DNA of 64,000 bases from Podospora anserina (GCA_017654855.1 CM030336.1:3348001-3412000); one strand, 5' to 3'; positions 1 to 64,000 are shown, counted from the first letter of the stretch. Translations and numbers: made by a program. Notes: generated from the letters alone by a model not told the origin.

Positions 1-2395
1 TTTTTAAAAACTAAAAGAAGTTATTTTAAAGAATTTAGTATTTAAATTACTAGACTTTAATCGACTATTCGAGGTCGAAGTAAATATATTAGACTATATA
101 ATTGGTAAATAATTAAAATAACGAAACGATAATAGAAAGCTATACTTAATAACTTTTTTTTTAAAGAAGTTAAAGGGAATATATTAAAATTATTTAATTT
201 ATAATAAAAAATTATTTACTATTATTAAAGTATTTAAAGAATAGAGGTTATATTTTAATAATATTAAGTACGAAATATAGGTTTATACGGATTATAAAAA
301 TCTATAGTACTTTATTATTACGAAGGTCCTTAACGTATAATAAATACGATAATTAAAGTTTCTTTCGGAATTTAATTTTTAGATTAATTATAAGAAAGGT
401 TCGGAGAACGCTAAGGCAGACGTACTTAGCCGGCGAACCGACTATTATAAAGATATATCTAGAAAGTTATTACTATTATTTAAGGAAGCGCTAAACGGTA
501 CTTTTAAATATTTATTATAGCCGTAAATAAAGTATTATATAGTATATCGTAAGAGGGCTACTTCTAATAAATACTAAAGGAAGTTAGGTAACGATATTAT
601 AGAGTAATATTAATAGGAAAAGCTAGAGCTATAAAGTATTTAAAAAGATAATTAGGGAAGACTATAGTATAAGAATCGAGCATACGTAAAGCTAAGTAAT
701 AGGACGGTACTAGTAATAAATATTTATAGGTCGAAGCTCGGAGGATATATAGGTATTATAAAGATTATAGAAAAGATTAAATAGTACTTTAATTAATTAA
801 GGATTAAAAACGACGTTAAGGAAGCTATTTAGTTATACTATACGTACGAAAAAACAAAGGTTATAAAGTATAAGCTATATAGATTTCTGGAGCTACTATT
901 AATAGTAAAATAATTATAAAGTTTAATTATAATAAACTTTATTATTAAATTATTAAAGTTTAATTATAATAAACTTTATTACTAAATTATTAAAGTTTAA
1001 AAATACGGTAACCGGCGTTAAGTATAATAATATATTAATAGTAGTTAATAAGCTTACTAAGTAAATATATTTTTTATTTTATAAAGAAATTTAGTCGGTA
1101 AAGTAATTAACGGACGTAGTATTATAGTATATTATAATAATATATATATAACTAAAGGAATTTATTACGGATCGCGATACTAAATTCGTATCGAAATTTT
1201 AAAGAACGTTAATAACGAAGCTAAGGATAGTAAGTAAAGCGTTATCGGCCTACTACCTTTAAACGGACGGTTAAACGGAACGGTTTAACTAAATTGTAAA
1301 ATAGTATTTACGGAATTATATTAATTTTAAGTAGGACGATTAAATTAAATTATTATTTATAGCGTAACTAATATATAATATATCGTTAATAAAAACCACT
1401 AAAGTTATATTTTTCTTCGCGAATTTCAGCTATAAAATAGATTTACGGTAAGGACCTACGGTTAAGGTACTTAGGGCTAGGGTTAAAATAAATAAAATAT
1501 ATATATTTTATAGTAAATTTAAGTAAAAATTAGAGCTTATAAAGGAAAAGATATAGAAATATTATAATATTAAAAGGCTCGAGGGACTTTGCTTTAAAGG
1601 AAGAAATATAATATTCCTTTCTATACGCAATTTACGTACTAAAAAATTTAATAAAGAACTAAACTATAGGAAAATAGGCCTATTTAAAGTTAAAAGAAGG
1701 ATCTTAAAAACTGTATTCAAATTAAAGCTACTTAGTATAATACGTCTACGGTTATATACCTTTTATATTTTACTTTTGGAACCCGTATTACTAGTAAATA
1801 AAATTAATATATAGGTAGTAGCGGAAGATAAAGAAGAAAAAAACGATTTAAAAGAAATATTAGATTTATAGTTTAATAAAAGTTAATTAAAGTATTTAAT
1901 TAATTAATTAAAATATTTAGCTATAAATAATTCGTAGGAACTAAAAATATATTTTAATTACCTAAATAAATAAAAGATATTCTACTAGTAATATTTAAAC
2001 CGATTAAAACCTAAATAAATAAAAAAATCTAGCCCTAAATTACAACTAAATAGCTATAATATAGAGCTAAGAGAACTTTAATAAAAATCGAACCTACGCC
2101 TTCGACGTAATAATCAACGTACTACGTACTATACTATAAAGTTAATAAATATAAAAGAATTTAAACCTAATTAATACTATATACTTCCACTACCGTTAAG
2201 TCGAAAGGCACTACTAAAAAAGAAGATCCATATTTAAATTTATAAAGAAATATCTATAAATTTAAATACGGAAAAACCTCGACGGAAATCAAACCTATAC
2301 CTTTAACGTAGTAGCTAACGTACTATATACTACACTACAAAGTTAAAAAATATAAAGGGACCTAGGAATAGGTAGTGCCACGCGTCTTAACCACC

Positions 2396-3089
2396 TTAGG
2401 AAAGGGAAGGCGCGCTATCGACGGTACCTTACGGGGTTAAAAAGGAAAGACCAGCTACGCCCGGGCCTAAAAAAAGGTTAAGCGGCTAGTTAAAGCTAAT
2501 AAAAAAGTCGAGGGTAATACCAAGATCCGAGGGAGCGGTATTAATAGCTTCTTAATCCACAACTCTAAAAGTACCTATCGACTAAGCCCGACTAATAAAA
2601 TATTATTTATTTAATTAGTTTAGTAAGGACGTTAAGCCGTCGGCTTCGTTTAATAATTTTATACCTCGGCGAAAGAGCTTAAAACCCTAATTATATATTA
2701 ACGCGCGTTACTTACGTAAACGAATTAAAGTACTTAACGTTTCGGCTAATAAATTCTTTTTTATAACTATTTTATTATTAATTTTCTTTTATTTTAATAA
2801 ATTCTTTATTACTATAGTTATTAATATAAGGACGTACGGTTACGGCACCTAAATACTTACGGGAATTAACTACGTTCGGACTATTATACGATTTACTTAC
2901 TTAAATATAATTCGAATAGCGATTCGACCTTTTTTTTATAATATAGTACCCTTAGGGTTTCGCGCGCTAATAGCGGAAGCAAAGTATAACTTTAATACCG
3001 TCTTAATTAATTAAATTAAAAAAAACTATTCGTTCGCGAACCGTATTATAGTAACGTTTCTTTACGCGCCTCGATATAGTTAATAACAT
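2396..3089 (-). pseudogene. RIP-inactivated antisense accessory gene inside the Gypsy element: Cys6 zinc-cluster-like motif plus coiled coil, one intron (~2812-2860)
   Basis: ATG at 3089. The frame stays continuous across a GTAAGT...TAG intron to TAA at 2396. De-RIP reading: ...VMPCSRCWRAKPQGHCVMKEGSNRCSNCVQAGKSCDGP|..RLRKQR..ELFRRGMESLDE..GVVDWEAI. Most Cys codons now read TAT/TAC and are reconstructed. Internal stops are TAA/TAG, consistent with RIP of Gln/Trp codons. Confidence 0.7.
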
Positions 3090-3212
3090 TAGGTAAGTTT
3101 AAAAGAGAAAGGGAAAGAAAAAATATATATATAGTAAAAGAAAAGGCAAAAGTACTAAGGTATAAAGAATAATAATAAAGAATCTTTCGGAACGAAAAAT
3201 AAAGAGGGGAAG

Positions 3213-3639
3213 TATTATATTATAGATTAACTATATAGTAAAGTAGAGTAGGGACTATAGTAGGCTGTAATAACTAATTAAGTAATAAATAATAGCGGGG
3301 CTATAGGACAGTAGGGCGCTTACCTCTTAATAAAGGTAAGCCGGCTCGCTAAAAGCGTTAAGTAAGTAAAGTAAGCCAGAATAAATTATTAAAAGCGCTT
3401 AGTAATCGAAGTAATTTAAGTACGGAGGTACCTAAAGGATTAAGGTCTATATATACGGAGGAACTGGCCGATATAAATAAATAGTTCTACAGTATATAAT
3501 TTAAGCTTATATTTACGGTATTTAGTATTTATATTAAAATATTTTATTATACACTATTTAGCTGTACCAAACTAGGATTATTTAGAAGTTACCTTTAACT
3601 AGTATCCCTTTTAGAGGTTCTGGATAGGGGTTCGTTATA
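3213..3639 (+). repeat. 3' LTR of the first Gypsy element (crapaud-like LTR family), heavily RIP-mutated
   Basis: Contains the family core tctatatatacggaggaactgg and ends ...gaggttctggataggggttcgttata, homologous to the solo LTR at 28192-28560. The 5' boundary is uncertain by about 5 nt. Confidence 0.85.
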
Positions 3640-6415
3640 ATCCTTTTCTTTAATTTATATATAGGCGTACCCGATAAATATATTTAAATATATAAAGTAT
3701 TACACCTTTATTAATTAATTGCGTAACCTAAATATTAACGGTAGTAAATAATTATTTTTTACCGTTTCGTTATTTAATTAATAGTAATCTATATATAATC
3801 GTAAACCACCGTCCTTCTTTAATATAAAAAATATAAAGTATCCTACTAGCGATATAAACTCCCTAATATATTTTCTTTTTAAATTCTTATTTAAGTATTT
3901 CCGTAGCTCTTTACTCTATTTATCGTTAATATAGTAAACCTTAAATAGTCGTAACTTAGCTCCTTCTTTTAATTTAATTTCGTAGTCCTATAGTCTTTAC
4001 TTTAAAAGTCCTTTTAAATATTTAGCCGTAAAAGTTAAGTATTTTCGATATTTTACTGGTATTACTTTTTTTTCGCTCTTCTCTATATTATTATAATAAA
4101 TATATTTATTAACCTCCGATATTTTTACTAACGTCGTTAACTTTACTTTTTTAATTTTACCGCTTATATTAATAAAATATATTATTACTTTTTAAACTCC
4201 TTACGGTAGTACTATAGAGGGTACTTATTTTATATTCTGCTCCGTACGTATACCTAATCTCCTATCGTTAATTAAATACTTTTAAAACTCTTTTAATCGT
4301 AAATAATTATTATTCCTCTAATTAATATTTAGATTATAATTTTTATACTATAATTACCTTAGTATTATATCCTTCGAGGGTTCTATATTTATAATATTAA
4401 ATATAATTAAAATTATTTTCCTTTCGACTATAATATTTAAAAATATTATTTCTTTATAAACTTTTTATATTAAAAATAGTTTTTATATAACGATTTATTT
4501 TTTTTTTTTATAGTATTTTAATTTAGTATACGAACTATAGCGAAATTAAGTTTATTTTTATATTTCTATCTATTAATACTACCGCTTAAATATTTTTTTA
4601 ATATACTATAATTTAAAGGTATTTATCTTTTTTATTTCTTCCCTATATAATAATAACCTCGCTAATAAGTACCAGATTATTATCCTATACTTTTATTTTA
4701 TACCGATATTTACGAAAATACTATTTATAGTCTATTAAAAGTTATTAACTTCCGCGAAGGGCCGTAAATCGTTTCCTAAATAATTATATTATTTAAAAGT
4801 ATCCTTTTACTTTAGGTTATTTAATAATATAAAATTTTTTAATTATACTCGCTTAACTTTCTTTTATTTTCCGTTTTTTATATACTTAGTATTTTTTTAT
4901 ATATATATCCGATAGCGATTTTTTACTTTACTTTACTAATACCTAATAGCTATAACCTTTATTACTTTTAATTCCTTTAATATAATAATTATTACGATCT
5001 CCTTTTTTTATTCGAGTCGCTTAAATACTTTATAGTTTTTTTTAAAGTATTTTACTTTACTATAATTAAAATATTTAAAGTTATTTTTACTTTAGTTTTA
5101 TAGCTTTTATTATTAAATAATATTAATCTTTATAGGCCCTACGTAAATAGTTTTTAAAACGTATATCCTATACAGCCGTCTTTTCTTTTTATCGTTAAAG
5201 TAATAAAATCTCTATATATATATACCCTTACGCTCCTTATAGTATTAATATTACCGATCGTTAATACGGACTACTATTATAATATATTCGTCGATAGTCT
5301 TTAATTACTTTATTTAATATAATTTATTTTTAATTTATTTTTAATTTTTTTTTTAAACCCGTTATAAAATATTTATATTAATCCTTTATCGTTAATCGCG
5401 TTACGGAGCGCGTCCGTTTTAAATACTATAATATAGTCGGTAGTAAATCGAATTTATTTAAAGTTAATTAATCGCTCTTAAATACGTTTATCCTTATTAT
5501 ACTTTTTAAATACCTCTTTAATTTTCTTTTTAAAACTTTTATATAATTTAAAATATATTTTAATAATATTTTTCTTTTAATTATACATATTATTAAAGTA
5601 ATTTCTTAAAATCGGTTCGAACTATATAAGTACCATATCCTTAAGCCTAAATACGGTATATATAACTTTAAATTCTTCGTCCGGAAAACAAAAAAGGTAA
5701 TACCGAAAATAAACTTTAAATTAAATTAAAAATCCCTTTAGCTTTTTTTTTATATTTCCGTACCGGTTTAATACCTCGAGCTTAATACGCTCTTTTTCTT
5801 TATATAAAGTATTAATTTTTTAATAAAGTATAACGTTTTTTTATATAAATATATTGTAAGAAAAGCGTAACTTATCCTTAAGCTCCTAAATACGAGCGAA
5901 AAGCTAGTCGATAGTAGGTTAGGTCGAGCCCCCTTAAATACTAATGTTTCTGGCTATAGCGTTATTTTAATACCTTTAATTTATTTATAATAAAGTTAAA
6001 GTAAGTATATAACGTATAACGAACCTCTATCCAGAACCTCTAAAAGGGATATTAATTAAAAGTAATTTCTAAATAATCTTAATTCGGTATAACTAAATAA
6101 TATATAATAAAATATTTTAATATAAATATTAAATACCGTAAATATAAACTTAAATTATATACTACGGAACTATCTATTTATACCGGCTAGTTCCTCCGTA
6201 TATATAGACCTTAGGACCGTGGACCATTAACTTATAGACGGTCCTCGGTCCTCTCTTGATTAGCCGATACTAGACCGTGGACCGTGAGCTCCGCCGCGGT
6301 CCCCGGTCCCTATTTAATTAGTCCGTTTACCTACCTGGACCGTAAGCCCCGCTCGATTGCGCGGTCCAGTCCTGATTGGTCCGTTGTGGCCCCACTGTCT
6401 TCCAGAACCGTGACA
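3640..6415 (-). mobile_element. Second RIP-degraded Gypsy element (5' LTR, gag, protease, N-terminal RT), interrupted within RT by the first element
   Basis: Minus-strand de-RIP translation gives a CCHC knuckle (CFNCGKAGHFKKDC, ~5030-5075) and RT motifs (KKDGGLRLCVDY.QLNNETVKN.YPLP, ~3730-3830). The 5' LTR is at 6015-6415. Confidence 0.88.
6015..6415 (-). repeat. 5' LTR of the second Gypsy element
   Basis: Reverse complement starts TGTCACGG and ends ...TTCGTTATA (RIP of TTACA). It shares the conserved 3' half with 3445-3639. The 5' half is rich in ggaccg repeats. Confidence 0.88.
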
Positions 6416-6870
6416 GTACGGAACTATAATTAGCGTTTAACGAAATTATATATTTAACGTTAACTAATAGGGAGCGTATTACGTATACGTAGTAATTAGT
6501 TAGCTATATCTTCTACGCTACTTAATTTAGGTAGAAATGCGCGTGTAAATAGCTTAAAAACGTATTAAACTATCGTCTTCTCCTCTAAATCCGTTAAATT
6601 ACGTAAATTAGCTAGAATATCGCGTCGTGCAGGCTTACCAGCGCGCCGGCGATAGAGGGTAGTATAAGGCACAGAATAAAGCCTCGCTGTAGCTTTGAGG
6701 CTTAGCTTAAGGTTATTTTTAAGGGCTTCGAGTGTAAGAATAACTTTTGCTTTAACTAGAATCGAAGATATCTTAGTATGGTGGAGGAAATCGATGTTGC
6801 AGGTAGAGAGCTATATCGCGTACGAAATCGATCCACTCGCTTGTCCGATCCGCTCGCTTATCAAATACGT
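6416..6870 (-). mobile_element. 5' end of a Fot1/pogo (Tc1/mariner superfamily) DNA transposon, interrupted by the Gypsy insertion
   Basis: On the minus strand a TA target is followed by the TIR ACGTATTTGATAAGCGAGCGGATCGGACAAGCGAGTGG. A RIP-mutated transposase N-terminus follows (LEALKNN.KLSL..TARLYSVP..TL.RRRAGKPARRD...VEDMAN.LLR), homologous to 27223 onward. Confidence 0.85.
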
Positions 6871-6915
6871 TATAGCATATGGAGCTACCAACCCACACAC
6901 CCACACTAGCCGGGG

Positions 6916-7328
6916 TGTGACGAACCCCTGATCAGAACCTCTGAAAGGGATACTGGTTGAAGGCTGCTTCTGAATAACGGTTCATGAAGTGTAGCCAAAA
7001 GGTACACAACAAAGATCACTAATTGTCTCTCGTAAGTGCTTGGTCCTAGAACTCACGATGTGAATTGCATACTACAGAACTGTCTACAACCAGCCAGTTT
7101 CTCCGTATATATAGACCTCAGTCTCTCCTAGACCGTTGAACCGTTCTTATCTTGTCAGCCCATCGGTCCCCTTGTAATTGGTTGTTGTGGACCGTTGGAC
7201 CGACCTCTACCTATCGGTCCATCGGTTCCCTTCTAATTGGTCACCTACACGGATCTCCTTATCGTGATACCTCTTTCTTATTGGCTCGTTTATTGTGTCT
7301 GCGTCTGCCCGTGTTCAAGGTCGTAACA
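6916..7328 (-). repeat. Solo LTR of the same family, little RIP, no matching TSD
   Basis: TG...CA termini (tgtgacg / gtaaca) and the conserved core ccagtttctccgtatatatagac. Flanks are cgggg and tggca. Confidence 0.85.
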
Positions 7329-7920
7329 TGGCACACTCTTTTAGGGTAGAAGGGAGTAGGAATAATAATAAAGTATTGCTCAGTTAGTTGGGACCGTGCT
7401 CACCCATTTTAGGAATACTTTATAGATCGTACCACGAACGTTGCGGTAGATTGTTCAGAACTGACCATCCAGCGATGATATTAGAGAGTGACCCCTGCAT
7501 TTGTTTCAGGGACGCCACGGCACGGGCCACTACGCTTCCCTTTCGGCCCCGCACAGCAAATCCTTTTCTGACGGACTTGGTGGCCTTGGTATGACTGCGC
7601 TTACCTTTTTACATATTCCAACTGCGTATCTTAAGGTGTCTTTCCTGAGGAGCCTATTTAAGACGATCGCAAGGGAGATTAGAAGTGATTTCATGTCGTT
7701 GCTTATGTATCGATTATCGAGGATGCCTTCCAGAGTTCTGCCTGCAGATGGCGGCCTCAAAACGTTTTGGGAAGTTTCTATTGGCGCGTGAGCCAGCCAC
7801 ATCATGTCGTTGGGCTTCAACTCCGCGGCAACCGCTCAGAAAATCCATCGTCGATCTCGTCAACTATCTTTGACACAACTGCGACAGATACGTCCCTAAT
7901 CGAGAGTGCACGAGAAGGTC

Positions 7921-10900
7921 ATAGCTAACAGTCTAAGGAAGAGGTTTAGATTATTTAGATGGAAAAAAGAGAGTTAGGAGAAGTCGAAGGTACAGGACGG
8001 TCCGGAAATATATAGCAGCATCGCCTCAGCGAATTTATCAAAAGGTACGGATCAGCGGTGAACCCTCCTTCCCCTACTAATAGACTCTAGTTTCCGTTCT
8101 TCGCCCTAAGCAAGCCGCTTCATTAACCACAGTAACCCCTTTACTCCCGCAATCGACAATAAATACCCCTCAAACCCCCGCTCCAATAATACCGCCTACC
8201 CTTTCAAGTAAAATATTACCCGTTCTAAATAATATTAGCAATTAAGCCGTAAAGGCACCTTAAACGGCAATAGATAGCCAAGCAATAGAGATCGGAGAGA
8301 ACTTAGTTACGTATATCTCTCTTTAGGATAGAGCTTATAATACTTTTAAGGAAGAAAAGCCCGATCGAGTTACTAAGTATAAATAATTTTTATTTAAGGT
8401 ATTTATTAAAAATATACTTTTAACCCAGCTTAAATTATTTCGCTCGCGCTAATTTAAAAAAATATAATTTTATTTATATCCTAACTAACGTCGAACTAAA
8501 CGGAAAATATTAAGATTACGAATCAAGTCCCCCAAAACAATCCGATCGTACGCCGAAAGAAACTAAAAAAAATAACGGAATTTAGTTTAAAGTATATAGA
8601 AAATAAAAAGGTTAATATAATACTACTAGAATATAAGATTATCCTCCAAAATATTATAGTAAAGGTCGCTAGAGCTATAGAATAGGTCGAGGGCTATATT
8701 AAAGACGCTATAAAGGACCTACTATATACCTCTATCGTTATAATAAGTATATCCCTCGTACTCCCCCTCTTAAAGAACCCCGCTGCCGCTAAAAAAACGA
8801 ACCGGGATAGGTTTACTTATATTATATTATAAATACGTTACTTCGCCGTAATAAAATTATTATTATTACCTTAAAATACGAAGCCCGACTTAAAGAACGA
8901 CCTTACTAAGCGTTTTATTAACTTATATAAATTTATTATCGATTTTTAAGTATAAAGCGTTATTCGGTTTTACTATACTTAAACTAAAAATATTTTCTAA
9001 AGAGCTATTAATTATAACGGCTAGGATTAAAAACTATAATATATTAAGGATACTAACGTAGCGCTAGTTTCGAGGTTTAAAACAATTATATTTATTAGCC
9101 GTCTTTAGGTATTAAGGGATCTTATTAAAAGAGTAAAGGAATTACGTATAGCCTTTTATAGCTTGCTTATTAAAGTATAGGAATATATCGAAGTTTCTCG
9201 ATAATAATTAAGCGTTCTTTAAAAGATTAGTTAATATATAATAAATCTTTAGGACTATACTTATATATAAAATTTCTAAATAACCGATTTATATAACGAT
9301 AAAAGCTGTATCGAGTAGGCTAAAGGCGGCCTTTTAATAGGCTCGTATTACTAGGTCCTCAATAATAACGATTTTAAATAATAGTGCTATAACTAAAATA
9401 GCCGGCTACTATAGATTAAGGGCGACCCCGGTAAAAGTAAAACGATACTATTTTACGGAATTATTAATAAATTAATAAAGTCGATCCCTAACACTACAAT
9501 TATCTCGTTCTTCTTCTACTAAGCTACTAATACGCGTATAAATAACGCTATAACTATCTTTCGCGGCTTAATATTCCTTTTTATTAAGTATTAACTATCG
9601 TTTATTTTATACGTATAGTAAAAGTACGATTAAGCGGGGAAGTAACTCTTCGAAGATATAAATATCTAAGAGGCGTTATTAAAGATTTTTATTAATATTC
9701 TCGAAGATCCGTACTTATAAAGTACTTACTTAGTTATTAATACGCTCGACGAGTGTACCGGAGATTTAAGCCGATTCCTTAACTTTATCGCTAAAACGTT
9801 ATTAATATACTCGAATATTAAGTGGATCGTATCTAGTCGTAACTAACCGAATATCGAGAAAAATCTTCTCGATACGATATAAAAAGTAAAACTATATTTT
9901 AAGTTAAACGAAGAATCTATATTTATAGCTATTATTAATTATATTTAATTTAAAATTAATTTATTAACGAAATAAAATTAGTATAATAACGATACGCGAA
10001 ACGCTATCCGGGCCCACTTATCGTCGAATATATACGGTACTTTCCTCTAGGTAGCCTTAGTCTGCCAGGAATTTATTAGTATCTCGGGATAGGAAACTAA
10101 AGAAATATTAACGGCGTTTCCGCCCGGACTAAATGCCCTTTACGAGCGGATAATAAGTTAGATCTATAGTTTAAAAAACTTTAAGCTCTATAAAAATATA
10201 TTAACCGTCGTTTCGGTTATACGTTAGCTAATTATATTAAATAAACTACCTTTTTTAATAAATATACTTCCTCGATACTCTAGTAATCGCGAAGTTCTAG
10301 TAAAAATCGTAAGGCTTTATAACTCTTTTCTAACGCTCCGAAATTATACTATCGCGTTCGTTTATTAATTTGCTAAAGACTTTTTAATCCAAAAGGCATC
10401 TAGGGAAATCTTCCTTTCCGGAATATAATATATATACCGCTCTATCTTTTTATAATCGCTATAAATTTTAATTAATATACTACGTCGTAATATCTACGGC
10501 CTCAGCGCTCCTAGATTCCCTATCGACTAAATTAAGTAGCCTAATTTAAATCCGTTAGCTTTAGCGCGATATTCGTATATATATTAGATTGACTATTTAA
10601 ATAAATATAACCCTATCCGCGATAAAGTCGAGTCTATTAATAGGTTTCTATATCGGAACTACCTTTATTAATTTAAAACTCTAAGTCTTCTCCGTATAAT
10701 GTTGGGTAGAGTTATTACTATAAGGCGGCTTAAGGGCTTACTAGTAAGTACTAAACTATTAAATACTGGAAAACTAAACTAAATTACTATAGGAACGCGA
10801 GAATCGGGGGCAATTAATAAACTTTATTCGCGATATACAACGGTTTGCTCTAGCTTACAGATAGATAATAGAGCAAGCCCCTCTTCAAGCATATACATCA

Positions 10901-11815
10901 GCCCTTATATTTACACTAAGTAGCAGCTTAGTAAAGAAAATCTTCAAGGAAGAAAAGCCTGGATAGCTTAGTACGGGACTAGTTATAAAAATACAATGGA
11001 ATACTTGCACACAGACGTTAGAGGGCCATAGCGACTCGGTCTGGTCGGTCGCGTTCTCGCCGGACGGCCAGCGCGTGGCATCGGGCTCGCTCGACAAGAC
11101 CGTCAAGATCTGGGATACGGCATCGGGAACCTGCACACAGACGTTAGAGGGCCATGGCGACTGGGTCCAGTCGGTCGCGTTCTCGCCGGACGGCCAGCGC
11201 GTGGCATCGGGCTCGCACGACAAGACCGTCAAGATCTGGGATACGGCATCGGGAACCTGCACACAGACGTTAGAGGGCCATGGCGACTGGGTCCAGTCGG
11301 TCGCGTTCTCGCCGGACGGCCAGCGCGTGGCATCGGGCTCGCACGACATGACCATCAAGATCTGGGATACGGCATCGGGAACCTACACACAGACGTTAGA
11401 GGGCCATGGCGACTCGGTCTAGTCGGTCGCGTTCTCGCCGGACGGCCAACGCGTGGCATCGAGCTCGCTCGACAAGACCATCAAGATCTAGGATATAGTA
11501 TCGGGAATCTACACACAGACGTTAAATATTAGTTTAATTGCTACCCATCTATCGTTCGACTATACTAACGCTTATATTAATATAAATATCGGGCGTATCT
11601 AAATAGCTACGGCTATTATAGAAAGTCCAAATTAGTTAAATAGTCCGGTATATTATTCGTATAATTTAGGACAAGACTACCGCTAAATTATTTATAATAA
11701 TAAAAACGTATTATAATTACTACTAGAATGCCCTACACGTACTTTTACCGTATAAGGGCGTAAAATAATTTTTAGTTATTACTTAGGACGTATTATAATA
11801 TTCTTATTCTCTTAA
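7921..11815 (+). pseudogene. RIP-inactivated NWD-family NLR (N-terminal NWD domain, NACHT, high-identity WD40 repeats), related to het-d/het-e/het-r
   Basis: SL(W)DRAY motif at ~8318, P-loop GDPGK(S)KT at 9421, Walker B LVI(D)ALDEC at ~9730, HGTFL(W)VALVC at ~10035, intron ~10744-10792, then [25 protein letters not shown] repeats. Many RIP-type stops. The start position is approximate. Confidence 0.9.
11006..11525 (+). repeat. Tandem array of four 126-bp WD40-coding repeats plus a partial unit
   Basis: Units start at 11006, 11132, 11258 and 11384. Units 2 and 3 are near-identical. Unit 4 carries RIP stops. Confidence 0.95.
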
Positions 11816-12794
11816 AATATTTAATATTTTAACCTTCAGCTTCTTTCTCTTTTATATTTTTTTTTCTCGTTTACTACTAAAGGGGTATAGGGGACTAAAT
11901 ATATTTATAAAACAAATAATTCTTATATTTTTAATCCTATAAAGACGATATATATCCCCCGTTTAAGTAATAATATTATAGTATATAGCTTTTTCTAAAA
12001 CGATAAATAAATTAATAATATAAAATAAATTTATAGTAATAGTAATTGTCCCTAATAGTAGTTCGAAGGAGGCGTAGCGTTACTATACGCTCCGGCTAGC
12101 TTACTATAGAGATTTAGACTTAATAAATTAGTATTAAACCGAGGTCGTGCACTTATTGATTAAGGTATTTAATTACCGTAGGGATATAATTGGTCCGTAC
12201 AAAATTTTACTACTGTTCCCCTAGTAGCTTTTTTAGGTATAGGCTTTTCGTTATTGCGTAGCAAGTATCGTTATCTTTATTAAACGTAAAAGGAGTCGAT
12301 AAGTCTAAAAATATAAAGGTTCGAACTAGGGAGAGAGTAATAATCTAATAATTTATTAAGTTTTACTATTTATTAATAAATACGCTTATATTAGAAATAC
12401 GGAACCGAAAATATAATAATAGTTTATAACTCTCTATGTAAAATTAATCGCCGTTTAGTTTGGTTTAGTAGTATGAATTACTTTGTTATATAATAGAGGA
12501 ATCTGCATCCTTAGGAATCTAGAATCTAGGGTCTAAGATTTGTAACTAGGCTCGAGGGAGTAAATAACCTTATATTTGTCCAATTCGCGGTGAGGCTAGG
12601 CTAAGGGGTTTCGCTGTACCGTAGGGATCAATAAACCCAGCCGAATCTTTAACAAAGGCGTGACTTAAGGCAGCATAGTACGATGATGAAAACGGGCTAG
12701 TAAAGTTAGTACCTACCCAGTCAAAGAGTAGAATTGGGCAGTTGACTATCATGCATTTTGGGAATGCATTCTCCATATATACCTCATTGGCACT

Positions 12795-12985
12795 AGAATC
12801 CCGAAATTTATTTTTGCCGCCCCGTTTTTATTTTCAAGTTTTATTTTCTATTAGCGCTTATGCGCCTGAGGCCATTAGAAGATAGGGGGGAGTGAATGTA
12901 AAAATGGGAAGAGAAATCTTCCTCAATTTTTGGCAGTATGTCTTCCAGAATCAGCATTGAATTTCCCTCGAACTGATAGTCTGGG
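12795..12985. repeat. Unclassified dispersed repeat, copy 1 (direct homolog at ~29430-29625)
   Basis: Shared tracts such as gtgaatgta.aa.at.gg.agagaaatcttcctca.tttttggcagtat.tcttcc and tgatagtctgg. Confidence 0.75.
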
Positions 12986-13293
12986 TGCATACTGCGGAAC
13001 TGTCTATCTACACCAGCCAGTTCCTCCGTATATATAGTCCTTGTGCCAAGCCGTGATCAGTCTCCCAAGGCCACTGATCACCTCGGCTCAGTCTGCTCAG
13101 TGCCCTGATCACACTGATCACCTCTGCTCAGTCTGCTCAGTGCCCTGATCACACTGATCACTCTGCTCAGTCTGCTCAGTGCCCTGATCACACTGATCAC
13201 TCTGCCTTCACTGTGATTGGCTCCCCTATACGTTCTCCCGATTGGCCCCTTATTCCCGTGGCCCCACAACCGTCCTGTACCAGGGTTGTGACA
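12986..13293 (-). repeat. Truncated LTR of the same family with an internal 39-40 bp tandem repeat (3.4 copies, 13072-13205)
   Basis: Core ccagttcctccgtatatatagtc. The reverse complement starts TGTCACAA. The 3' ~140 bp are missing. Repeat unit cactgatcac(c)tctgctcagtctgctcagtgccctgatca. Confidence 0.85.
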
Positions 13294-14609
13294 TATGAAG
13301 ACAGCCTTTGACTCGGGCGGCGCATTGGGAGGCATGCTCACACTTTCAGTCTTAAATCTTCTCAAATCAAGCACAATTTAGCATAGTGGTAAAAAACTGA
13401 CATTATTAATTACCAAAGGTACCTACGCACCCGGACACATACTGGGTACTCTTAACCGACTCGCACGAATCCTACTGGGCTTGCAAACGGTGATGAAGGA
13501 AGGCTTGGATGGAATTCTGACGACTGCGAGCGCTAACCAGGTACACAGTACGTAGATAGCTCGGATGTAATTCACAAAGCCTGTTTACGCGGAGCTATGA
13601 ATAGCATTGCCTGAGAACGAATGAGATTCCGTCCGATCAGATGGAGAGAAGTCAGGTATCTAGAGCAATGTAACGGTTTGCGAATAAACCACTACCAAAA
13701 GAGAAAGTTTCGCAATACTCTCAATGAGTAGGACAATCTATATAAGTATGGCTAGATTACTTCATTTTATCCTCGTAAACTAGACTGTGGTGGTTCGGGG
13801 TGCGGTCACAGGCCTAAGGGTATGAGTGAGGAAGTGGGACTCTCGGAGGATTCGGGGGTTCAGGGGTCATGTATATAAGTGGTCTGCTTCTAACATTCTT
13901 ATTTTAGACAGGACATCGACTCTTATTTCTTTAAATTTTATGCTTTACACGCGTGCTGGCAATTCTGGCCCTCTGATCAGGCCAATCCTGTGACAAGGGC
14001 TGGGTATCAGGGCTTGGAACTCATGGTTCAATTCAGGCTAATAATCTTCAATGGCCTCGAAGTTTGTGATACCGAAAAGAAGGAGAAAAGATACAGTCTT
14101 GGTGTTTCCAAACGCGTATTTTTATCCTCCCTCGCGTGGCCCGTGCCTTTGTTGGCCTCAGGCCATCGCCAAGTCCTTTGATATCCTACTGGGCCAGTGG
14201 GCTTCCTTTGATAACCGCCATGCCTCTGATTGTCTGCCTCACTTTGAACGAGACGCTCACAACTTGCAGTTACCCCTCCTTGCGGTGGTATCGACAGTGT
14301 TGTTGGTTGTGGTTGCAGGTGGGTGGCTTTTACCGTGTGACAAATCCGGTGGTTATTATGAGGCCTGCAAGCCCATAGTGTCTTCTCTTTGTCCTGCGTG
14401 AAGTGCGGCCTGCGAGCGAGTCACTGTCATGAAGGTGTGTTCATTCAGGGACCTGTGGACGGTATACTTGTGGTGTTGTGGTTGTTTTGTGTGTTTTCTC
14501 ACCATTTCAGTGGAAGTATAGTATGATACACTGTTAGAATAAGGTACCTATTAAAGTGCCCAGTTCACATGAAGTGGAAGGGTGATAGAGAGGAATGAAA
14601 TGCCTTGTG

Positions 14610-16280
14610 TTATCGCAAATTCCGAGTCTGGAACCATGGGTGATCCATAACCTCGGTGACCTTCAGTCTTTCGCCAACGTTCCAAACAAATATCCCTTTC
14701 AAGAGATGAAGTTGTGCGGTTTCTCTATTTCTCATGCCAAGATTCACAATCTCTCCTTTCAGGAAGCCAGCATCTTGGCCACTAGTGCCTGTTGGGAGAG
14801 TGGCATCCGGGGTTAGGTGGTTCGTTCTCAGCTTGCCCTGATAAGCTTTTGGGATTGATCTACAAAGGTCTTCCCATTGCTTCAGCATCGCCTCCTTGTC
14901 GTCAAGCTTGTCAGGTTGTCCCGCAAACCATTCATAGGTTAACTTCTCCTGAGGGTTCCATTCCGTCTGTCCCTCTCCATCACCAAATGGCAACATGCCA
15001 AGCATTATCTTAACAATGGTGCACCCCAACGACCAGACTTCGCTTTCAGGGCTTGGGTCTCGCCATCCAAATAACACCTCAGGTGGGGTGTATTCCTTTA
15101 GTAGAGCATCCTTCTGATCCTGAGCCAAGTCTCGGTGGTACATGTTATGGTATGGTGTAGTATTGACAAAGTGCTACCACGGAATAAAACCACTACGGCC
15201 CTGCAGGCCCAGAATATAACCATCAGGGATCAACCAGAATGGTGGCCCCACATCTCCTCAGGCGCAGTATATACTGTGACAGTACATTCCTCCCGGCGCA
15301 ATTTGCTGGCCATAGAACTCCTTAGGAGCGTACCAAGGTTTTGAGGTTCGACTCATTGAACCGCCAGGCGGCGCCCATATCAATGAGATAGGCCTTCGGT
15401 ATCTTATCATCATCATCCTCCGTATGGTAATCCGTAATATTCTTCCTCTTTGCCGCTGGCCTCGCAGCCAGAATCTCATCCAACAACTGGTAACCCAACT
15501 CTGCCTTCAAAACCAAAAAGTCCGGCCTCACCCCTCTAAACCCAGCTTCTTCCCCCTTAACCGGCAGTCCGTGTTATACCCCCTCGGACACCCCCTATAA
15601 ATCCCTCCCACCTCCTCCACCCTCAACCTCCCCAGCCCCCTAACCTCAAACAATATATTCTCCGGCCTCGCATCCCCATGACACAACCCCAACCCGTGTA
15701 TCGACTCGACCGCATCCGCAACCATGTAACAAACCTGCTTCTTCACCTTCCAGATACTCCTCCCTGATTTCTCCGCAAGATATCTTAGATACCCCTCGTC
15801 ATCAACCCTTGGTCCTAAGACAGGGTAAACCAACCCGCTCCTAATGTCGTTCATCCTCCCGTTGTCATTAATTTGGAATTTATCCAACGGCACGGCAAGA
15901 CGCAGTTTCTCATAGGCGATTCTTTCGCCTATTCCGAGGACGTCACGCTTTTGCCAGATGAAAAAGACTGTGTCCCTGTGGTGAATGCGGGAGGCGCGGA
16001 CGTGGAAGATGTGGATGGCTTTGTAGGGACGGCGGCGGGCGTTTTGGCCGAGGCAGAGCCAGACTGTGCTGTTGCGGCCATGGCCTAGTTTGTTGAGGAC
16101 GAGGAGACGGGAGGCGATGACATCTCCGGGGAGTATGGGGTGAAAGCCGAGGGAGCGGTAGAGATAGGGGGATTCGACGAGGGTGGGGAGGGATTGGGGG
16201 AGGGTTGTGGGGTTGATGAAGTTGATTGCTGGGGGGTCAGGGGTGGTGGTGGAGGGGGAGAATTGGTTGTTGCTGGTCAT
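14610..16280 (-). pseudogene. SRPK/CMGC-like Ser/Thr kinase, split by frameshifts and stops (probable pseudogene)
   Basis: GFHPI..GD, KLGHG..STVWL, HGDARPENILF, IDMG, YTPPEVLFG and SEVWSLGC are spread over at least three ORFs. The VAIK Lys position reads His (YKAIHI). Confidence 0.7.
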
Positions 16281-16594
16281 ATTTTGGTGGTTTCTTGGGT
16301 GTCTTGGAGGAGCTGTCTATTGATGTGAAGTCTAAAGGAAAGTTATTTCTATAGGTTGTTGAGAGAAGCTGAAATCCTTTCTCGAATGGTCAGCGGTGTG
16401 GAAGAAGTTCAAACAATCGCTTTGTCGATGCCCGTCAGTCTCTTTGTCACGGCACGTTTGAGTTACTGTAGTGAAAAAGCAAAAGACCCTCAGAGAAACA
16501 ATTCTTATTCCAATTCACGAGTATCCAAAATCTGCTAGTTCTCCAGTGTCTCATTCATTTCCCAAAAGCCAAAAGTCAAAAATCCTAACTGGGT

Positions 16595-17853
16595 CTATAA
16601 CCTGGTCTGTTGAGCAGGATTCCCGTAACGGGAAACCAGATCCCTGATGTCGCTGAGTACCCTAAACGGAGGTCAGGAAAGTAATAGACCTTTGCATGTT
16701 GTGGAACGCATCAAGTGCATTCAGGGCTTGTCACGTACTGCTCCCGCAAGGTCTGGTTATCAAAGAACAAGGCGGAGACGTGTGTGTTGAACCTACTATT
16801 AAAGCGTCATTAGCACAAAGTATCTCCTACACTATCCTTCTGGTGACATGCAGCTTGTAAAGATCAATTCGACCATCATAGTCCTCCTCAGGTGCTGATC
16901 GATTCACTCGTTGATGGTATGCCTTGACGTATTTATCGTCAAAACGATTGCATGATGGCTTCCATTGACCAAATTCATCTATAGTCTTTATCAGCACCTT
17001 TCACCTGATCGATAGGAATACCTAGCTTACACTCGTTATGTGCATAAAAGCAACAGGCGTCAAAGATCAAGCTACCCTCTGTTTCGACGTCTACGCCAGA
17101 ATTAGCGTACCACAAATCGCCATGGACAAGCGAGGGCTTGACAGATCGTCCTTCCGTCTCAAGTGGGCGAAGGAGTCTTGGGATGACAGTCTCAAAGAGA
17201 ATTGGTACTAGAGCATCCAATTCAGGATCTGGTCCTTTGGCTTGCATCTCGAGATCCAGTGCATGACGAAGACTCTTGGCGAAGAAGACCTCCCAGCTGT
17301 CTTCCCACTCCACCATTTGTGGAAGATTCCCGGCGTAGGTTGTGGTGTGGAACCCAAACTTGCCGGTCGGGGACTGGCTCTTCTGATGCAGCGTCGCAAG
17401 TTTTCTGGTGAACTCCTCGGGCTCTGGGAGCTGATCGTCGACCATTTCTCGAAACTCGCACAGGAAAAAGTAGGTGTCCGGAAGTGAATCATATGGTCCA
17501 TAGGCGATTGGCTTTGGCGCAAAGTCAGGGGTGACGGAATGGATTGCCTTCATGGACTCAAACTCTACCTTCACCATCTTGGAGCCGATCTCGCCAGACA
17601 AGACTTTGATGAAGAAGGACAACTCAGATCCATCCTCCAGCTCGACATCGATTCGTCCGGTGTTTGCCCAGAAGCTGACTCCATGGCCCTCGGTGGAAAC
17701 AACATTGGAGCCAACAGGCAGTTCTCGCCAATCGTGATGTTAGCGGAACCAACTGATAATGCAATGTTGTACAAGGGTACCTCTCAAAACAGCCGGATCA
17801 AGATCTGTGTTGTCTCCTCCGAATTCCAGCCCCGGTGCGCCGTTATAATTCAT
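16595..17853 (-). CDS. Fructosamine/ribulosamine 3-kinase family protein (multi-exon)
   Basis: FFIKV, EFESMKAI, KFGFHTTTY.G, PSLVHGDLW and FDAC.FYAHNE motifs. GT-AG introns link ATG 17853 to TAG 16595. Confidence 0.88.
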
Positions 17854-18133
17854 TGCAAGGCTTGGTTTGAGTAGCGCGAGAAGGTGAGGTTTCCAAATAG
17901 CCGCTGGATCCAATTCGAACGGCGAGCGGGGTAATAATGATGGGGGCGATGAAGGAGCAAAGCGGCGGTTGCTCACATCTGCAGAGATGCCTGAGGACGC
18001 CTTGATTCACTATAAAAGGATTAGTGCATGGTGTGAAACTGGCTGTCTCGAATATATCCGTTTGCTGCTCATTGTTGGTTTCAACGCCTCAACCTTGCAG
18101 ACAAAACCACCCACCGACCGTAAAACCTGCATC

Positions 18134-18679
18134 ATGACACCTACCCCGCCAATTGCGCCTCATGACCACAAGACCTACATGCGGTACGCTCTTGAACAGG
18201 CGAAGCTCTCACCACCCTCGCCTTCAAAGTTTTGCGTAGGGGCTGCTCTGGTTGACGCCGACGCGAACCAGGTTCTCTCAACAGGTTACTCGGAGGAACT
18301 GGCCCGCGACCGACCAAACGATCCCGGATCTACCCACGCTGAGCATTGCTGCTTCATCAAAGTAGCTGACGAGAATGGAATCCACGACTTTGACATCGCG
18401 CCTGTCCTTCCGCCCAATACGGTACTCTATACGACCATGGAGCCTTGCAACGAGCGGTTGAGCGGAAACCGGACATGTGTTGAGAGAATTCTGGGACTTG
18501 GGAGCGCGATCAAGGTGGTTTATGTCGGAATTCGCGAGCCAAATACGTTCATTCAAGATAACCAGGGTATCAAGAGGTTGGAAGCCGCTGGCGTGAAGGT
18601 TGTCTTGCTGGAGGACGACGAGACTCTTCGTCAAGAGATCCTGGAGGTCACGTTCGCTGGACATGAAAAGAGGGGTTGA
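18134..18679 (+). CDS. Zn-dependent cytidine-deaminase-fold protein (RIB2/DRAP-deaminase-like)
   Basis: FCVGA, HAE and TMEPC-x9-C motifs; VYVGIREP. Likely ATG at 18134. Confidence 0.85.
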   Translation: MTPTPPIAPHDHKTYMRYALEQAKLSPPSPSKFCVGAALVDADANQVLSTGYSEELARDRPNDPGSTHAEHCCFIKVADENGIHDFDIAPVLPPNTVLYTTMEPCNERLSGNRTCVERILGLGSAIKVVYVGIREPNTFIQDNQGIKRLEAAGVKVVLLEDDETLRQEILEVTFAGHEKRG

Positions 18680-19179
18680 GACGGGAGTGGGGGACTAGCA
18701 GGCTGGGGGTTGTCGACCACGAGCAATTCAGCAGGGCAATTCAAAATCAAACATATGCTGTCAAGAAATTCTCGATGAGATACTGTTGTCGTAAACATGG
18801 ATCGTGTGAAACTCAGTCAAAATAACTCGAAAATCAAAGTTGGAGCCAGTGTTTCATGACGTTGAGCCAATCAACGGGCGGGGAGGAACGGTAGCAATAA
18901 TATGAGGATGCACGGGAGGTAAGGGCAGGGGACTGGAAGCACGGGCGCGAACCTGCAGCAGTGCAGCCCAATGGTGCTGTGCCACAGCCACGGCCGGCGA
19001 GATGGTCCACGAGTCTTGTGCAGTCCATGTCGCAGAGTCCTCTTTTCCGCGCATCCACGAGTGTCACGACATCTCCAGGAGCATTCTCTGTAGCGACTTC
19101 TGGCCACCACAATACTCGTTAAGAAAAACATGGGTGACGCAACAAAAGACTGTCGTCTCTTGAGCCACGAGACTTGAAA

Positions 19180-22100
19180 ATGGTGAGTTCAATGTTCTGT
19201 CGCGACACGTTGGGGGTATTTAGCAATCATGTGCTGACAGGAATCTCATCCCAGTCCCTCGGGCGATTTCGACGAAGCAGGGATCGCAAGAGCACCTTCG
19301 ACATCAGTTTTCCCATCAGACAATTGACCGCCCATTCTCCAGAAGGCTCCGACCTCAGCCGCGCAACAACAATCGTCGACGATGGGGTGGATGATGCGAA
19401 AGGGCCGCTCGGGCTCAACACTCTACACGCACCTCCAGGCCCAACCTTCGATTTAGTATTAGTACATGGGCTTGGAGGAGGTTCGAGAAAGACATGGAGC
19501 AAAACAACATCGCTGAAGGATTACTGGCCTGCAGAGTGGCTGCCGAAAGACCCTGCCTTTACCAATGTTCGGATTCACAGCTATGGCTACAATTCGGATT
19601 GGACGAAAAGGAACGATAACTGCCTCAACGTTCACCACATTGGCAAGGCCTTCCTGGGTGATCTGGCGACATCGCCACATATCGATGGAAGTAACACCAA
19701 CTTGGTGCTGATTGGCCACAGCATGGGTGGTCTGGTCGTTAAGAAGACCTACATGTTGGCGCGTCAGGACCCGCTGTACCAGGCACTCGCCGCTCGAGTC
19801 CGTGCAATTTTCTTTCTTGGAACACCGCATCGTGGGTCAGACTCAGCAAAGCTCCTGAAGAATATCCTTCAAGTTGCTTCTTCGGCACCCGCTTATGTGA
19901 CAGACCTTGTTCGAGGATCCGGGGCTATCCAAAGCATCAACGATGAATTCCGCCAATACTCGGCCGATGTGGAGCTGTGGTCATTGTACGAGACACAAAA
20001 GCTTGCAGCCAAAGGGTTCAGCACTCTCATTGTCGATCCAGAATCAGCTACCTTGGGGTACCGTGAAGAAAGACAAATACCAATAAACGCTGACCACCGA
20101 TCCATTTGCAAATTCGACACACCACTTGATCCGAACTACGTGACGTTAAGGAACGCCCTCGCCTCCTCCATACGTGGAATAGCAGAAGCAGGTATGGGGC
20201 GTCCTCACGATCTGGAGATTTGGCAAGCAAATGCTAACATCATGAGTCAGAACTGACAGCCGCACAAATAACACAGCAAAGCACCATTCAGGATCTTGCC
20301 GACTTTCTCTCCATCAGCGATAACGTCGATGATGACTTCTTCACTGTTCAGGACGCGCGTGTCGACGGTACATGTCGGTGGTTACTGGACAAGAGCGGAT
20401 ATCAAAACTGGAAGAATGCGGATTCTGACAGCCCATCCATTCTCTGGATTGATGGAAAGCCTGCCACCGGCAAGACCGTACTGTCCGGATTTGCCATCGA
20501 CGACATCTTCGAGGCTGGCAGTCCATGCAGTTACTATTTCTTCAAACACAGCGAAAAGTCGAAATCCAAACTCAGCTCATGTCTGCGTACTCTTGCATTC
20601 CAGATGGCCATGCAGGATGCTGGTGTGCTTGCTAAGCTATCCGAGCTCCAGAAGACAAACCCCAACCTTGACCTGGAGAGCGAGCGTAGCATTTGGAGGT
20701 CGCTGTTCATATCGGGAATTCTCCCCGCCATGTCGAAGCCGCATTTTTGGGTGCTTGATGCCCTGGATGAATGCTCCAACGCCAAGTCTCTGTTTGAGTC
20801 AATTCTCTGCAAGATGGACGGTTCCGCACAGCCACTGAAGATTCTGGTTACAAGTCGGGAAACACCCGAGCTGTTAACGAGTTTCACTGCCCTTGGCCCG
20901 AAGCGGGTTCTTCGTGAGCAGATCTCCACCGAAGAAACGCTCCCGGATATTGAGCGGCTGGTGACAAGCAAAGCCCAGTTCATCATCGCTGAAGATGATC
21001 AGAGTCGCGGTAGATTGGTTAAACGAATTATCGACAAGTCCAAAGGCTCGTTCCTGTGGACCCAGTTGGTCCTTGACGAGCTAGCAGATACTTTCAGCGA
21101 AGAAGCAGTGAAGCAGGTTCTCGATGAAGTGCCGCGGGGAATGGAACAATTGTATCACAGGGCTCTAGAAACAATGAGTCGGGAGACAAGAGGGAAGCCA
21201 ATCATCAAGGCGGTCCTTGAATGGACGACCTGCGCATTAAGGCCCCTTACCATTCTGGAGCTAAACGTCTGTTTGGAGATCCAACTTAGGGATAGGTTTC
21301 CCCAGCTTCAAGACACAATTGCAGCACTCTGTGGTCAGCTTGTCAGTGTTGATAAACTCCAGAGAGTACAAATCATCCACGAAACAGCCCGAGAATTTCT
21401 GCTGGACGAGGGCTTGAGATCCGATTTCGCTATCGACCGAGTTCAGGCGCATACAAACATGGCCCAAGTGTGTCTAACCTTTCTTACCGGTAATGAGCTT
21501 CGTCCCGCAAGAATGCAAAGACGTCTTAGCACAAGCCAGCCAGTAACTAAGAAATGGTCAGCGCTTTACGCTTATGCGTGCACCGCATTCTCATATCACC
21601 TCTCCAAAGCCGACCCGAGCAGAAACGATCTATTGTCCTTGTTGGATACATTCCTGAAAGCGAACATCCTGACTTGGATTGACCACACGGCCCAGGGTAA
21701 AAGTTTGGGACCCATGGTGCGGTCCGCAAAGGAGCTCAAAACTTACACTGAGAGATGCATGGCAGAACGATCGCCCTTACGAAGAGACCTACAGCGCATG
21801 AAGACTTGGACCAAGGATCTTCAGCGAATTGCCGCCAAGTTTTCCGCTGCGCTCCTAACGTCCCCCTCTGCTATTTACTCCCTAATCCTACCATTCTGCC
21901 CTGAGCAGTCTGCCATACACGATACAAGTCCCAATGGGAAGCGAATCTCCATCGTGGGACTTGCCAACCTGCAATGGGATGACCGGTTGTCCTGTATCAA
22001 CCTTCGACAAGAGAAAACGAGCGCAATTTGTTACGGGGAGGAATTTCTTGCTGTTGGAGTGACAGGTGGCCGAGTTGGTCTGTACCATCCGACATCCTGT

Positions 22101-24218
22101 CAGGAATACCGCAGCCTGAACCATTGTGAATTAGTGAGGCAACTTGCATTCAAGGCCAACTCCAACCTCTTGGCTACCTGCGGCCTCAAATCAATCCGGA
22201 TTTGGAACATTCGGACTGGCGAGCTGCTTCAAACATTCCCGGCTCCTCGAAAGTGCGTTGGTCTCTGGTTTGATGAAGATCACCTGGTCGCTGTTTCCAG
22301 CAAGAACGAAATATGGTCCTGGGATATTGAAAATGAGGGATCAGCAAGCAAAAGGCCCATGGTCAGAGTAAATGATTCTCATAACACGGACTGTGAGGCC
22401 ATTCGTCAAGTCCCAGCCGCCGTATCCGTTGGCATAGCACACAAGATGCTGGCTGTTGCATACAGCGGTAAGCCCATAGTTCTTTGGTACCTCCAGGATG
22501 ACCAGTTCTACGGCTACTGTGGCAAGAAGCTTGTCGATGGCGAAACTGCAGCGCACCCCATTCAAGCCTTACAGTTCAATCCCAATCCGAATATTGAACT
22601 TCTCGCAGCATCGTACCTCGACGGGGATCTTGTCATCATTGATCCTTTCAGTGACCACGAAATCGAGAGGAAACGGGCCAGTTGCCACACACTGAGTGCG
22701 AGTGCAGATGGACGACTTCTTGCTGGCGGTGGTGGAGGGGGGGTCATTCAAATTTTCGAGTTCGACACACTCAAGCTTTTGTACAAGGTTCGGACATCTG
22801 ATCTCTGGATCAAAAGCCTCGCTTTCAGCCTAGATGGCAAGAATCTGGCTGATCTGCGAGGCTCACAGTGTAATGTGTGGATGCCCCCAGTCCTCCTTGC
22901 CGGTTCAATGGAAGACGACGTCAGCGTGGATACATCAAACACCTTCAACGACACACCACAAATTGAACAACGGGCCAAGATTGAATGTGTTGCGATCACA
23001 TCAGACGGCGTCATTTGTGGCAAAGACGATGGCTCGGTTACGTTCCATGATATACGAGGTGAAAAACTGCCAGAAACACTCTATTCGCACAAGGCCGCTG
23101 TTCAGATCTTGTCGTGGGTTGAATTGGCTCGAACGATCTTGAGCGTCTGCGTCTCAAACCGAGTCTTGGCGTGGTCTTTGGGGGACATGAAGTCTGTTGC
23201 AGGACATCAATGCTTGTTAGACATCAGGCCCGATTATGGCGGCAATACCATCACGCATATTCTTGCTGGCTATCCCTCGAAGAAACTTATCCTCTCAACA
23301 AGGACCACTGATCATCTGTGGGACATGGAGATCACCGCCGAGAAATCACACAGGACATACGACTCTGAAAGCCGGACACGAATATGGGTACAGCAACCAG
23401 CGTCATCCGAGCATGTTGTTTGTGTCAGATCAACAAGTGTCGACGTATATCCCTGGAATGCTTGGTCTGCCATGCCCGTCCTGAGGATCGCGCTGGGGAT
23501 TACTGTTGAGGGCTTGCAGCTCAAAAGCAGACCTCTATTTTATGGAGTCAAAGGAACACACATGCTGATAGAGCTCGAGGAGATTGATGGATCGGCGGAT
23601 ACGAAACTGATTCTGGCCTTTGATCTGTCTCGAGAAGGCCTATCCATGCCAGAGACTCCAAGGAAATTGATGGCAGCTCCCGCCCCAGCATTGTCATCGT
23701 CCGCTGCTTCAGCACAGGATCACCTTACCCAGATTCCAACTGTCACAGTCAGCCCAACTCCTTGCCTGATTCATCCCACTGAAGCGCCCAGCGGGATTAT
23801 CGCATCCTATCCTGAAGAAATCATCCGCAGAATAGCACACGTAATTGGAATTCAGGGCCACGGAAACCGCAGCAGGCTAGTGTTTTTGGATTCCAACTCC
23901 TGGGTTTGTTCGACGAGCCTCCCAGGAAACGACACGGCACCACGACAGCGAGAGACCCACGACGCGAAAAGCCAATCCTTGTCATGTACCAGGCATTTTT
24001 TCATTCCGTATGATTGGTTATCGGGAGTGCGGCATATGATTGGTGGTGTTGCTAGGGGACAAGACGTGGTTTTTGCAAAGGACGGTGATGTGGCGATTGT
24101 GAAGGGAGGGTTTGACTTTGAGGAAAGGGTTGATGTTTCTGCGGCGTCACCGGCTTCGGGTAGTCATGGAGGGAATAGTGGTGTGAGGGCGGGTTTGCTG
24201 AGGGTGCCAACAACGTGA
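19180..24218 (+). CDS. Fungal NLR-like protein: SesB-like alpha/beta hydrolase, NACHT, degenerate WD40
   Basis: VLVHGLGG, GHSMGG and FLGTPHRGS. Intron ~20192-20250 joins to the P-loop GKPATGKT (~20455) and VLDALDEC in frame with ORF 20604-24218. The C-terminus is WD-like. ATG 19180 is followed by a GTGAGT intron. Confidence 0.9.
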
Positions 24219-26354
24219 TCTCCATACGTCCAAGGAAATGATGCCACAGTGTGTATCCAATATTTGACAGAAATAGGCAATCAGGGAGCTAATTATAACC
24301 TGGCGGTGGATATTTCTAGCGCGGACTTGTGTCGACATGGCCAGACCGAAGTAGTAGGTACATAGTAGAGGGGCGGAACTAGCTCCGCTGTCCCATTAGT
24401 GTGTCAGGTCTCTCGGTATTATGTCTCGAGTAAGGTGGCTATAACTACAAATCTGTTACTAACTAGATGCTGCCCGCACTTATGGATTTATCTTTGATAG
24501 GTGTTGGCGAGTAGATAATGTGGTAAAAGGAAGCGATTTGTATTGTAGGAACTCTTTGCGGCAGATTAGTATTGCTGGTATGGATGATGAATATGAATCG
24601 TAGTGCTGAGATCGGTGACCTTGGTTGAGGATCTGTTGACGTCAGGCCAAAGCGCAGAATCAAAACCCTGCCTGCAGTGAGTGATGATGCTAGATAACGG
24701 TGACAGCAACGAGTGTTGTGGTTAAACACTCACCATCCCGGCAACTGGCAATTGGCGGGTTCATCTTCTCTCGATGTAGTGAGTGTATTATGGCAACGCC
24801 GGCACAGCCCTCATCCCTAGAAGGCTGCTGCCTTGACCGACGCCTTTCAAAGCAGTGGGATCAGTCACCGGTCGAAGGATAGGATATGATGCAATAATAA
24901 CGCTCGGCCTGGAAAGCCGTTTCTTGGTGTCTACTGGTCAGATGATGATTCAAGCGGAGCGATGTTTGTGTGAGTGGCTTGAGCAAAGATTTAGTGTGTG
25001 CACTTGCAGAGGGTTTATATATTAGGTCAACCATGTAGCCCAATAAGAAAAGACGCGCTGATGCACATGACCCTTGGCGCAATGGTCAGCTTCTTGCATT
25101 TCATATGGACCACTCCCTTTGGGGGAGAGTGGGTAAATGACTGGTGCGAACCTCAGGTCCAATCCCTGAACGTGAAGTTTTGCTTTTTTATTATTATTCA
25201 ATTTTTGTTTAATTCTTGTGTTCCTGCCCTGGCAACGCTTACTTGTATATTCTAACCCACAATAATGCAAGGAGCTTATAATTAGATAACTGAGCACGTT
25301 CTTGTGTTTCGCAACTTTACGGCATCATCAGTCCTTCAAAAACAAGTTGTGTAGGTGGTGGTGCAGTCTTTTGGTACCGTGCCAAGAGATAATCAGCAGG
25401 AGTGGGCGGGACGGGCCGTAGCAGGGTGGCTTGGCAGCCCACTTTTCACATCAACATTGCAATGAGGCTGCAGACTACCCATCTGCCTCCACTGCGCGAC
25501 GGACACCACAAAAAGAAATAGAAAGTGTGGGAGATATGATAGGTATTGAAATAATCTATGGGAAATGAGGGACATGGTGAGCCTAGAAATACATGGTGGG
25601 CTCAAAGCTAGAGATGTGAGCAAAGGCAATCAAGCACAGGCAAAGGAGGCAAGGCACAGCCTGTCAAAGGCGCAAAGCCAACAAAGCAATAAAAGTCAAC
25701 AGAAAGTACATTATGGGTGCCATTTTATCACGGCGCACCACAGCCATTTTCTGTTCAAGAAGCGACCCAATACCTCAGCTGGCTCTCAAGTTGCACCAGA
25801 TATCGGCAGCTAATCGGACCACCATCTCCAGCATAGCAGTCTAGGAGGTTTGGAAGGTACAGCAGTGTCATGGTGATGGTCATGGCCATCTCATCTGTAT
25901 GCAATCATCTTCCAACTTACCTGGAGCTCCTAGCTGTCCATCCAAGCCACAACTCGAGGTAATATATCTCACAAGTTAATAAGCAAGTCAAGCCTGCCAT
26001 ATATTTACCTGATCCCAGATATTATCGAGTCTTATCCCGCTCAATGTAGTGATATTTGTCCCGGTGGTGACGTTGTTGTTTGTGCAAGCCCTAAATCTCA
26101 CCCTTATCACTCCGGGAAAACTTGGTGAGGTCAGCTAACTTAATAAAGTAAGGGAAATCTAACTAGGAGCAGGATTGACTTAACTTGGCTCGTTGCCTGT
26201 ACTGGGTATCAAGCTTCCATTGATTACCTATTGTTTACGCACCCGGTCTAACATTATTGATTGTGAGAGCAGCGTTTACAGGATGCAGTATTTTATCCGC
26301 AAATGCCTTTATTATCGTTTACTAGCCGATGATTTATTTTAGGAGCAGGGTTTT

Positions 26355-26859
26355 AAGGGAGTAATGGGTAGAATACACGAGGTGGCTCTTCTCCGTGCAG
26401 AGGTCTCTTCGCTACGCAAGGCCAATGAGGAGCTTAGTAAGAGACGGAGAGCCAAAAATACACGTGTGCGGCTTGGAGGGTCACTTCCTATACAAGAGGC
26501 ACAGGATCGACTGGATCAGAAGGCTGTAGGTGAGCAGGTAATCCAGGAAAATCAACAAAGTGGTGGTGATGCAGGGGAGTCTCGTACCAAGATTCGGTGC
26601 TGTGGTATGTGCGGCAAGCCTGGCCATAATGCACGCACGTGCAAGGAGGCTGCAGAATCGTCTGATTCATCTATTTCTAGTTCAGTTATCGTTGTTTCCT
26701 AGTGTTGTGGTTATATAATTGAGGATAGTTATGGTGGGGTGGTGGAAAGTGTGTCACTCGCTTATCTGTGTCACTCGCTTATCTGTGTCACTCGCTTATC
26801 TGTGTCACTCGCTTATCTATGTCACTCGCTTATCTGTGTCACTCGCTTATCACGCACGT
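26355..26859 (+). mobile_element. 3' fragment of a Fot1/pogo transposon with an expanded terminal repeat
   Basis: The ORF ends in a CCHC motif (CGMCGKPGHNARTC) and is homologous to 28945-29270. It ends ...ACGT|TA. Six tandem 17-mers tgtgtcactcgcttatc at 26750-26851. Confidence 0.88.
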
Positions 26860-27124
26860 TATCTCTTATCTCTTTATCGTATATTGGCCTCTGTTACGAT
26901 AAGTATAGCGCTAGCGTTTTAAGTATCCCACTCAGTACATTTGGAACTTCGCTTAATTCCCTATCTCCACTTCGCGTAATAATAATAAGAACTATAACCA
27001 CTCAAGTCGCTAATCAGCACTGTAACACCATATATAAAAGAGAAACCAATAAACTCCTATATACGCTTACGCTCTCTCTCCGGTACTTAAGTAACGCGAA
27101 GTTATATTCGATTATTTTATAATA

Positions 27125-29359
27125 ACGTATATTATAAGCGAGTCGTACATATAAGCGAGTCGTACAGTCTCTACCACGACGCGTCTTCCTTACACCTAAC
27201 ATTAATTTTTCCACAACCCAACATGCCTCCTACTTTAAAGGAAGCTAGGATACTTTTAGCCCTTGAGGCTCTCCAAAAGGACGAAAAATTAAGCCTCCGA
27301 GCTATAGCTAAGCTTTACAACGTACCACCTATAACTCTCTCTAACCGACGCGCCGGCCGGCCTGCACGACGCGATACTACGCCCAGATCGAAGAAGCTTA
27401 CTTAATCCGAAGAGGAGGCTATTATTCACTATATTATTGAGCTATCTACGCGAGCTTTTCCACCAAGGTTACGTGGTGTGGAAGATATGGCTAACTAACT
27501 GCTGCGCGTACGCGACGCGCCCCCTATTGGTAAGCTCTAGGCATATAACTTCGTTAAACGTTAACTATAGTTCCGTACGCGTTTTACGTGTAGATACGAT
27601 TATTAGAGAGCTAAGTGCGAGGATCCGAAAGTTATTGCCGAGTAGTTTACGTTTGTACGGAATATTAAAGTTAAGTATAGTATTATAAATAACGATATTT
27701 ATAATTTTGACGAGATTAGGTTTATAATAAGTATTATTTTCGTAAGTATAGTGGTTATAACTTTGGACGGCTTTAATAAAGTAAAATTAGTTTAGCTTAG
27801 TAACCGTAAATGGGTAACGGTAATCTAGGGAGTTAATACCTTCGGTTAAGCTATCCCGCCCTTTATTATTTTAGCCGCATAGTATTACCTTGCTAACTAG
27901 TATACCGAGTGTAATTTACCGTTTATTTAGTGTATTATAATTACCGATAATAGTTGGATTACTAATCCGGTAGGTTTAGATTGGATTAAGTACTTCGACT
28001 ATTATATAGCGTCCCGTACGAAGGGCAAATATTAATTATTGATCCTCGATAGCTACGAAAGCCACTACTTAACTGAATTCGAGCGCTACTATTAGTAAAA
28101 TAATATTATTACGCTCTGTATACCTCCACACTCCTCCCACCTCCTCCAGCCACTCGATATTGGCTGCTTTGGGCCGCTAAAATAGGCGTACTGTCACGGA
28201 CCTGATATAAGTGGGGAGCGCGGGGCGCGACCGTCTAACCACTGGAACGGAAAAGTAGGGAAGTCGGATTATTATTAGTGCTAAGGGTAATAATTACGAT
28301 TATTATTAGCCTTCGATAAACGACGAGTGATAATCGACATTATTACTGGTGATAATTGTAATAAACCGGTCTATATATACGGAGGAACTAGCTAGTGTAG
28401 ATAGATAGTTCCGCAGTATGCAATTCAAGCTTGTATTTACGGCATTTTGTATTTATATCGAGATATCTTATTGTGCACTGTTTAGCTGCACCGAACCGAT
28501 TGTTAGAAGTTACCTTTAACCCGTATCCCTTTTAGAGGTTCTGTATAGGGGTTTATTACACGTACGGCCGCTAGATCGAGGGCTTGATGCGCATGTATAT
28601 TAACTACGTAAGTAAGCTCGAGTTTCTTTGTGCCTTCCGCGAGGCTTTCTTCGCCTTTATAACGGAGAAGAATATATAGGGTAGCTTTATAGGTGCTGGC
28701 CTTGTACTATACGATCCAGAGAGGGTACTTTCTAAGCTAGATATAAAGCTTCGTACGCCAATACCCCTATCCTTAAGGCCGGGCACGGCACTCCTTTGGG
28801 TATTCTAAACACCATAAAACCCCCGAGAAGCTAACTCACACTTAACGCTCATTAAGACTCGCATTACTAACCATTAAAATAGCTCCCCGACTTTAATATT
28901 AGGTGCTATAGATCAATTTACTAAGGGTACGATGGCTGTAATGCACCAAGTGGCCCTCTTACAGGCAGAGGTCTTTTCGCTCCGTAAGGCTAATGAGGCA
29001 TTAAGTAAGCGCCGGAGAGCTAAAAAAACACGTGTACGGCTCGGAGGATCACTTACTGTGCAAGATGCACAGGATCTACTAGACTAGAAGGCCGTGGGTG
29101 GGGAGGTAGTGGAAGAAATATAGCTGGATGGCGGTAGTGCAGGGGGGGCTCGTACGACGGTTCGGTGCTGTGGTGTGTGCGGCAAGCCTGGCTATAACGC
29201 GCGCACTTGCTAGGAGGCTGGGGAATTATTTGATTCAGCCGTTTCTAATATAATTGTAGTTGCTTCCTAATGTTATTGCGGTATAATTGAGGATAGTTGT
29301 TGTAGGGTGGTGGAGACTGTACGACTCGCTTATATGTACGACTCGCTTATAATATACGT
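27125..29359 (+). mobile_element. Full-length RIP-mutated Fot1/pogo DNA transposon with ~50-bp TIRs and TA TSD, interrupted by a solo LTR
   Basis: TIR ACGTATATTATAAGCGAGTCGTACATATAAGCGAGTCGTACAGTCTC at both ends, TA at 27123 and 29360. Transposase runs from ATG 27223 to TAA ~29270 with YNFDE, LILD..ESH, PHSSHLLQPLD and a C-terminal CCHC. About 1.86 kb without the insert. Confidence 0.95.
28192..28560 (+). repeat. Solo LTR (369 bp) with perfect 5-bp TSD CGTAC
   Basis: TGTCAC...TTACA termini, CGTAC at 28187-28191 and 28561-28565, and the family core tctatatatacggaggaact. Confidence 0.95.
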
Positions 29360-29429
29360 TACGTTAAATATCTAAAAAGTTATACTTTCTAATCCTTTTT
29401 TCTAAAAACCTAAAAATATAAGCTCGATA

Positions 29430-29625
29430 TACCGAAGTACCTATCTTTTTTACCGCCCGTTTCATTTTCGATTTTTATTTTCTGTCGGCGCTTATATACT
29501 TTAGGTTCATTGGATGATAGAGGGGTGTGAATGTAGAAGATAGGGAGAGAAATCTTCCTCAGTTTTTGGCAGTATATCTTCCGAAATCTGCGTCGGATTT
29601 CCATGGAAATGATAGTCTGGATGTT
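29430..29625. repeat. Unclassified dispersed repeat, copy 2
   Basis: Aligns by eye with 12795-12985. Confidence 0.75.
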
Positions 29626-31399
29626 CATGCACTATTGCAAAGCAAAGGCAGTAGCAAAAATATAGATAAAGGGAAAAGGCGCAAAGCAAAAGGTGGCACA
29701 AGGTGCTCCGGCTTTAACGTCCTTATTGAAGGGTGGTGTTAAGAAGGCGACAAAGTAATACACTAAGAATAAGAAGGAGTGGAGGAAGCTCGTCCAGAAG
29801 GTTAAAGACGAGATTGCGAATGCCCTCAACTGAGATGGCACGGCATATTGCTAGTGGTTTGATCAAGGCCAATAGGCTGTTGGGGGCCTATGCAGGGATA
29901 TGCTAAGGATTGGTAACAATATCTGAGCGTATCTCTGACAAGGTGTTGGAAACAACAAGCTTATCTGTAACATAGGCAGAAGACTGGTTTGTGGATAATA
30001 CTTTACTGTACGGAGAAGTTGCGCACGAAGCGAAAGAGGGGGAAATGAAATATAATAGGTGTCACGGCGGTTGCACCGTGACCGTCGTTGATCCACTGAT
30101 AGAGCTTGGCACGTGCAGAGCACGGGCCAATGTGACTAGAAAGATTTTGCATCTCGCTGCCGCGAGACCTGTTTGTAGCTCTTCGAGCTACGTCTTGACA
30201 ATAGAGCCTGCCCGTACCTGACGGAATAGAGCCCAGACTGTAGCTTAGCTGAATACTACTGTCATTAACCTGTCAACCTGTGCTACCCGTGATAATAGGA
30301 CTGGAAAGGGTGGGTGTAGCAGGCGTTAGTTGCCTCATGGTAGCCTTATACAATATATTGTATAGGTCTGTTATAATGGACCGTTAGAATAGTGTATTGA
30401 AACGGTAAACATGAAAGTGGAGACATAACTGCTAGCTCAGAGGTTTCTGGTATCTATGTCCTCGTAATGATGGTTGTAGTAAGATCAGCATATTTGGACC
30501 CTTCATTAGCAATGTAAAGCTCTCTCGAAGATGGCTAATGTCATGAACAAGTAACTGAAAAGGCTCAACTGCCGCCGGTGCATCAGAAAATCCCTTATAA
30601 TACTAGGCGTCTCTGTGAAGACTGCCCCGAGAGGGACTTCGGTCAGTGGCCACGACGGCTTTTATGACTTCGGAAGGTGGTAGGGCTTTCTCGGGTTGGG
30701 CGATGAGGTTTTCCATCCATTGTGACAGCCTACAGGAGAAGATGGTCGCGTTGGAGGTGGTCAAAACTGCCACCGAGCTGGCAAGTGGTGATACAAGTAA
30801 GAGAATCAGTGAGAGGTGGGCTACGACGAATAAAGTTATGGTCTTAGTTAAACTATATTGTGTAGAAAATCCAGGGAGAAGTGAATATGGGGAAATAATA
30901 ACTAGACAGAGAACAAGAGAGTTCTGGAAGCTCAAATATGGGATAAGCCCGCCTCTTTAACGTTTCTTTAGACCGTATCGTGGAACTTTTAGCAGCTATC
31001 AAAGACACTGAGCGATAGTTAAGCGACACTGTAAAAGAAGGCGGTTTTATGGAGATGTTTGTGTGATTGTGACTCTAATTCTCTGACTACGCGTCATTAC
31101 ACTTTGTGTGCCTGGACTTTGCAGGTTGATAACCACCACCATCTTATTTGGGTCCGTAGTGGGACTTCAAGGCTGTAATAAAACATTGAAGTGACGGAGA
31201 GAGGAAAAGAAAACAGGTCCGTTAAGTGGGAGCGGACTCCCATATATACATGTGGAAAAGGGCACCTTGCCGGACCACCGGCCTCTGGAAAAGCCATGTG
31301 GAAATTGAAACCACCTCCTTAGACACCTCATCTTGCCCTGTCCTTCAACCCTTCAAATAACACTAGGCCCTAGGCCCATAACAGTACGGTACCACTTAG

Positions 31400-32469
31400 C
31401 CACCAATCCTTCATGGTTTGTGAATTCTGTTGTTAGCCCGGAGATCATATGGAACAATCCCGGCGATTTCCCCAACACAGGAAACGTCGGGAACATACTC
31501 ATTCATGGTTGACTTCCCCTGAAATTTCTGACCGGTCGGGGTCGTCCGTTCCCATACGTGGTATATTGTGCTTGGGTACCAATCCCCCTTATCGACCTGT
31601 GTGTCATCATCGTTGCTATATCTGAGCAGTTCATAGTGGCTATGATTGATTCTCCCGTCCCCAAGCAGCTTCCACGTTGTGAGAACGATGCAGATCTGCT
31701 TGGTCTACCTCGGACCCCAAGCCGGGTGCCTGGGATTCGTGCCTGGGGTGGGTGCTATTGCTCAGTGAGAAGTCTGTGAAACAGCGAGAGCAACCCATGC
31801 TATCTATACATTCAGTGTACGGCGAGCAGGCAGATGGGTAGTAGGTATGTCTGCATGATACTTACATAGCTCCTTGGTAAGCACTAGCCTTGCAGTGGCA
31901 GCCGAACTCGTGGCTTAGGAGACATACCAGTGTCTTGTCAAAATCCGCGAATGGCGATTGGTATCCCTGGAGGTATTCACAGCCTTGAGATTTTCAACCT
32001 CCGCTCCAACAAATGGAAACTGCGCATTCCACGAATGGTGATAGTAGATGGCGGTGAGCCCATGATATGTTTGATAAAGCCCACGAAATGTCTCCAGGCT
32101 GATGGGATGCACGTTCGTGCCACAGTCACAACTTCCTAGTCCAGTATTGGAAGTCTTCGGCGGGATGATCAGAAAATCTTTTTGCTTCATCATGAGTGAT
32201 TTGCGATTGATTCAACTGGTAGATCCGTCCTCGTAAAAGGCGAACTTGGTATCAGATATTGCACGTCCCCATGACGCCTGTGGGAACCGCCGTGACACGT
32301 CTGACACTATCTTGCTGAGCAATCCAGAATAGTCTGTTTCCGCTTGCTTTTTGCGCCATACTTCTCCAATCAAAATCAGGCTGGGACCAAGATATGAATA
32401 GTAGTAGAACGTCTTTTTGGGCAGGTCGCAGAGCGTTAGCTCTGGATAGGACACTGGCGTTGGAGGCAT
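31400..32469 (-). pseudogene. Degenerate hypothetical-protein gene (in-frame TGA and frameshift)
   Basis: ORFs 32212-32469 and 31915-32193 are in frame across one TGA. There is a GTATGT donor at ~31928. The downstream segment has CSRCFTDF and VLTTWKLLGDG in different frames. Confidence 0.45.
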
Positions 32470-32732
32470 GTCCTTTGTCCGTAGCTTGTGATACTATGGT
32501 GGTAAGATCCACATGTTGAATGCATTAGCTGTGATGAGGTTGAAACAGGATAGCCTTGATGCTCAAAAGCAGCAGAAGAACAAAGAGCTCATGGGGTGCG
32601 TGGTCTCGGGACTTAAATCCCCGGGACCTTCGAAGCTTGGAATTTTGATAGTACCGTGTGTAGATACCTAGCATGTGGGCTGGGGTTTAACTGGCGTCGC
32701 TGGCGTGGTGAAAGGTTTATTCCACAGTAAGG

Positions 32733-34685
32733 CTAGATAAGAATAAATTCCTGCTCCTCCCGCTTTCCAAGCCACTCGCCATCCATGATCCCCTTGGCGT
32801 AGCATGGTCCAACTAGCCGCCACCGAGCTCCATCAGCTGAACCACCGGCCTCATACGAGGGGATTGCTCGCAAAACAAGAGGTACTGCCAAGCCAGGTAC
32901 CACAACGACCACATCACCAGCAGCCATCTTCTCATCCCCAACACCCAAATAGCCTCTTGAAGCCCTGAAAAAAGCCATTGCGCTGGTTTGCATAAGAAAG
33001 TCTTGGAAGCCCTGCCGCTCCACAGAGATTTCTTCAGGTTCCCTCTCACTTGCTGAAGCTTGCGCCTGTTCCAGCAGCGGCCAGTGCGGCACATCCACAT
33101 CACGCTTCAACGTGCCATAACCAGGCGCCATACCCCAAGACAAAGCCGAGTCAACAGCTTCCGACAGAGTTCCACCACCGACATATGCCTCTTCAACCAC
33201 GTCTCCATCAGGCTGAGGGAACACGAACCGCGCCAACGACCTTATCCACGGCCCAAAGATTGGCTGCCAAAACTCAGTCTTGGAAGTGTAATCACCCCAC
33301 TGCAATGGCCGCCTCATCGAAGGATAAATCCCAACAACCACATCAACCTTCACTCCCCACACCGACAGAGTTTGCGCCACCTTGTTGAGAGAAAACCGTG
33401 GCTTTTTGCCCGATGATTTCCCTCCCCCTGCGTCATACACCTCCGTTGTGCGATAAGGAACAGAGTACACAAACCGATAAAAGTTCGGCACCCAGCTCTT
33501 GAGCCCTTTATACTGCCCCGCTGAACAAAACAACAGCACATCCAGCTCCTTTGTCGTCTCGATGATCAAGGTCGCCACATCCATGTAGACATCCTCTGTT
33601 GGCAGCTCATAATCTACCCTCACAGAATTGAAGATATCGCCGTCTTTCTCCCCATAAATATCCCTCGCTATGTTCATCATAGCATAAACCTTGTCCACGG
33701 GCCATCGAGCATCAAGACTATTAGTCTTGACCATCAAATCCAACAACGACAGCCCCCCCTTCCCATGTTGCCGGAGCAGGGTTAGTTCCTGCAGGTACGC
33801 AATATCAACATTTAGCGGACTCGGACTAGGGATTTTATTCAACCCCAACTCCAACATATGCGAATGAAACACCCCGTTCGCCACCTCCAAAGCTTCAAAC
33901 CAAAGCGCGTGGCCACCCATCCAGAACTCACGGGGTACATTCGGTGTGGAGGCTTCCTGATAAATCCAGGATCTCTTCCAGTAGCTCAACCGAGTCACAG
34001 CTTCGAGACAGGCACAGTCCACCTGGTTCACGATCTTTAACAGAGAAGTAGGCGAGATATCAGGTAGCTGGCTGTTCGCCCATGCAACGGCGACGCGTTG
34101 GTAGGTATCCATTGCGTGCCCTGTCGGGTAGGCAGGCCAGAGGTTCTCCGGGAAGGGGGCGTCAAGGGTAAGCTTGTGTTCCCTGACGGGACCTAACCAA
34201 ATGATGATTCGGGAGGCGGAGGCGTAGATCTGGGACATGATCTTTAGCTGGGCGGTCTTTTCTTTTTTGGCAATTTCTTCGTCGGCTTGGTTGATGCAGA
34301 TTGCGTCGATCCAGATGTAGCCTACGTTGGCTGCCCGGCGGGAGGTTGCTCCGTTGTGAGATGGGACTAGGTCAGGACGGGCCTGGCGGAGGAAGGCGTA
34401 GAGGTTTGACTGGTGGATGGGGAAGGTTTCGGGAGTGGAGTCAGGGGAGGCGATGTTGAGTGTTTGAGGGGGGCGAAGCCTTTCTTTTTCGTCACCCCAA
34501 GTGTAGGAGAGGGCGGTGTAGGGAGGCGGGGGACCGGAAAGATCATGGTGGGTGAGTGTTGCTGCGATTGACCCGTCTGGAGCGGGGTGGTCTGGTTGAA
34601 GTTTTTCCGAGCATGGCCACTCTAGACGGAGGAGGCGGATGTGGCCCTGTTCAAGAGGGGCATGCTTGTATGTGAATTCCGTCAT
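32733..34685 (-). CDS. HET-domain protein (HET-6-like)
   Basis: IRLLRL, YTALSYTWGD, IWIDAICINQ, MSQIYASA...IWLG, YWKRSWIYQE, DKVYA and LVGPCY..GIMDGE. Likely ATG at 34685. Confidence 0.92.
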   Translation of the reverse strand: MTEFTYKHAPLEQGHIRLLRLEWPCSEKLQPDHPAPDGSIAATLTHHDLSGPPPPYTALSYTWGDEKERLRPPQTLNIASPDSTPETFPIHQSNLYAFLRQARPDLVPSHNGATSRRAANVGYIWIDAICINQADEEIAKKEKTAQLKIMSQIYASASRIIIWLGPVREHKLTLDAPFPENLWPAYPTGHAMDTYQRVAVAWANSQLPDISPTSLLKIVNQVDCACLEAVTRLSYWKRSWIYQEASTPNVPREFWMGGHALWFEALEVANGVFHSHMLELGLNKIPSPSPLNVDIAYLQELTLLRQHGKGGLSLLDLMVKTNSLDARWPVDKVYAMMNIARDIYGEKDGDIFNSVRVDYELPTEDVYMDVATLIIETTKELDVLLFCSAGQYKGLKSWVPNFYRFVYSVPYRTTEVYDAGGGKSSGKKPRFSLNKVAQTLSVWGVKVDVVVGIYPSMRRPLQWGDYTSKTEFWQPIFGPWIRSLARFVFPQPDGDVVEEAYVGGGTLSEAVDSALSWGMAPGYGTLKRDVDVPHWPLLEQAQASASEREPEEISVERQGFQDFLMQTSAMAFFRASRGYLGVGDEKMAAGDVVVVVPGLAVPLVLRAIPSYEAGGSADGARWRLVGPCYAKGIMDGEWLGKREEQEFILI

Positions 34686-34882
34686 CTTGTTTCTCTTTTG
34701 GCAGGTTGTGAGGAATAAGAACAACGCGGTCAAGTTGAGCTGAGGTATTAACGGTCGTCCTGAAGCCAGTGAGGCTCAGCAGGCTCAGGTTGAATGCTGA
34801 GCTGAAGGAGGAGTCCTTGGCATCGACTATCGTCAGCTGACATGCCAGGTGATATCAACCTTGCCTCAGAATTGTATCTTCC

Positions 34883-36292
34883 TCAAGCCAAACATTTCCG
34901 ATGAACGACTGACGGCCCCATCTCATCATACTCCTGACTTGATATGCACATATCCTTAAAGGTCGACAACGACGCGAGCACTGAACCTCCCACCCACGTC
35001 AGGTATTTCATCCCAGGCGAGGCTACAACTTTGACGGACATATATGACGGGGCCATTTCCACGATCTCCTTCTGCAGCCTATCTGCGAATCCAGAAAACA
35101 TCATGTTCCCACCAGCCAGGTAAATACTACCAAACAGTTCCTTTTGAATGCTGGAGTCGCATTTCATGATGGCATCACACACCAAAGCATGTATTCCCCT
35201 GCTTTCAAGACCTAGTACCGATGGCCGAAACATAGCTTCAGGGCCTCGAAAACGCTCGTTGGTCAGGTTGATTACCTGCCCATCAGGAAGCTCGTGCGAG
35301 ATTTCATGAAGCTGAAACGTAGGACCTGACTCCCTTTCCACCCACAATCGTGTCTCGTTCTCAAAGTCAAACGCAGTGTAACAACGCAAATGTTTGAGGT
35401 TCTCGACAACCTCGTGCTCCCTCGTGGTGGGGACGAAGTTGTGGCCGCTTTCTCTCAGGAGCTTGATCATGTAATCGGTAATGTGACGTCCACCGAGGTC
35501 AAGTCTGCTTATCGAATCTCGGACTGGGACTCCAAGCCGTTCATGGCCACCATGTACTAATGGAACTGCGTGGGTCACGCTATCCCCAGAGTTAACCACG
35601 AGCCCCGTAGTCCTTCCCATGCCGTAGAGTGCCAGCGATGGGTTGAGTGCCACATGGAAGGCAGGAACGTTGAATGTTTCAAAGATGATTTGTGTCATTT
35701 TTTCCCTGGAAGAACAGTCAGTTTTTCCGTCAGGTTAATTCGGTCAGATAGTGGCAGCTTACTTGCTGGTATCGGGAGTGAAAAGAGCATGTTCCATCAA
35801 AATGGGGTGCTCGTGGGGCTCAACACGCAGTTCGTGGTAGAGTGCATGATGCCATATTGCTTCAACGTCCTGCCAGTCTGTGATGACGCCTTGTTCTATC
35901 GGGTAGCAAAGTTCGAGGATCCCTCTTTTCGACTGAGCTTCGTCACCAACATAGTTTTCCTTGCCGCAAACATCAGCGGAGGTCCTGTAAAGATGGATGG
36001 TCAGCCGGAACACCCTGACAGCCCGGGGCGCAGACGCACTTATGGTCCTTTGGTCTCCCGACAACAGACGCTGGTGCAGATGTCAACAGTTCCTCTGTTG
36101 CAGTATTGGACCGTTTGAGATACATACGGAATACGGTGGTTGGGTAGTCATCACCAGCGAAGCCAGCCTTCATGATTAAAGATCTATACGTTGCACATCA
36201 TAATCAGTCAGTCTTTCCTGCCACGTCAAAGGCCTTGCCATGAGGATCACTCACCCAGTATCAATCACAATAGCCGGGGCTGTGTCCTCCAT
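34883..36292 (-). CDS. Divergent actin paralog (5 exons, 389 aa by my splice model)
   Basis: [61 protein letters not shown] and EYDE.GPS.VHRKC. Introns at 36184-36254, 36071-36127, 35985-36039 and 35706-35762 give 1170 nt with no internal stop. Confidence 0.92.
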
Positions 36293-36679
36293 ATCGATGT
36301 AAAAGAAGGATGGAAACACCTGATGACAATGCTTAACTTGGTTGTCGCTGTAGTTGCTGAGTGGAAATGTTGAGAGGATTGCCACTAAACCAACAAGCAC
36401 ATTCTGGGAGGGGTAAGCACCTTCGGCCAACAAGATTGGCCGAAGGGATGGTCTTGATGCTCCACAATATGCTGAGATGTTGGGACCTTGTGCGGGGCTG
36501 TGCCACCATGTAATGAAAAAGGTTATGCAGGCTTAATGATACTTCGATACAACAATTACAGCGGAAACAAAACATCAATCATCCCTCAATCCAGCTTTCA
36601 TCCAACCTCTGTCTATCAATAGTCACGATACACCTCCCACTCGCCTCGACCCCCGGCGTTCCCACCGTTATCCGCCCAC

Positions 36680-37909
36680 CTACCCCTCAGTCTTGCCTCC
36701 ATCGCCATCATCAAAACCCCACCGCTCAGCCGCCACATTTATCTCCCTCTCCTCCCTTTCCCAAACCGTCTCACGATAGCCATCACCTAGCTTACCTGAC
36801 CGCGAACGAGATCGAGAACGCCTTGTCTCCTTCTTAAAATGACTCCTAGATCTGTACCGGCCCCCCTCCCTAGCTCCGAACCAGTCGTGAACTCTCTCCT
36901 GTGCACGCTGCTTGTCATTTTGTTGCTCTTTGACCTCCTTCTCTTTGTCAGAGTGATGCTGAAGATACGACGAGGTCGATGACACCGGGCTTCTCGGCGG
37001 CAGGGTAGAAAGCGAAATCGTATGAGATGTCGTTTCCGTGGGAGAAGCGGGTGGAGGCGAGGAGTGATAACCCCATAAAGCGGGTTCCATAAACGGGTTC
37101 TGGTACAATTCCCTCCCCGTGCTCGGGTTGTCATTCTCAGGAGATGGACGTCGCAACTGAAACCGTCGTTCGAGTCGTTGCAGCTGTTTATTCTCCGGAT
37201 TGCTGATCTCCTCCGTGCTGTTCCCGCTCGAGGTCAAGCTGGCATGTGTCGATGTTGGCGATGTAATCACTGGAACTGGAGCAGAAGTAGTGGGGCTCGA
37301 GACTGGGGTGACAAAAGAAACACGCTGCTGCTGCTGCTGCTGCGCCTTTCTCTCCTTTCTTCTCTCTCGACGCTCCATCTTCTCTTTCTCGTGCTGGTGG
37401 TACTGATCAATGTATAATTGCTCTCGGGCCCAGTCGGCGTCACGGCGTTGCTGCTCTCTTAGGAACGCCTCCTGAGCCCTACGGACCCGGTCTTTTTCGC
37501 GCTCCTTGTTTTTGAGAAAGAGACGGTGGGCGGTTCCAGTGATGAAGGAATCCTCCAGGGCTTTGGCCAGCCCTCTTTCTTCCTGGGTTTGCCAGTAGTG
37601 AGCCCACTGTTGCTGGTTTGCCGCTCGGCGCTGCTCCTCGGCTTGCTGTCGGCGCAGTTCTCGAGCGCGGGTGAGATACCCGTAATCGGGGTATTCCACA
37701 ACTGGTGGGCTTCGACGGGATGTTTGGGCTCCTGCAGGAGGGTCATTCAGGACAGGGCTTGGAGACTTTGGCGGAAGGGGACGGTGAATCCCATGGTGAC
37801 AGTACCCCAGGCTATGGGCACGGTGGTCACCGGAGCTTGACGGGTCTGCCCCGTCCGGAGAATAGTTGTGAAGCATGGCGTTTCTGTGAGATACTGAAAA
37901 ATGATACAC
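36680..37909 (-). CDS. Hypothetical low-complexity protein (R/E/Q coiled coil, S/T/P tract, RS-rich tail)
   Basis: 409-codon ORF with protein-like composition and no recognisable domain. The start is uncertain. Confidence 0.6.
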   Translation of the reverse strand: MYHFSVSHRNAMLHNYSPDGADPSSSGDHRAHSLGYCHHGIHRPLPPKSPSPVLNDPPAGAQTSRRSPPVVEYPDYGYLTRARELRRQQAEEQRRAANQQQWAHYWQTQEERGLAKALEDSFITGTAHRLFLKNKEREKDRVRRAQEAFLREQQRRDADWAREQLYIDQYHQHEKEKMERRERRKERKAQQQQQQRVSFVTPVSSPTTSAPVPVITSPTSTHASLTSSGNSTEEISNPENKQLQRLERRFQLRRPSPENDNPSTGRELYQNPFMEPALWGYHSSPPPASPTETTSHTISLSTLPPRSPVSSTSSYLQHHSDKEKEVKEQQNDKQRAQERVHDWFGAREGGRYRSRSHFKKETRRSRSRSRSGKLGDGYRETVWEREEREINVAAERWGFDDGDGGKTEG

Positions 37910-38381
37910 TTTGATGCTGACTGATGGAAGTAATCGAACAGTGAAGGTTTAGGCTGCTGAGTAGATGTTGGCAAAGGTTCATGGGCTCCCTGGACTTATG
38001 AAGGATGGATCTGCGAGGAAGCAGCCCGCGGAGAGGACAATGGACAAGGCCAAAGCTTGTCTGGTATTTCGTGGTCTGTGTTGAATTCCTACGGGGAAGC
38101 ATTCCGGCGTACAGGACTTTTTGGTCTATACAAAGGAAGATGCATGGCCCTGAAACATTGACTGTGCGACTGACAAAAAGTGCCTATTGTTATACAAAAC
38201 AGATACAAAGGACGGCTGAACCTAAACAACAAGGTACTCATACAATGTCTCTCGGATCAACAGCAAGACATGTGTAGATCTCGTCTCAAAAACCCCTACA
38301 CTCCAGAATCACATTTCATACGAAAAGAAGGAGGTCCTTTTCAGAATCTCAAGTGGCCTTTGGAGAGTGATCTAAATTCTG

Positions 38382-39797
38382 TCAGTTTGCTTTGTTCACC
38401 GATATGCAGCCAAGTACACTTACCTTGCCTGCTCTTCTTTCGTCGCTTATCCGCGGCAGTGGCTCAAGTTTTGAAGCCTTTTTGTCTCTGAAATATGAGC
38501 GCACCATCGGCATGCATTCAGGGTCCACATCCCAAGCACCCTGGGCCTCTTCTCGAAGACTGTGGAAGAAAGTAAAATCCAGCGAGTGAGGCAAAAACCC
38601 AGCTTTGAGATCAGGGATAAACTGGTCCCAGCCTATATGTTGCCGTTTGGCATCATCCCACCCTCGCACGCAACAGGTTTCCAAGACAATGGTTCTGAGT
38701 GATTGCTTGTGTCGAAGGAGGAGGTCGAGCATTGTTTCGTAGCCAAACCCCATATTTGTAAGGTGAACAGTGTGAAGTCTTTCCCAATGATGATCATAGG
38801 GAATGAGGTCATAAAGCCACGCAAATTCATACTTAACACCCAGTGTCAAAGATTGCAAATTCGGCATTGTTTTAATGATGTCGTGGACGAAATTGATGCG
38901 AGGACTCTTGACTACCGAACATTTGCGTGGATCATCTACCCATGGCCGTTCATTGCCGAGCAAGATGCCAAAGTGAGTGAGTACCGAGAGCTGCGTGCTC
39001 AGAGAATTTTGTAAGGGGTAGATCGGGGGAAATGGCCAAGGCGGGAGCGCAGACGGCATATCGGAACGCTCAAAATTTTCATCTGTCGCTAGGAGGCTGA
39101 GGAAGCCCACCTGAATAGAGATGAGACGTGGGGGTGACCCGCCAGTTGCCTGGACTGCTTCTAAGATGGCTCGCAAATGTCGAGCTGTCCCCTCCACATG
39201 TGACACGCCTGTCATATCCAGGTTGAGGCATTGGTATGCCGGTATCCTCAGTATGGGTTTCGTGGCGTTGGGCTCCCTGTTCCGGTGCCTGTTACTGTCT
39301 GGATAATCGCCCGCAACGATGATCTCCCGGAGATTGGGGAATTTGGGGACCACCTCTCGGAGAAAGTCAAAGTCTTCGCCCACTGCCAAAATTTGAACCT
39401 GATCGCGATGTATGCTGTCGACAACATCTCTCATTGCCGCGATCCAGGCTTCATCGACCGGCGGACGGTGGATGTCGGCGAGATGAAAGATATCTGGAAG
39501 CTCATCATCGTATGGATCATATGGAATATCGTTGTTGTTAGACTGGTATCTCCTCATGATTCGAGTGTTGTATGTCAGCGACTGAACATGCTCGGCGCGA
39601 TAATCGTTGACGATGCTTCGTAAGACGTCAAAGTCCTCATGGTGCATGCAAAACTTGATGTGTCGAAACGCGTGTCGATCTGCCGCTGCTTTCAGGACGC
39701 GGCATGATGCACGAATCGAGGACAGAGTGTTGTGAGAGTCCAAGTTGCCGCATATATTGTCCATGATCTCTGACGGGAGCCTTATAATAAGTGGCAT
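38382..39797 (-). CDS. F-box-like protein with an LRR-like C-terminal region
   Basis: N-terminal LPSEIMDNICGNL...L.SIRASCR. Repeated FPNLREI / MPNLQSLTL / LHTVHL / LRTIVL motifs. Likely ATG at 39797. Confidence 0.75.
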   Translation of the reverse strand: MPLIIRLPSEIMDNICGNLDSHNTLSSIRASCRVLKAAADRHAFRHIKFCMHHEDFDVLRSIVNDYRAEHVQSLTYNTRIMRRYQSNNNDIPYDPYDDELPDIFHLADIHRPPVDEAWIAAMRDVVDSIHRDQVQILAVGEDFDFLREVVPKFPNLREIIVAGDYPDSNRHRNREPNATKPILRIPAYQCLNLDMTGVSHVEGTARHLRAILEAVQATGGSPPRLISIQVGFLSLLATDENFERSDMPSALPPWPFPPIYPLQNSLSTQLSVLTHFGILLGNERPWVDDPRKCSVVKSPRINFVHDIIKTMPNLQSLTLGVKYEFAWLYDLIPYDHHWERLHTVHLTNMGFGYETMLDLLLRHKQSLRTIVLETCCVRGWDDAKRQHIGWDQFIPDLKAGFLPHSLDFTFFHSLREEAQGAWDVDPECMPMVRSYFRDKKASKLEPLPRISDERRAGKVSVLGCISVNKAN

Positions 39798-39964
39798 TGT
39801 TGCTGTGCTAAATAAGAGGTGTGGCCAGGGAAAAGAGTGCCAAACAAACACCGAGAAAATTGGTTGCCTGGGTTGAGCTCCGTTTGGCTTCAACCCCGCA
39901 CGCCGCTGCCTGGTTGGCCCTGCTCAGGATACCTGACACAAATTGGAAAGCACTACACACCACC

Positions 39965-42308
39965 ATGCAAACGCTTGCAACTGATCATGGCAGCTCTGAC
40001 GGCGACTCAGTTTCCCAAGTGGGTGCCAGGGCAGCCAAAGCAAAGAGACGACACCAAACCAAAGATAGCCAACCTTGGGTGAGTTTCCAATTTCCACACA
40101 GGTATCTCAGATCTCTAATAATGAATTACCTAGCCACACTTTCGACTCCCTCCATCATTTGTCCGTCCAGAATTCCACGAGTCCGAGAATTCGGACTCTG
40201 CAGACGACTTGCCGAAACGCCATCGGATAGCACATCGAGGGCCTCCAGCCGAAACCAAAGAGAACCACGACACAACGCCGTCAAGCTCGATACTACGCCA
40301 TCAGCTGGAAGCGCAAAGTCATCCCCTCGCCAAACCACATTCCTGCCCGCACTGCGTTGCAATAGCCGTTGATTTGCGCAGGCAACTAGCCCGCGTCACG
40401 TTCCGTGGGGATGCTTGGGCCCGAGAAGGGTGGACGACCGCCAATAGAAAGTTTCCCTTGACTGTCGACCAAGCAAGAGCCGCCAGCCACAAAGGATGCG
40501 CGTTCTACAGATACCTCCTCGCTGATGACGACCCCGCTTATGCGATACGAAACGATGTATGGGGTTCCTCTCCTGGCAGGATTCCTTTCGAGATAGTGAT
40601 GCAAAATGGCCGATGCAGACTCTACCCTGGACGACGGAAAGGAGAGTTTCGAGAGTTCTCCCTGTACACCATCCCAGGACAAAAGGCTTTGCACCCTTTT
40701 CTTGGGTATCAGCTCCCACCGAACCTTGTTCCCAACTCCCAACTCAGCTTCACCCGTGTTCGAGGCTGGCTAAACGAATGCCTCCGGAACCACAAACTAT
40801 GCAACGCATTCCAGCGAGCTTACATGCCCAAAAGGCTCATCGAAGTGACCACTACCGCAGCTTCGGGGAGTCTTTGCGCTCGATTGGTCACAAACCCCAC
40901 GCCAGGTCGTTATGCCGCGCTGAGCTACTGCTGGGGCGGTGACCAAAAGTCCAAGACCATCAGAAGTGTTTTGGGTACCTACGAGAAAGAAATCCTAATG
41001 GGTATCCTACCCCAAACGCTTCAGGATGCGTTGACAGTAACACACGGTATCGGCCTCCGCTACCTCTGGGTAGACGCCATGGCAATCGTTCAAGACGACG
41101 ATGAGGACAGAGACGAGCAGATATCCCAGATGCACCGCATCTACCTCGGCGCCTCCTTCACCATCGTCGCAGCAAAGGCAGTGACCAGCCTTGACGGTTT
41201 TCTCGCCCCAAGAGCAAAGTACCAGCCCTCCATCATCTCCGCCCGGCTGGATGACAACGTCTTTGGGGAGATCCTTGCCTTTCCAAAGCACGATACCCTC
41301 AGTGACTATAACCTCTTTACTCGCGGTTGGACATTTCAGGAGACGCAGCTCTCGACAAGGATACTGGCGTATGGCATGCATGAATTGGTGTACTCGTGTT
41401 TAGAGGCCAGGCATCGGGATGGTGGATACGAGCATGTGTTCGATCCGCCACCGGCTTCAATCTACCTGCGCGACACGAGCGACGATCCTGCAGCACAAAT
41501 GGTGGAGAATCTCGACCCGGGAAATCAAAATCTGGGGCGGGATGAACACCCGTTTGGTTGGGAGACAATCGTCTTCAAGTATAGCCAGCGGTTTCTCACT
41601 GATGGGTTGGATAAGCTCCCTGCTGTCTCGGCTATTGCGGAGGAGTACTCCCTCACCAAGCCAGTCACGGAATATTATGCTGGGCTATGGAAGGAAGACT
41701 TTCTGCATCAGTGTCTTTGGCAAGTAAGCTTCAATACCGCGGTGAGGCCGAAGGGGGTGTATAGAGCTCCGTCTTGGTCGTGGGCTTCGGTTGATGGCGC
41801 GGTGCATGGATTTACCAAGGAGCGCCTCAATCTGAAGTTTTCTTGTTCGCTGCTTCATGTTGAGACGACGCTGGTGTCGACGAGGAATCGTTTTGGGAGG
41901 GTGGGTAACGGTTTTATGCGGCTTCGTGGCAGGATGCGCAAGGTTTTGTGGTCGAGCAGTGGAATTCGGGCCGGGCATGCTGGACGCGCAGCGGAGGATG
42001 CTGCTAGCAGGTGGCCGGATGAACCGTACGGGTTTGATAACCGCCTGTCGTTGACCGTGGATTTTGTTGGTGAGTGGCCGAAGGATTCGGAGGTGGAATT
42101 TTGGTGTCTTGAAATTTGCACCTTCTTCCGGGATGGGTTTGATCGTGGTCAGGGGCTGTTGCTTGACAAGGTTGATGGGAGAGAGCATCCTGATCTCTCG
42201 GACGAAATCTTTCGCCGTGTGGGCCAGGCATACTTTGGCGCGGATGTGGCCGAGCCGTACTGGTTTGATGATGGTGTTTCGGAGTGGAAGGAGATTGTCG
42301 TTGTGTGA
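39965..42308 (+). CDS. HET-domain protein (TOL-like), intron 40079-40133
   Basis: WL.EC...H..C, PKRLIEV, YAALSYCWGG, LPQTLQDA, YLWVDAMAIVQ, TRGWTFQE, DKLPAVSAIA and RAPSWSWAS. Phase-0 GTGAGT...TAG intron. Confidence 0.92.
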
Positions 42309-42380
42309 GCCTTTTCAAAACCATGCCACGTCCAGAGTTTAGAAAGACAATTACTGGCCAAGTACCTTCATCAAATCCAA

Positions 42381-42451
42381 GCATCAGTGGTTTAGTGGTA
42401 AAATCCATCGTTGCCATCGATGGGCCCCGTGTTCGATTCACGGCTGATGCA
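42381..42451 (+). tRNA. tRNA-Gly (GCC)
   Basis: GCATCAG/CTGATGC acceptor stem, TGGTTTAGTGG A box, anticodon loop TTGCCAT, GTTCGATTC B box. Confidence 0.95.
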
Positions 42452-42646
42452 TCTGATATGTTGATCCTTGGATCTACAACACCTTTTATCAACCACTGTT
42501 GATCTGCTCTTTTTGCTGCCAAGCATCCTTAGAAGTAATGCGCTTAGTTAAACTTTGCCATGGGAGAAGAAAATGCCCATTCCTTTTACGGCTTTAAACG
42601 AGAGAGGGGGTTAAAAAGATGCAAGCTTGACAATGGAAAAAAGAGA

Positions 42647-42738
42647 CTCGGATACCGGGAGTCGAACCCGGGGCTGTTGAGAGAACAGACACTTCTGAGA
42701 AGTGAGAGTCAACGATGTTACCGCTACACCATACCCGA
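42647..42738 (-). tRNA. tRNA-Glu (CTC), intron-containing
   Basis: Reverse complement TCGGGTATGGTGTAGCGG...GTTGA CT CTC A [intron] ...GGTTCGACTCCC...TATCCGA, followed by a T-run terminator. Confidence 0.9.
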
Positions 42739-43202
42739 TTGAATCGTGTGTGGTCCCGATTGATGGCAGTGGGTGTGGAGGTAAACTCCAAGTTCCAAAG
42801 GTGATTGATGTCGGGCAGCCATCGCGTTGCAATGAAAGGGGTGATCACCTCCCTTAGGTACTTTGCACAACGTAGCCCTTTCCCATTCTTTTTCCAGTCT
42901 AAAGCCTGAGGAAAGGTCCTCCCTGATGACATGACGCACTCCCCTACGTCGCTGCCCAAAAGCCAGGCTGTCATCGTCTGACGGAGTGTTGGCTTCCAGT
43001 CGTGGGAAAGCACCACATTGAGAGACGGCGACACCGAACTATTTCTAGCTTGCACTCTGCGCCAAACTGCATTTTCCTCCTGCAACCATCAACGCCAGGT
43101 CGACACTCCTCTCCAATCGTCTCTCGGCATCACTTCTCTGTATACATTATCCAGGTTATCTGTCTCTCCAACTCTTCTCCCATCTCAGTCATCAGCTCCA
43201 CC

Positions 43203-43954
43203 ATGAAGCTCGCCACGGTCGGCCTCCTCTCGTTCGCGGTATGTGAGGCATGATATCCCTGAGTTCCGTCACCCTCCCAACACCTGTATTCTAGCAGAGC
43301 ATCGTCCTCGGCAGTCCATCCCCCTCCTCCTATCCAGTCCGTCGCGATGTTGACCTCCAATGGACGGTCCAAGCATTTCCCAACGGCCCATTTATCCACG
43401 TGAACGGCACCATTGAGCAGGTTTACGACCACGTTCTCAAGATTAACCCGTCCTTCGACAAGGAATTCGTGCCTGGGCATCTCCCGGACGAAGACCCCTG
43501 GTCCCCCCCACTTCAAGCACCCTTCTAGGATGAGGTCAACTTTGAGGGCAAGAGGACTGAGTGTGGTGAACCACTGAGATACGCACCGAGGCGACATATC
43601 AGGACTGGAATCGAGTATCTTCGGAGACTTCCGTTCGAGGTGCCCGAACTTGCACCTGGTACTTGTGGTCGTGTCAGCTGTGCGTGGGACTCGGCCATCA
43701 AATGGTGCAATAACGTGGGTGTTTTTTTATGCCTGGGGTCTTGGTCGAGAGCTGATGAGGTTATACAGATCCAGCGTGTACAGCGTCTCAAGTCTATGAA
43801 GACCCTGGCTGACGGTGCGGAACACCTTGCCCAGATGTGCGTCAGGCCCGGGCTCAACACACTGGTAAAGGACGCATCGGCGTTGGACAGGGTATCGGGA
43901 CAGGTGTGGCATGAAGGTGGCTGGAGTATTATTGTGGGCCTGGAGAACTGTTGA
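43203..43954 (+). pseudogene. Small secreted Cys-containing protein gene with a single in-frame TAG (43526-43528)
   Basis: Signal-peptide-like MKLATVGLLSFA|SIVLG; NGTIEQV, INPSF, CGRVSCAWDSAIKWCN and GQV....WSIIV...C. Introns at 43239-43297 and 43715-43768. The only visible lesion is one TAG. Confidence 0.75.
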
Positions 43955-44780
43955 TTCGCCGGGCGTAGCTGAATGGCAAGCATCGTCTCGTAGTATACCT
44001 TAATTGATATGGATTAGACCTTGAAAGACGGGCTTCACTCGTCTTGCTACCCTTGACAGCCCATTGAAGGTTAGCATACCCCTCAATCATTTTGACACCC
44101 CTCGTGCTTATATCTCTAAACGCCTGTTGGTATATTTTCAACGCCTTTTGATTACCTACGCAGTGGCGTTTGATAGGTCTTACATCCTATACGATCTCAT
44201 CTATGGAGGCCCTTTCATCATCTGTCTTCCAGGGCTCCCCAGAAGACGGTTGTGACGACTCATTTCCCCAAATGACCCAATCATATGCTTTCCTCTGACA
44301 AAAAGCCCGTCCGTCTTGTCCAACGGTGAGTGAGCCGTGGTCAAAGGACCGGCGGTGCACTTGCAGTGCCAAGGCTGGCTGGTGTAATGACGTCATGCAG
44401 TGCTCTGATCGATCTGCCGCCGCAAGCCACATGGCATCACTCGTTGATTTGACGGGCATTAATGAAACACGAGCGGGAAAAAGAGCAATGACGACACAGA
44501 TGGGCGGCTTTTTGTGACCAAGACCAAGGAAATTCTGGCAGAGGGTGTCGGGCTGGACAAGAGAGGGGACGGACACAAAATGGGCGTTGGGTGGGTGTTC
44601 CAGACCTTTTTGTACTTTTGTTTTTTCCACACTTGTATATCTTGTTGTTTGTTAGGGATCTTCAAAAGAGATAGCTAAGACTGCGGCTTTCTGGGCGCGC
44701 GCGAGATTTTTGTTGTGAATATCACCCACCATACGCCAAGACATTACACTTCGACAAGGGCAACCACAGGATAGGACGCC

Positions 44781-46139
44781 ATGTCATCGGGGCTTCCGAA
44801 ATTCTACCAACGGGGCCGCGACCGGCGTCGCGAGTCCCGCGCTTTGGATGAGGCTATTTCTAATGGTACTGCTGGCACGACGGCTGCGGGGAGTACGAAT
44901 GCCAAGGGGAGCAAGTCGTCGCGGTTGATGCAGTTCGTCAAGAGGTGGATTTTGGTCTCGTGGAAGGATTTGCTTGCGATGGCTGTTTTTGGGGGTGCTG
45001 CTTTGGGGGTGAGTTTTCTTTTTTGTTTTTGGTGCTGACTTGCCTGGTCATGATACTGATGTTTGTTGTGATGGTAGATCTACCAAGCTCCCTATGCCTC
45101 CACCCGCAATTTCCCCATCACCTTCAACCAGTCTGGCGATATCGTCTACCCCGAACTCGCCTACCCTCACCGCGGGTGGATCATCAGCCCGCAACTTTCG
45201 GGCGTTATCGCGGTTGTGATCCCGCTTGGGGTTATTTTCCTGGCGCAAATCAGGATCAAGTCATTCTGGGACTTAAACAATGCTGTTTTGGGGCTGTTGT
45301 ACTCGATGATCTTGTCGAGTTTCTTCCAGGTTGTTATCAAGAATTTGATTGGGGGGTTCAGGCCGTATTTTTTGGATATTTGCCAGCCGGATATCTCCCT
45401 TGCGTCGAGTAATAATGCGACGGGGTTGAATGGTGTTGGGTTTCAGCAGATCATGTACACGATCGAAATCTGCACCAACCCGGACAAGGCGGCGATCAAG
45501 ACGGCTATAACGAGCTTCCCTTCTGGCCATGCCACAAGTGCGTGGGCGGGGTATGGGTTTTTGTTTTTGTGGATGAACGCGAAGCTCAAGGTTTGGGGTA
45601 ACTACCAAACGAGCTTTTACTGGTTGGTCTTGTTGACTGCGCCGGTGTTGGGGGCGACATTGCTGGCGAGTTGTTTGACGGTTGATCAGGCACATCATTG
45701 GTATGATATTTTGGCGGGGAGTATCATTGGGATCGGGACGAGTATTGCCTGTTATCGGTTGGTGTACGCGGCGGTTTGGGATTGGAGGTGGAATCATGTG
45801 CCGTTGAAGAGGGCGGCGCCGTTTGGGTATGAGATGGAGGGTGATCGGTTGTTGCCTACGTATCACAAGGCTACCTGGACAAAGAAGCTGGGTTGGGGGA
45901 GGAGGAAGGGCACGAGGGTGGGGAGGGGGAGTGTGAGGGGGCCGGTGGAGAAGAAGGGGTTGGCCAGTGGAAGGAGCAGTGAGACGTATGCGAGGAATGG
46001 GAGCGCGGTGAGTCCTCACTCGAGAGTGGCGCCACCGGTGAATGGGTATGGGAATGGTGTTGCTCATCCTGATCCGGCGGTGGCGAGGGGAACAGGAAGC
46101 GTTGGGCGGTATGATGGGAGGGGTGATCAGATGGTTTGA
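44781..46139 (+). CDS. PAP2-family lipid phosphate phosphatase
   Basis: K-x6-RP (KNLIGGFRP), SFPSGH and H-x3-D motifs, several TM helices, intron ~45009-45077. Confidence 0.9.
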
Positions 46140-48766
46140 GTTGGGCTGAGTTTTTGTTTGGTCTGCGAATCTGATGGTGTCTTTTTGGTCTGTTGATATT
46201 TGGCTTTTGGGAACCGAGCAAGCAGACGAGCAGCTACTAGTGTTTTTCTTTTGTTGAAGCGAGTGTAGTATTATTATTCTAGGATATGTAAGTTTAATAA
46301 GATTGATACCCGATGCATGTACACATCATGTCCACTTGCGATCTGGTGTCCGGATGTGGTATTTTGTCGCGTGACGGTGAGACGGAGACAGGGACGCACA
46401 CCGAAGATAGACGTGGTAAGATACATCATACCCCAGAAGGTGGCTCGGTCCGGCCCATGGTAGCACAGGACATAACACGGTGAAAGGGGTCATGGAATGC
46501 GGCACTCAAGCTTCTGGAAGTCTACATAAAACCCAAGCTGTCGGTCAAGCTGTGTCGATCAAGTTGTATTGCAGCGTTGCCCCAATATGTGCTCACTTGC
46601 ATGTGCTTGATTCGAACCGCGTGGTTGGGTGTCCAACACTGCAAAGTGTAACCTGGGGAGACCGGAAATGTGCATGCTAATGGATAGGACTGCCTTGTCA
46701 ACCGAATCATACATTGCCTTGCGGAGCTGGTCAGCCAACTGGCAGGTCGTCTATCACTCATGTCTTGCACCTTCTGCAAAAGTTGGATAGCGGCTTGGCT
46801 GAGGATGAGCTATCGACCTGTCATCCAGGAGTGACAGGGTCACCAGGGTGCACCTGCTATCAAGGTGAGGTGGTACCGTATCAGCAGGATCAAGGTTAAG
46901 CTTGGTTGGTGGTCCGAGCCCAGGGCAGGAACATGTAAGCATGTGCAAATGCCCTGTTGCAGTCGATAAGCAGATAAGTATCCACTGCGCTTGGCTTCCG
47001 TCCCAAAGCTCGCCGGAAGACTTCTAGAAACGGCCGGTCCTCTTGGCAGCTCACCACTCGGGAACACTACACTACATCTGAACATCCCAGACTCGGTGTC
47101 GATATCTCATGTCAAAACAGCCGAGTGTCAGCACATGTCGAGTGGAAGGATCTCTTTGCAAAAATACTGAGGTGACCAGAACTGATCAGGAAGGATCCCA
47201 TGTGATGGCATTGCAAGGGCGAAAGGAAATGGGATGGCGACATCCCGCGTTCGTGGCGCCAAGGCTGTTTGCGGGGAAGCTTGTCTGTCCCCGATTGGCG
47301 GCTTGGCATCTCACACAGTTGCCTTAGCGTGGACGGGAGTTCAGATGTGCAAGGAAAGACGTCGGTGGCTGGCTGGGCAATCCCAGGGTTGCCAATGACC
47401 GATGCTTTCCGGTGAACACATCCAGGGAAGATCCAAGTGGAAGTGTCGCATTTCCATGACCAACAGATTCAGTATTAAGCCGCAACTGCATACATCAGAG
47501 ACATGGAAGCCCAAGACAGAAAGACAGGGTGACGGCGGCTCAACAGGCAAGAACTTCACTCTGCGCTAAACCGATTCGAGCGACCGAGCAGCAGCAGGCT
47601 GCCGACAGCCCAATGTGGAGATTTCTGAACCCTTGGCTACATACATTTTCCCGAAAAACCACACGACATCGCAGCCGGCCATTTCCCCGTTCCTTGCAGA
47701 CAGATATCAACAGCTCGCTATGGGAAGCTTGCCCGAAACAAAGTTTCTCCATGGTGGAGAGTCCAGCGCCCGCCGACCCATTGATCCCCCTGGTCATAGT
47801 CGCGGCAAAACGTGCGCCCGACAGTCAGAGCGCAAACTCTATCAACACGACTGAAAGCCATCAGGAATAACCCACCCAGACGAGTATAAAAACAACTAAT
47901 AGACACATAGATAAGACCGGTCTCTAGTACGGTTCTCGGCACCGCTGGGCTTCGCTGGACATGCTCGAAAGAGATGGTTCTCCGTCCACATGGCAGTCAT
48001 GGCATGCTCAACTGACGATATCTGCCCTTCTGCTCACCGACAGCCTCGTTCATCACGCTCGCCTTCCTCCTCCTTTAAAAGTAACCCGCGAGCCAACATG
48101 GATGCAAGGTCGTCAGCATGTCGGTGGCGTGCCCCACCGCCCAGAGGGCCTCGTCCGGTAAGAGGCCGCTAACAAGGCTCGGCGCGTCTCGGCGGGCTCG
48201 GCGCCGCCTCAACACGGCATCTCAGTGGGCGGGCACGTTGAAATGGATCCGAACCGACAGGGATCAACAGTTGGCATGCCGTTTTACCCATAAGCCAAGA
48301 CGAGAAACGAACATCTTATCTTGGACAACGCTGTTCTGCCCGTCCATCACCTTCCTTTCCCGTTGACCCCCCGGGGCAAACCCAATGCCTGTTAAACGTC
48401 GCAATCCCTTGGCAGATGCGGGCCTGGACACGGCTACAATCGCACCTTCCAAAAGCAAGCCCATGATTGCTGACGTTCTGGGCTGCTCCCGTAGTGTAGA
48501 GTGGCATTCATGAGTGCCACCGCCTGCAAGCTAACGCCCAGTGGTGGTCGTTGATCGGACCATGGTATACCATATCAGGAGGTGGGGCGACCTCTGTGTA
48601 CATATCCTGCCTGCAACCCCCGAACCAGAACCTTGGGATCTTTTGTTCTTGCGCGTCGAGGTTCTGCCACTACTCCATAACCACCTCCGTCTCCCCCCCC
48701 CTTCCGGCCCCACCGTCACCAACACCCTCTTCTCACATAGGACAACTCCAGACTACATCAACAGCC

Positions 48767-50330
48767 ATGTCGGAGAAGCACGAGCACGAGACGTCCAAGC
48801 ACGTCTCGGCTGAGGGCATCCAGCAGTCCTCTTCTAACCCGAGCCAGAATGAGGAGCCCATGTTCGAAAGAGATCCCAACCGCAAGTGGTGGCACGGCAT
48901 CAAGGAACCTGGCCATGCGCTCCAAATCGTGACGGCCGCCATCTTGGCTATCGCCATTGGCATGGCTGTTACCTCCACGGTTGGCAGCAAAAACATTCCC
49001 CAGGCGGCTACTGTCATTATCGGTATCCCAGGTGTGCTCTGGTTGCGTGCTCTCAGAGCTGTTGGTAAGATGCTCATATTCCGAAATGTCTCCGTCGCAT
49101 GCTAACAGTGTGTTCCTAGTGCTTCCCTTGATTATCTGCGCCATGATTCTCGCTGTTCAAAAGTTGAGGGCAATGTCCACGGGCGGTGGTGCTGTGGTTG
49201 CGAAGTGGTCCGTGTCATACTACGTGCTCACGACCCTGCTCGCCATTGTGCACTCAACTATTGCAGTGGCCGTCGGTTGGATCCGTCTCATGCAGGTTAT
49301 GGATGCCAAATCTCTGGAGGTTACCGATGAGGATGACCAGGACATGATCAAGGAGAGAACTGAGACCAAGATTCACGACGTTGTCAAGCAGATGTTTGAG
49401 TCCTTCATCCCTCAAAACGTTGTCAAGTCGCTCGCCGAAGACGGTCTCCTCGCCATCCTCGTCACCTCCGTCATCGTTGGATACCTTCTGAAGCCCAACT
49501 CGCCGCTCCTCAAGGTCGTCAAGGAGATTGAGGAGCTCATTACCATCATCATCACCTGGTTGATCAAGGCTGCGCCTATTGGTGTTTTCTTCCTCATCCT
49601 GCCCAACCTCTTCAGACTCGACATTGCCAGTATCGCCCAGAACTTGGGTGTCCTGATTGGCTCTTCGCTTGTCGGCATGTTCTTCCACCTGTTTGTAGTG
49701 TTGCCGCTCCTCTTCTTCCTCATCCTCCGCCGCAACCCTTACAGCTACTGGATGAAGCAGTCGCCTGCCTGGATTACTGCCTGGGGTACTGCTTCCAGTG
49801 CCGCTACGCTCCCGGTCACCATGAAGTGTGCCAAGCGCACTGGTATCCCCGATGGTCTTGCCAAGTTCACCCTGCCCCTGGGTTGCTTGATCAACATGGA
49901 TGGGTAAGTTTTTATGACACTTGTCAAATCTTTCCCCCGACGCCTGCTAACTCGTGTCATCAGTACTGCTATTTACTTCCCGGCTGTCGTTGTCTTCCTT
50001 GCCGCCACTCAGGGCCACGAGCTTACCGGTGCCGACTATGTCATCATCGTCCTGCTCTCCACCCTTGCCTCGATCGGAACCACGCCCATTCCTAGCTCGT
50101 CTCTCGTCTTGACCGTCATGATTGCCACCAGTGTCAACGTCGAGATTACCGGCATGTACGCCGTCGTTGTCGCCATCGATTGGTTCATTGACCGCTTCAG
50201 AACCGCCCTCAACGTGAGCGGTGATCTGTTCGCTGCTCCCATTATCCAAAAGCTCGCCAAGGTGGAGGACGATGGTGTTGTTTCGGAGGAAGAGGGTGTT
50301 GTCGTTACCGACAACAACGACCGCGTGTAG
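48767..50330 (+). CDS. Dicarboxylate/amino acid:cation symporter (DAACS/SDF family)
   Basis: APIGV, TASSAATLP, PLG..INMDGTA, ASIG and IDWFIDRFRTALNV.GD motifs; two introns. Confidence 0.93.
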
Positions 50331-50863
50331 AGTGCCGGTCGATTGTATGTGTTACGAATTGTCAGACGAAGCGTTGGAGTAATGAATAACTTTTTTTTTT
50401 GGGTGTGGGGGGGGCGGGGGTTTGGTTATAGTTGATGATACCATGGTGCCACGGCACCGCTTGATTTACCACACAAGTCGTACTTCTCTTTATGCACCCG
50501 ATTATTCTTGCTACCTTGGCATTTTCACGAGTCGGCCAGCCGGATTACCACCGACACAAACATGGTCTCTTTTGATTCCGAAGCCGCCAATAAAGGCAAT
50601 TATCGCTCTGTTACACAGCGCATATTACTTCCGATATCTGCATGCCGTTCGCCGGCCAGACAAATCGGGACGCCGAACCGGACTTGAAACTGATTGTCTC
50701 CGGTAATCCCGTGCATGATGACACTCTATTTACCCCGCTGTCGAAGATCTACAGGCAGGCGGGCATGGATGCTGACATTTGTGCAACTGTCTGATCTATT
50801 TAAACCTGCTGTCACTCATACTGCTGATATGTCCCCTTAGTTTTCCCCAACCCTTACCGCGAC

Positions 50864-52353
50864 ATGACCTCTTCACGACCAAAACTCCACGTCATCATCA
50901 TCGGCGCTGGGATCAGCGGGCTGGTGCTGGCGCAGTGTCTACGGAAACAGGGGATTTCGTTTGAAATCTTTGAGCGGGATGAGGGTCCTGCGGTGAGGAA
51001 GGGGGGGTATTGTCTTGGTTTGCATGAGTACTTACGTCTTCCCCTATTACCCTGACCCTTTCACTAATGGAGGAGTGTGTGTGATCCAGTCCAGAAAACC
51101 TCTTTGTCAAGTATCTACCTGACGATCTCCCTTCAGTGTGGTCGACGTGTCACTTGCTCCCGCTTGATCTCCCTTCTCAGCTGATGACCTACCTGCCGAA
51201 TGGGATTGCGTTTAGGGTTCAGGATGGGGAGGAGACGCCGTGTGTAAGGGTTAGTCGGGCGAAGCTGAGGGAGATGTTGGGGAGGCATCTGGAGATTAGG
51301 TGGGGGAGGAAGGCGGTGGGAGTTTGGGAGGAGGGGGAGGGGGTGGTTGTGAGGTTTGAGAGTGGGGAGGTGGTGAGGGGGGGGTTGGTGGTGGGGTGCG
51401 ATGGGATTTTTAGTGGTGGTATGTCTTTTTTGGTTGAGCTTTTCTGAGTGACTGGGATGGTGCTGACATCAAAATAGTGAGGAAGTGCATCCCTAACGGT
51501 CTCGACTGTATCCAGCTACAGCAATTTCCCGCTGCGGTGGTGGCTGGGGATGTGGTGCTTGAGGGGGAGGAAGTGAAGCGGCAGTTGAGGAATGGGCACT
51601 CGGCTTATGTTTCTGTTGGGAAGGAGTGGGGGTTGTTTGTTGGGTTGAATAAGCTGGTAAATGTCAAGGCTGATGAAGAGGGGGATGTGGAGGGGATGAA
51701 GGGGGAGTATTACTGGATTTTGAGTCGGTTTGACAAGGATGTGGCCGATGAGAAGCATTGGACGAAGACAATGACCGATGAGGAGAAGCTGGCGATGGCA
51801 AAGGAGGAGATAAAGGAGATGAGGGAGGAGTTTAAGATTGTTGTCGAAAAGACGTCTGTGGAAGGGCTGAAGAGTTCTGCTGTGTGTGTTTCCATCTTCT
51901 TGATGATAGCGCATGCTAACGTGAAGTAGTGGTCCATCTGGTATTCTGCGGTCAAGGGCATAAAAGACCTCAAGACGTCGCGAGTTGTACTGATAGGTGA
52001 TGCGGCTCACCCCATGACACCCGGTGAGTGTTGTTTGGGGAAAGGACAAGTCCGAGATGCTGATGTCAACTTGTCTAGCGCGCGGAGAGGGCGCCGTCGT
52101 AGCGATACGGGACGCAGTACAACTCAGCAAGGTTCTGGGAACGATTGACACCTCAGATGAGGCATCTCTCAAGTCGACTCTGCAAGACTTTCAGCAAGAT
52201 GTCCTTACAAAGGGCTTCGAGGCGATCCGAGGTGCTCGGGAAGCTTTTGAGGGTGTCTTTCAGAACAGGACACCGATGGCTTGGGGATGGGAGATGGCAC
52301 CCATTCGACAGGTCCCGCCTCTCCCTCCGTTGAAACTAAAGATGGCTTTTTGA
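50864..52353 (+). CDS. FAD-dependent monooxygenase (multi-exon)
   Basis: IIGAGISGL, FERD, VGCDG and LIGDAAHPMTP..GEG...AI.DA motifs. Confidence 0.9.
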
Positions 52354-52473
52354 GCCGCTCGAGGTGTTGAAGGGAGGTTGTTGGCATATACATAACATAA
52401 TCAGAGGTCGTTTTTGTTTTGTTACTGCATGTAGGTGCTACTTCCGGTCCTGATGCATATCAAATACTAGCCT

Positions 52474-52561
52474 GCCCGGCTAGCTCAATCGGTAGAGCGT
52501 GAGACTCTTATGGAGTACTCCGGTAATCTCAAGGTTGTGGGTTCGACCCCCACGTCGGGCT
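52474..52561 (+). tRNA. tRNA-Lys (CTT), intron 52511-52525
   Basis: GCCCGGC/GTCGGGC stem, TAGCTCAATCGG, TGAGA CT CTT A, GGTTCGACCCC. Confidence 0.95.
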
Positions 52562-53157
52562 CAATTCCCGTCTTCGACGATACTTTTTGCATTTGTTTTT
52601 GACAATCTTTTTGACTTCCGTTGATTCAAGTGTTCTCGTGATGACACTCGCAACTGTTTCATTTGCTGACTGCTCAGCCCTATGAACACACCCAACATGG
52701 ACCCCTCCTGCAGTCCAAGACACATGAACCTGCATGCGTCTATCGAAGACGCTGCAAGCCGCCTATCCACGATTGGACCTATCATCACCTTATCCTATTG
52801 CCAAGAACTCGGGTAGCTCACTGATAGGCCCGTTTAATGCGGTCCTTCGCAAATAGACTCAATCATGTCGCATGCAACCTAACCGATTGTACAGATGTCA
52901 CAGCCCGATATGGATAGGCAACTATCAACAGACAGGGTTCGGAGAATTCGCCCACAGAATGCCTGTTTGTCGAGCTCTGCCCCGCACCAAGGCTGTGACA
53001 GGGACATATTTGGGCATCGTGTGTGAGACGAGGGGTCTCGGGGCCTTTAAGACCTGATGAAGCCCGCTCTCCCCAGTCTGGTTCTTTCCACACAACAACA
53101 GCTTGGTTGCTCTTTGAGGTTTCGGTGGCACCGAAGCCACTCCGCTCCTCCCCCACG

Positions 53158-54876
53158 ATGACGCTTCTCTCAACCACAGTCCCGCATCTCCAAGCGGCCT
53201 GGGATGTCCACCCTTACCTCCTCCTCTCGGTTCCTTTTGCCCTCTACCTCCTCATCTCCAATGTCCGATCCTATCTCAAACTCCGACACATCAACGGCCC
53301 GTTCTTGGCGCACTTCACCTACGTCTGGTTCGTGGGCAGTGTCGCCCGAGGAAAGATGCTCAGCACTCTCCAGAAACTTACCTACAAGTACGGCCCTGTC
53401 TGTCGCATCGGCCCGAACGATCTTCTCGTCGGCGACTTTGACGAGGTTGTCCGCATCAACGGGGTGCGGTCACCGTATGTGAAGAGCGATTGGTATACTA
53501 CTATCCGGTTTGATGTTGATGGGGGGGACTCGGTTGTTTCGTTGATGGATACTGCGGAGCATGATGTGCGGAAGGCGAAACTGATTAAGGGGTATGAAGG
53601 GAGGGGGAAGGGGCAGGATAAGGGGTGGATGGATAAGGTTGTGGATAAGCATTTGGTGGAGTTGGTGAGGTTGTTGAGGGAGAAGTATGTCAAGCAGGGG
53701 AGGGAGATTAACTGGACGAATGTGATGAGATATTTTAGTGCGGATGTTATGGTGGAGGCTTTGATGGGTGAGGCATGGTAAGTTTCGTCTTTGGAAAGTG
53801 TTGATGATGGAAGCTAACGGACATGGTTCAGGGGAGACCTTCAGACGGATAGTGATATTCACAAGTTCTTCGAGATGTCGGATTATTCTACGCCTTACAT
53901 CCATACTGTTGGAAGTTGGGGGAGTCTGAGGTGGCTTACGAGCAGCTGGTGGTTCATTCGCAAGGCTGGGCCGAAGGTGACGGATAATCATGGTTTGGGC
54001 AAGTTCATTTCGTAAGTCTGTCCAGAATGAAGACGAAGAAAAAAAAAGAACCAGATACTGAACAACAAAGCCTGGTGAGAGAAGAGGTTTCCAAGCGTTT
54101 TAGGGATCCCGAATCCAAGAAGGGCGATATGTTGGTATGTCAAAGTCCCGTCGGTAACCGGTTAAGAGCGCAGGTTGACAAAAGAATGACAGGCCGACTG
54201 GATCTCTCAAGGACTTACCTCACGCGAATGCGAGCTTGATGTCATCCTCGGCGTGATAGCAGGGGCGGACACCGTTGCCGTGCCCATGCGAACCATCTTC
54301 CTCTATCTCATCACCTCTCCACTCGTCTATTCCAAGCTCAAAGACGAGATCACAACCGCCATCAAGACCGGAGCCATCTCAGAACCCATCACAAACCAAC
54401 AGGCTCTCAAATTACCGTACATGCAAGCTGTTATCCACGAGGGCCTCCGCATGATGCCCATCTCTGCTTTCGGCTTTCCCAAGAGAGTACCCGCGGAGGG
54501 AGACATGATTTGTGGCATACACGTCCCTGGTGGAACAGACATCTTTCCTAACAACCTCGCCATTCAACGAAGCAAAAAGGTGTTTGGGGATGACGTCGAT
54601 GTTTTCCGGCCAGAGAGGTGGTTGATTGAAAACACTCGAGGACCGGAACACCGCAGCTTGATGGTCCGACACATCGAAGTCATCTTTGGTCATGGAAGAT
54701 GGCAATGCCCGGGGCGGATGCTTGCTTGGGTTCAGCTGAACAAGGTCTTTGTGGAGGTTTTGAGGAACTTTGACTTTCAGGTTGGCAACCCGAGAGATCC
54801 TTGGAAGTTGGGGGTTTATAGCTCGGTTACTGTTGGCGACTTTTGGGTGAAAGGTGTTGAATCAAGGCAGGAGTAA
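53158..54876 (+). CDS. Cytochrome P450 (multi-exon)
   Basis: KYGPVCRIGPN, AGADT, EGLR, FRPERW and the heme motif FGHGRWQCPG. Confidence 0.93.
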
Positions 54877-55690
54877 TAGGAGAGTCAGGTAAACAGTAAT
54901 AGTTACAGACGGAAATTTAATGTAGCTTCAGTACCTAGGATATGATCACATCGATCAACGATCGGTATGATTAAGTTGTGGAATATAAACTTCTACATTA
55001 GACACATTGATAGGTGGTCAGATCCCGCTACCAATATCCGACGTACATCTGATGTGGCTGCAGATTGAACATTCCAAAACAAAATACCTACAGTAGCTGG
55101 TGGATGCATTGCCATGGTGGCTGATGAGCACGAGAGGAGCCAGGCTCGGCTCAGCACCTCCCTGGAGCCGCTCATCTTCGCCCCAGCCACATACTGCAAG
55201 CGCCGCGCTCACCCCTATCAAATCAGTCTGGGCAGCAAGCAAACAGACCTGTTCCTAAGTTAAACTGGCGTAAGTTTCCAAAAAGCAGATGAACCGGGCA
55301 CATCAAGCGATACGTAAATATAAGTCGTCAATAGCATAATACCTACATACTTCTTCACTTAACCTGTATTGATGGCGAAACTATCTACATTACCTTAACG
55401 CCCTGAGCTTGTAAGAGATTCCAAAAAGTTTTTGACGAACCGATAGACCGCTTACCTTACGCCAGCCTATCTTGAGGGAGCTCGGGTGGCTTGCATACGA
55501 CATAACTGCCAGGCAGGTACCTACGTACCTTGCGATCAGCCTTTGGTTTTGCAAACATAGGTACCCTCCAATCACAATACAAAATGTGGGAAGCGGGGTC
55601 AGCAGATTTTCAGGCTTCTCTCCACAACAACAGAAAAGTACGGCAGCAACAACCAAAAGCTGAGGACAAGAAAAGAAAAACACAAAAGTA

Positions 55691-57551
55691 ATGTCATCGT
55701 CTAAGGGAACCGCCATCCAGGTTTGGTATTGTGTAAGTGGAAAAGCGTTGTTCGGTTCATACGCGCCTATCTGCTGACCTCAATACAGGACAACTGTACC
55801 TATGGGCCCCTCAATTATACCTTGGACCCGTACTGCCCAAGCTGCGGTCACTTGCGATGCGCATATTGCACGTACACGCTGAGTACAATCAAGACAAGAA
55901 ATGGCGGCGGCGGTTACCGGTCATCGTCAGGCAATCTGTCGCGCCCCCGGGAGATGCAAGAGCCTCTTTACGGCTCTTCTTCTGCCCCTGAACCAGAAAC
56001 GAACGCGAAGAGCGGCATACCCCCTGCCAGACTCAAGGACCCTCAATTGAGTACCAATGAACGACCCCAATCCGAGACAGGCCATGAGGGCAGCACCTCA
56101 TCCACCATTGAACCCTCAGTATTGTCCGAAAAGAGCTTTTCCGGACAAGCTCCGGCCAAATACAGGGCGGCAGTGCCCCAGCCGTCCCAAATCAAGACGA
56201 GAAAAGACATTACTTCTGAAGAACTCCACGTGGCAAATGACCCCAGCAAACAACAGTGGAGTGAATCCAAGTCATATCCTACTAGCGTTCCCCAAGGACG
56301 CGCGATCAAGCTCGACGAGCTAAGGGCTCGTCCTTCTTCGAAACCTATAGATCCACATGGATATCAGCAGAAATCCGTGCCTACAGTACAGGCTTTCCAG
56401 ACAACACGAACCTTGTGGCAGCATCATCGAAATATGATCTCTGATAGGCTTCAAAATGCGCCATCAGCGAGCCATGTCCAGGTCTCATGGACATGTGTAA
56501 GCCTATCCCCTTACAAGGCATATCTTCTGTGACATATTGGTGACATCTCCCTAACATGAAAATCTACCAGAGGTGCGGTCACCGCCTACATATTCACGTG
56601 CCAGTGTTACAGCTCCAAGCCGCCATAGATTTTGCGGCCCAGGCTGCCGGCCCAAATGCCCATACCGTTACCAGCAGGAGACCAGTCGAACAGGGTGGCG
56701 CGTCAGCATCCAGCAGTAGCCAGGCCTCGACCAACACAGAGCTGCCACAAGCTAACTCCACAAATTCGGGACCGCGTTCACCCCACACAAGTTCGTCGGA
56801 CGAAGAAGTTAACAGCGTTCTGCCCCCGTTCATACCAACTGGAACCAAGCGGTTTCTCCTGCTATGTGTCAACACGGGTAGTCTTGGTGGAGTCCGTCAC
56901 CGCAGGCTGGCCAACGTAGAGGTCACTAACACTGAATGTGGCGGGGAACTGTTCCAGAGTCTTCGCAACGCCTATTACTCGTTGAGGAAGAGTACGTGGA
57001 ACCCATTCCTGATTCCAAAGACAATGCACTACGTCAAATTCCAGCTTCTGTTTCTCCAAAGGTCAGGTGAAGTCGTCGGGACCTACGAGGTGAACTCAAT
57101 TCCTCCAGCGAAAGAGGTGTTGACGCAGGCGTACGACTTCCGCCCTTGTCCTCCCCGAGTTGGAGGTTTACCCATCCCACGGGATATTTTCATGCACTCT
57201 TTCCTCAATCCTGGGGACCACCTGGGACCGATGGTCGTCGAGATGTTGCCGAAGAAGCTCTGGGCTGAACTAAGATGGGATGGACAGGCGCATGATCACT
57301 TCAACATTCCCACTGGATGGGGGTTCTATATTGTGGAGGGGATATATTGGGGGCTTGTGTGGTGGTGGACTGTTCTCTTATTGGTTGCAGTGTCGATATT
57401 GACAGTTACTTGGTCAGCGCTGATGGGTGATGTTCAAGGGGGGACTGGGCTGGGACAGTATTGTCTGGCGGCGTTGGCAGTGCTTGGTTCCGTGGGCCTG
57501 TGGCACTATAATGTGAGAGGAATATCTTCACGCGAGCTGTTGGTTGAATAG
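55691..57551 (+). CDS. Hypothetical protein with a Cys-rich N-terminus and two C-terminal TM helices
   Basis: Splice model with introns ~55733-55788 and ~56497-56570 gives WYC|DNC..CPSCGHLRCAYC and W.C|RCGH. The C-terminus is hydrophobic. Confidence 0.7.
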
Positions 57552-57748
57552 CAGTAATAACCCTCTGTGCGTAGATGGCAAACGGAGTAAGAGATGGAGC
57601 ATGGGGGACCATATTGTGAAGAGGATCGTGTGATGTTGGTAGAGCCCGCGGCCCTGAAGCAGGAAGCTGCAGCCACATGTACCGAGACAACCGAACCGTT
57701 CTTTACTTTTTTCATTATAGGTAGTTACCAGCATGTAGGTGCCTCCCA

Positions 57749-60700
57749 TTAAGCTTGCTCGTCCACCAACCTCCTCATCTTCTCGATGGTTGCAGTGCCC
57801 AAATCATGCAACGTGCCACCACCCATGATTTCCAAAGTCGTCACCTCAACGCCAAACGTCAGTTTCCACCAACGACGTAGTTCAACTGCCATCAGAGAAT
57901 CCACCCCTAGCTGTTGCAGCGTCTGCCCAACATCTACATCCTGATCGTCCGACATCATGATAGCTCGAACTCGTCTTCCAATCTCCAGACCGAAAACATC
58001 CGCCGCTCCCGCTTCTTCCAGGACAGTCAGATTGCCACGAGCCCGAAAAGCCAGCTCTTCCGCCGCGGTGAGGGAAGTGCCAATTTTTGATACACCGGCT
58101 TCTGCTTCACTAACAATGTTGTGGTGAGACCCCATCAGCGGATCTCGTCGCCAAGGTGCCCGGCAATTCGGATCTGATAACGGCGCCTCGGAACGAACAG
58201 CCATGACGATGTGACCATCATCACTGCACTGGAGCTCATCGCCACCGCTCTGTGGTCTTTGGTGTTGTACTGAGAACTCCACGAAATCAAGAAATTCCCT
58301 CTCTGTCAAGAGATGGAAGCCAGATCCTTGGACCTTTCTCATCGCTGCCAGATTCTCCTCAATGAAGCCGGCCCCAGAGATCGGACCAACCAGTAGCACC
58401 GAGGATGGCAAACCGAGCCCTCGCCGATAATGAGAGAAGGACTCGAGAAACGTGCAGGCCGCCGCATAGTTGCTTTCTCCCGGTTGATGGGCAATGGTCA
58501 AAGCTGAGCTTGTCATCAAGAAAAAGTCGAGTGGCATGTCAGAGAGAGCATGGTGCAGGTTCCATGCGCCATCAACTTTTGGAGCCACGGCTGCTTGCCA
58601 GTCTTCATGGCTTAAAGTGATTCCTGGAGCTTCTCGTTGAACCATTGCCAGATGCATCACACCCCGGACGGGGGTAGGCGCCTGAGCAATTGCACGCTTG
58701 ACATCCTGCATGTTGTTAACGCATCCTGCCACGGGGATGCCAAGGCACCCGAGGCTTCTCAGTTCCACGATGAAGTCCTTGTCGTGTTGACTGATGCCTG
58801 CGCTTCGGGTTAAGAAAATGATGCACCCAGCACCTCGCTCCGCCATCCAGGTTGCTATCGACTTGCCCAATCCACCGAGACCACCTGACAGCAAATACGT
58901 AGCATTGGGGTCGAATTGGCAGATTCTTCTCTCCAGCGGTGCGGCCATAATTGTGTCGAGATTGTCCGGCAGTTTGACGACGCCCTTGCCAATGTGATCA
59001 GCGTCTTGAAGCCAGCAGTATGCTGTTTTCACCTCGTCTGCATCAAAGGTCTGGGGTCGATCATGTATCCTCAGTTTCCCTTCAGACATCCATTGGAAAA
59101 CCTGATTCAGTGACCTAATTATTGTTAGAAGATATTGGATCTCGGCCTATTTGGAGTTGGTTGACTCACCTCTGCACAATTGCTGGTCTTTTCAGCGCCA
59201 ACGCTGCTGTGTCAACGCAAACAAACGATCTGTTCTGCAAAAACGGCTCCATGTCAAGTGTTCCGCGTCCTAAGATGTCCGACTTGCCCAGCTCAATCAT
59301 TTTTCCCATCTCGGCGACGCATTTCCATGACGCATGAAGGAGAGGGCCAGAAAGAGAGTTTAGTACGACGTCTACGCCCTGGCCTTTGGTCATTCGCATG
59401 ATTCCCTCAACAAAGCTATCATCACGGGAGTTGAAGATCTGATCTCGAGCAAGTCCAAACTTCTCCATCGCATAGTTGACCTTTTTTTGTGAGCCGACGG
59501 TAACGAACACTTCGGCACCGATCATTTGGCAGACCTGGATGGCAGCAAGTCCTACGCCGCCACATCCGGAGTGGATGAGTATAGTCTATAAAGCGTCAGG
59601 AATGTTGAGCGACTCGCTTGAGTCCAACTGGACAACTTACCTGACCGGCTGACAAGTGGGCCACTTCAATGAGGGCATAGAAAACTGTAATATAGACCAC
59701 AGGAATAGCAGCCGCTTGTTCAAACTGCATGTCGTCGGGGAATTTCACACAGTTTAGGCCATGGAGGACAGCGTGTGTCGAGAAGCAACCGTTTCCGTTG
59801 AAGCCTGCCACTCGATCACCAACGACAAGATGCTTGACGTTCGCTCCAACCTGAGAGATAATGCCTGACACTTCGACGCCAATCGGAATCTCGCCGGATC
59901 CAAAGTCGATCAACCCTAGGGCACCCACAACATCCTGACGATTGTTAGCTGAAGGATTCATGACGAACTAGCACAAATGACCTACCTTGAAATTCAGCCC
60001 AACAGCTTTGGTTTCAAGCACCACCTCATCAGGGCCAAGACCGTCACTGTCGACAAGATACGTCTTCCAACGAAGTGAAGACAGCGCCCCCACCTGGCCC
60101 AACTCAAGTCGCTTAGCGATGGCATTCGTATTTGAAACAGACGAATGGCTTTCAGTAGTTGTGTCTGTAAGGATAGAAATCGACTCCAAGCGAGGTACTT
60201 GCACCAGTCCCCCTCGAACAACAAACACGTGGTCTTCTTCAACACGACGCCCGTCGTCCCGCTCCACAATCTTCTTCAAGACATCTATCACAAGCCGCGC
60301 GAAATCTGGCTCGTCGTCTGCAATTTCAAGTGTGAAAAACGGGAGTGAGTTTTCATTGCGAAAGACGCCCAATGCTCCAGGGGTCTGGCCTGCGCGTGGA
60401 TTCTCACATCCAGGGGAGGACGTCAGGGGCATCAGCCAGAGAAGCTCTTCGGACTTGTACCCCTCGCAGAGGCGTTGGAATGCTTGAAATCGGGTTGGGG
60501 AGATATCCTCGAAAAAGGGCGACTCGTGGTCCAGTGTTGAGATGACAAGCATGTCTGGGGGCAGCTCCTCTCCTAGCTTCACTTTAAGGACCTCGTAGCG
60601 GTCAGACTCAAGGCCGTATATGAGCTTCTTGGTTACCGGTGAATCGGGATCGTCGTGAAGGAGAGCAATCTTTCCAGCAGCGATCTCAGCAAGCTGATGT

Positions 60701-63700
60701 ACCGGGGGTGCTTGAGCAAGCAGTGTGGTGCACATGTGGAAAGGTTCAGCCGCGTCAAGCACCGTGGTTGTAACCCCTGAAAAGCCCGCCGCCCGCAGCT
60801 CAGTGTCCCAACGTGCAACAGACACATGCGGTGCCCACTTGCGGTCGTCAGCTGCCCCCAGCCACCAGCCGGGAAAATAGCCAAAGACCAATCCTGGGAC
60901 AAAGGTGTGACCACAGATTTCTGTCAATAGGAGCTGACCTCCTGGTCGTAGGAGAGTCTTAAGTCCAGAAAGGGACTCATGCAGCGAGGGCAACGCATGG
61001 ATGACATTGACAGCCACGATGAGATCATAGCTTTGAGGTTCAAAGCCCTGCTCGAGAGGATTGCTAGATGCGTCAAGTACCCTGTACTCCATGTTCGGTT
61101 GATCCTTGAACCTGGCTTGAGCGTCAGGAAAGAAGCCTGCGGATACGTCGGTAAAGGTGTACTGAGCATAAGGGGGCTTTTGACCTGGGAGCACGATTCC
61201 TTCGAGGATTGCTGAGGTGGTTCCACCAGTGCCGGCGCCGATTTCTAAGATGCGGAGTCCGGGTTTGCTCACACAGAGAGACTTGACGAAAGGGGAAACG
61301 TCAAAGGTCATGCCTCGGTAGAGTTCTCTGAGTAGACCGTCGTGAATGAGAAGCTCAATGGCTGTGATGTCTTCCTTCAAGAGCCACTCGGTGTTCATGT
61401 AGACCCTTTGCATTGCTTTCCAAATACCGTCTTCTGGGGAGCGGTCCTGAAGTGTGCTCAATCGACTCTTGATGGCGGTATTCCGGTCATATGTCTCTAG
61501 GCCGAGGAAATTGGACACAGCTTCGCTGCCGAGGACAGGGTACCTACCTTCAAGTGCCCCGAGGCGACATCGCTGAAGCCACAGTTTATACATCTTCAGG
61601 TGTTCAGCCTCTGGTTCCATGGCGCGGGATGCCTCTTCCATGTCGAGCAACATCAACAGCGCGAGCTCCTCAACCAGAAGTCTGTTCTTAGGCATGGTGG
61701 CTGGGGTATTTGGCGGAATAATGAGAGCCTCCTTTTTGACAAAGTCCACATGCGAATGCCATGTTACGCGACAAGCTGCGTGTCTGTCGACATCAACCTT
61801 CTCCTCGTCGTCCAGACGCGAGACCTTGAAGCCCCGAACTCGAAGGGCAAGACTACTATCAGGACCTCGAGCGTTTACCTCGGTGCGTTTTGGGTCGATG
61901 GAAGCTTTCGCTTCGGCAGCCAACGGTGTTGTGTCGGTAAGGGAGGCGTGCACATCGATTTCCTCGATCAAAGAAGGGATAGCCAGCTTCTCAATGTTCC
62001 TCCCGCTTCCCTTTGCCATGGCCACCAGTATCATCTGGAAACATGCGTCCAGTGCGGTGGGGTGGATGTGGTAGGAAGACTCCCTCAGGCCGTTCAGTGG
62101 AGCCTCTACTTGACCGATAGCATGGGTGTTAACGGGACATGCTTCGATGTGCTTGAGCCTGCGGAACGTTGGTCCGAACTCGATACCGATTCTCCCAAAG
62201 CTGGAGTACATCTTTTGGGAGGATACCTTTCTTGGGAGGCTAGTTGGAGCATTCTCGGCCTTCACTGAGCGCTTGGCCGCCGGCTTTACCAGGCCTTCAC
62301 AGTGCTTAATCCAGCCAGATCCCGTAAAGGAAGATATGCTAAAGTGATAAAACCCCGAGTCTGCTTTTTCCGTCAGCCGCTGTGGCCGAAGAGAAGTCAC
62401 AATCTCAGCGGCTTTCCCCCGATAAAGCAGCAAGGCAGTGTGCACGACAATGTTCCGCAGGCTGTATCCAGTCTCAACTTTTGTCAGCTGTCGGATTGCT
62501 TCACCCGCCATGGCGACATAGCCGGCAAAGGGGAAGACAATGTCACCCTTGACCTTGTGGTCAGCAAGCCACTCTTCGTCTTCTACGTCGAGAAGATTAC
62601 GCCAGGAGGGTTCGAGGCCAGAGCTCTCTTCAATGCGGCGGCCGAGGAGGGCATGTCGGCTGAACTCTGCTTGCCTCCAATCTTTGCTGATCCGGCTTTC
62701 GTTCCAGTAACGAGTGGAGTGGTTCCAGGAGTATGGTGCCAGATCGTGGAGGACTTTGCCGGAGAGGAATGAGGCGAAGTCGATGGTCAGTCCATGCTGC
62801 CAAAGGGAGCCCAAGGCTGTGAGGAGGGTCTTGCTGGAGTTCTCTTTGCGAATGGCCGTAGGGATGTACTCGAACGCAACGCTTTTATGGGTGACAATCT
62901 GCCGCAGTGGCCCCTTCAGTTGAGAGTGTGGTCCAACCTCCAAGAAAACGGAGTTGGGAAGGCTCTCCATCACAGATCTTGCCGCAGAAAGGAACTTGAC
63001 TTTGGAGGTGAGATTTGTTGCCCAGTACGAGAGGTCAATGGGGTCCTCATGAAGATCTCCCGAAACAGTTGAGTACCAGGGAATAGTTGGTTTCCGTTGT
63101 TGGTTGGCATCTGGAAGCTCTCGTCTAAGAAGCTCCAGATATCGAGTAGCGGGTTCATTCATGTGAGACGAGTGATAGGCCGTATTGACTGCTAGCTTCT
63201 TGCAGAAAGCTTCAGGAAATGCGTTCCTGACAGCCGACATGGTCTGCTCAACAGCAGGTATATCGCCGGATATTGTTGTTGAGTTTGGACTGTTTTCTGC
63301 TGCAATTGTTGCACCATCAGCCAGGGATAGGGTCACATCTTCTGATCCCAAGCCCACGGCGGCCATAGCACCAGGCCGGACGCTCTCCTTCATAATAAAG
63401 CCCCTGTAGTATGCGATGATGATAGCCTCTGACAAACTTAGCACTCCTGCTGCATAAGCACCGGTTATTTCTCCGCTGGAGTGACCGATCACAGCATCCG
63501 GGTGAATGCCCTTCCTTGCGAGAGACCGAACGAAGGCGAGCTGCAGCGCTGTACAGAGTGGCTGAGAGAATTCAGCTTCGTAGATCTGGGATTCCTCTGG
63601 CCGCTTCGAGAGCTCATCTACACGACAGGGAGTCAGTTGTCCTTCTCTATCTTAGCGGTATGGGTCAGCTGGGACAGTGATCTTACCTTCCAGGGACCAT

Positions 63701-64000
63701 GCCGGAGGTTTCTCCGAGGATTGCAACACGTCGTTCATGACCGAGATGTCGTTCCTAAACTCTGGATCTTCTCTAAGTAGCTCTAGTCCCATCTGCGGCC
63801 ACTGAGCACCCTGTCCGGAGAAAACCATCACAACCTTGGGTGGCTGGGCGTCTGCTTTACGGGCTGGTACTGGCTCTTCAGGTCCATCCTTTCCAGCAAT
63901 GACAAAGCTGCGATGACTCAAATGCTCCCGATGTAAGGCTAGAGTGTAGCTGAGATGTTTGAGGTTGTCTTGGTGCTGGTGGTTGTAGTTGGTGATGTTG
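57749..64000 (-). CDS. Highly reducing iterative type I PKS (AT-DH-CMeT-ER-KR-ACP visible; KS is beyond the window end)
   Basis: VFSGQGAQW and GHSSG (AT), HALLG/WLADH...FP (DH), LEIGAGTGG (MT), HSGCGGVG (ER), GGLGGLG/YAAA (KR), GVDSL (ACP); several introns. Confidence 0.95.

What the first reader, a model, noticed from the sequence alone, without database searches (positions are those of the whole stretch)
34883..36292. Intact but catalytically eroded second actin embedded among HET-domain genes: candidate actin decoy or pseudo-actin
Seen: a cleanly spliced 389-aa actin-fold gene without stops or obvious RIP. Nearly invariant actin residues are changed. Phosphate loop 1 DNGSGMCK reads DTGSLIMK (G15L). 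Loop 2 DSGDG reads NSGDS (D154N, G158S). Q137 is N (IQA to LNP) and H73 is Q (PIEQG). The hydrophobic D-loop is replaced by KDHKTSADVCG, there are two small insertions, and the C-terminus is KCLA. Known: these residues mediate ATP binding and hydrolysis and filament contacts. The first three introns (at G13, P32 and codon ~42) fall where, as I recall, conventional filamentous-ascomycete actin genes have introns, which would suggest duplication of act1 rather than a canonical ARP. Inference: a non-polymerising paralog sitting co-oriented about 200 bp upstream of a HET cell-death gene could be a decoy or guardee for actin-targeting toxins, or an incompatibility partner.
Basis: partly seen in the sequence, partly recalled or inferred. 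Interest (0 to 1): 0.78.

Follow-up and report, generated by a model that had tools for sequence, protein, structure and literature searches.

The report
Expressed dead-actin paralogue beside HET gene
This is a real, transcribed and correctly spliced extra copy of the actin gene, found only in a few dung-fungus relatives, that has lost the residues actin needs to burn ATP and form filaments; it sits directly upstream of a cell-death (HET) gene, but a working link between the two is still unproven.

Summary
Window 36292-34883 (minus strand) holds a 5-exon, 389-aa gene with a full actin fold. It is the orthologue of the public record PODANS_5_7660. RNA-derived contigs from 4 of 4 runs (4 studies) splice all four predicted introns exactly; intron 2 is also retained in frame.

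It derives from conventional Pezizomycotina actin, not from an ARP class. Its first three intron sites coincide with sites where misannotated conventional actin models break.

Relatives were found only in the Podospora anserina species complex, in Cercophora samala (69% identity), and as a milder form in C. newfieldiana.

It keeps 187 of 291 actin-invariant positions. G15, H73, Q137, D154 and G158 are changed, and 10 of 11 D-loop residues are changed.

Over the long term it is constrained: the frame and introns are kept, and sites evolve at unequal rates. It is nevertheless truncated in 2 of 7 Podospora species.

A HET gene starts 197 bp downstream. This adjacency appears to be kept in C. samala, and both genes are truncated in P. 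pseudocomata.

The decoy/partner idea remains circumstantial; I put it at about 0.25.

The parts
36255..36292 (-). Exon 1 of the actin-like gene (ATG at 36292; codons 1-13, split in G13)
   Evidence: splice joint 36183|36255 seen in 4 of 4 RNA-type runs
36184..36254 (-). Intron 1 (71 nt, GT..AG, phase 2 in codon 13)
36128..36183 (-). Exon 2 (phosphate loop 1 with L15, to the first base of codon 32)
36071..36127 (-). Intron 2 (57 nt, phase 1). Both spliced out and retained; retention is in frame and adds 19 aa.
   Evidence: joint 36070|36128 in 4 of 4 runs, and a 117-nt contig running unbroken over 36041-36157 in 4 of 4 runs. Public models P0122, P0123 and P0124 retain it.
36040..36070 (-). Exon 3 (codons 32-42)
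35985..36039 (-). Intron 3 (55 nt, phase 2 in codon 42)
35763..35984 (-). Exon 4 (altered D-loop, Q73, to codon 116)
35706..35762 (-). Intron 4 (57 nt, phase 2 in codon 116)
34883..35705 (-). Exon 5 (273 codons plus stop). Carries N137, N154, S158, both insertions and the C-terminus KCLA.
   Evidence: Pfam Actin E 2.2e-71. Identical to the P. anserina S mat+ record P0122 over this exon.
36293..36400 (-). 5' untranslated region; the RNA contigs end between 36350 and 36400
   Evidence: table 8
34686..34882 (-). 197-bp spacer between the actin-like stop and the HET start, covered without a gap by RNA contigs
   Evidence: single contigs run from the HET gene through the spacer into spliced exons 5-3 in 4 of 4 runs. 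This does not prove a single transcript.
32733..34685 (-). HET-domain gene (650 aa, HET domain at residues 56-244, conserved C-terminal region). Orthologue of locus tag 5_7650.

Best explanation
The gene is a lineage-restricted pseudo-actin. It arose as a DNA-level duplicate of the conventional Pezizomycotina actin gene in an ancestor of Podospora and some Cercophora species. It is still transcribed, spliced and translatable, and it keeps the G-actin fold.

Shown:
- Its identity, its expression and its origin from actin.
- Its narrow distribution.
- The residue changes.

Inferred:
- It has lost the catalytic water-activating residues (Q137N; D154N/E/Q) and two phosphate-loop glycines (G15L/A, G158S). 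It has also lost the methyl-histidine site (H73Q) and the hydrophobic D-loop, and it carries an insertion in the 165-172 loop on the barbed-end face.
- It therefore most likely works as a monomeric actin-shaped protein that neither hydrolyses ATP nor polymerises head to tail.
- It has been held under weak purifying selection since the Podospora/C. samala split, but it is dispensable: it is truncated in two species.

Most likely role (about 0.3): it is the sensed partner, or bait, of the HET-6-type cell-death protein encoded 197 bp downstream. In that reading the two genes form one module in which the state of an actin look-alike is read out as cell death.

The confidence given here (0.62) is for the pseudo-actin reading without the HET link.
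For: Expression and gene model
- all four introns are spliced in 4 of 4 RNA-type runs from 4 studies.

Origin from actin
- 1814 hits; of the 120 best listed, only the P0001 cluster (95%) and P0002 (70%) stand out, and the rest are actins at 47-56%.
- 170 PDB sequences matched; all 60 shown are actin, and the best is a fungal actin, 8a5d_V, at 481.6 bits.
- AF2 model with pLDDT 91.5; TM 0.90 to G-actin; the top 50 fold matches are all actin.
- the paralogue clade has 100/100 support. It falls on the same side of a branch as the Pezizomycotina actins, but weakly (49/92).
- misannotated conventional actin models diverge after G13 (P0024, P0040, P0028). Two others diverge after F31 with an Arg, as expected when a phase-1 GT donor is read through (P0023, P0033). 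These two and P0024 resume at I43. These are the same three sites as introns 1-3.

Residue erosion
- 187 of 291 positions invariant in four conventional actins are kept. The pocket keeps 14 of 23, the D-loop 1 of 11, the 165-172 loop 2 of 8.
- Catalytic positions differ even among orthologues: position 154 is N, E, Q or D, and H161 is R in P. comata.

Long-term constraint
- The frame and a near-equal length (389 vs 388 aa) are kept against C. samala. Genic DNA is only about 86% identical between these taxa (PMC10936905, passage read).
- Sites changed on the stem were 3.1 times more likely to change again (Fisher p 9.5e-5).

Link to HET
- The C. samala orthologues carry consecutive accessions on one 337-kb contig.
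- The spacer is covered by RNA.
- Both genes are truncated in P. pseudocomata.
Against: - No biochemical test was possible, so loss of ATP binding or of polymerisation rests on residue roles that I recall from the actin literature. As I recall, some nuclear ARPs with a bulky residue at position 15 still bind ATP.
- Many filament-contact segments are kept (241-247, 262-271), so capping or co-polymerisation is not excluded.
- Two of seven Podospora species carry truncated models: P0121 stops after residue 177, and P0124 is frameshifted.
- Protein divergence within the complex is 4.4-8.2%, although the genomes are >98% identical (PMC10936905). That fits relaxed constraint or local introgression.
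- Against the HET link:
  - HET genes are numerous in this genome region, so adjacency can arise by chance.
  - General synteny is also kept: the deaminase orthologue lies on the same C. samala contig.
  - P. bellae-mahoneyi has the actin-like gene truncated but the HET gene intact.
  - No close HET orthologue from C. newfieldiana appeared among the 120 listed hits.
Confidence: 0.62

Rival explanations
1. Guardee, decoy or incompatibility partner. The pseudo-actin is bait. It is modified or bound by an actin-targeting toxin or effector, or it differs between strains, and the adjacent HET protein detects this and triggers cell death.
For: - 197-bp spacing on the same strand, with unbroken RNA cover.
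- Adjacency is implied in C. samala by consecutive accessions.
- Both genes are truncated in P. pseudocomata.
- The strongly derived form co-occurs with this HET orthologue. The mild C. newfieldiana form has no close orthologue among the listed hits.
- Precedent: HET genes paired with an adjacent partner. The het-B pair Bh/Bp is one case, and 89 PII-like genes lie next to HET genes (PMC10890737, passages read).
- Residues R177, K50, E270 and T148, which I recall as bacterial toxin targets, are kept in the window protein.
Against: - No interaction or genetic data exist.
- The HET protein is conserved like an ordinary gene (87.7% to C. samala, 97.2-97.7% within the complex over its full length), and 14 DNA-type runs show no word loss. 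An active allorecognition locus in this species is therefore unlikely.
- The bait is lost in P. bellae-mahoneyi with the HET gene intact.
- Adjacency over such a short evolutionary distance is weak evidence.
Confidence: 0.25
2. A decaying duplicate without function. The gene is transcribed only because it still has a promoter, and it is on its way to loss.
For: - Truncated in 2 of 7 Podospora species.
- Catalytic positions vary among orthologues.
- Intron 2 is retained about as often as it is spliced.
- Within the complex, amino-acid divergence reaches 8.2%, while genomes are >98% identical (PMC10936905).
- The window's own lineage has changed residues kept in actin and in the other orthologues: R68C, Y133H, G272R.
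Against: - The open frame, the length and the predicted exon structure are kept against C. samala. At 14% or more neutral divergence over 1170 nt I estimate the chance of no stop at under 1e-3, before counting indels.
- Rates differ among sites, with odds ratio 3.1.
- 168 of 291 actin-invariant sites are untouched in both lineages.
Confidence: 0.2
3. A toxin-resistant back-up actin that still forms filaments, as NAP1 does in Chlamydomonas.
For: - NAP1 is a divergent second actin that resists latrunculin (PMC12444908, passage read).
- R210 (E in Podospora), D157 (E in C. samala) and Y69 (H in C. samala) are changed. I recall R210 and D157 as latrunculin contacts. Y69 is the position that the review names for NAP1.
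Against: - The D-loop keeps 1 of 11 residues, and G15, Q137 and G158 are changed. NAP1-type actins keep polymerisation.
- Truncated in two species.
Confidence: 0.05
4. A self-resistance copy of the target, belonging to the nearby polyketide gene cluster.
For: A highly reducing PKS (57752-63651) and a P450 (54190-54873) lie in the window.
Against: - They are about 20 kb away, with unrelated genes in between.
- The PKS ends in KR-ACP with no NRPS module. As I recall, fungal cytochalasin synthases have one.
Confidence: 0.03
5. A member of a canonical ARP class. UniRef labels the C. samala orthologue 'Centractin'.
For: Only the automatic UniRef name. Identity to actin is about 55%, which as I recall is similar to that of Arp1.
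Against: - No ARP appears among the 120 best database hits or among the 60 PDB sequences shown. The actin chain of the dynactin entry 5adx is listed, but none of its other chains is.
- Relatives were found in only three protein clusters.
- Intron sites are shared with actin.
Confidence: 0.02

Closest known systems
Conventional Pezizomycotina actin (act1 / actA type)
   Same: - Full-length Pfam Actin match and G-actin fold (TM 0.90).
- Best PDB hit is a fungal actin.
- Lineage-typical motifs are kept, such as ...PSVLGLES.G.
- Three 5' intron sites are shared.
   Different: - Only 54-57% identity.
- 104 of 291 invariant positions are changed, including G15, H73, Q137, D154 and G158.
- The D-loop is replaced, and there are three insertion sites.
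- Branch lengths are about ten-fold longer.
- Dispensable in two species.
Chlamydomonas NAP1 (divergent, latrunculin-resistant second actin; PMC12444908, passage read)
   Same: A divergent extra actin beside one conventional actin. Toxin-contact positions are altered.
   Different: NAP1 forms filaments and substitutes for actin. Here the polymerisation and catalytic residues are eroded, and no induction data exist.
Two-gene HET/partner systems: het-B (Bh/Bp) in P. anserina (PMC10890737). As I recall, also het-6/un-24 and pin-c/het-c in Neurospora.
   Same: A HET-domain death gene tightly linked to a partner gene that is related to a core cellular protein. The pair is kept in a related species.
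   Different: No polymorphism, balancing selection or incompatibility phenotype has been shown here. The partner is an actin paralogue, which I found described nowhere (searches).
Animal orphan actin-like proteins (for example 'actin-related protein T2' or 'actin-85C-like' clusters)
   Same: They rank among the nearest non-actin representatives. They are lineage-restricted actin derivatives at 40-48% identity.
   Different: They have an independent origin in animals, and their testis-specific roles are something I only recall. They have no link to death genes.
Arp1 / centractin
   Same: Similar overall distance from actin (recalled). It is the automatic UniRef label of the C. samala orthologue.
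   Different: It does not rank among the listed hits in any search. The distribution is narrow, and the intron sites are those of actin.

Membership tests
Actin family (Pfam PF00022, actin fold) | Full-length match to the Actin profile | tested here: met
   Exon 5 matches at E 2.2e-71 over profile positions 111-409. The orthologue P0001 aligns over residues 3-389 to a fungal actin.
Actin family (Pfam PF00022, actin fold) | Four-subdomain G-actin fold | tested here: met
   AF2 model of orthologue P0001 has pLDDT 91.5. Foldseek gives TM 0.86-0.92 and rmsd 1.5-2.8 A, and the top 50 are all actin.
Conventional (polymerising, ATP-hydrolysing) actin | Invariant phosphate loops and catalytic residues (G15, Q137, D154, G158, H161); the residue roles are recalled | tested here: not met
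   L15, N137, N154 and S158. H161 is kept here but is R in P. comata.
Conventional (polymerising, ATP-hydrolysing) actin | Hydrophobic D-loop 40-50 and an unbroken 165-172 loop | tested here: not met
   The D-loop keeps 1 of 11 residues. The 165-172 loop keeps 2 of 8 and carries a 4+2 aa insertion.
Conventional (polymerising, ATP-hydrolysing) actin | Polymerisation and ATPase activity | not testable with these tools
   Needs purified protein.
Canonical ARP classes (Arp1-Arp10) | Closer to an ARP class than to actin | tested here: not met
   The 120 best of 1814 database hits and the 60 shown of 170 PDB sequences are actins. Ten of the 150 best representatives were looked up; the 5 with a descriptive name are actin or actin-like.
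Canonical ARP classes (Arp1-Arp10) | Placement inside an ARP clade in a tree that holds ARPs | not tested
   No tool call returned an ARP sequence. The trees hold actins and orphan actin-likes only.
Canonical ARP classes (Arp1-Arp10) | Broad conservation across fungi and eukaryotes | tested here: not met
   In the profile search, only P0001 (826 bits), P0002 (797) and P0016 (736) score above single-domain actins at about 660 or less. None of the 80 metagenome loci exceeds 56% identity.
HET/partner two-gene death or allorecognition module | HET-domain gene immediately adjacent | tested here: met
   197-bp spacer, same strand.
HET/partner two-gene death or allorecognition module | Pairing kept in other species | tested here: inconclusive
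   C. samala orthologues are KAK0671572.1 and KAK0671573.1 on one contig. This is only one outgroup, and a close one. The neighbours of the C. newfieldiana paralogue were not seen.
HET/partner two-gene death or allorecognition module | Divergent alleles or balancing selection within the species | tested here: inconclusive
   14 DNA-type runs from 4 studies hold 100% of the sampled words. How many different strains they represent is unknown.
HET/partner two-gene death or allorecognition module | Cell death on interaction of the two products | not testable with these tools
   Needs genetics.
Processed or dead pseudogene | Broken frame, no introns, or no transcription | tested here: not met
   In this window the frame is intact and four introns are spliced in RNA. 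The models in P. bellae-mahoneyi and P. pseudocomata are truncated.

The most novel reading that the evidence does not exclude
The pseudo-actin and the HET gene 197 bp downstream form a bait-and-executioner module. The actin look-alike is an expendable copy of a frequent toxin target. When a competitor's actin-directed toxin or effector modifies or sequesters it, or when a foreign allele arrives after hyphal fusion, the HET-6-type protein reads the change and kills the cell. This would be the first guard/decoy pair described in fungi that is built on a cytoskeletal protein.
Probability: 0.2. Interest if true: 0.85.

Novelty: new variant of a known kind. Interest (0 to 1): 0.48.

Why it matters
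As I recall, fungi normally keep a single, almost invariant actin gene. A transcribed duplicate that has shed the catalytic and polymerisation residues is therefore unusual. It still stayed open for the whole Podospora-Cercophora samala divergence. It offers a natural experiment on which actin surfaces matter apart from filaments.

Its tight coupling to a conserved, non-polymorphic HET gene gives a concrete and genetically tractable case in a model fungus. It could test whether HET-domain death proteins guard cellular targets, which is an open question in fungal immunity.

If the link fails, the gene is still a documented case of an essential gene's duplicate decaying slowly in a fast-evolving, HET- and NLR-rich region.

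Tried and rejected
- Complex prediction: HET residues 245-650 with the actin-like orthologue. The answer was no verdict (score 0.00; controls not run; my alignments were not used). This is no evidence either way.
- Foldseek of the HET model against the PDB: no match at E <= 0.001. The model is only moderate (pLDDT 75.7).
- Metagenome scan: the 80 loci kept are all uninterrupted actin matches at 51-56% identity. They gave no clade member and no intron information.
- Search of the 50%-identity representatives: dominated by fused or duplicated actin models and orphan actin-likes. It returned no ARP sequence and did not separate the clade.
- Profile search: its top ranks are taken by tandem or fused actin models.
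- Whole genome: none is held, so the genome's own conventional actin gene and ARP genes could not be read.
- The look-up of sequencing runs: no holder is on record as RNA. The six runs marked 'RNA?' proved to be RNA-derived only through their splice joints.
- A joint at 34316|34495 (GT..CA, 20-nt side): rejected as cross-matching of other HET transcripts at the conserved HET motif.
- Literature:
  - No paper in the library mentions locus 5_7660 (the single hit is an unrelated string).
  - A search for actin intron positions found nothing.
  - Searches for fungal actin paralogues found nothing relevant.
- Supplements were closed and were not requested. Expression and polymorphism tables of PMC6709928, PMC3689799, PMC13449251 and the Podospora population papers may hold values for 5_7650 and 5_7660.
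- Self-resistance to the nearby PKS product was rejected on distance and on PKS architecture.

Full report
**What is there**

On the minus strand, window 36292-34883 holds a five-exon gene.
- Exons: 36292-36255, 36183-36128, 36070-36040, 35984-35763 and 35705-34883.
- Product: 1170 nt, 389 aa.
- Introns: four GT..AG introns of 71, 57, 55 and 57 nt, in codons 13 (phase 2), 32 (phase 1), 42 (phase 2) and 116 (phase 2).
- Exon 5 alone matches Pfam Actin at E 2.2e-71.
- The gene has 50% G+C and normal RIP dinucleotide indices (0.56 and 1.25). The repeats at 1-6000 give 1.5 and 0.1. The index thresholds are recalled.

**Expression**

No listed run is on record as RNA. I laid contigs from four runs of four different studies on 32600-36500.
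- All four runs join 35705|35763, 35984|40, 36070|36128 and 36183|36255. The skipped pieces have CT..AC ends on the plus strand, which are exactly the four predicted introns.
- The contigs therefore derive from spliced RNA, and the gene model is confirmed.
- A 117-nt contig that runs unbroken over intron 2 is also present in 4 of 4 runs. Retention is in frame and adds 19 residues. The public models P0122, P0123 and P0124 retain it.
- The same long contigs run without a break from the HET gene, through the 197-bp spacer, into the spliced actin-like exons. There is no gap in transcription between the two genes. Contigs cannot prove a single transcript.

**Identity and distribution**

- Exon 5 is identical to the P. 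anserina S mat+ record PODANS_5_7660 (P0122). That 90% cluster has 10 members from the Podospora anserina species complex.
- Outside the complex, the only close relative is a C. samala protein (P0002) at 69.1% over the full length.
- All other hits among the 120 best listed (of 1814) are actins or unnamed proteins at 47-56%. Four of them carry JGI's automatic label 'actin-related protein'. Three of these (P0093, P0106, P0107) have actin length and about 54% identity. The fourth, P0003 (465 aa, 53%), is a partly duplicated actin model.
- A profile of the clade scores P0001 at 826 bits, P0002 at 797 and a C. newfieldiana protein (P0016) at 736. Single-domain actins score about 660 or less, and fused or tandem actin models fill the higher ranks.
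- P0016 shares derived states with the clade: changes at positions 137 and 154, T303N, Y306F, the ...GPEAMF... motif and an insertion at a nearby site in subdomain 4. It keeps the D-loop, G15, H73 and G158. It joins the clade with SH-aLRT 94 in the quick tree, but the relation is unresolved in the careful tree.
- None of 80 metagenome loci exceeds 56% identity.

**Actin, not ARP**

- Of 170 PDB sequences matched, the 60 shown are all conventional actins (457-482 bits). The best is a fungal actin, 8a5d_V.
- The actin chain of the dynactin entry 5adx is listed, but none of its other chains is.
- The AF2 model of P0001 (pLDDT 91.5) superposes on G-actin at TM about 0.90, and the top 50 matches are all actin.
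- In the careful tree the clade (100/100) lies on one side of a branch together with the Pezizomycotina actins, but support is weak (49/92).
- No ARP sequence could be obtained, so a tree with ARPs was not made.

**Intron evidence**

This evidence is indirect, because no conventional actin gene DNA was available.
- Misannotated conventional actin models in the database read into their introns.
- P0024, P0040 and P0028 diverge right after G13.
- P0023 and P0033 diverge right after F31 with an Arg. That is what read-through of a phase-1 GT donor gives.
- These two and P0024 return to actin at I43.
- These are the sites of introns 1-3, which supports a DNA-level duplication.
- Intron 4 could not be compared.

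**Erosion of actin residues**

Residue roles are recalled from the actin literature.
- Of 291 positions invariant in four conventional actins, the window protein keeps 187, the C. samala protein 188 and P0016 240.
- Changed residues: G15L, H73Q, Q137N, D154N, G158S, R210E, E214H, T303N and Y306F.
- The D-loop keeps 1 of 11 residues.
- The 165-172 loop keeps 2 of 8 and carries a 4+2 aa insertion.
- Subdomain 4 has a 6-aa insertion.
- At the C-terminus, F375 becomes L and one extra A follows.
- Catalytic positions are not even fixed among orthologues. Position 154 is N, E, Q or D. H161 is R in P. comata. D157 is E in C. samala.
- Kept: D11, S14, K18, G156, K213, G302, K336, R177, the 241-247 loop and most of 262-271.
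- I infer an ATPase-dead protein that does not polymerise. ATP binding, capping and co-polymerisation are not excluded.

**Selection**

*Long term*
[quoted passage not shown] The complex species are >98% identical to one another (PMC10936905, passages read).
- Even at the minimum of 14% divergence, about 160-175 substitutions are expected over 1170 nt. About 4% of random changes create a stop. My own estimate for keeping the frame by chance is therefore below 1e-3, before counting indels. Lengths are in fact 389 and 388 aa.
- Sites changed on the clade's stem were 3.1 times more likely to change again (Fisher p 9.5e-5), and 168 of 291 invariant sites are untouched in both lineages.
- The protein is 31% diverged from C. 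samala. The neighbouring HET protein is 12% diverged and the deaminase 6%.
- My rough reading is dN/dS near 0.3, with a range of 0.2-0.8. This is an inference.

*Short term*
- Amino-acid identity to the other complex species is 95.6%, 95.6% and 91.8% for the three intact orthologues, and 95.5% and 93.5% over the aligned parts of the two truncated models. The neighbouring proteins are 91.9-99.1% identical. That is near or above what >98% DNA identity allows under neutrality.
- PMC13449251 (passage read) reports introgression-rich regions on chromosome 5.
- P. bellae-mahoneyi's model stops after residue 177.
- P. pseudocomata's model shifts frame near residue 257.
- An assembly error is not excluded for either.

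**The HET neighbour**

- The gene at 34685-32736 encodes 650 aa. The HET domain spans residues 56-244, and there is a conserved C-terminal region.
- Its C. samala orthologue (P0522, KAK0671573.1, 87.7%) lies on the same 337,391-bp contig as the actin-like orthologue (KAK0671572.1), with the next accession number. The deaminase orthologue (KAK0671577.1) follows. Adjacency and local synteny therefore seem to be kept.
- In P. pseudocomata the HET model stops at residue 551 and loses the C-terminal region. This is the same species whose actin-like gene is frameshifted.
- The HET gene is one of eight HET genes reported as up-regulated in a PaRid mutant (PMC6709928, passage read).
- No close orthologue from C. 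newfieldiana or other named taxa appears among the 120 hits listed. The next hits are at 44% and 35%.

**Surroundings**

- AT-rich RIP-type repeats at 1-13 kb.
- An NLR gene (lipase-like, NACHT and WD40 domains) at 19138-24215.
- The HET gene, then the actin-like gene.
- A Q/P-rich protein of no family.
- A weak F-box-like protein.
- A second HET gene.
- Then PAP2, a transporter, a P450 and a highly reducing PKS.

**Verdict**

The gene is an expressed pseudo-actin derived from actin itself and restricted to a small group of Sordariales. It is weakly constrained and dispensable.

The decoy or partner reading is attractive and has a precedent in the het-B pair Bh/Bp (PMC10890737). Here it rests only on linkage, unbroken RNA cover and one case of joint truncation. 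I put it at 0.2-0.3.

I found no paper on this gene.

Noticed in passing
window 36040-36292: The public P. anserina model of this gene (P0122, 393 aa) starts at Met17, retains intron 2 and uses another splice at intron 3. RNA contigs in 4 of 4 runs support exon 1 and the joints of the five-exon model, as annotated in P. comata and P. pseudopauciseta.
   Followed up: yes
window 19138-24215 (+): An NLR-type gene. A PGAP1-like alpha/beta hydrolase ORF is followed by a 1326-aa ORF with NPHP3_N/NACHT, a winged helix and WD40 repeats. A paper reports introgression around NLR genes on chromosome 5 (PMC13449251, passage).
   Followed up: no
window 1-13000: AT-rich block (GC 0.21-0.44) with strong RIP-type dinucleotide bias: TpA/ApT is 1.5 and (CpA+TpG)/(ApC+GpT) is 0.1 over 1-6000. 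No long ORFs.
   Followed up: partly
window 24500-32500: 8 kb without any ORF of 180 aa or more. GC is 0.42-0.48 and TpA/ApT is 1.11. Possibly old degraded repeats or gene relics directly downstream of the HET gene.
   Followed up: no
window 38385-39797 (-): A weak F-box-like protein (locus tag 5_7680). Across the whole set of complex species it is the most divergent of the neighbours compared (91.9-94.5% identity to the other Podospora species), and more divergent than the HET genes.
   Followed up: partly
window 40134-42305 (+): The second HET gene (5_7690). The window's record is 569 aa from the first Met of the ORF, but the models in four sister species are 762 aa. An upstream exon is therefore probably missing from the short model.
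   Followed up: no
window 54190-63651: A P450 fragment and a highly reducing polyketide synthase (AT, DH, methyltransferase, KR, ACP). The PKS runs off toward the window end. The KS part was not seen in the ORFs scanned and should lie upstream of 63651.
   Followed up: no
P0002 (C. samala orthologue), actin position 69: Tyr69 is His. This is the position at which a review reports the His substitution of the latrunculin-resistant Chlamydomonas NAP1 (PMC12444908). The Podospora orthologues keep Tyr.
   Followed up: no
window 17987-18676 (+): A deaminase with a strong Inv-AAD (AID/APOBEC-like) Pfam match, E 9.7e-52. Relatives annotate it as a riboflavin-pathway deaminase. It lies between a fructosamine-kinase-like ORF and the NLR gene.
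   Followed up: no
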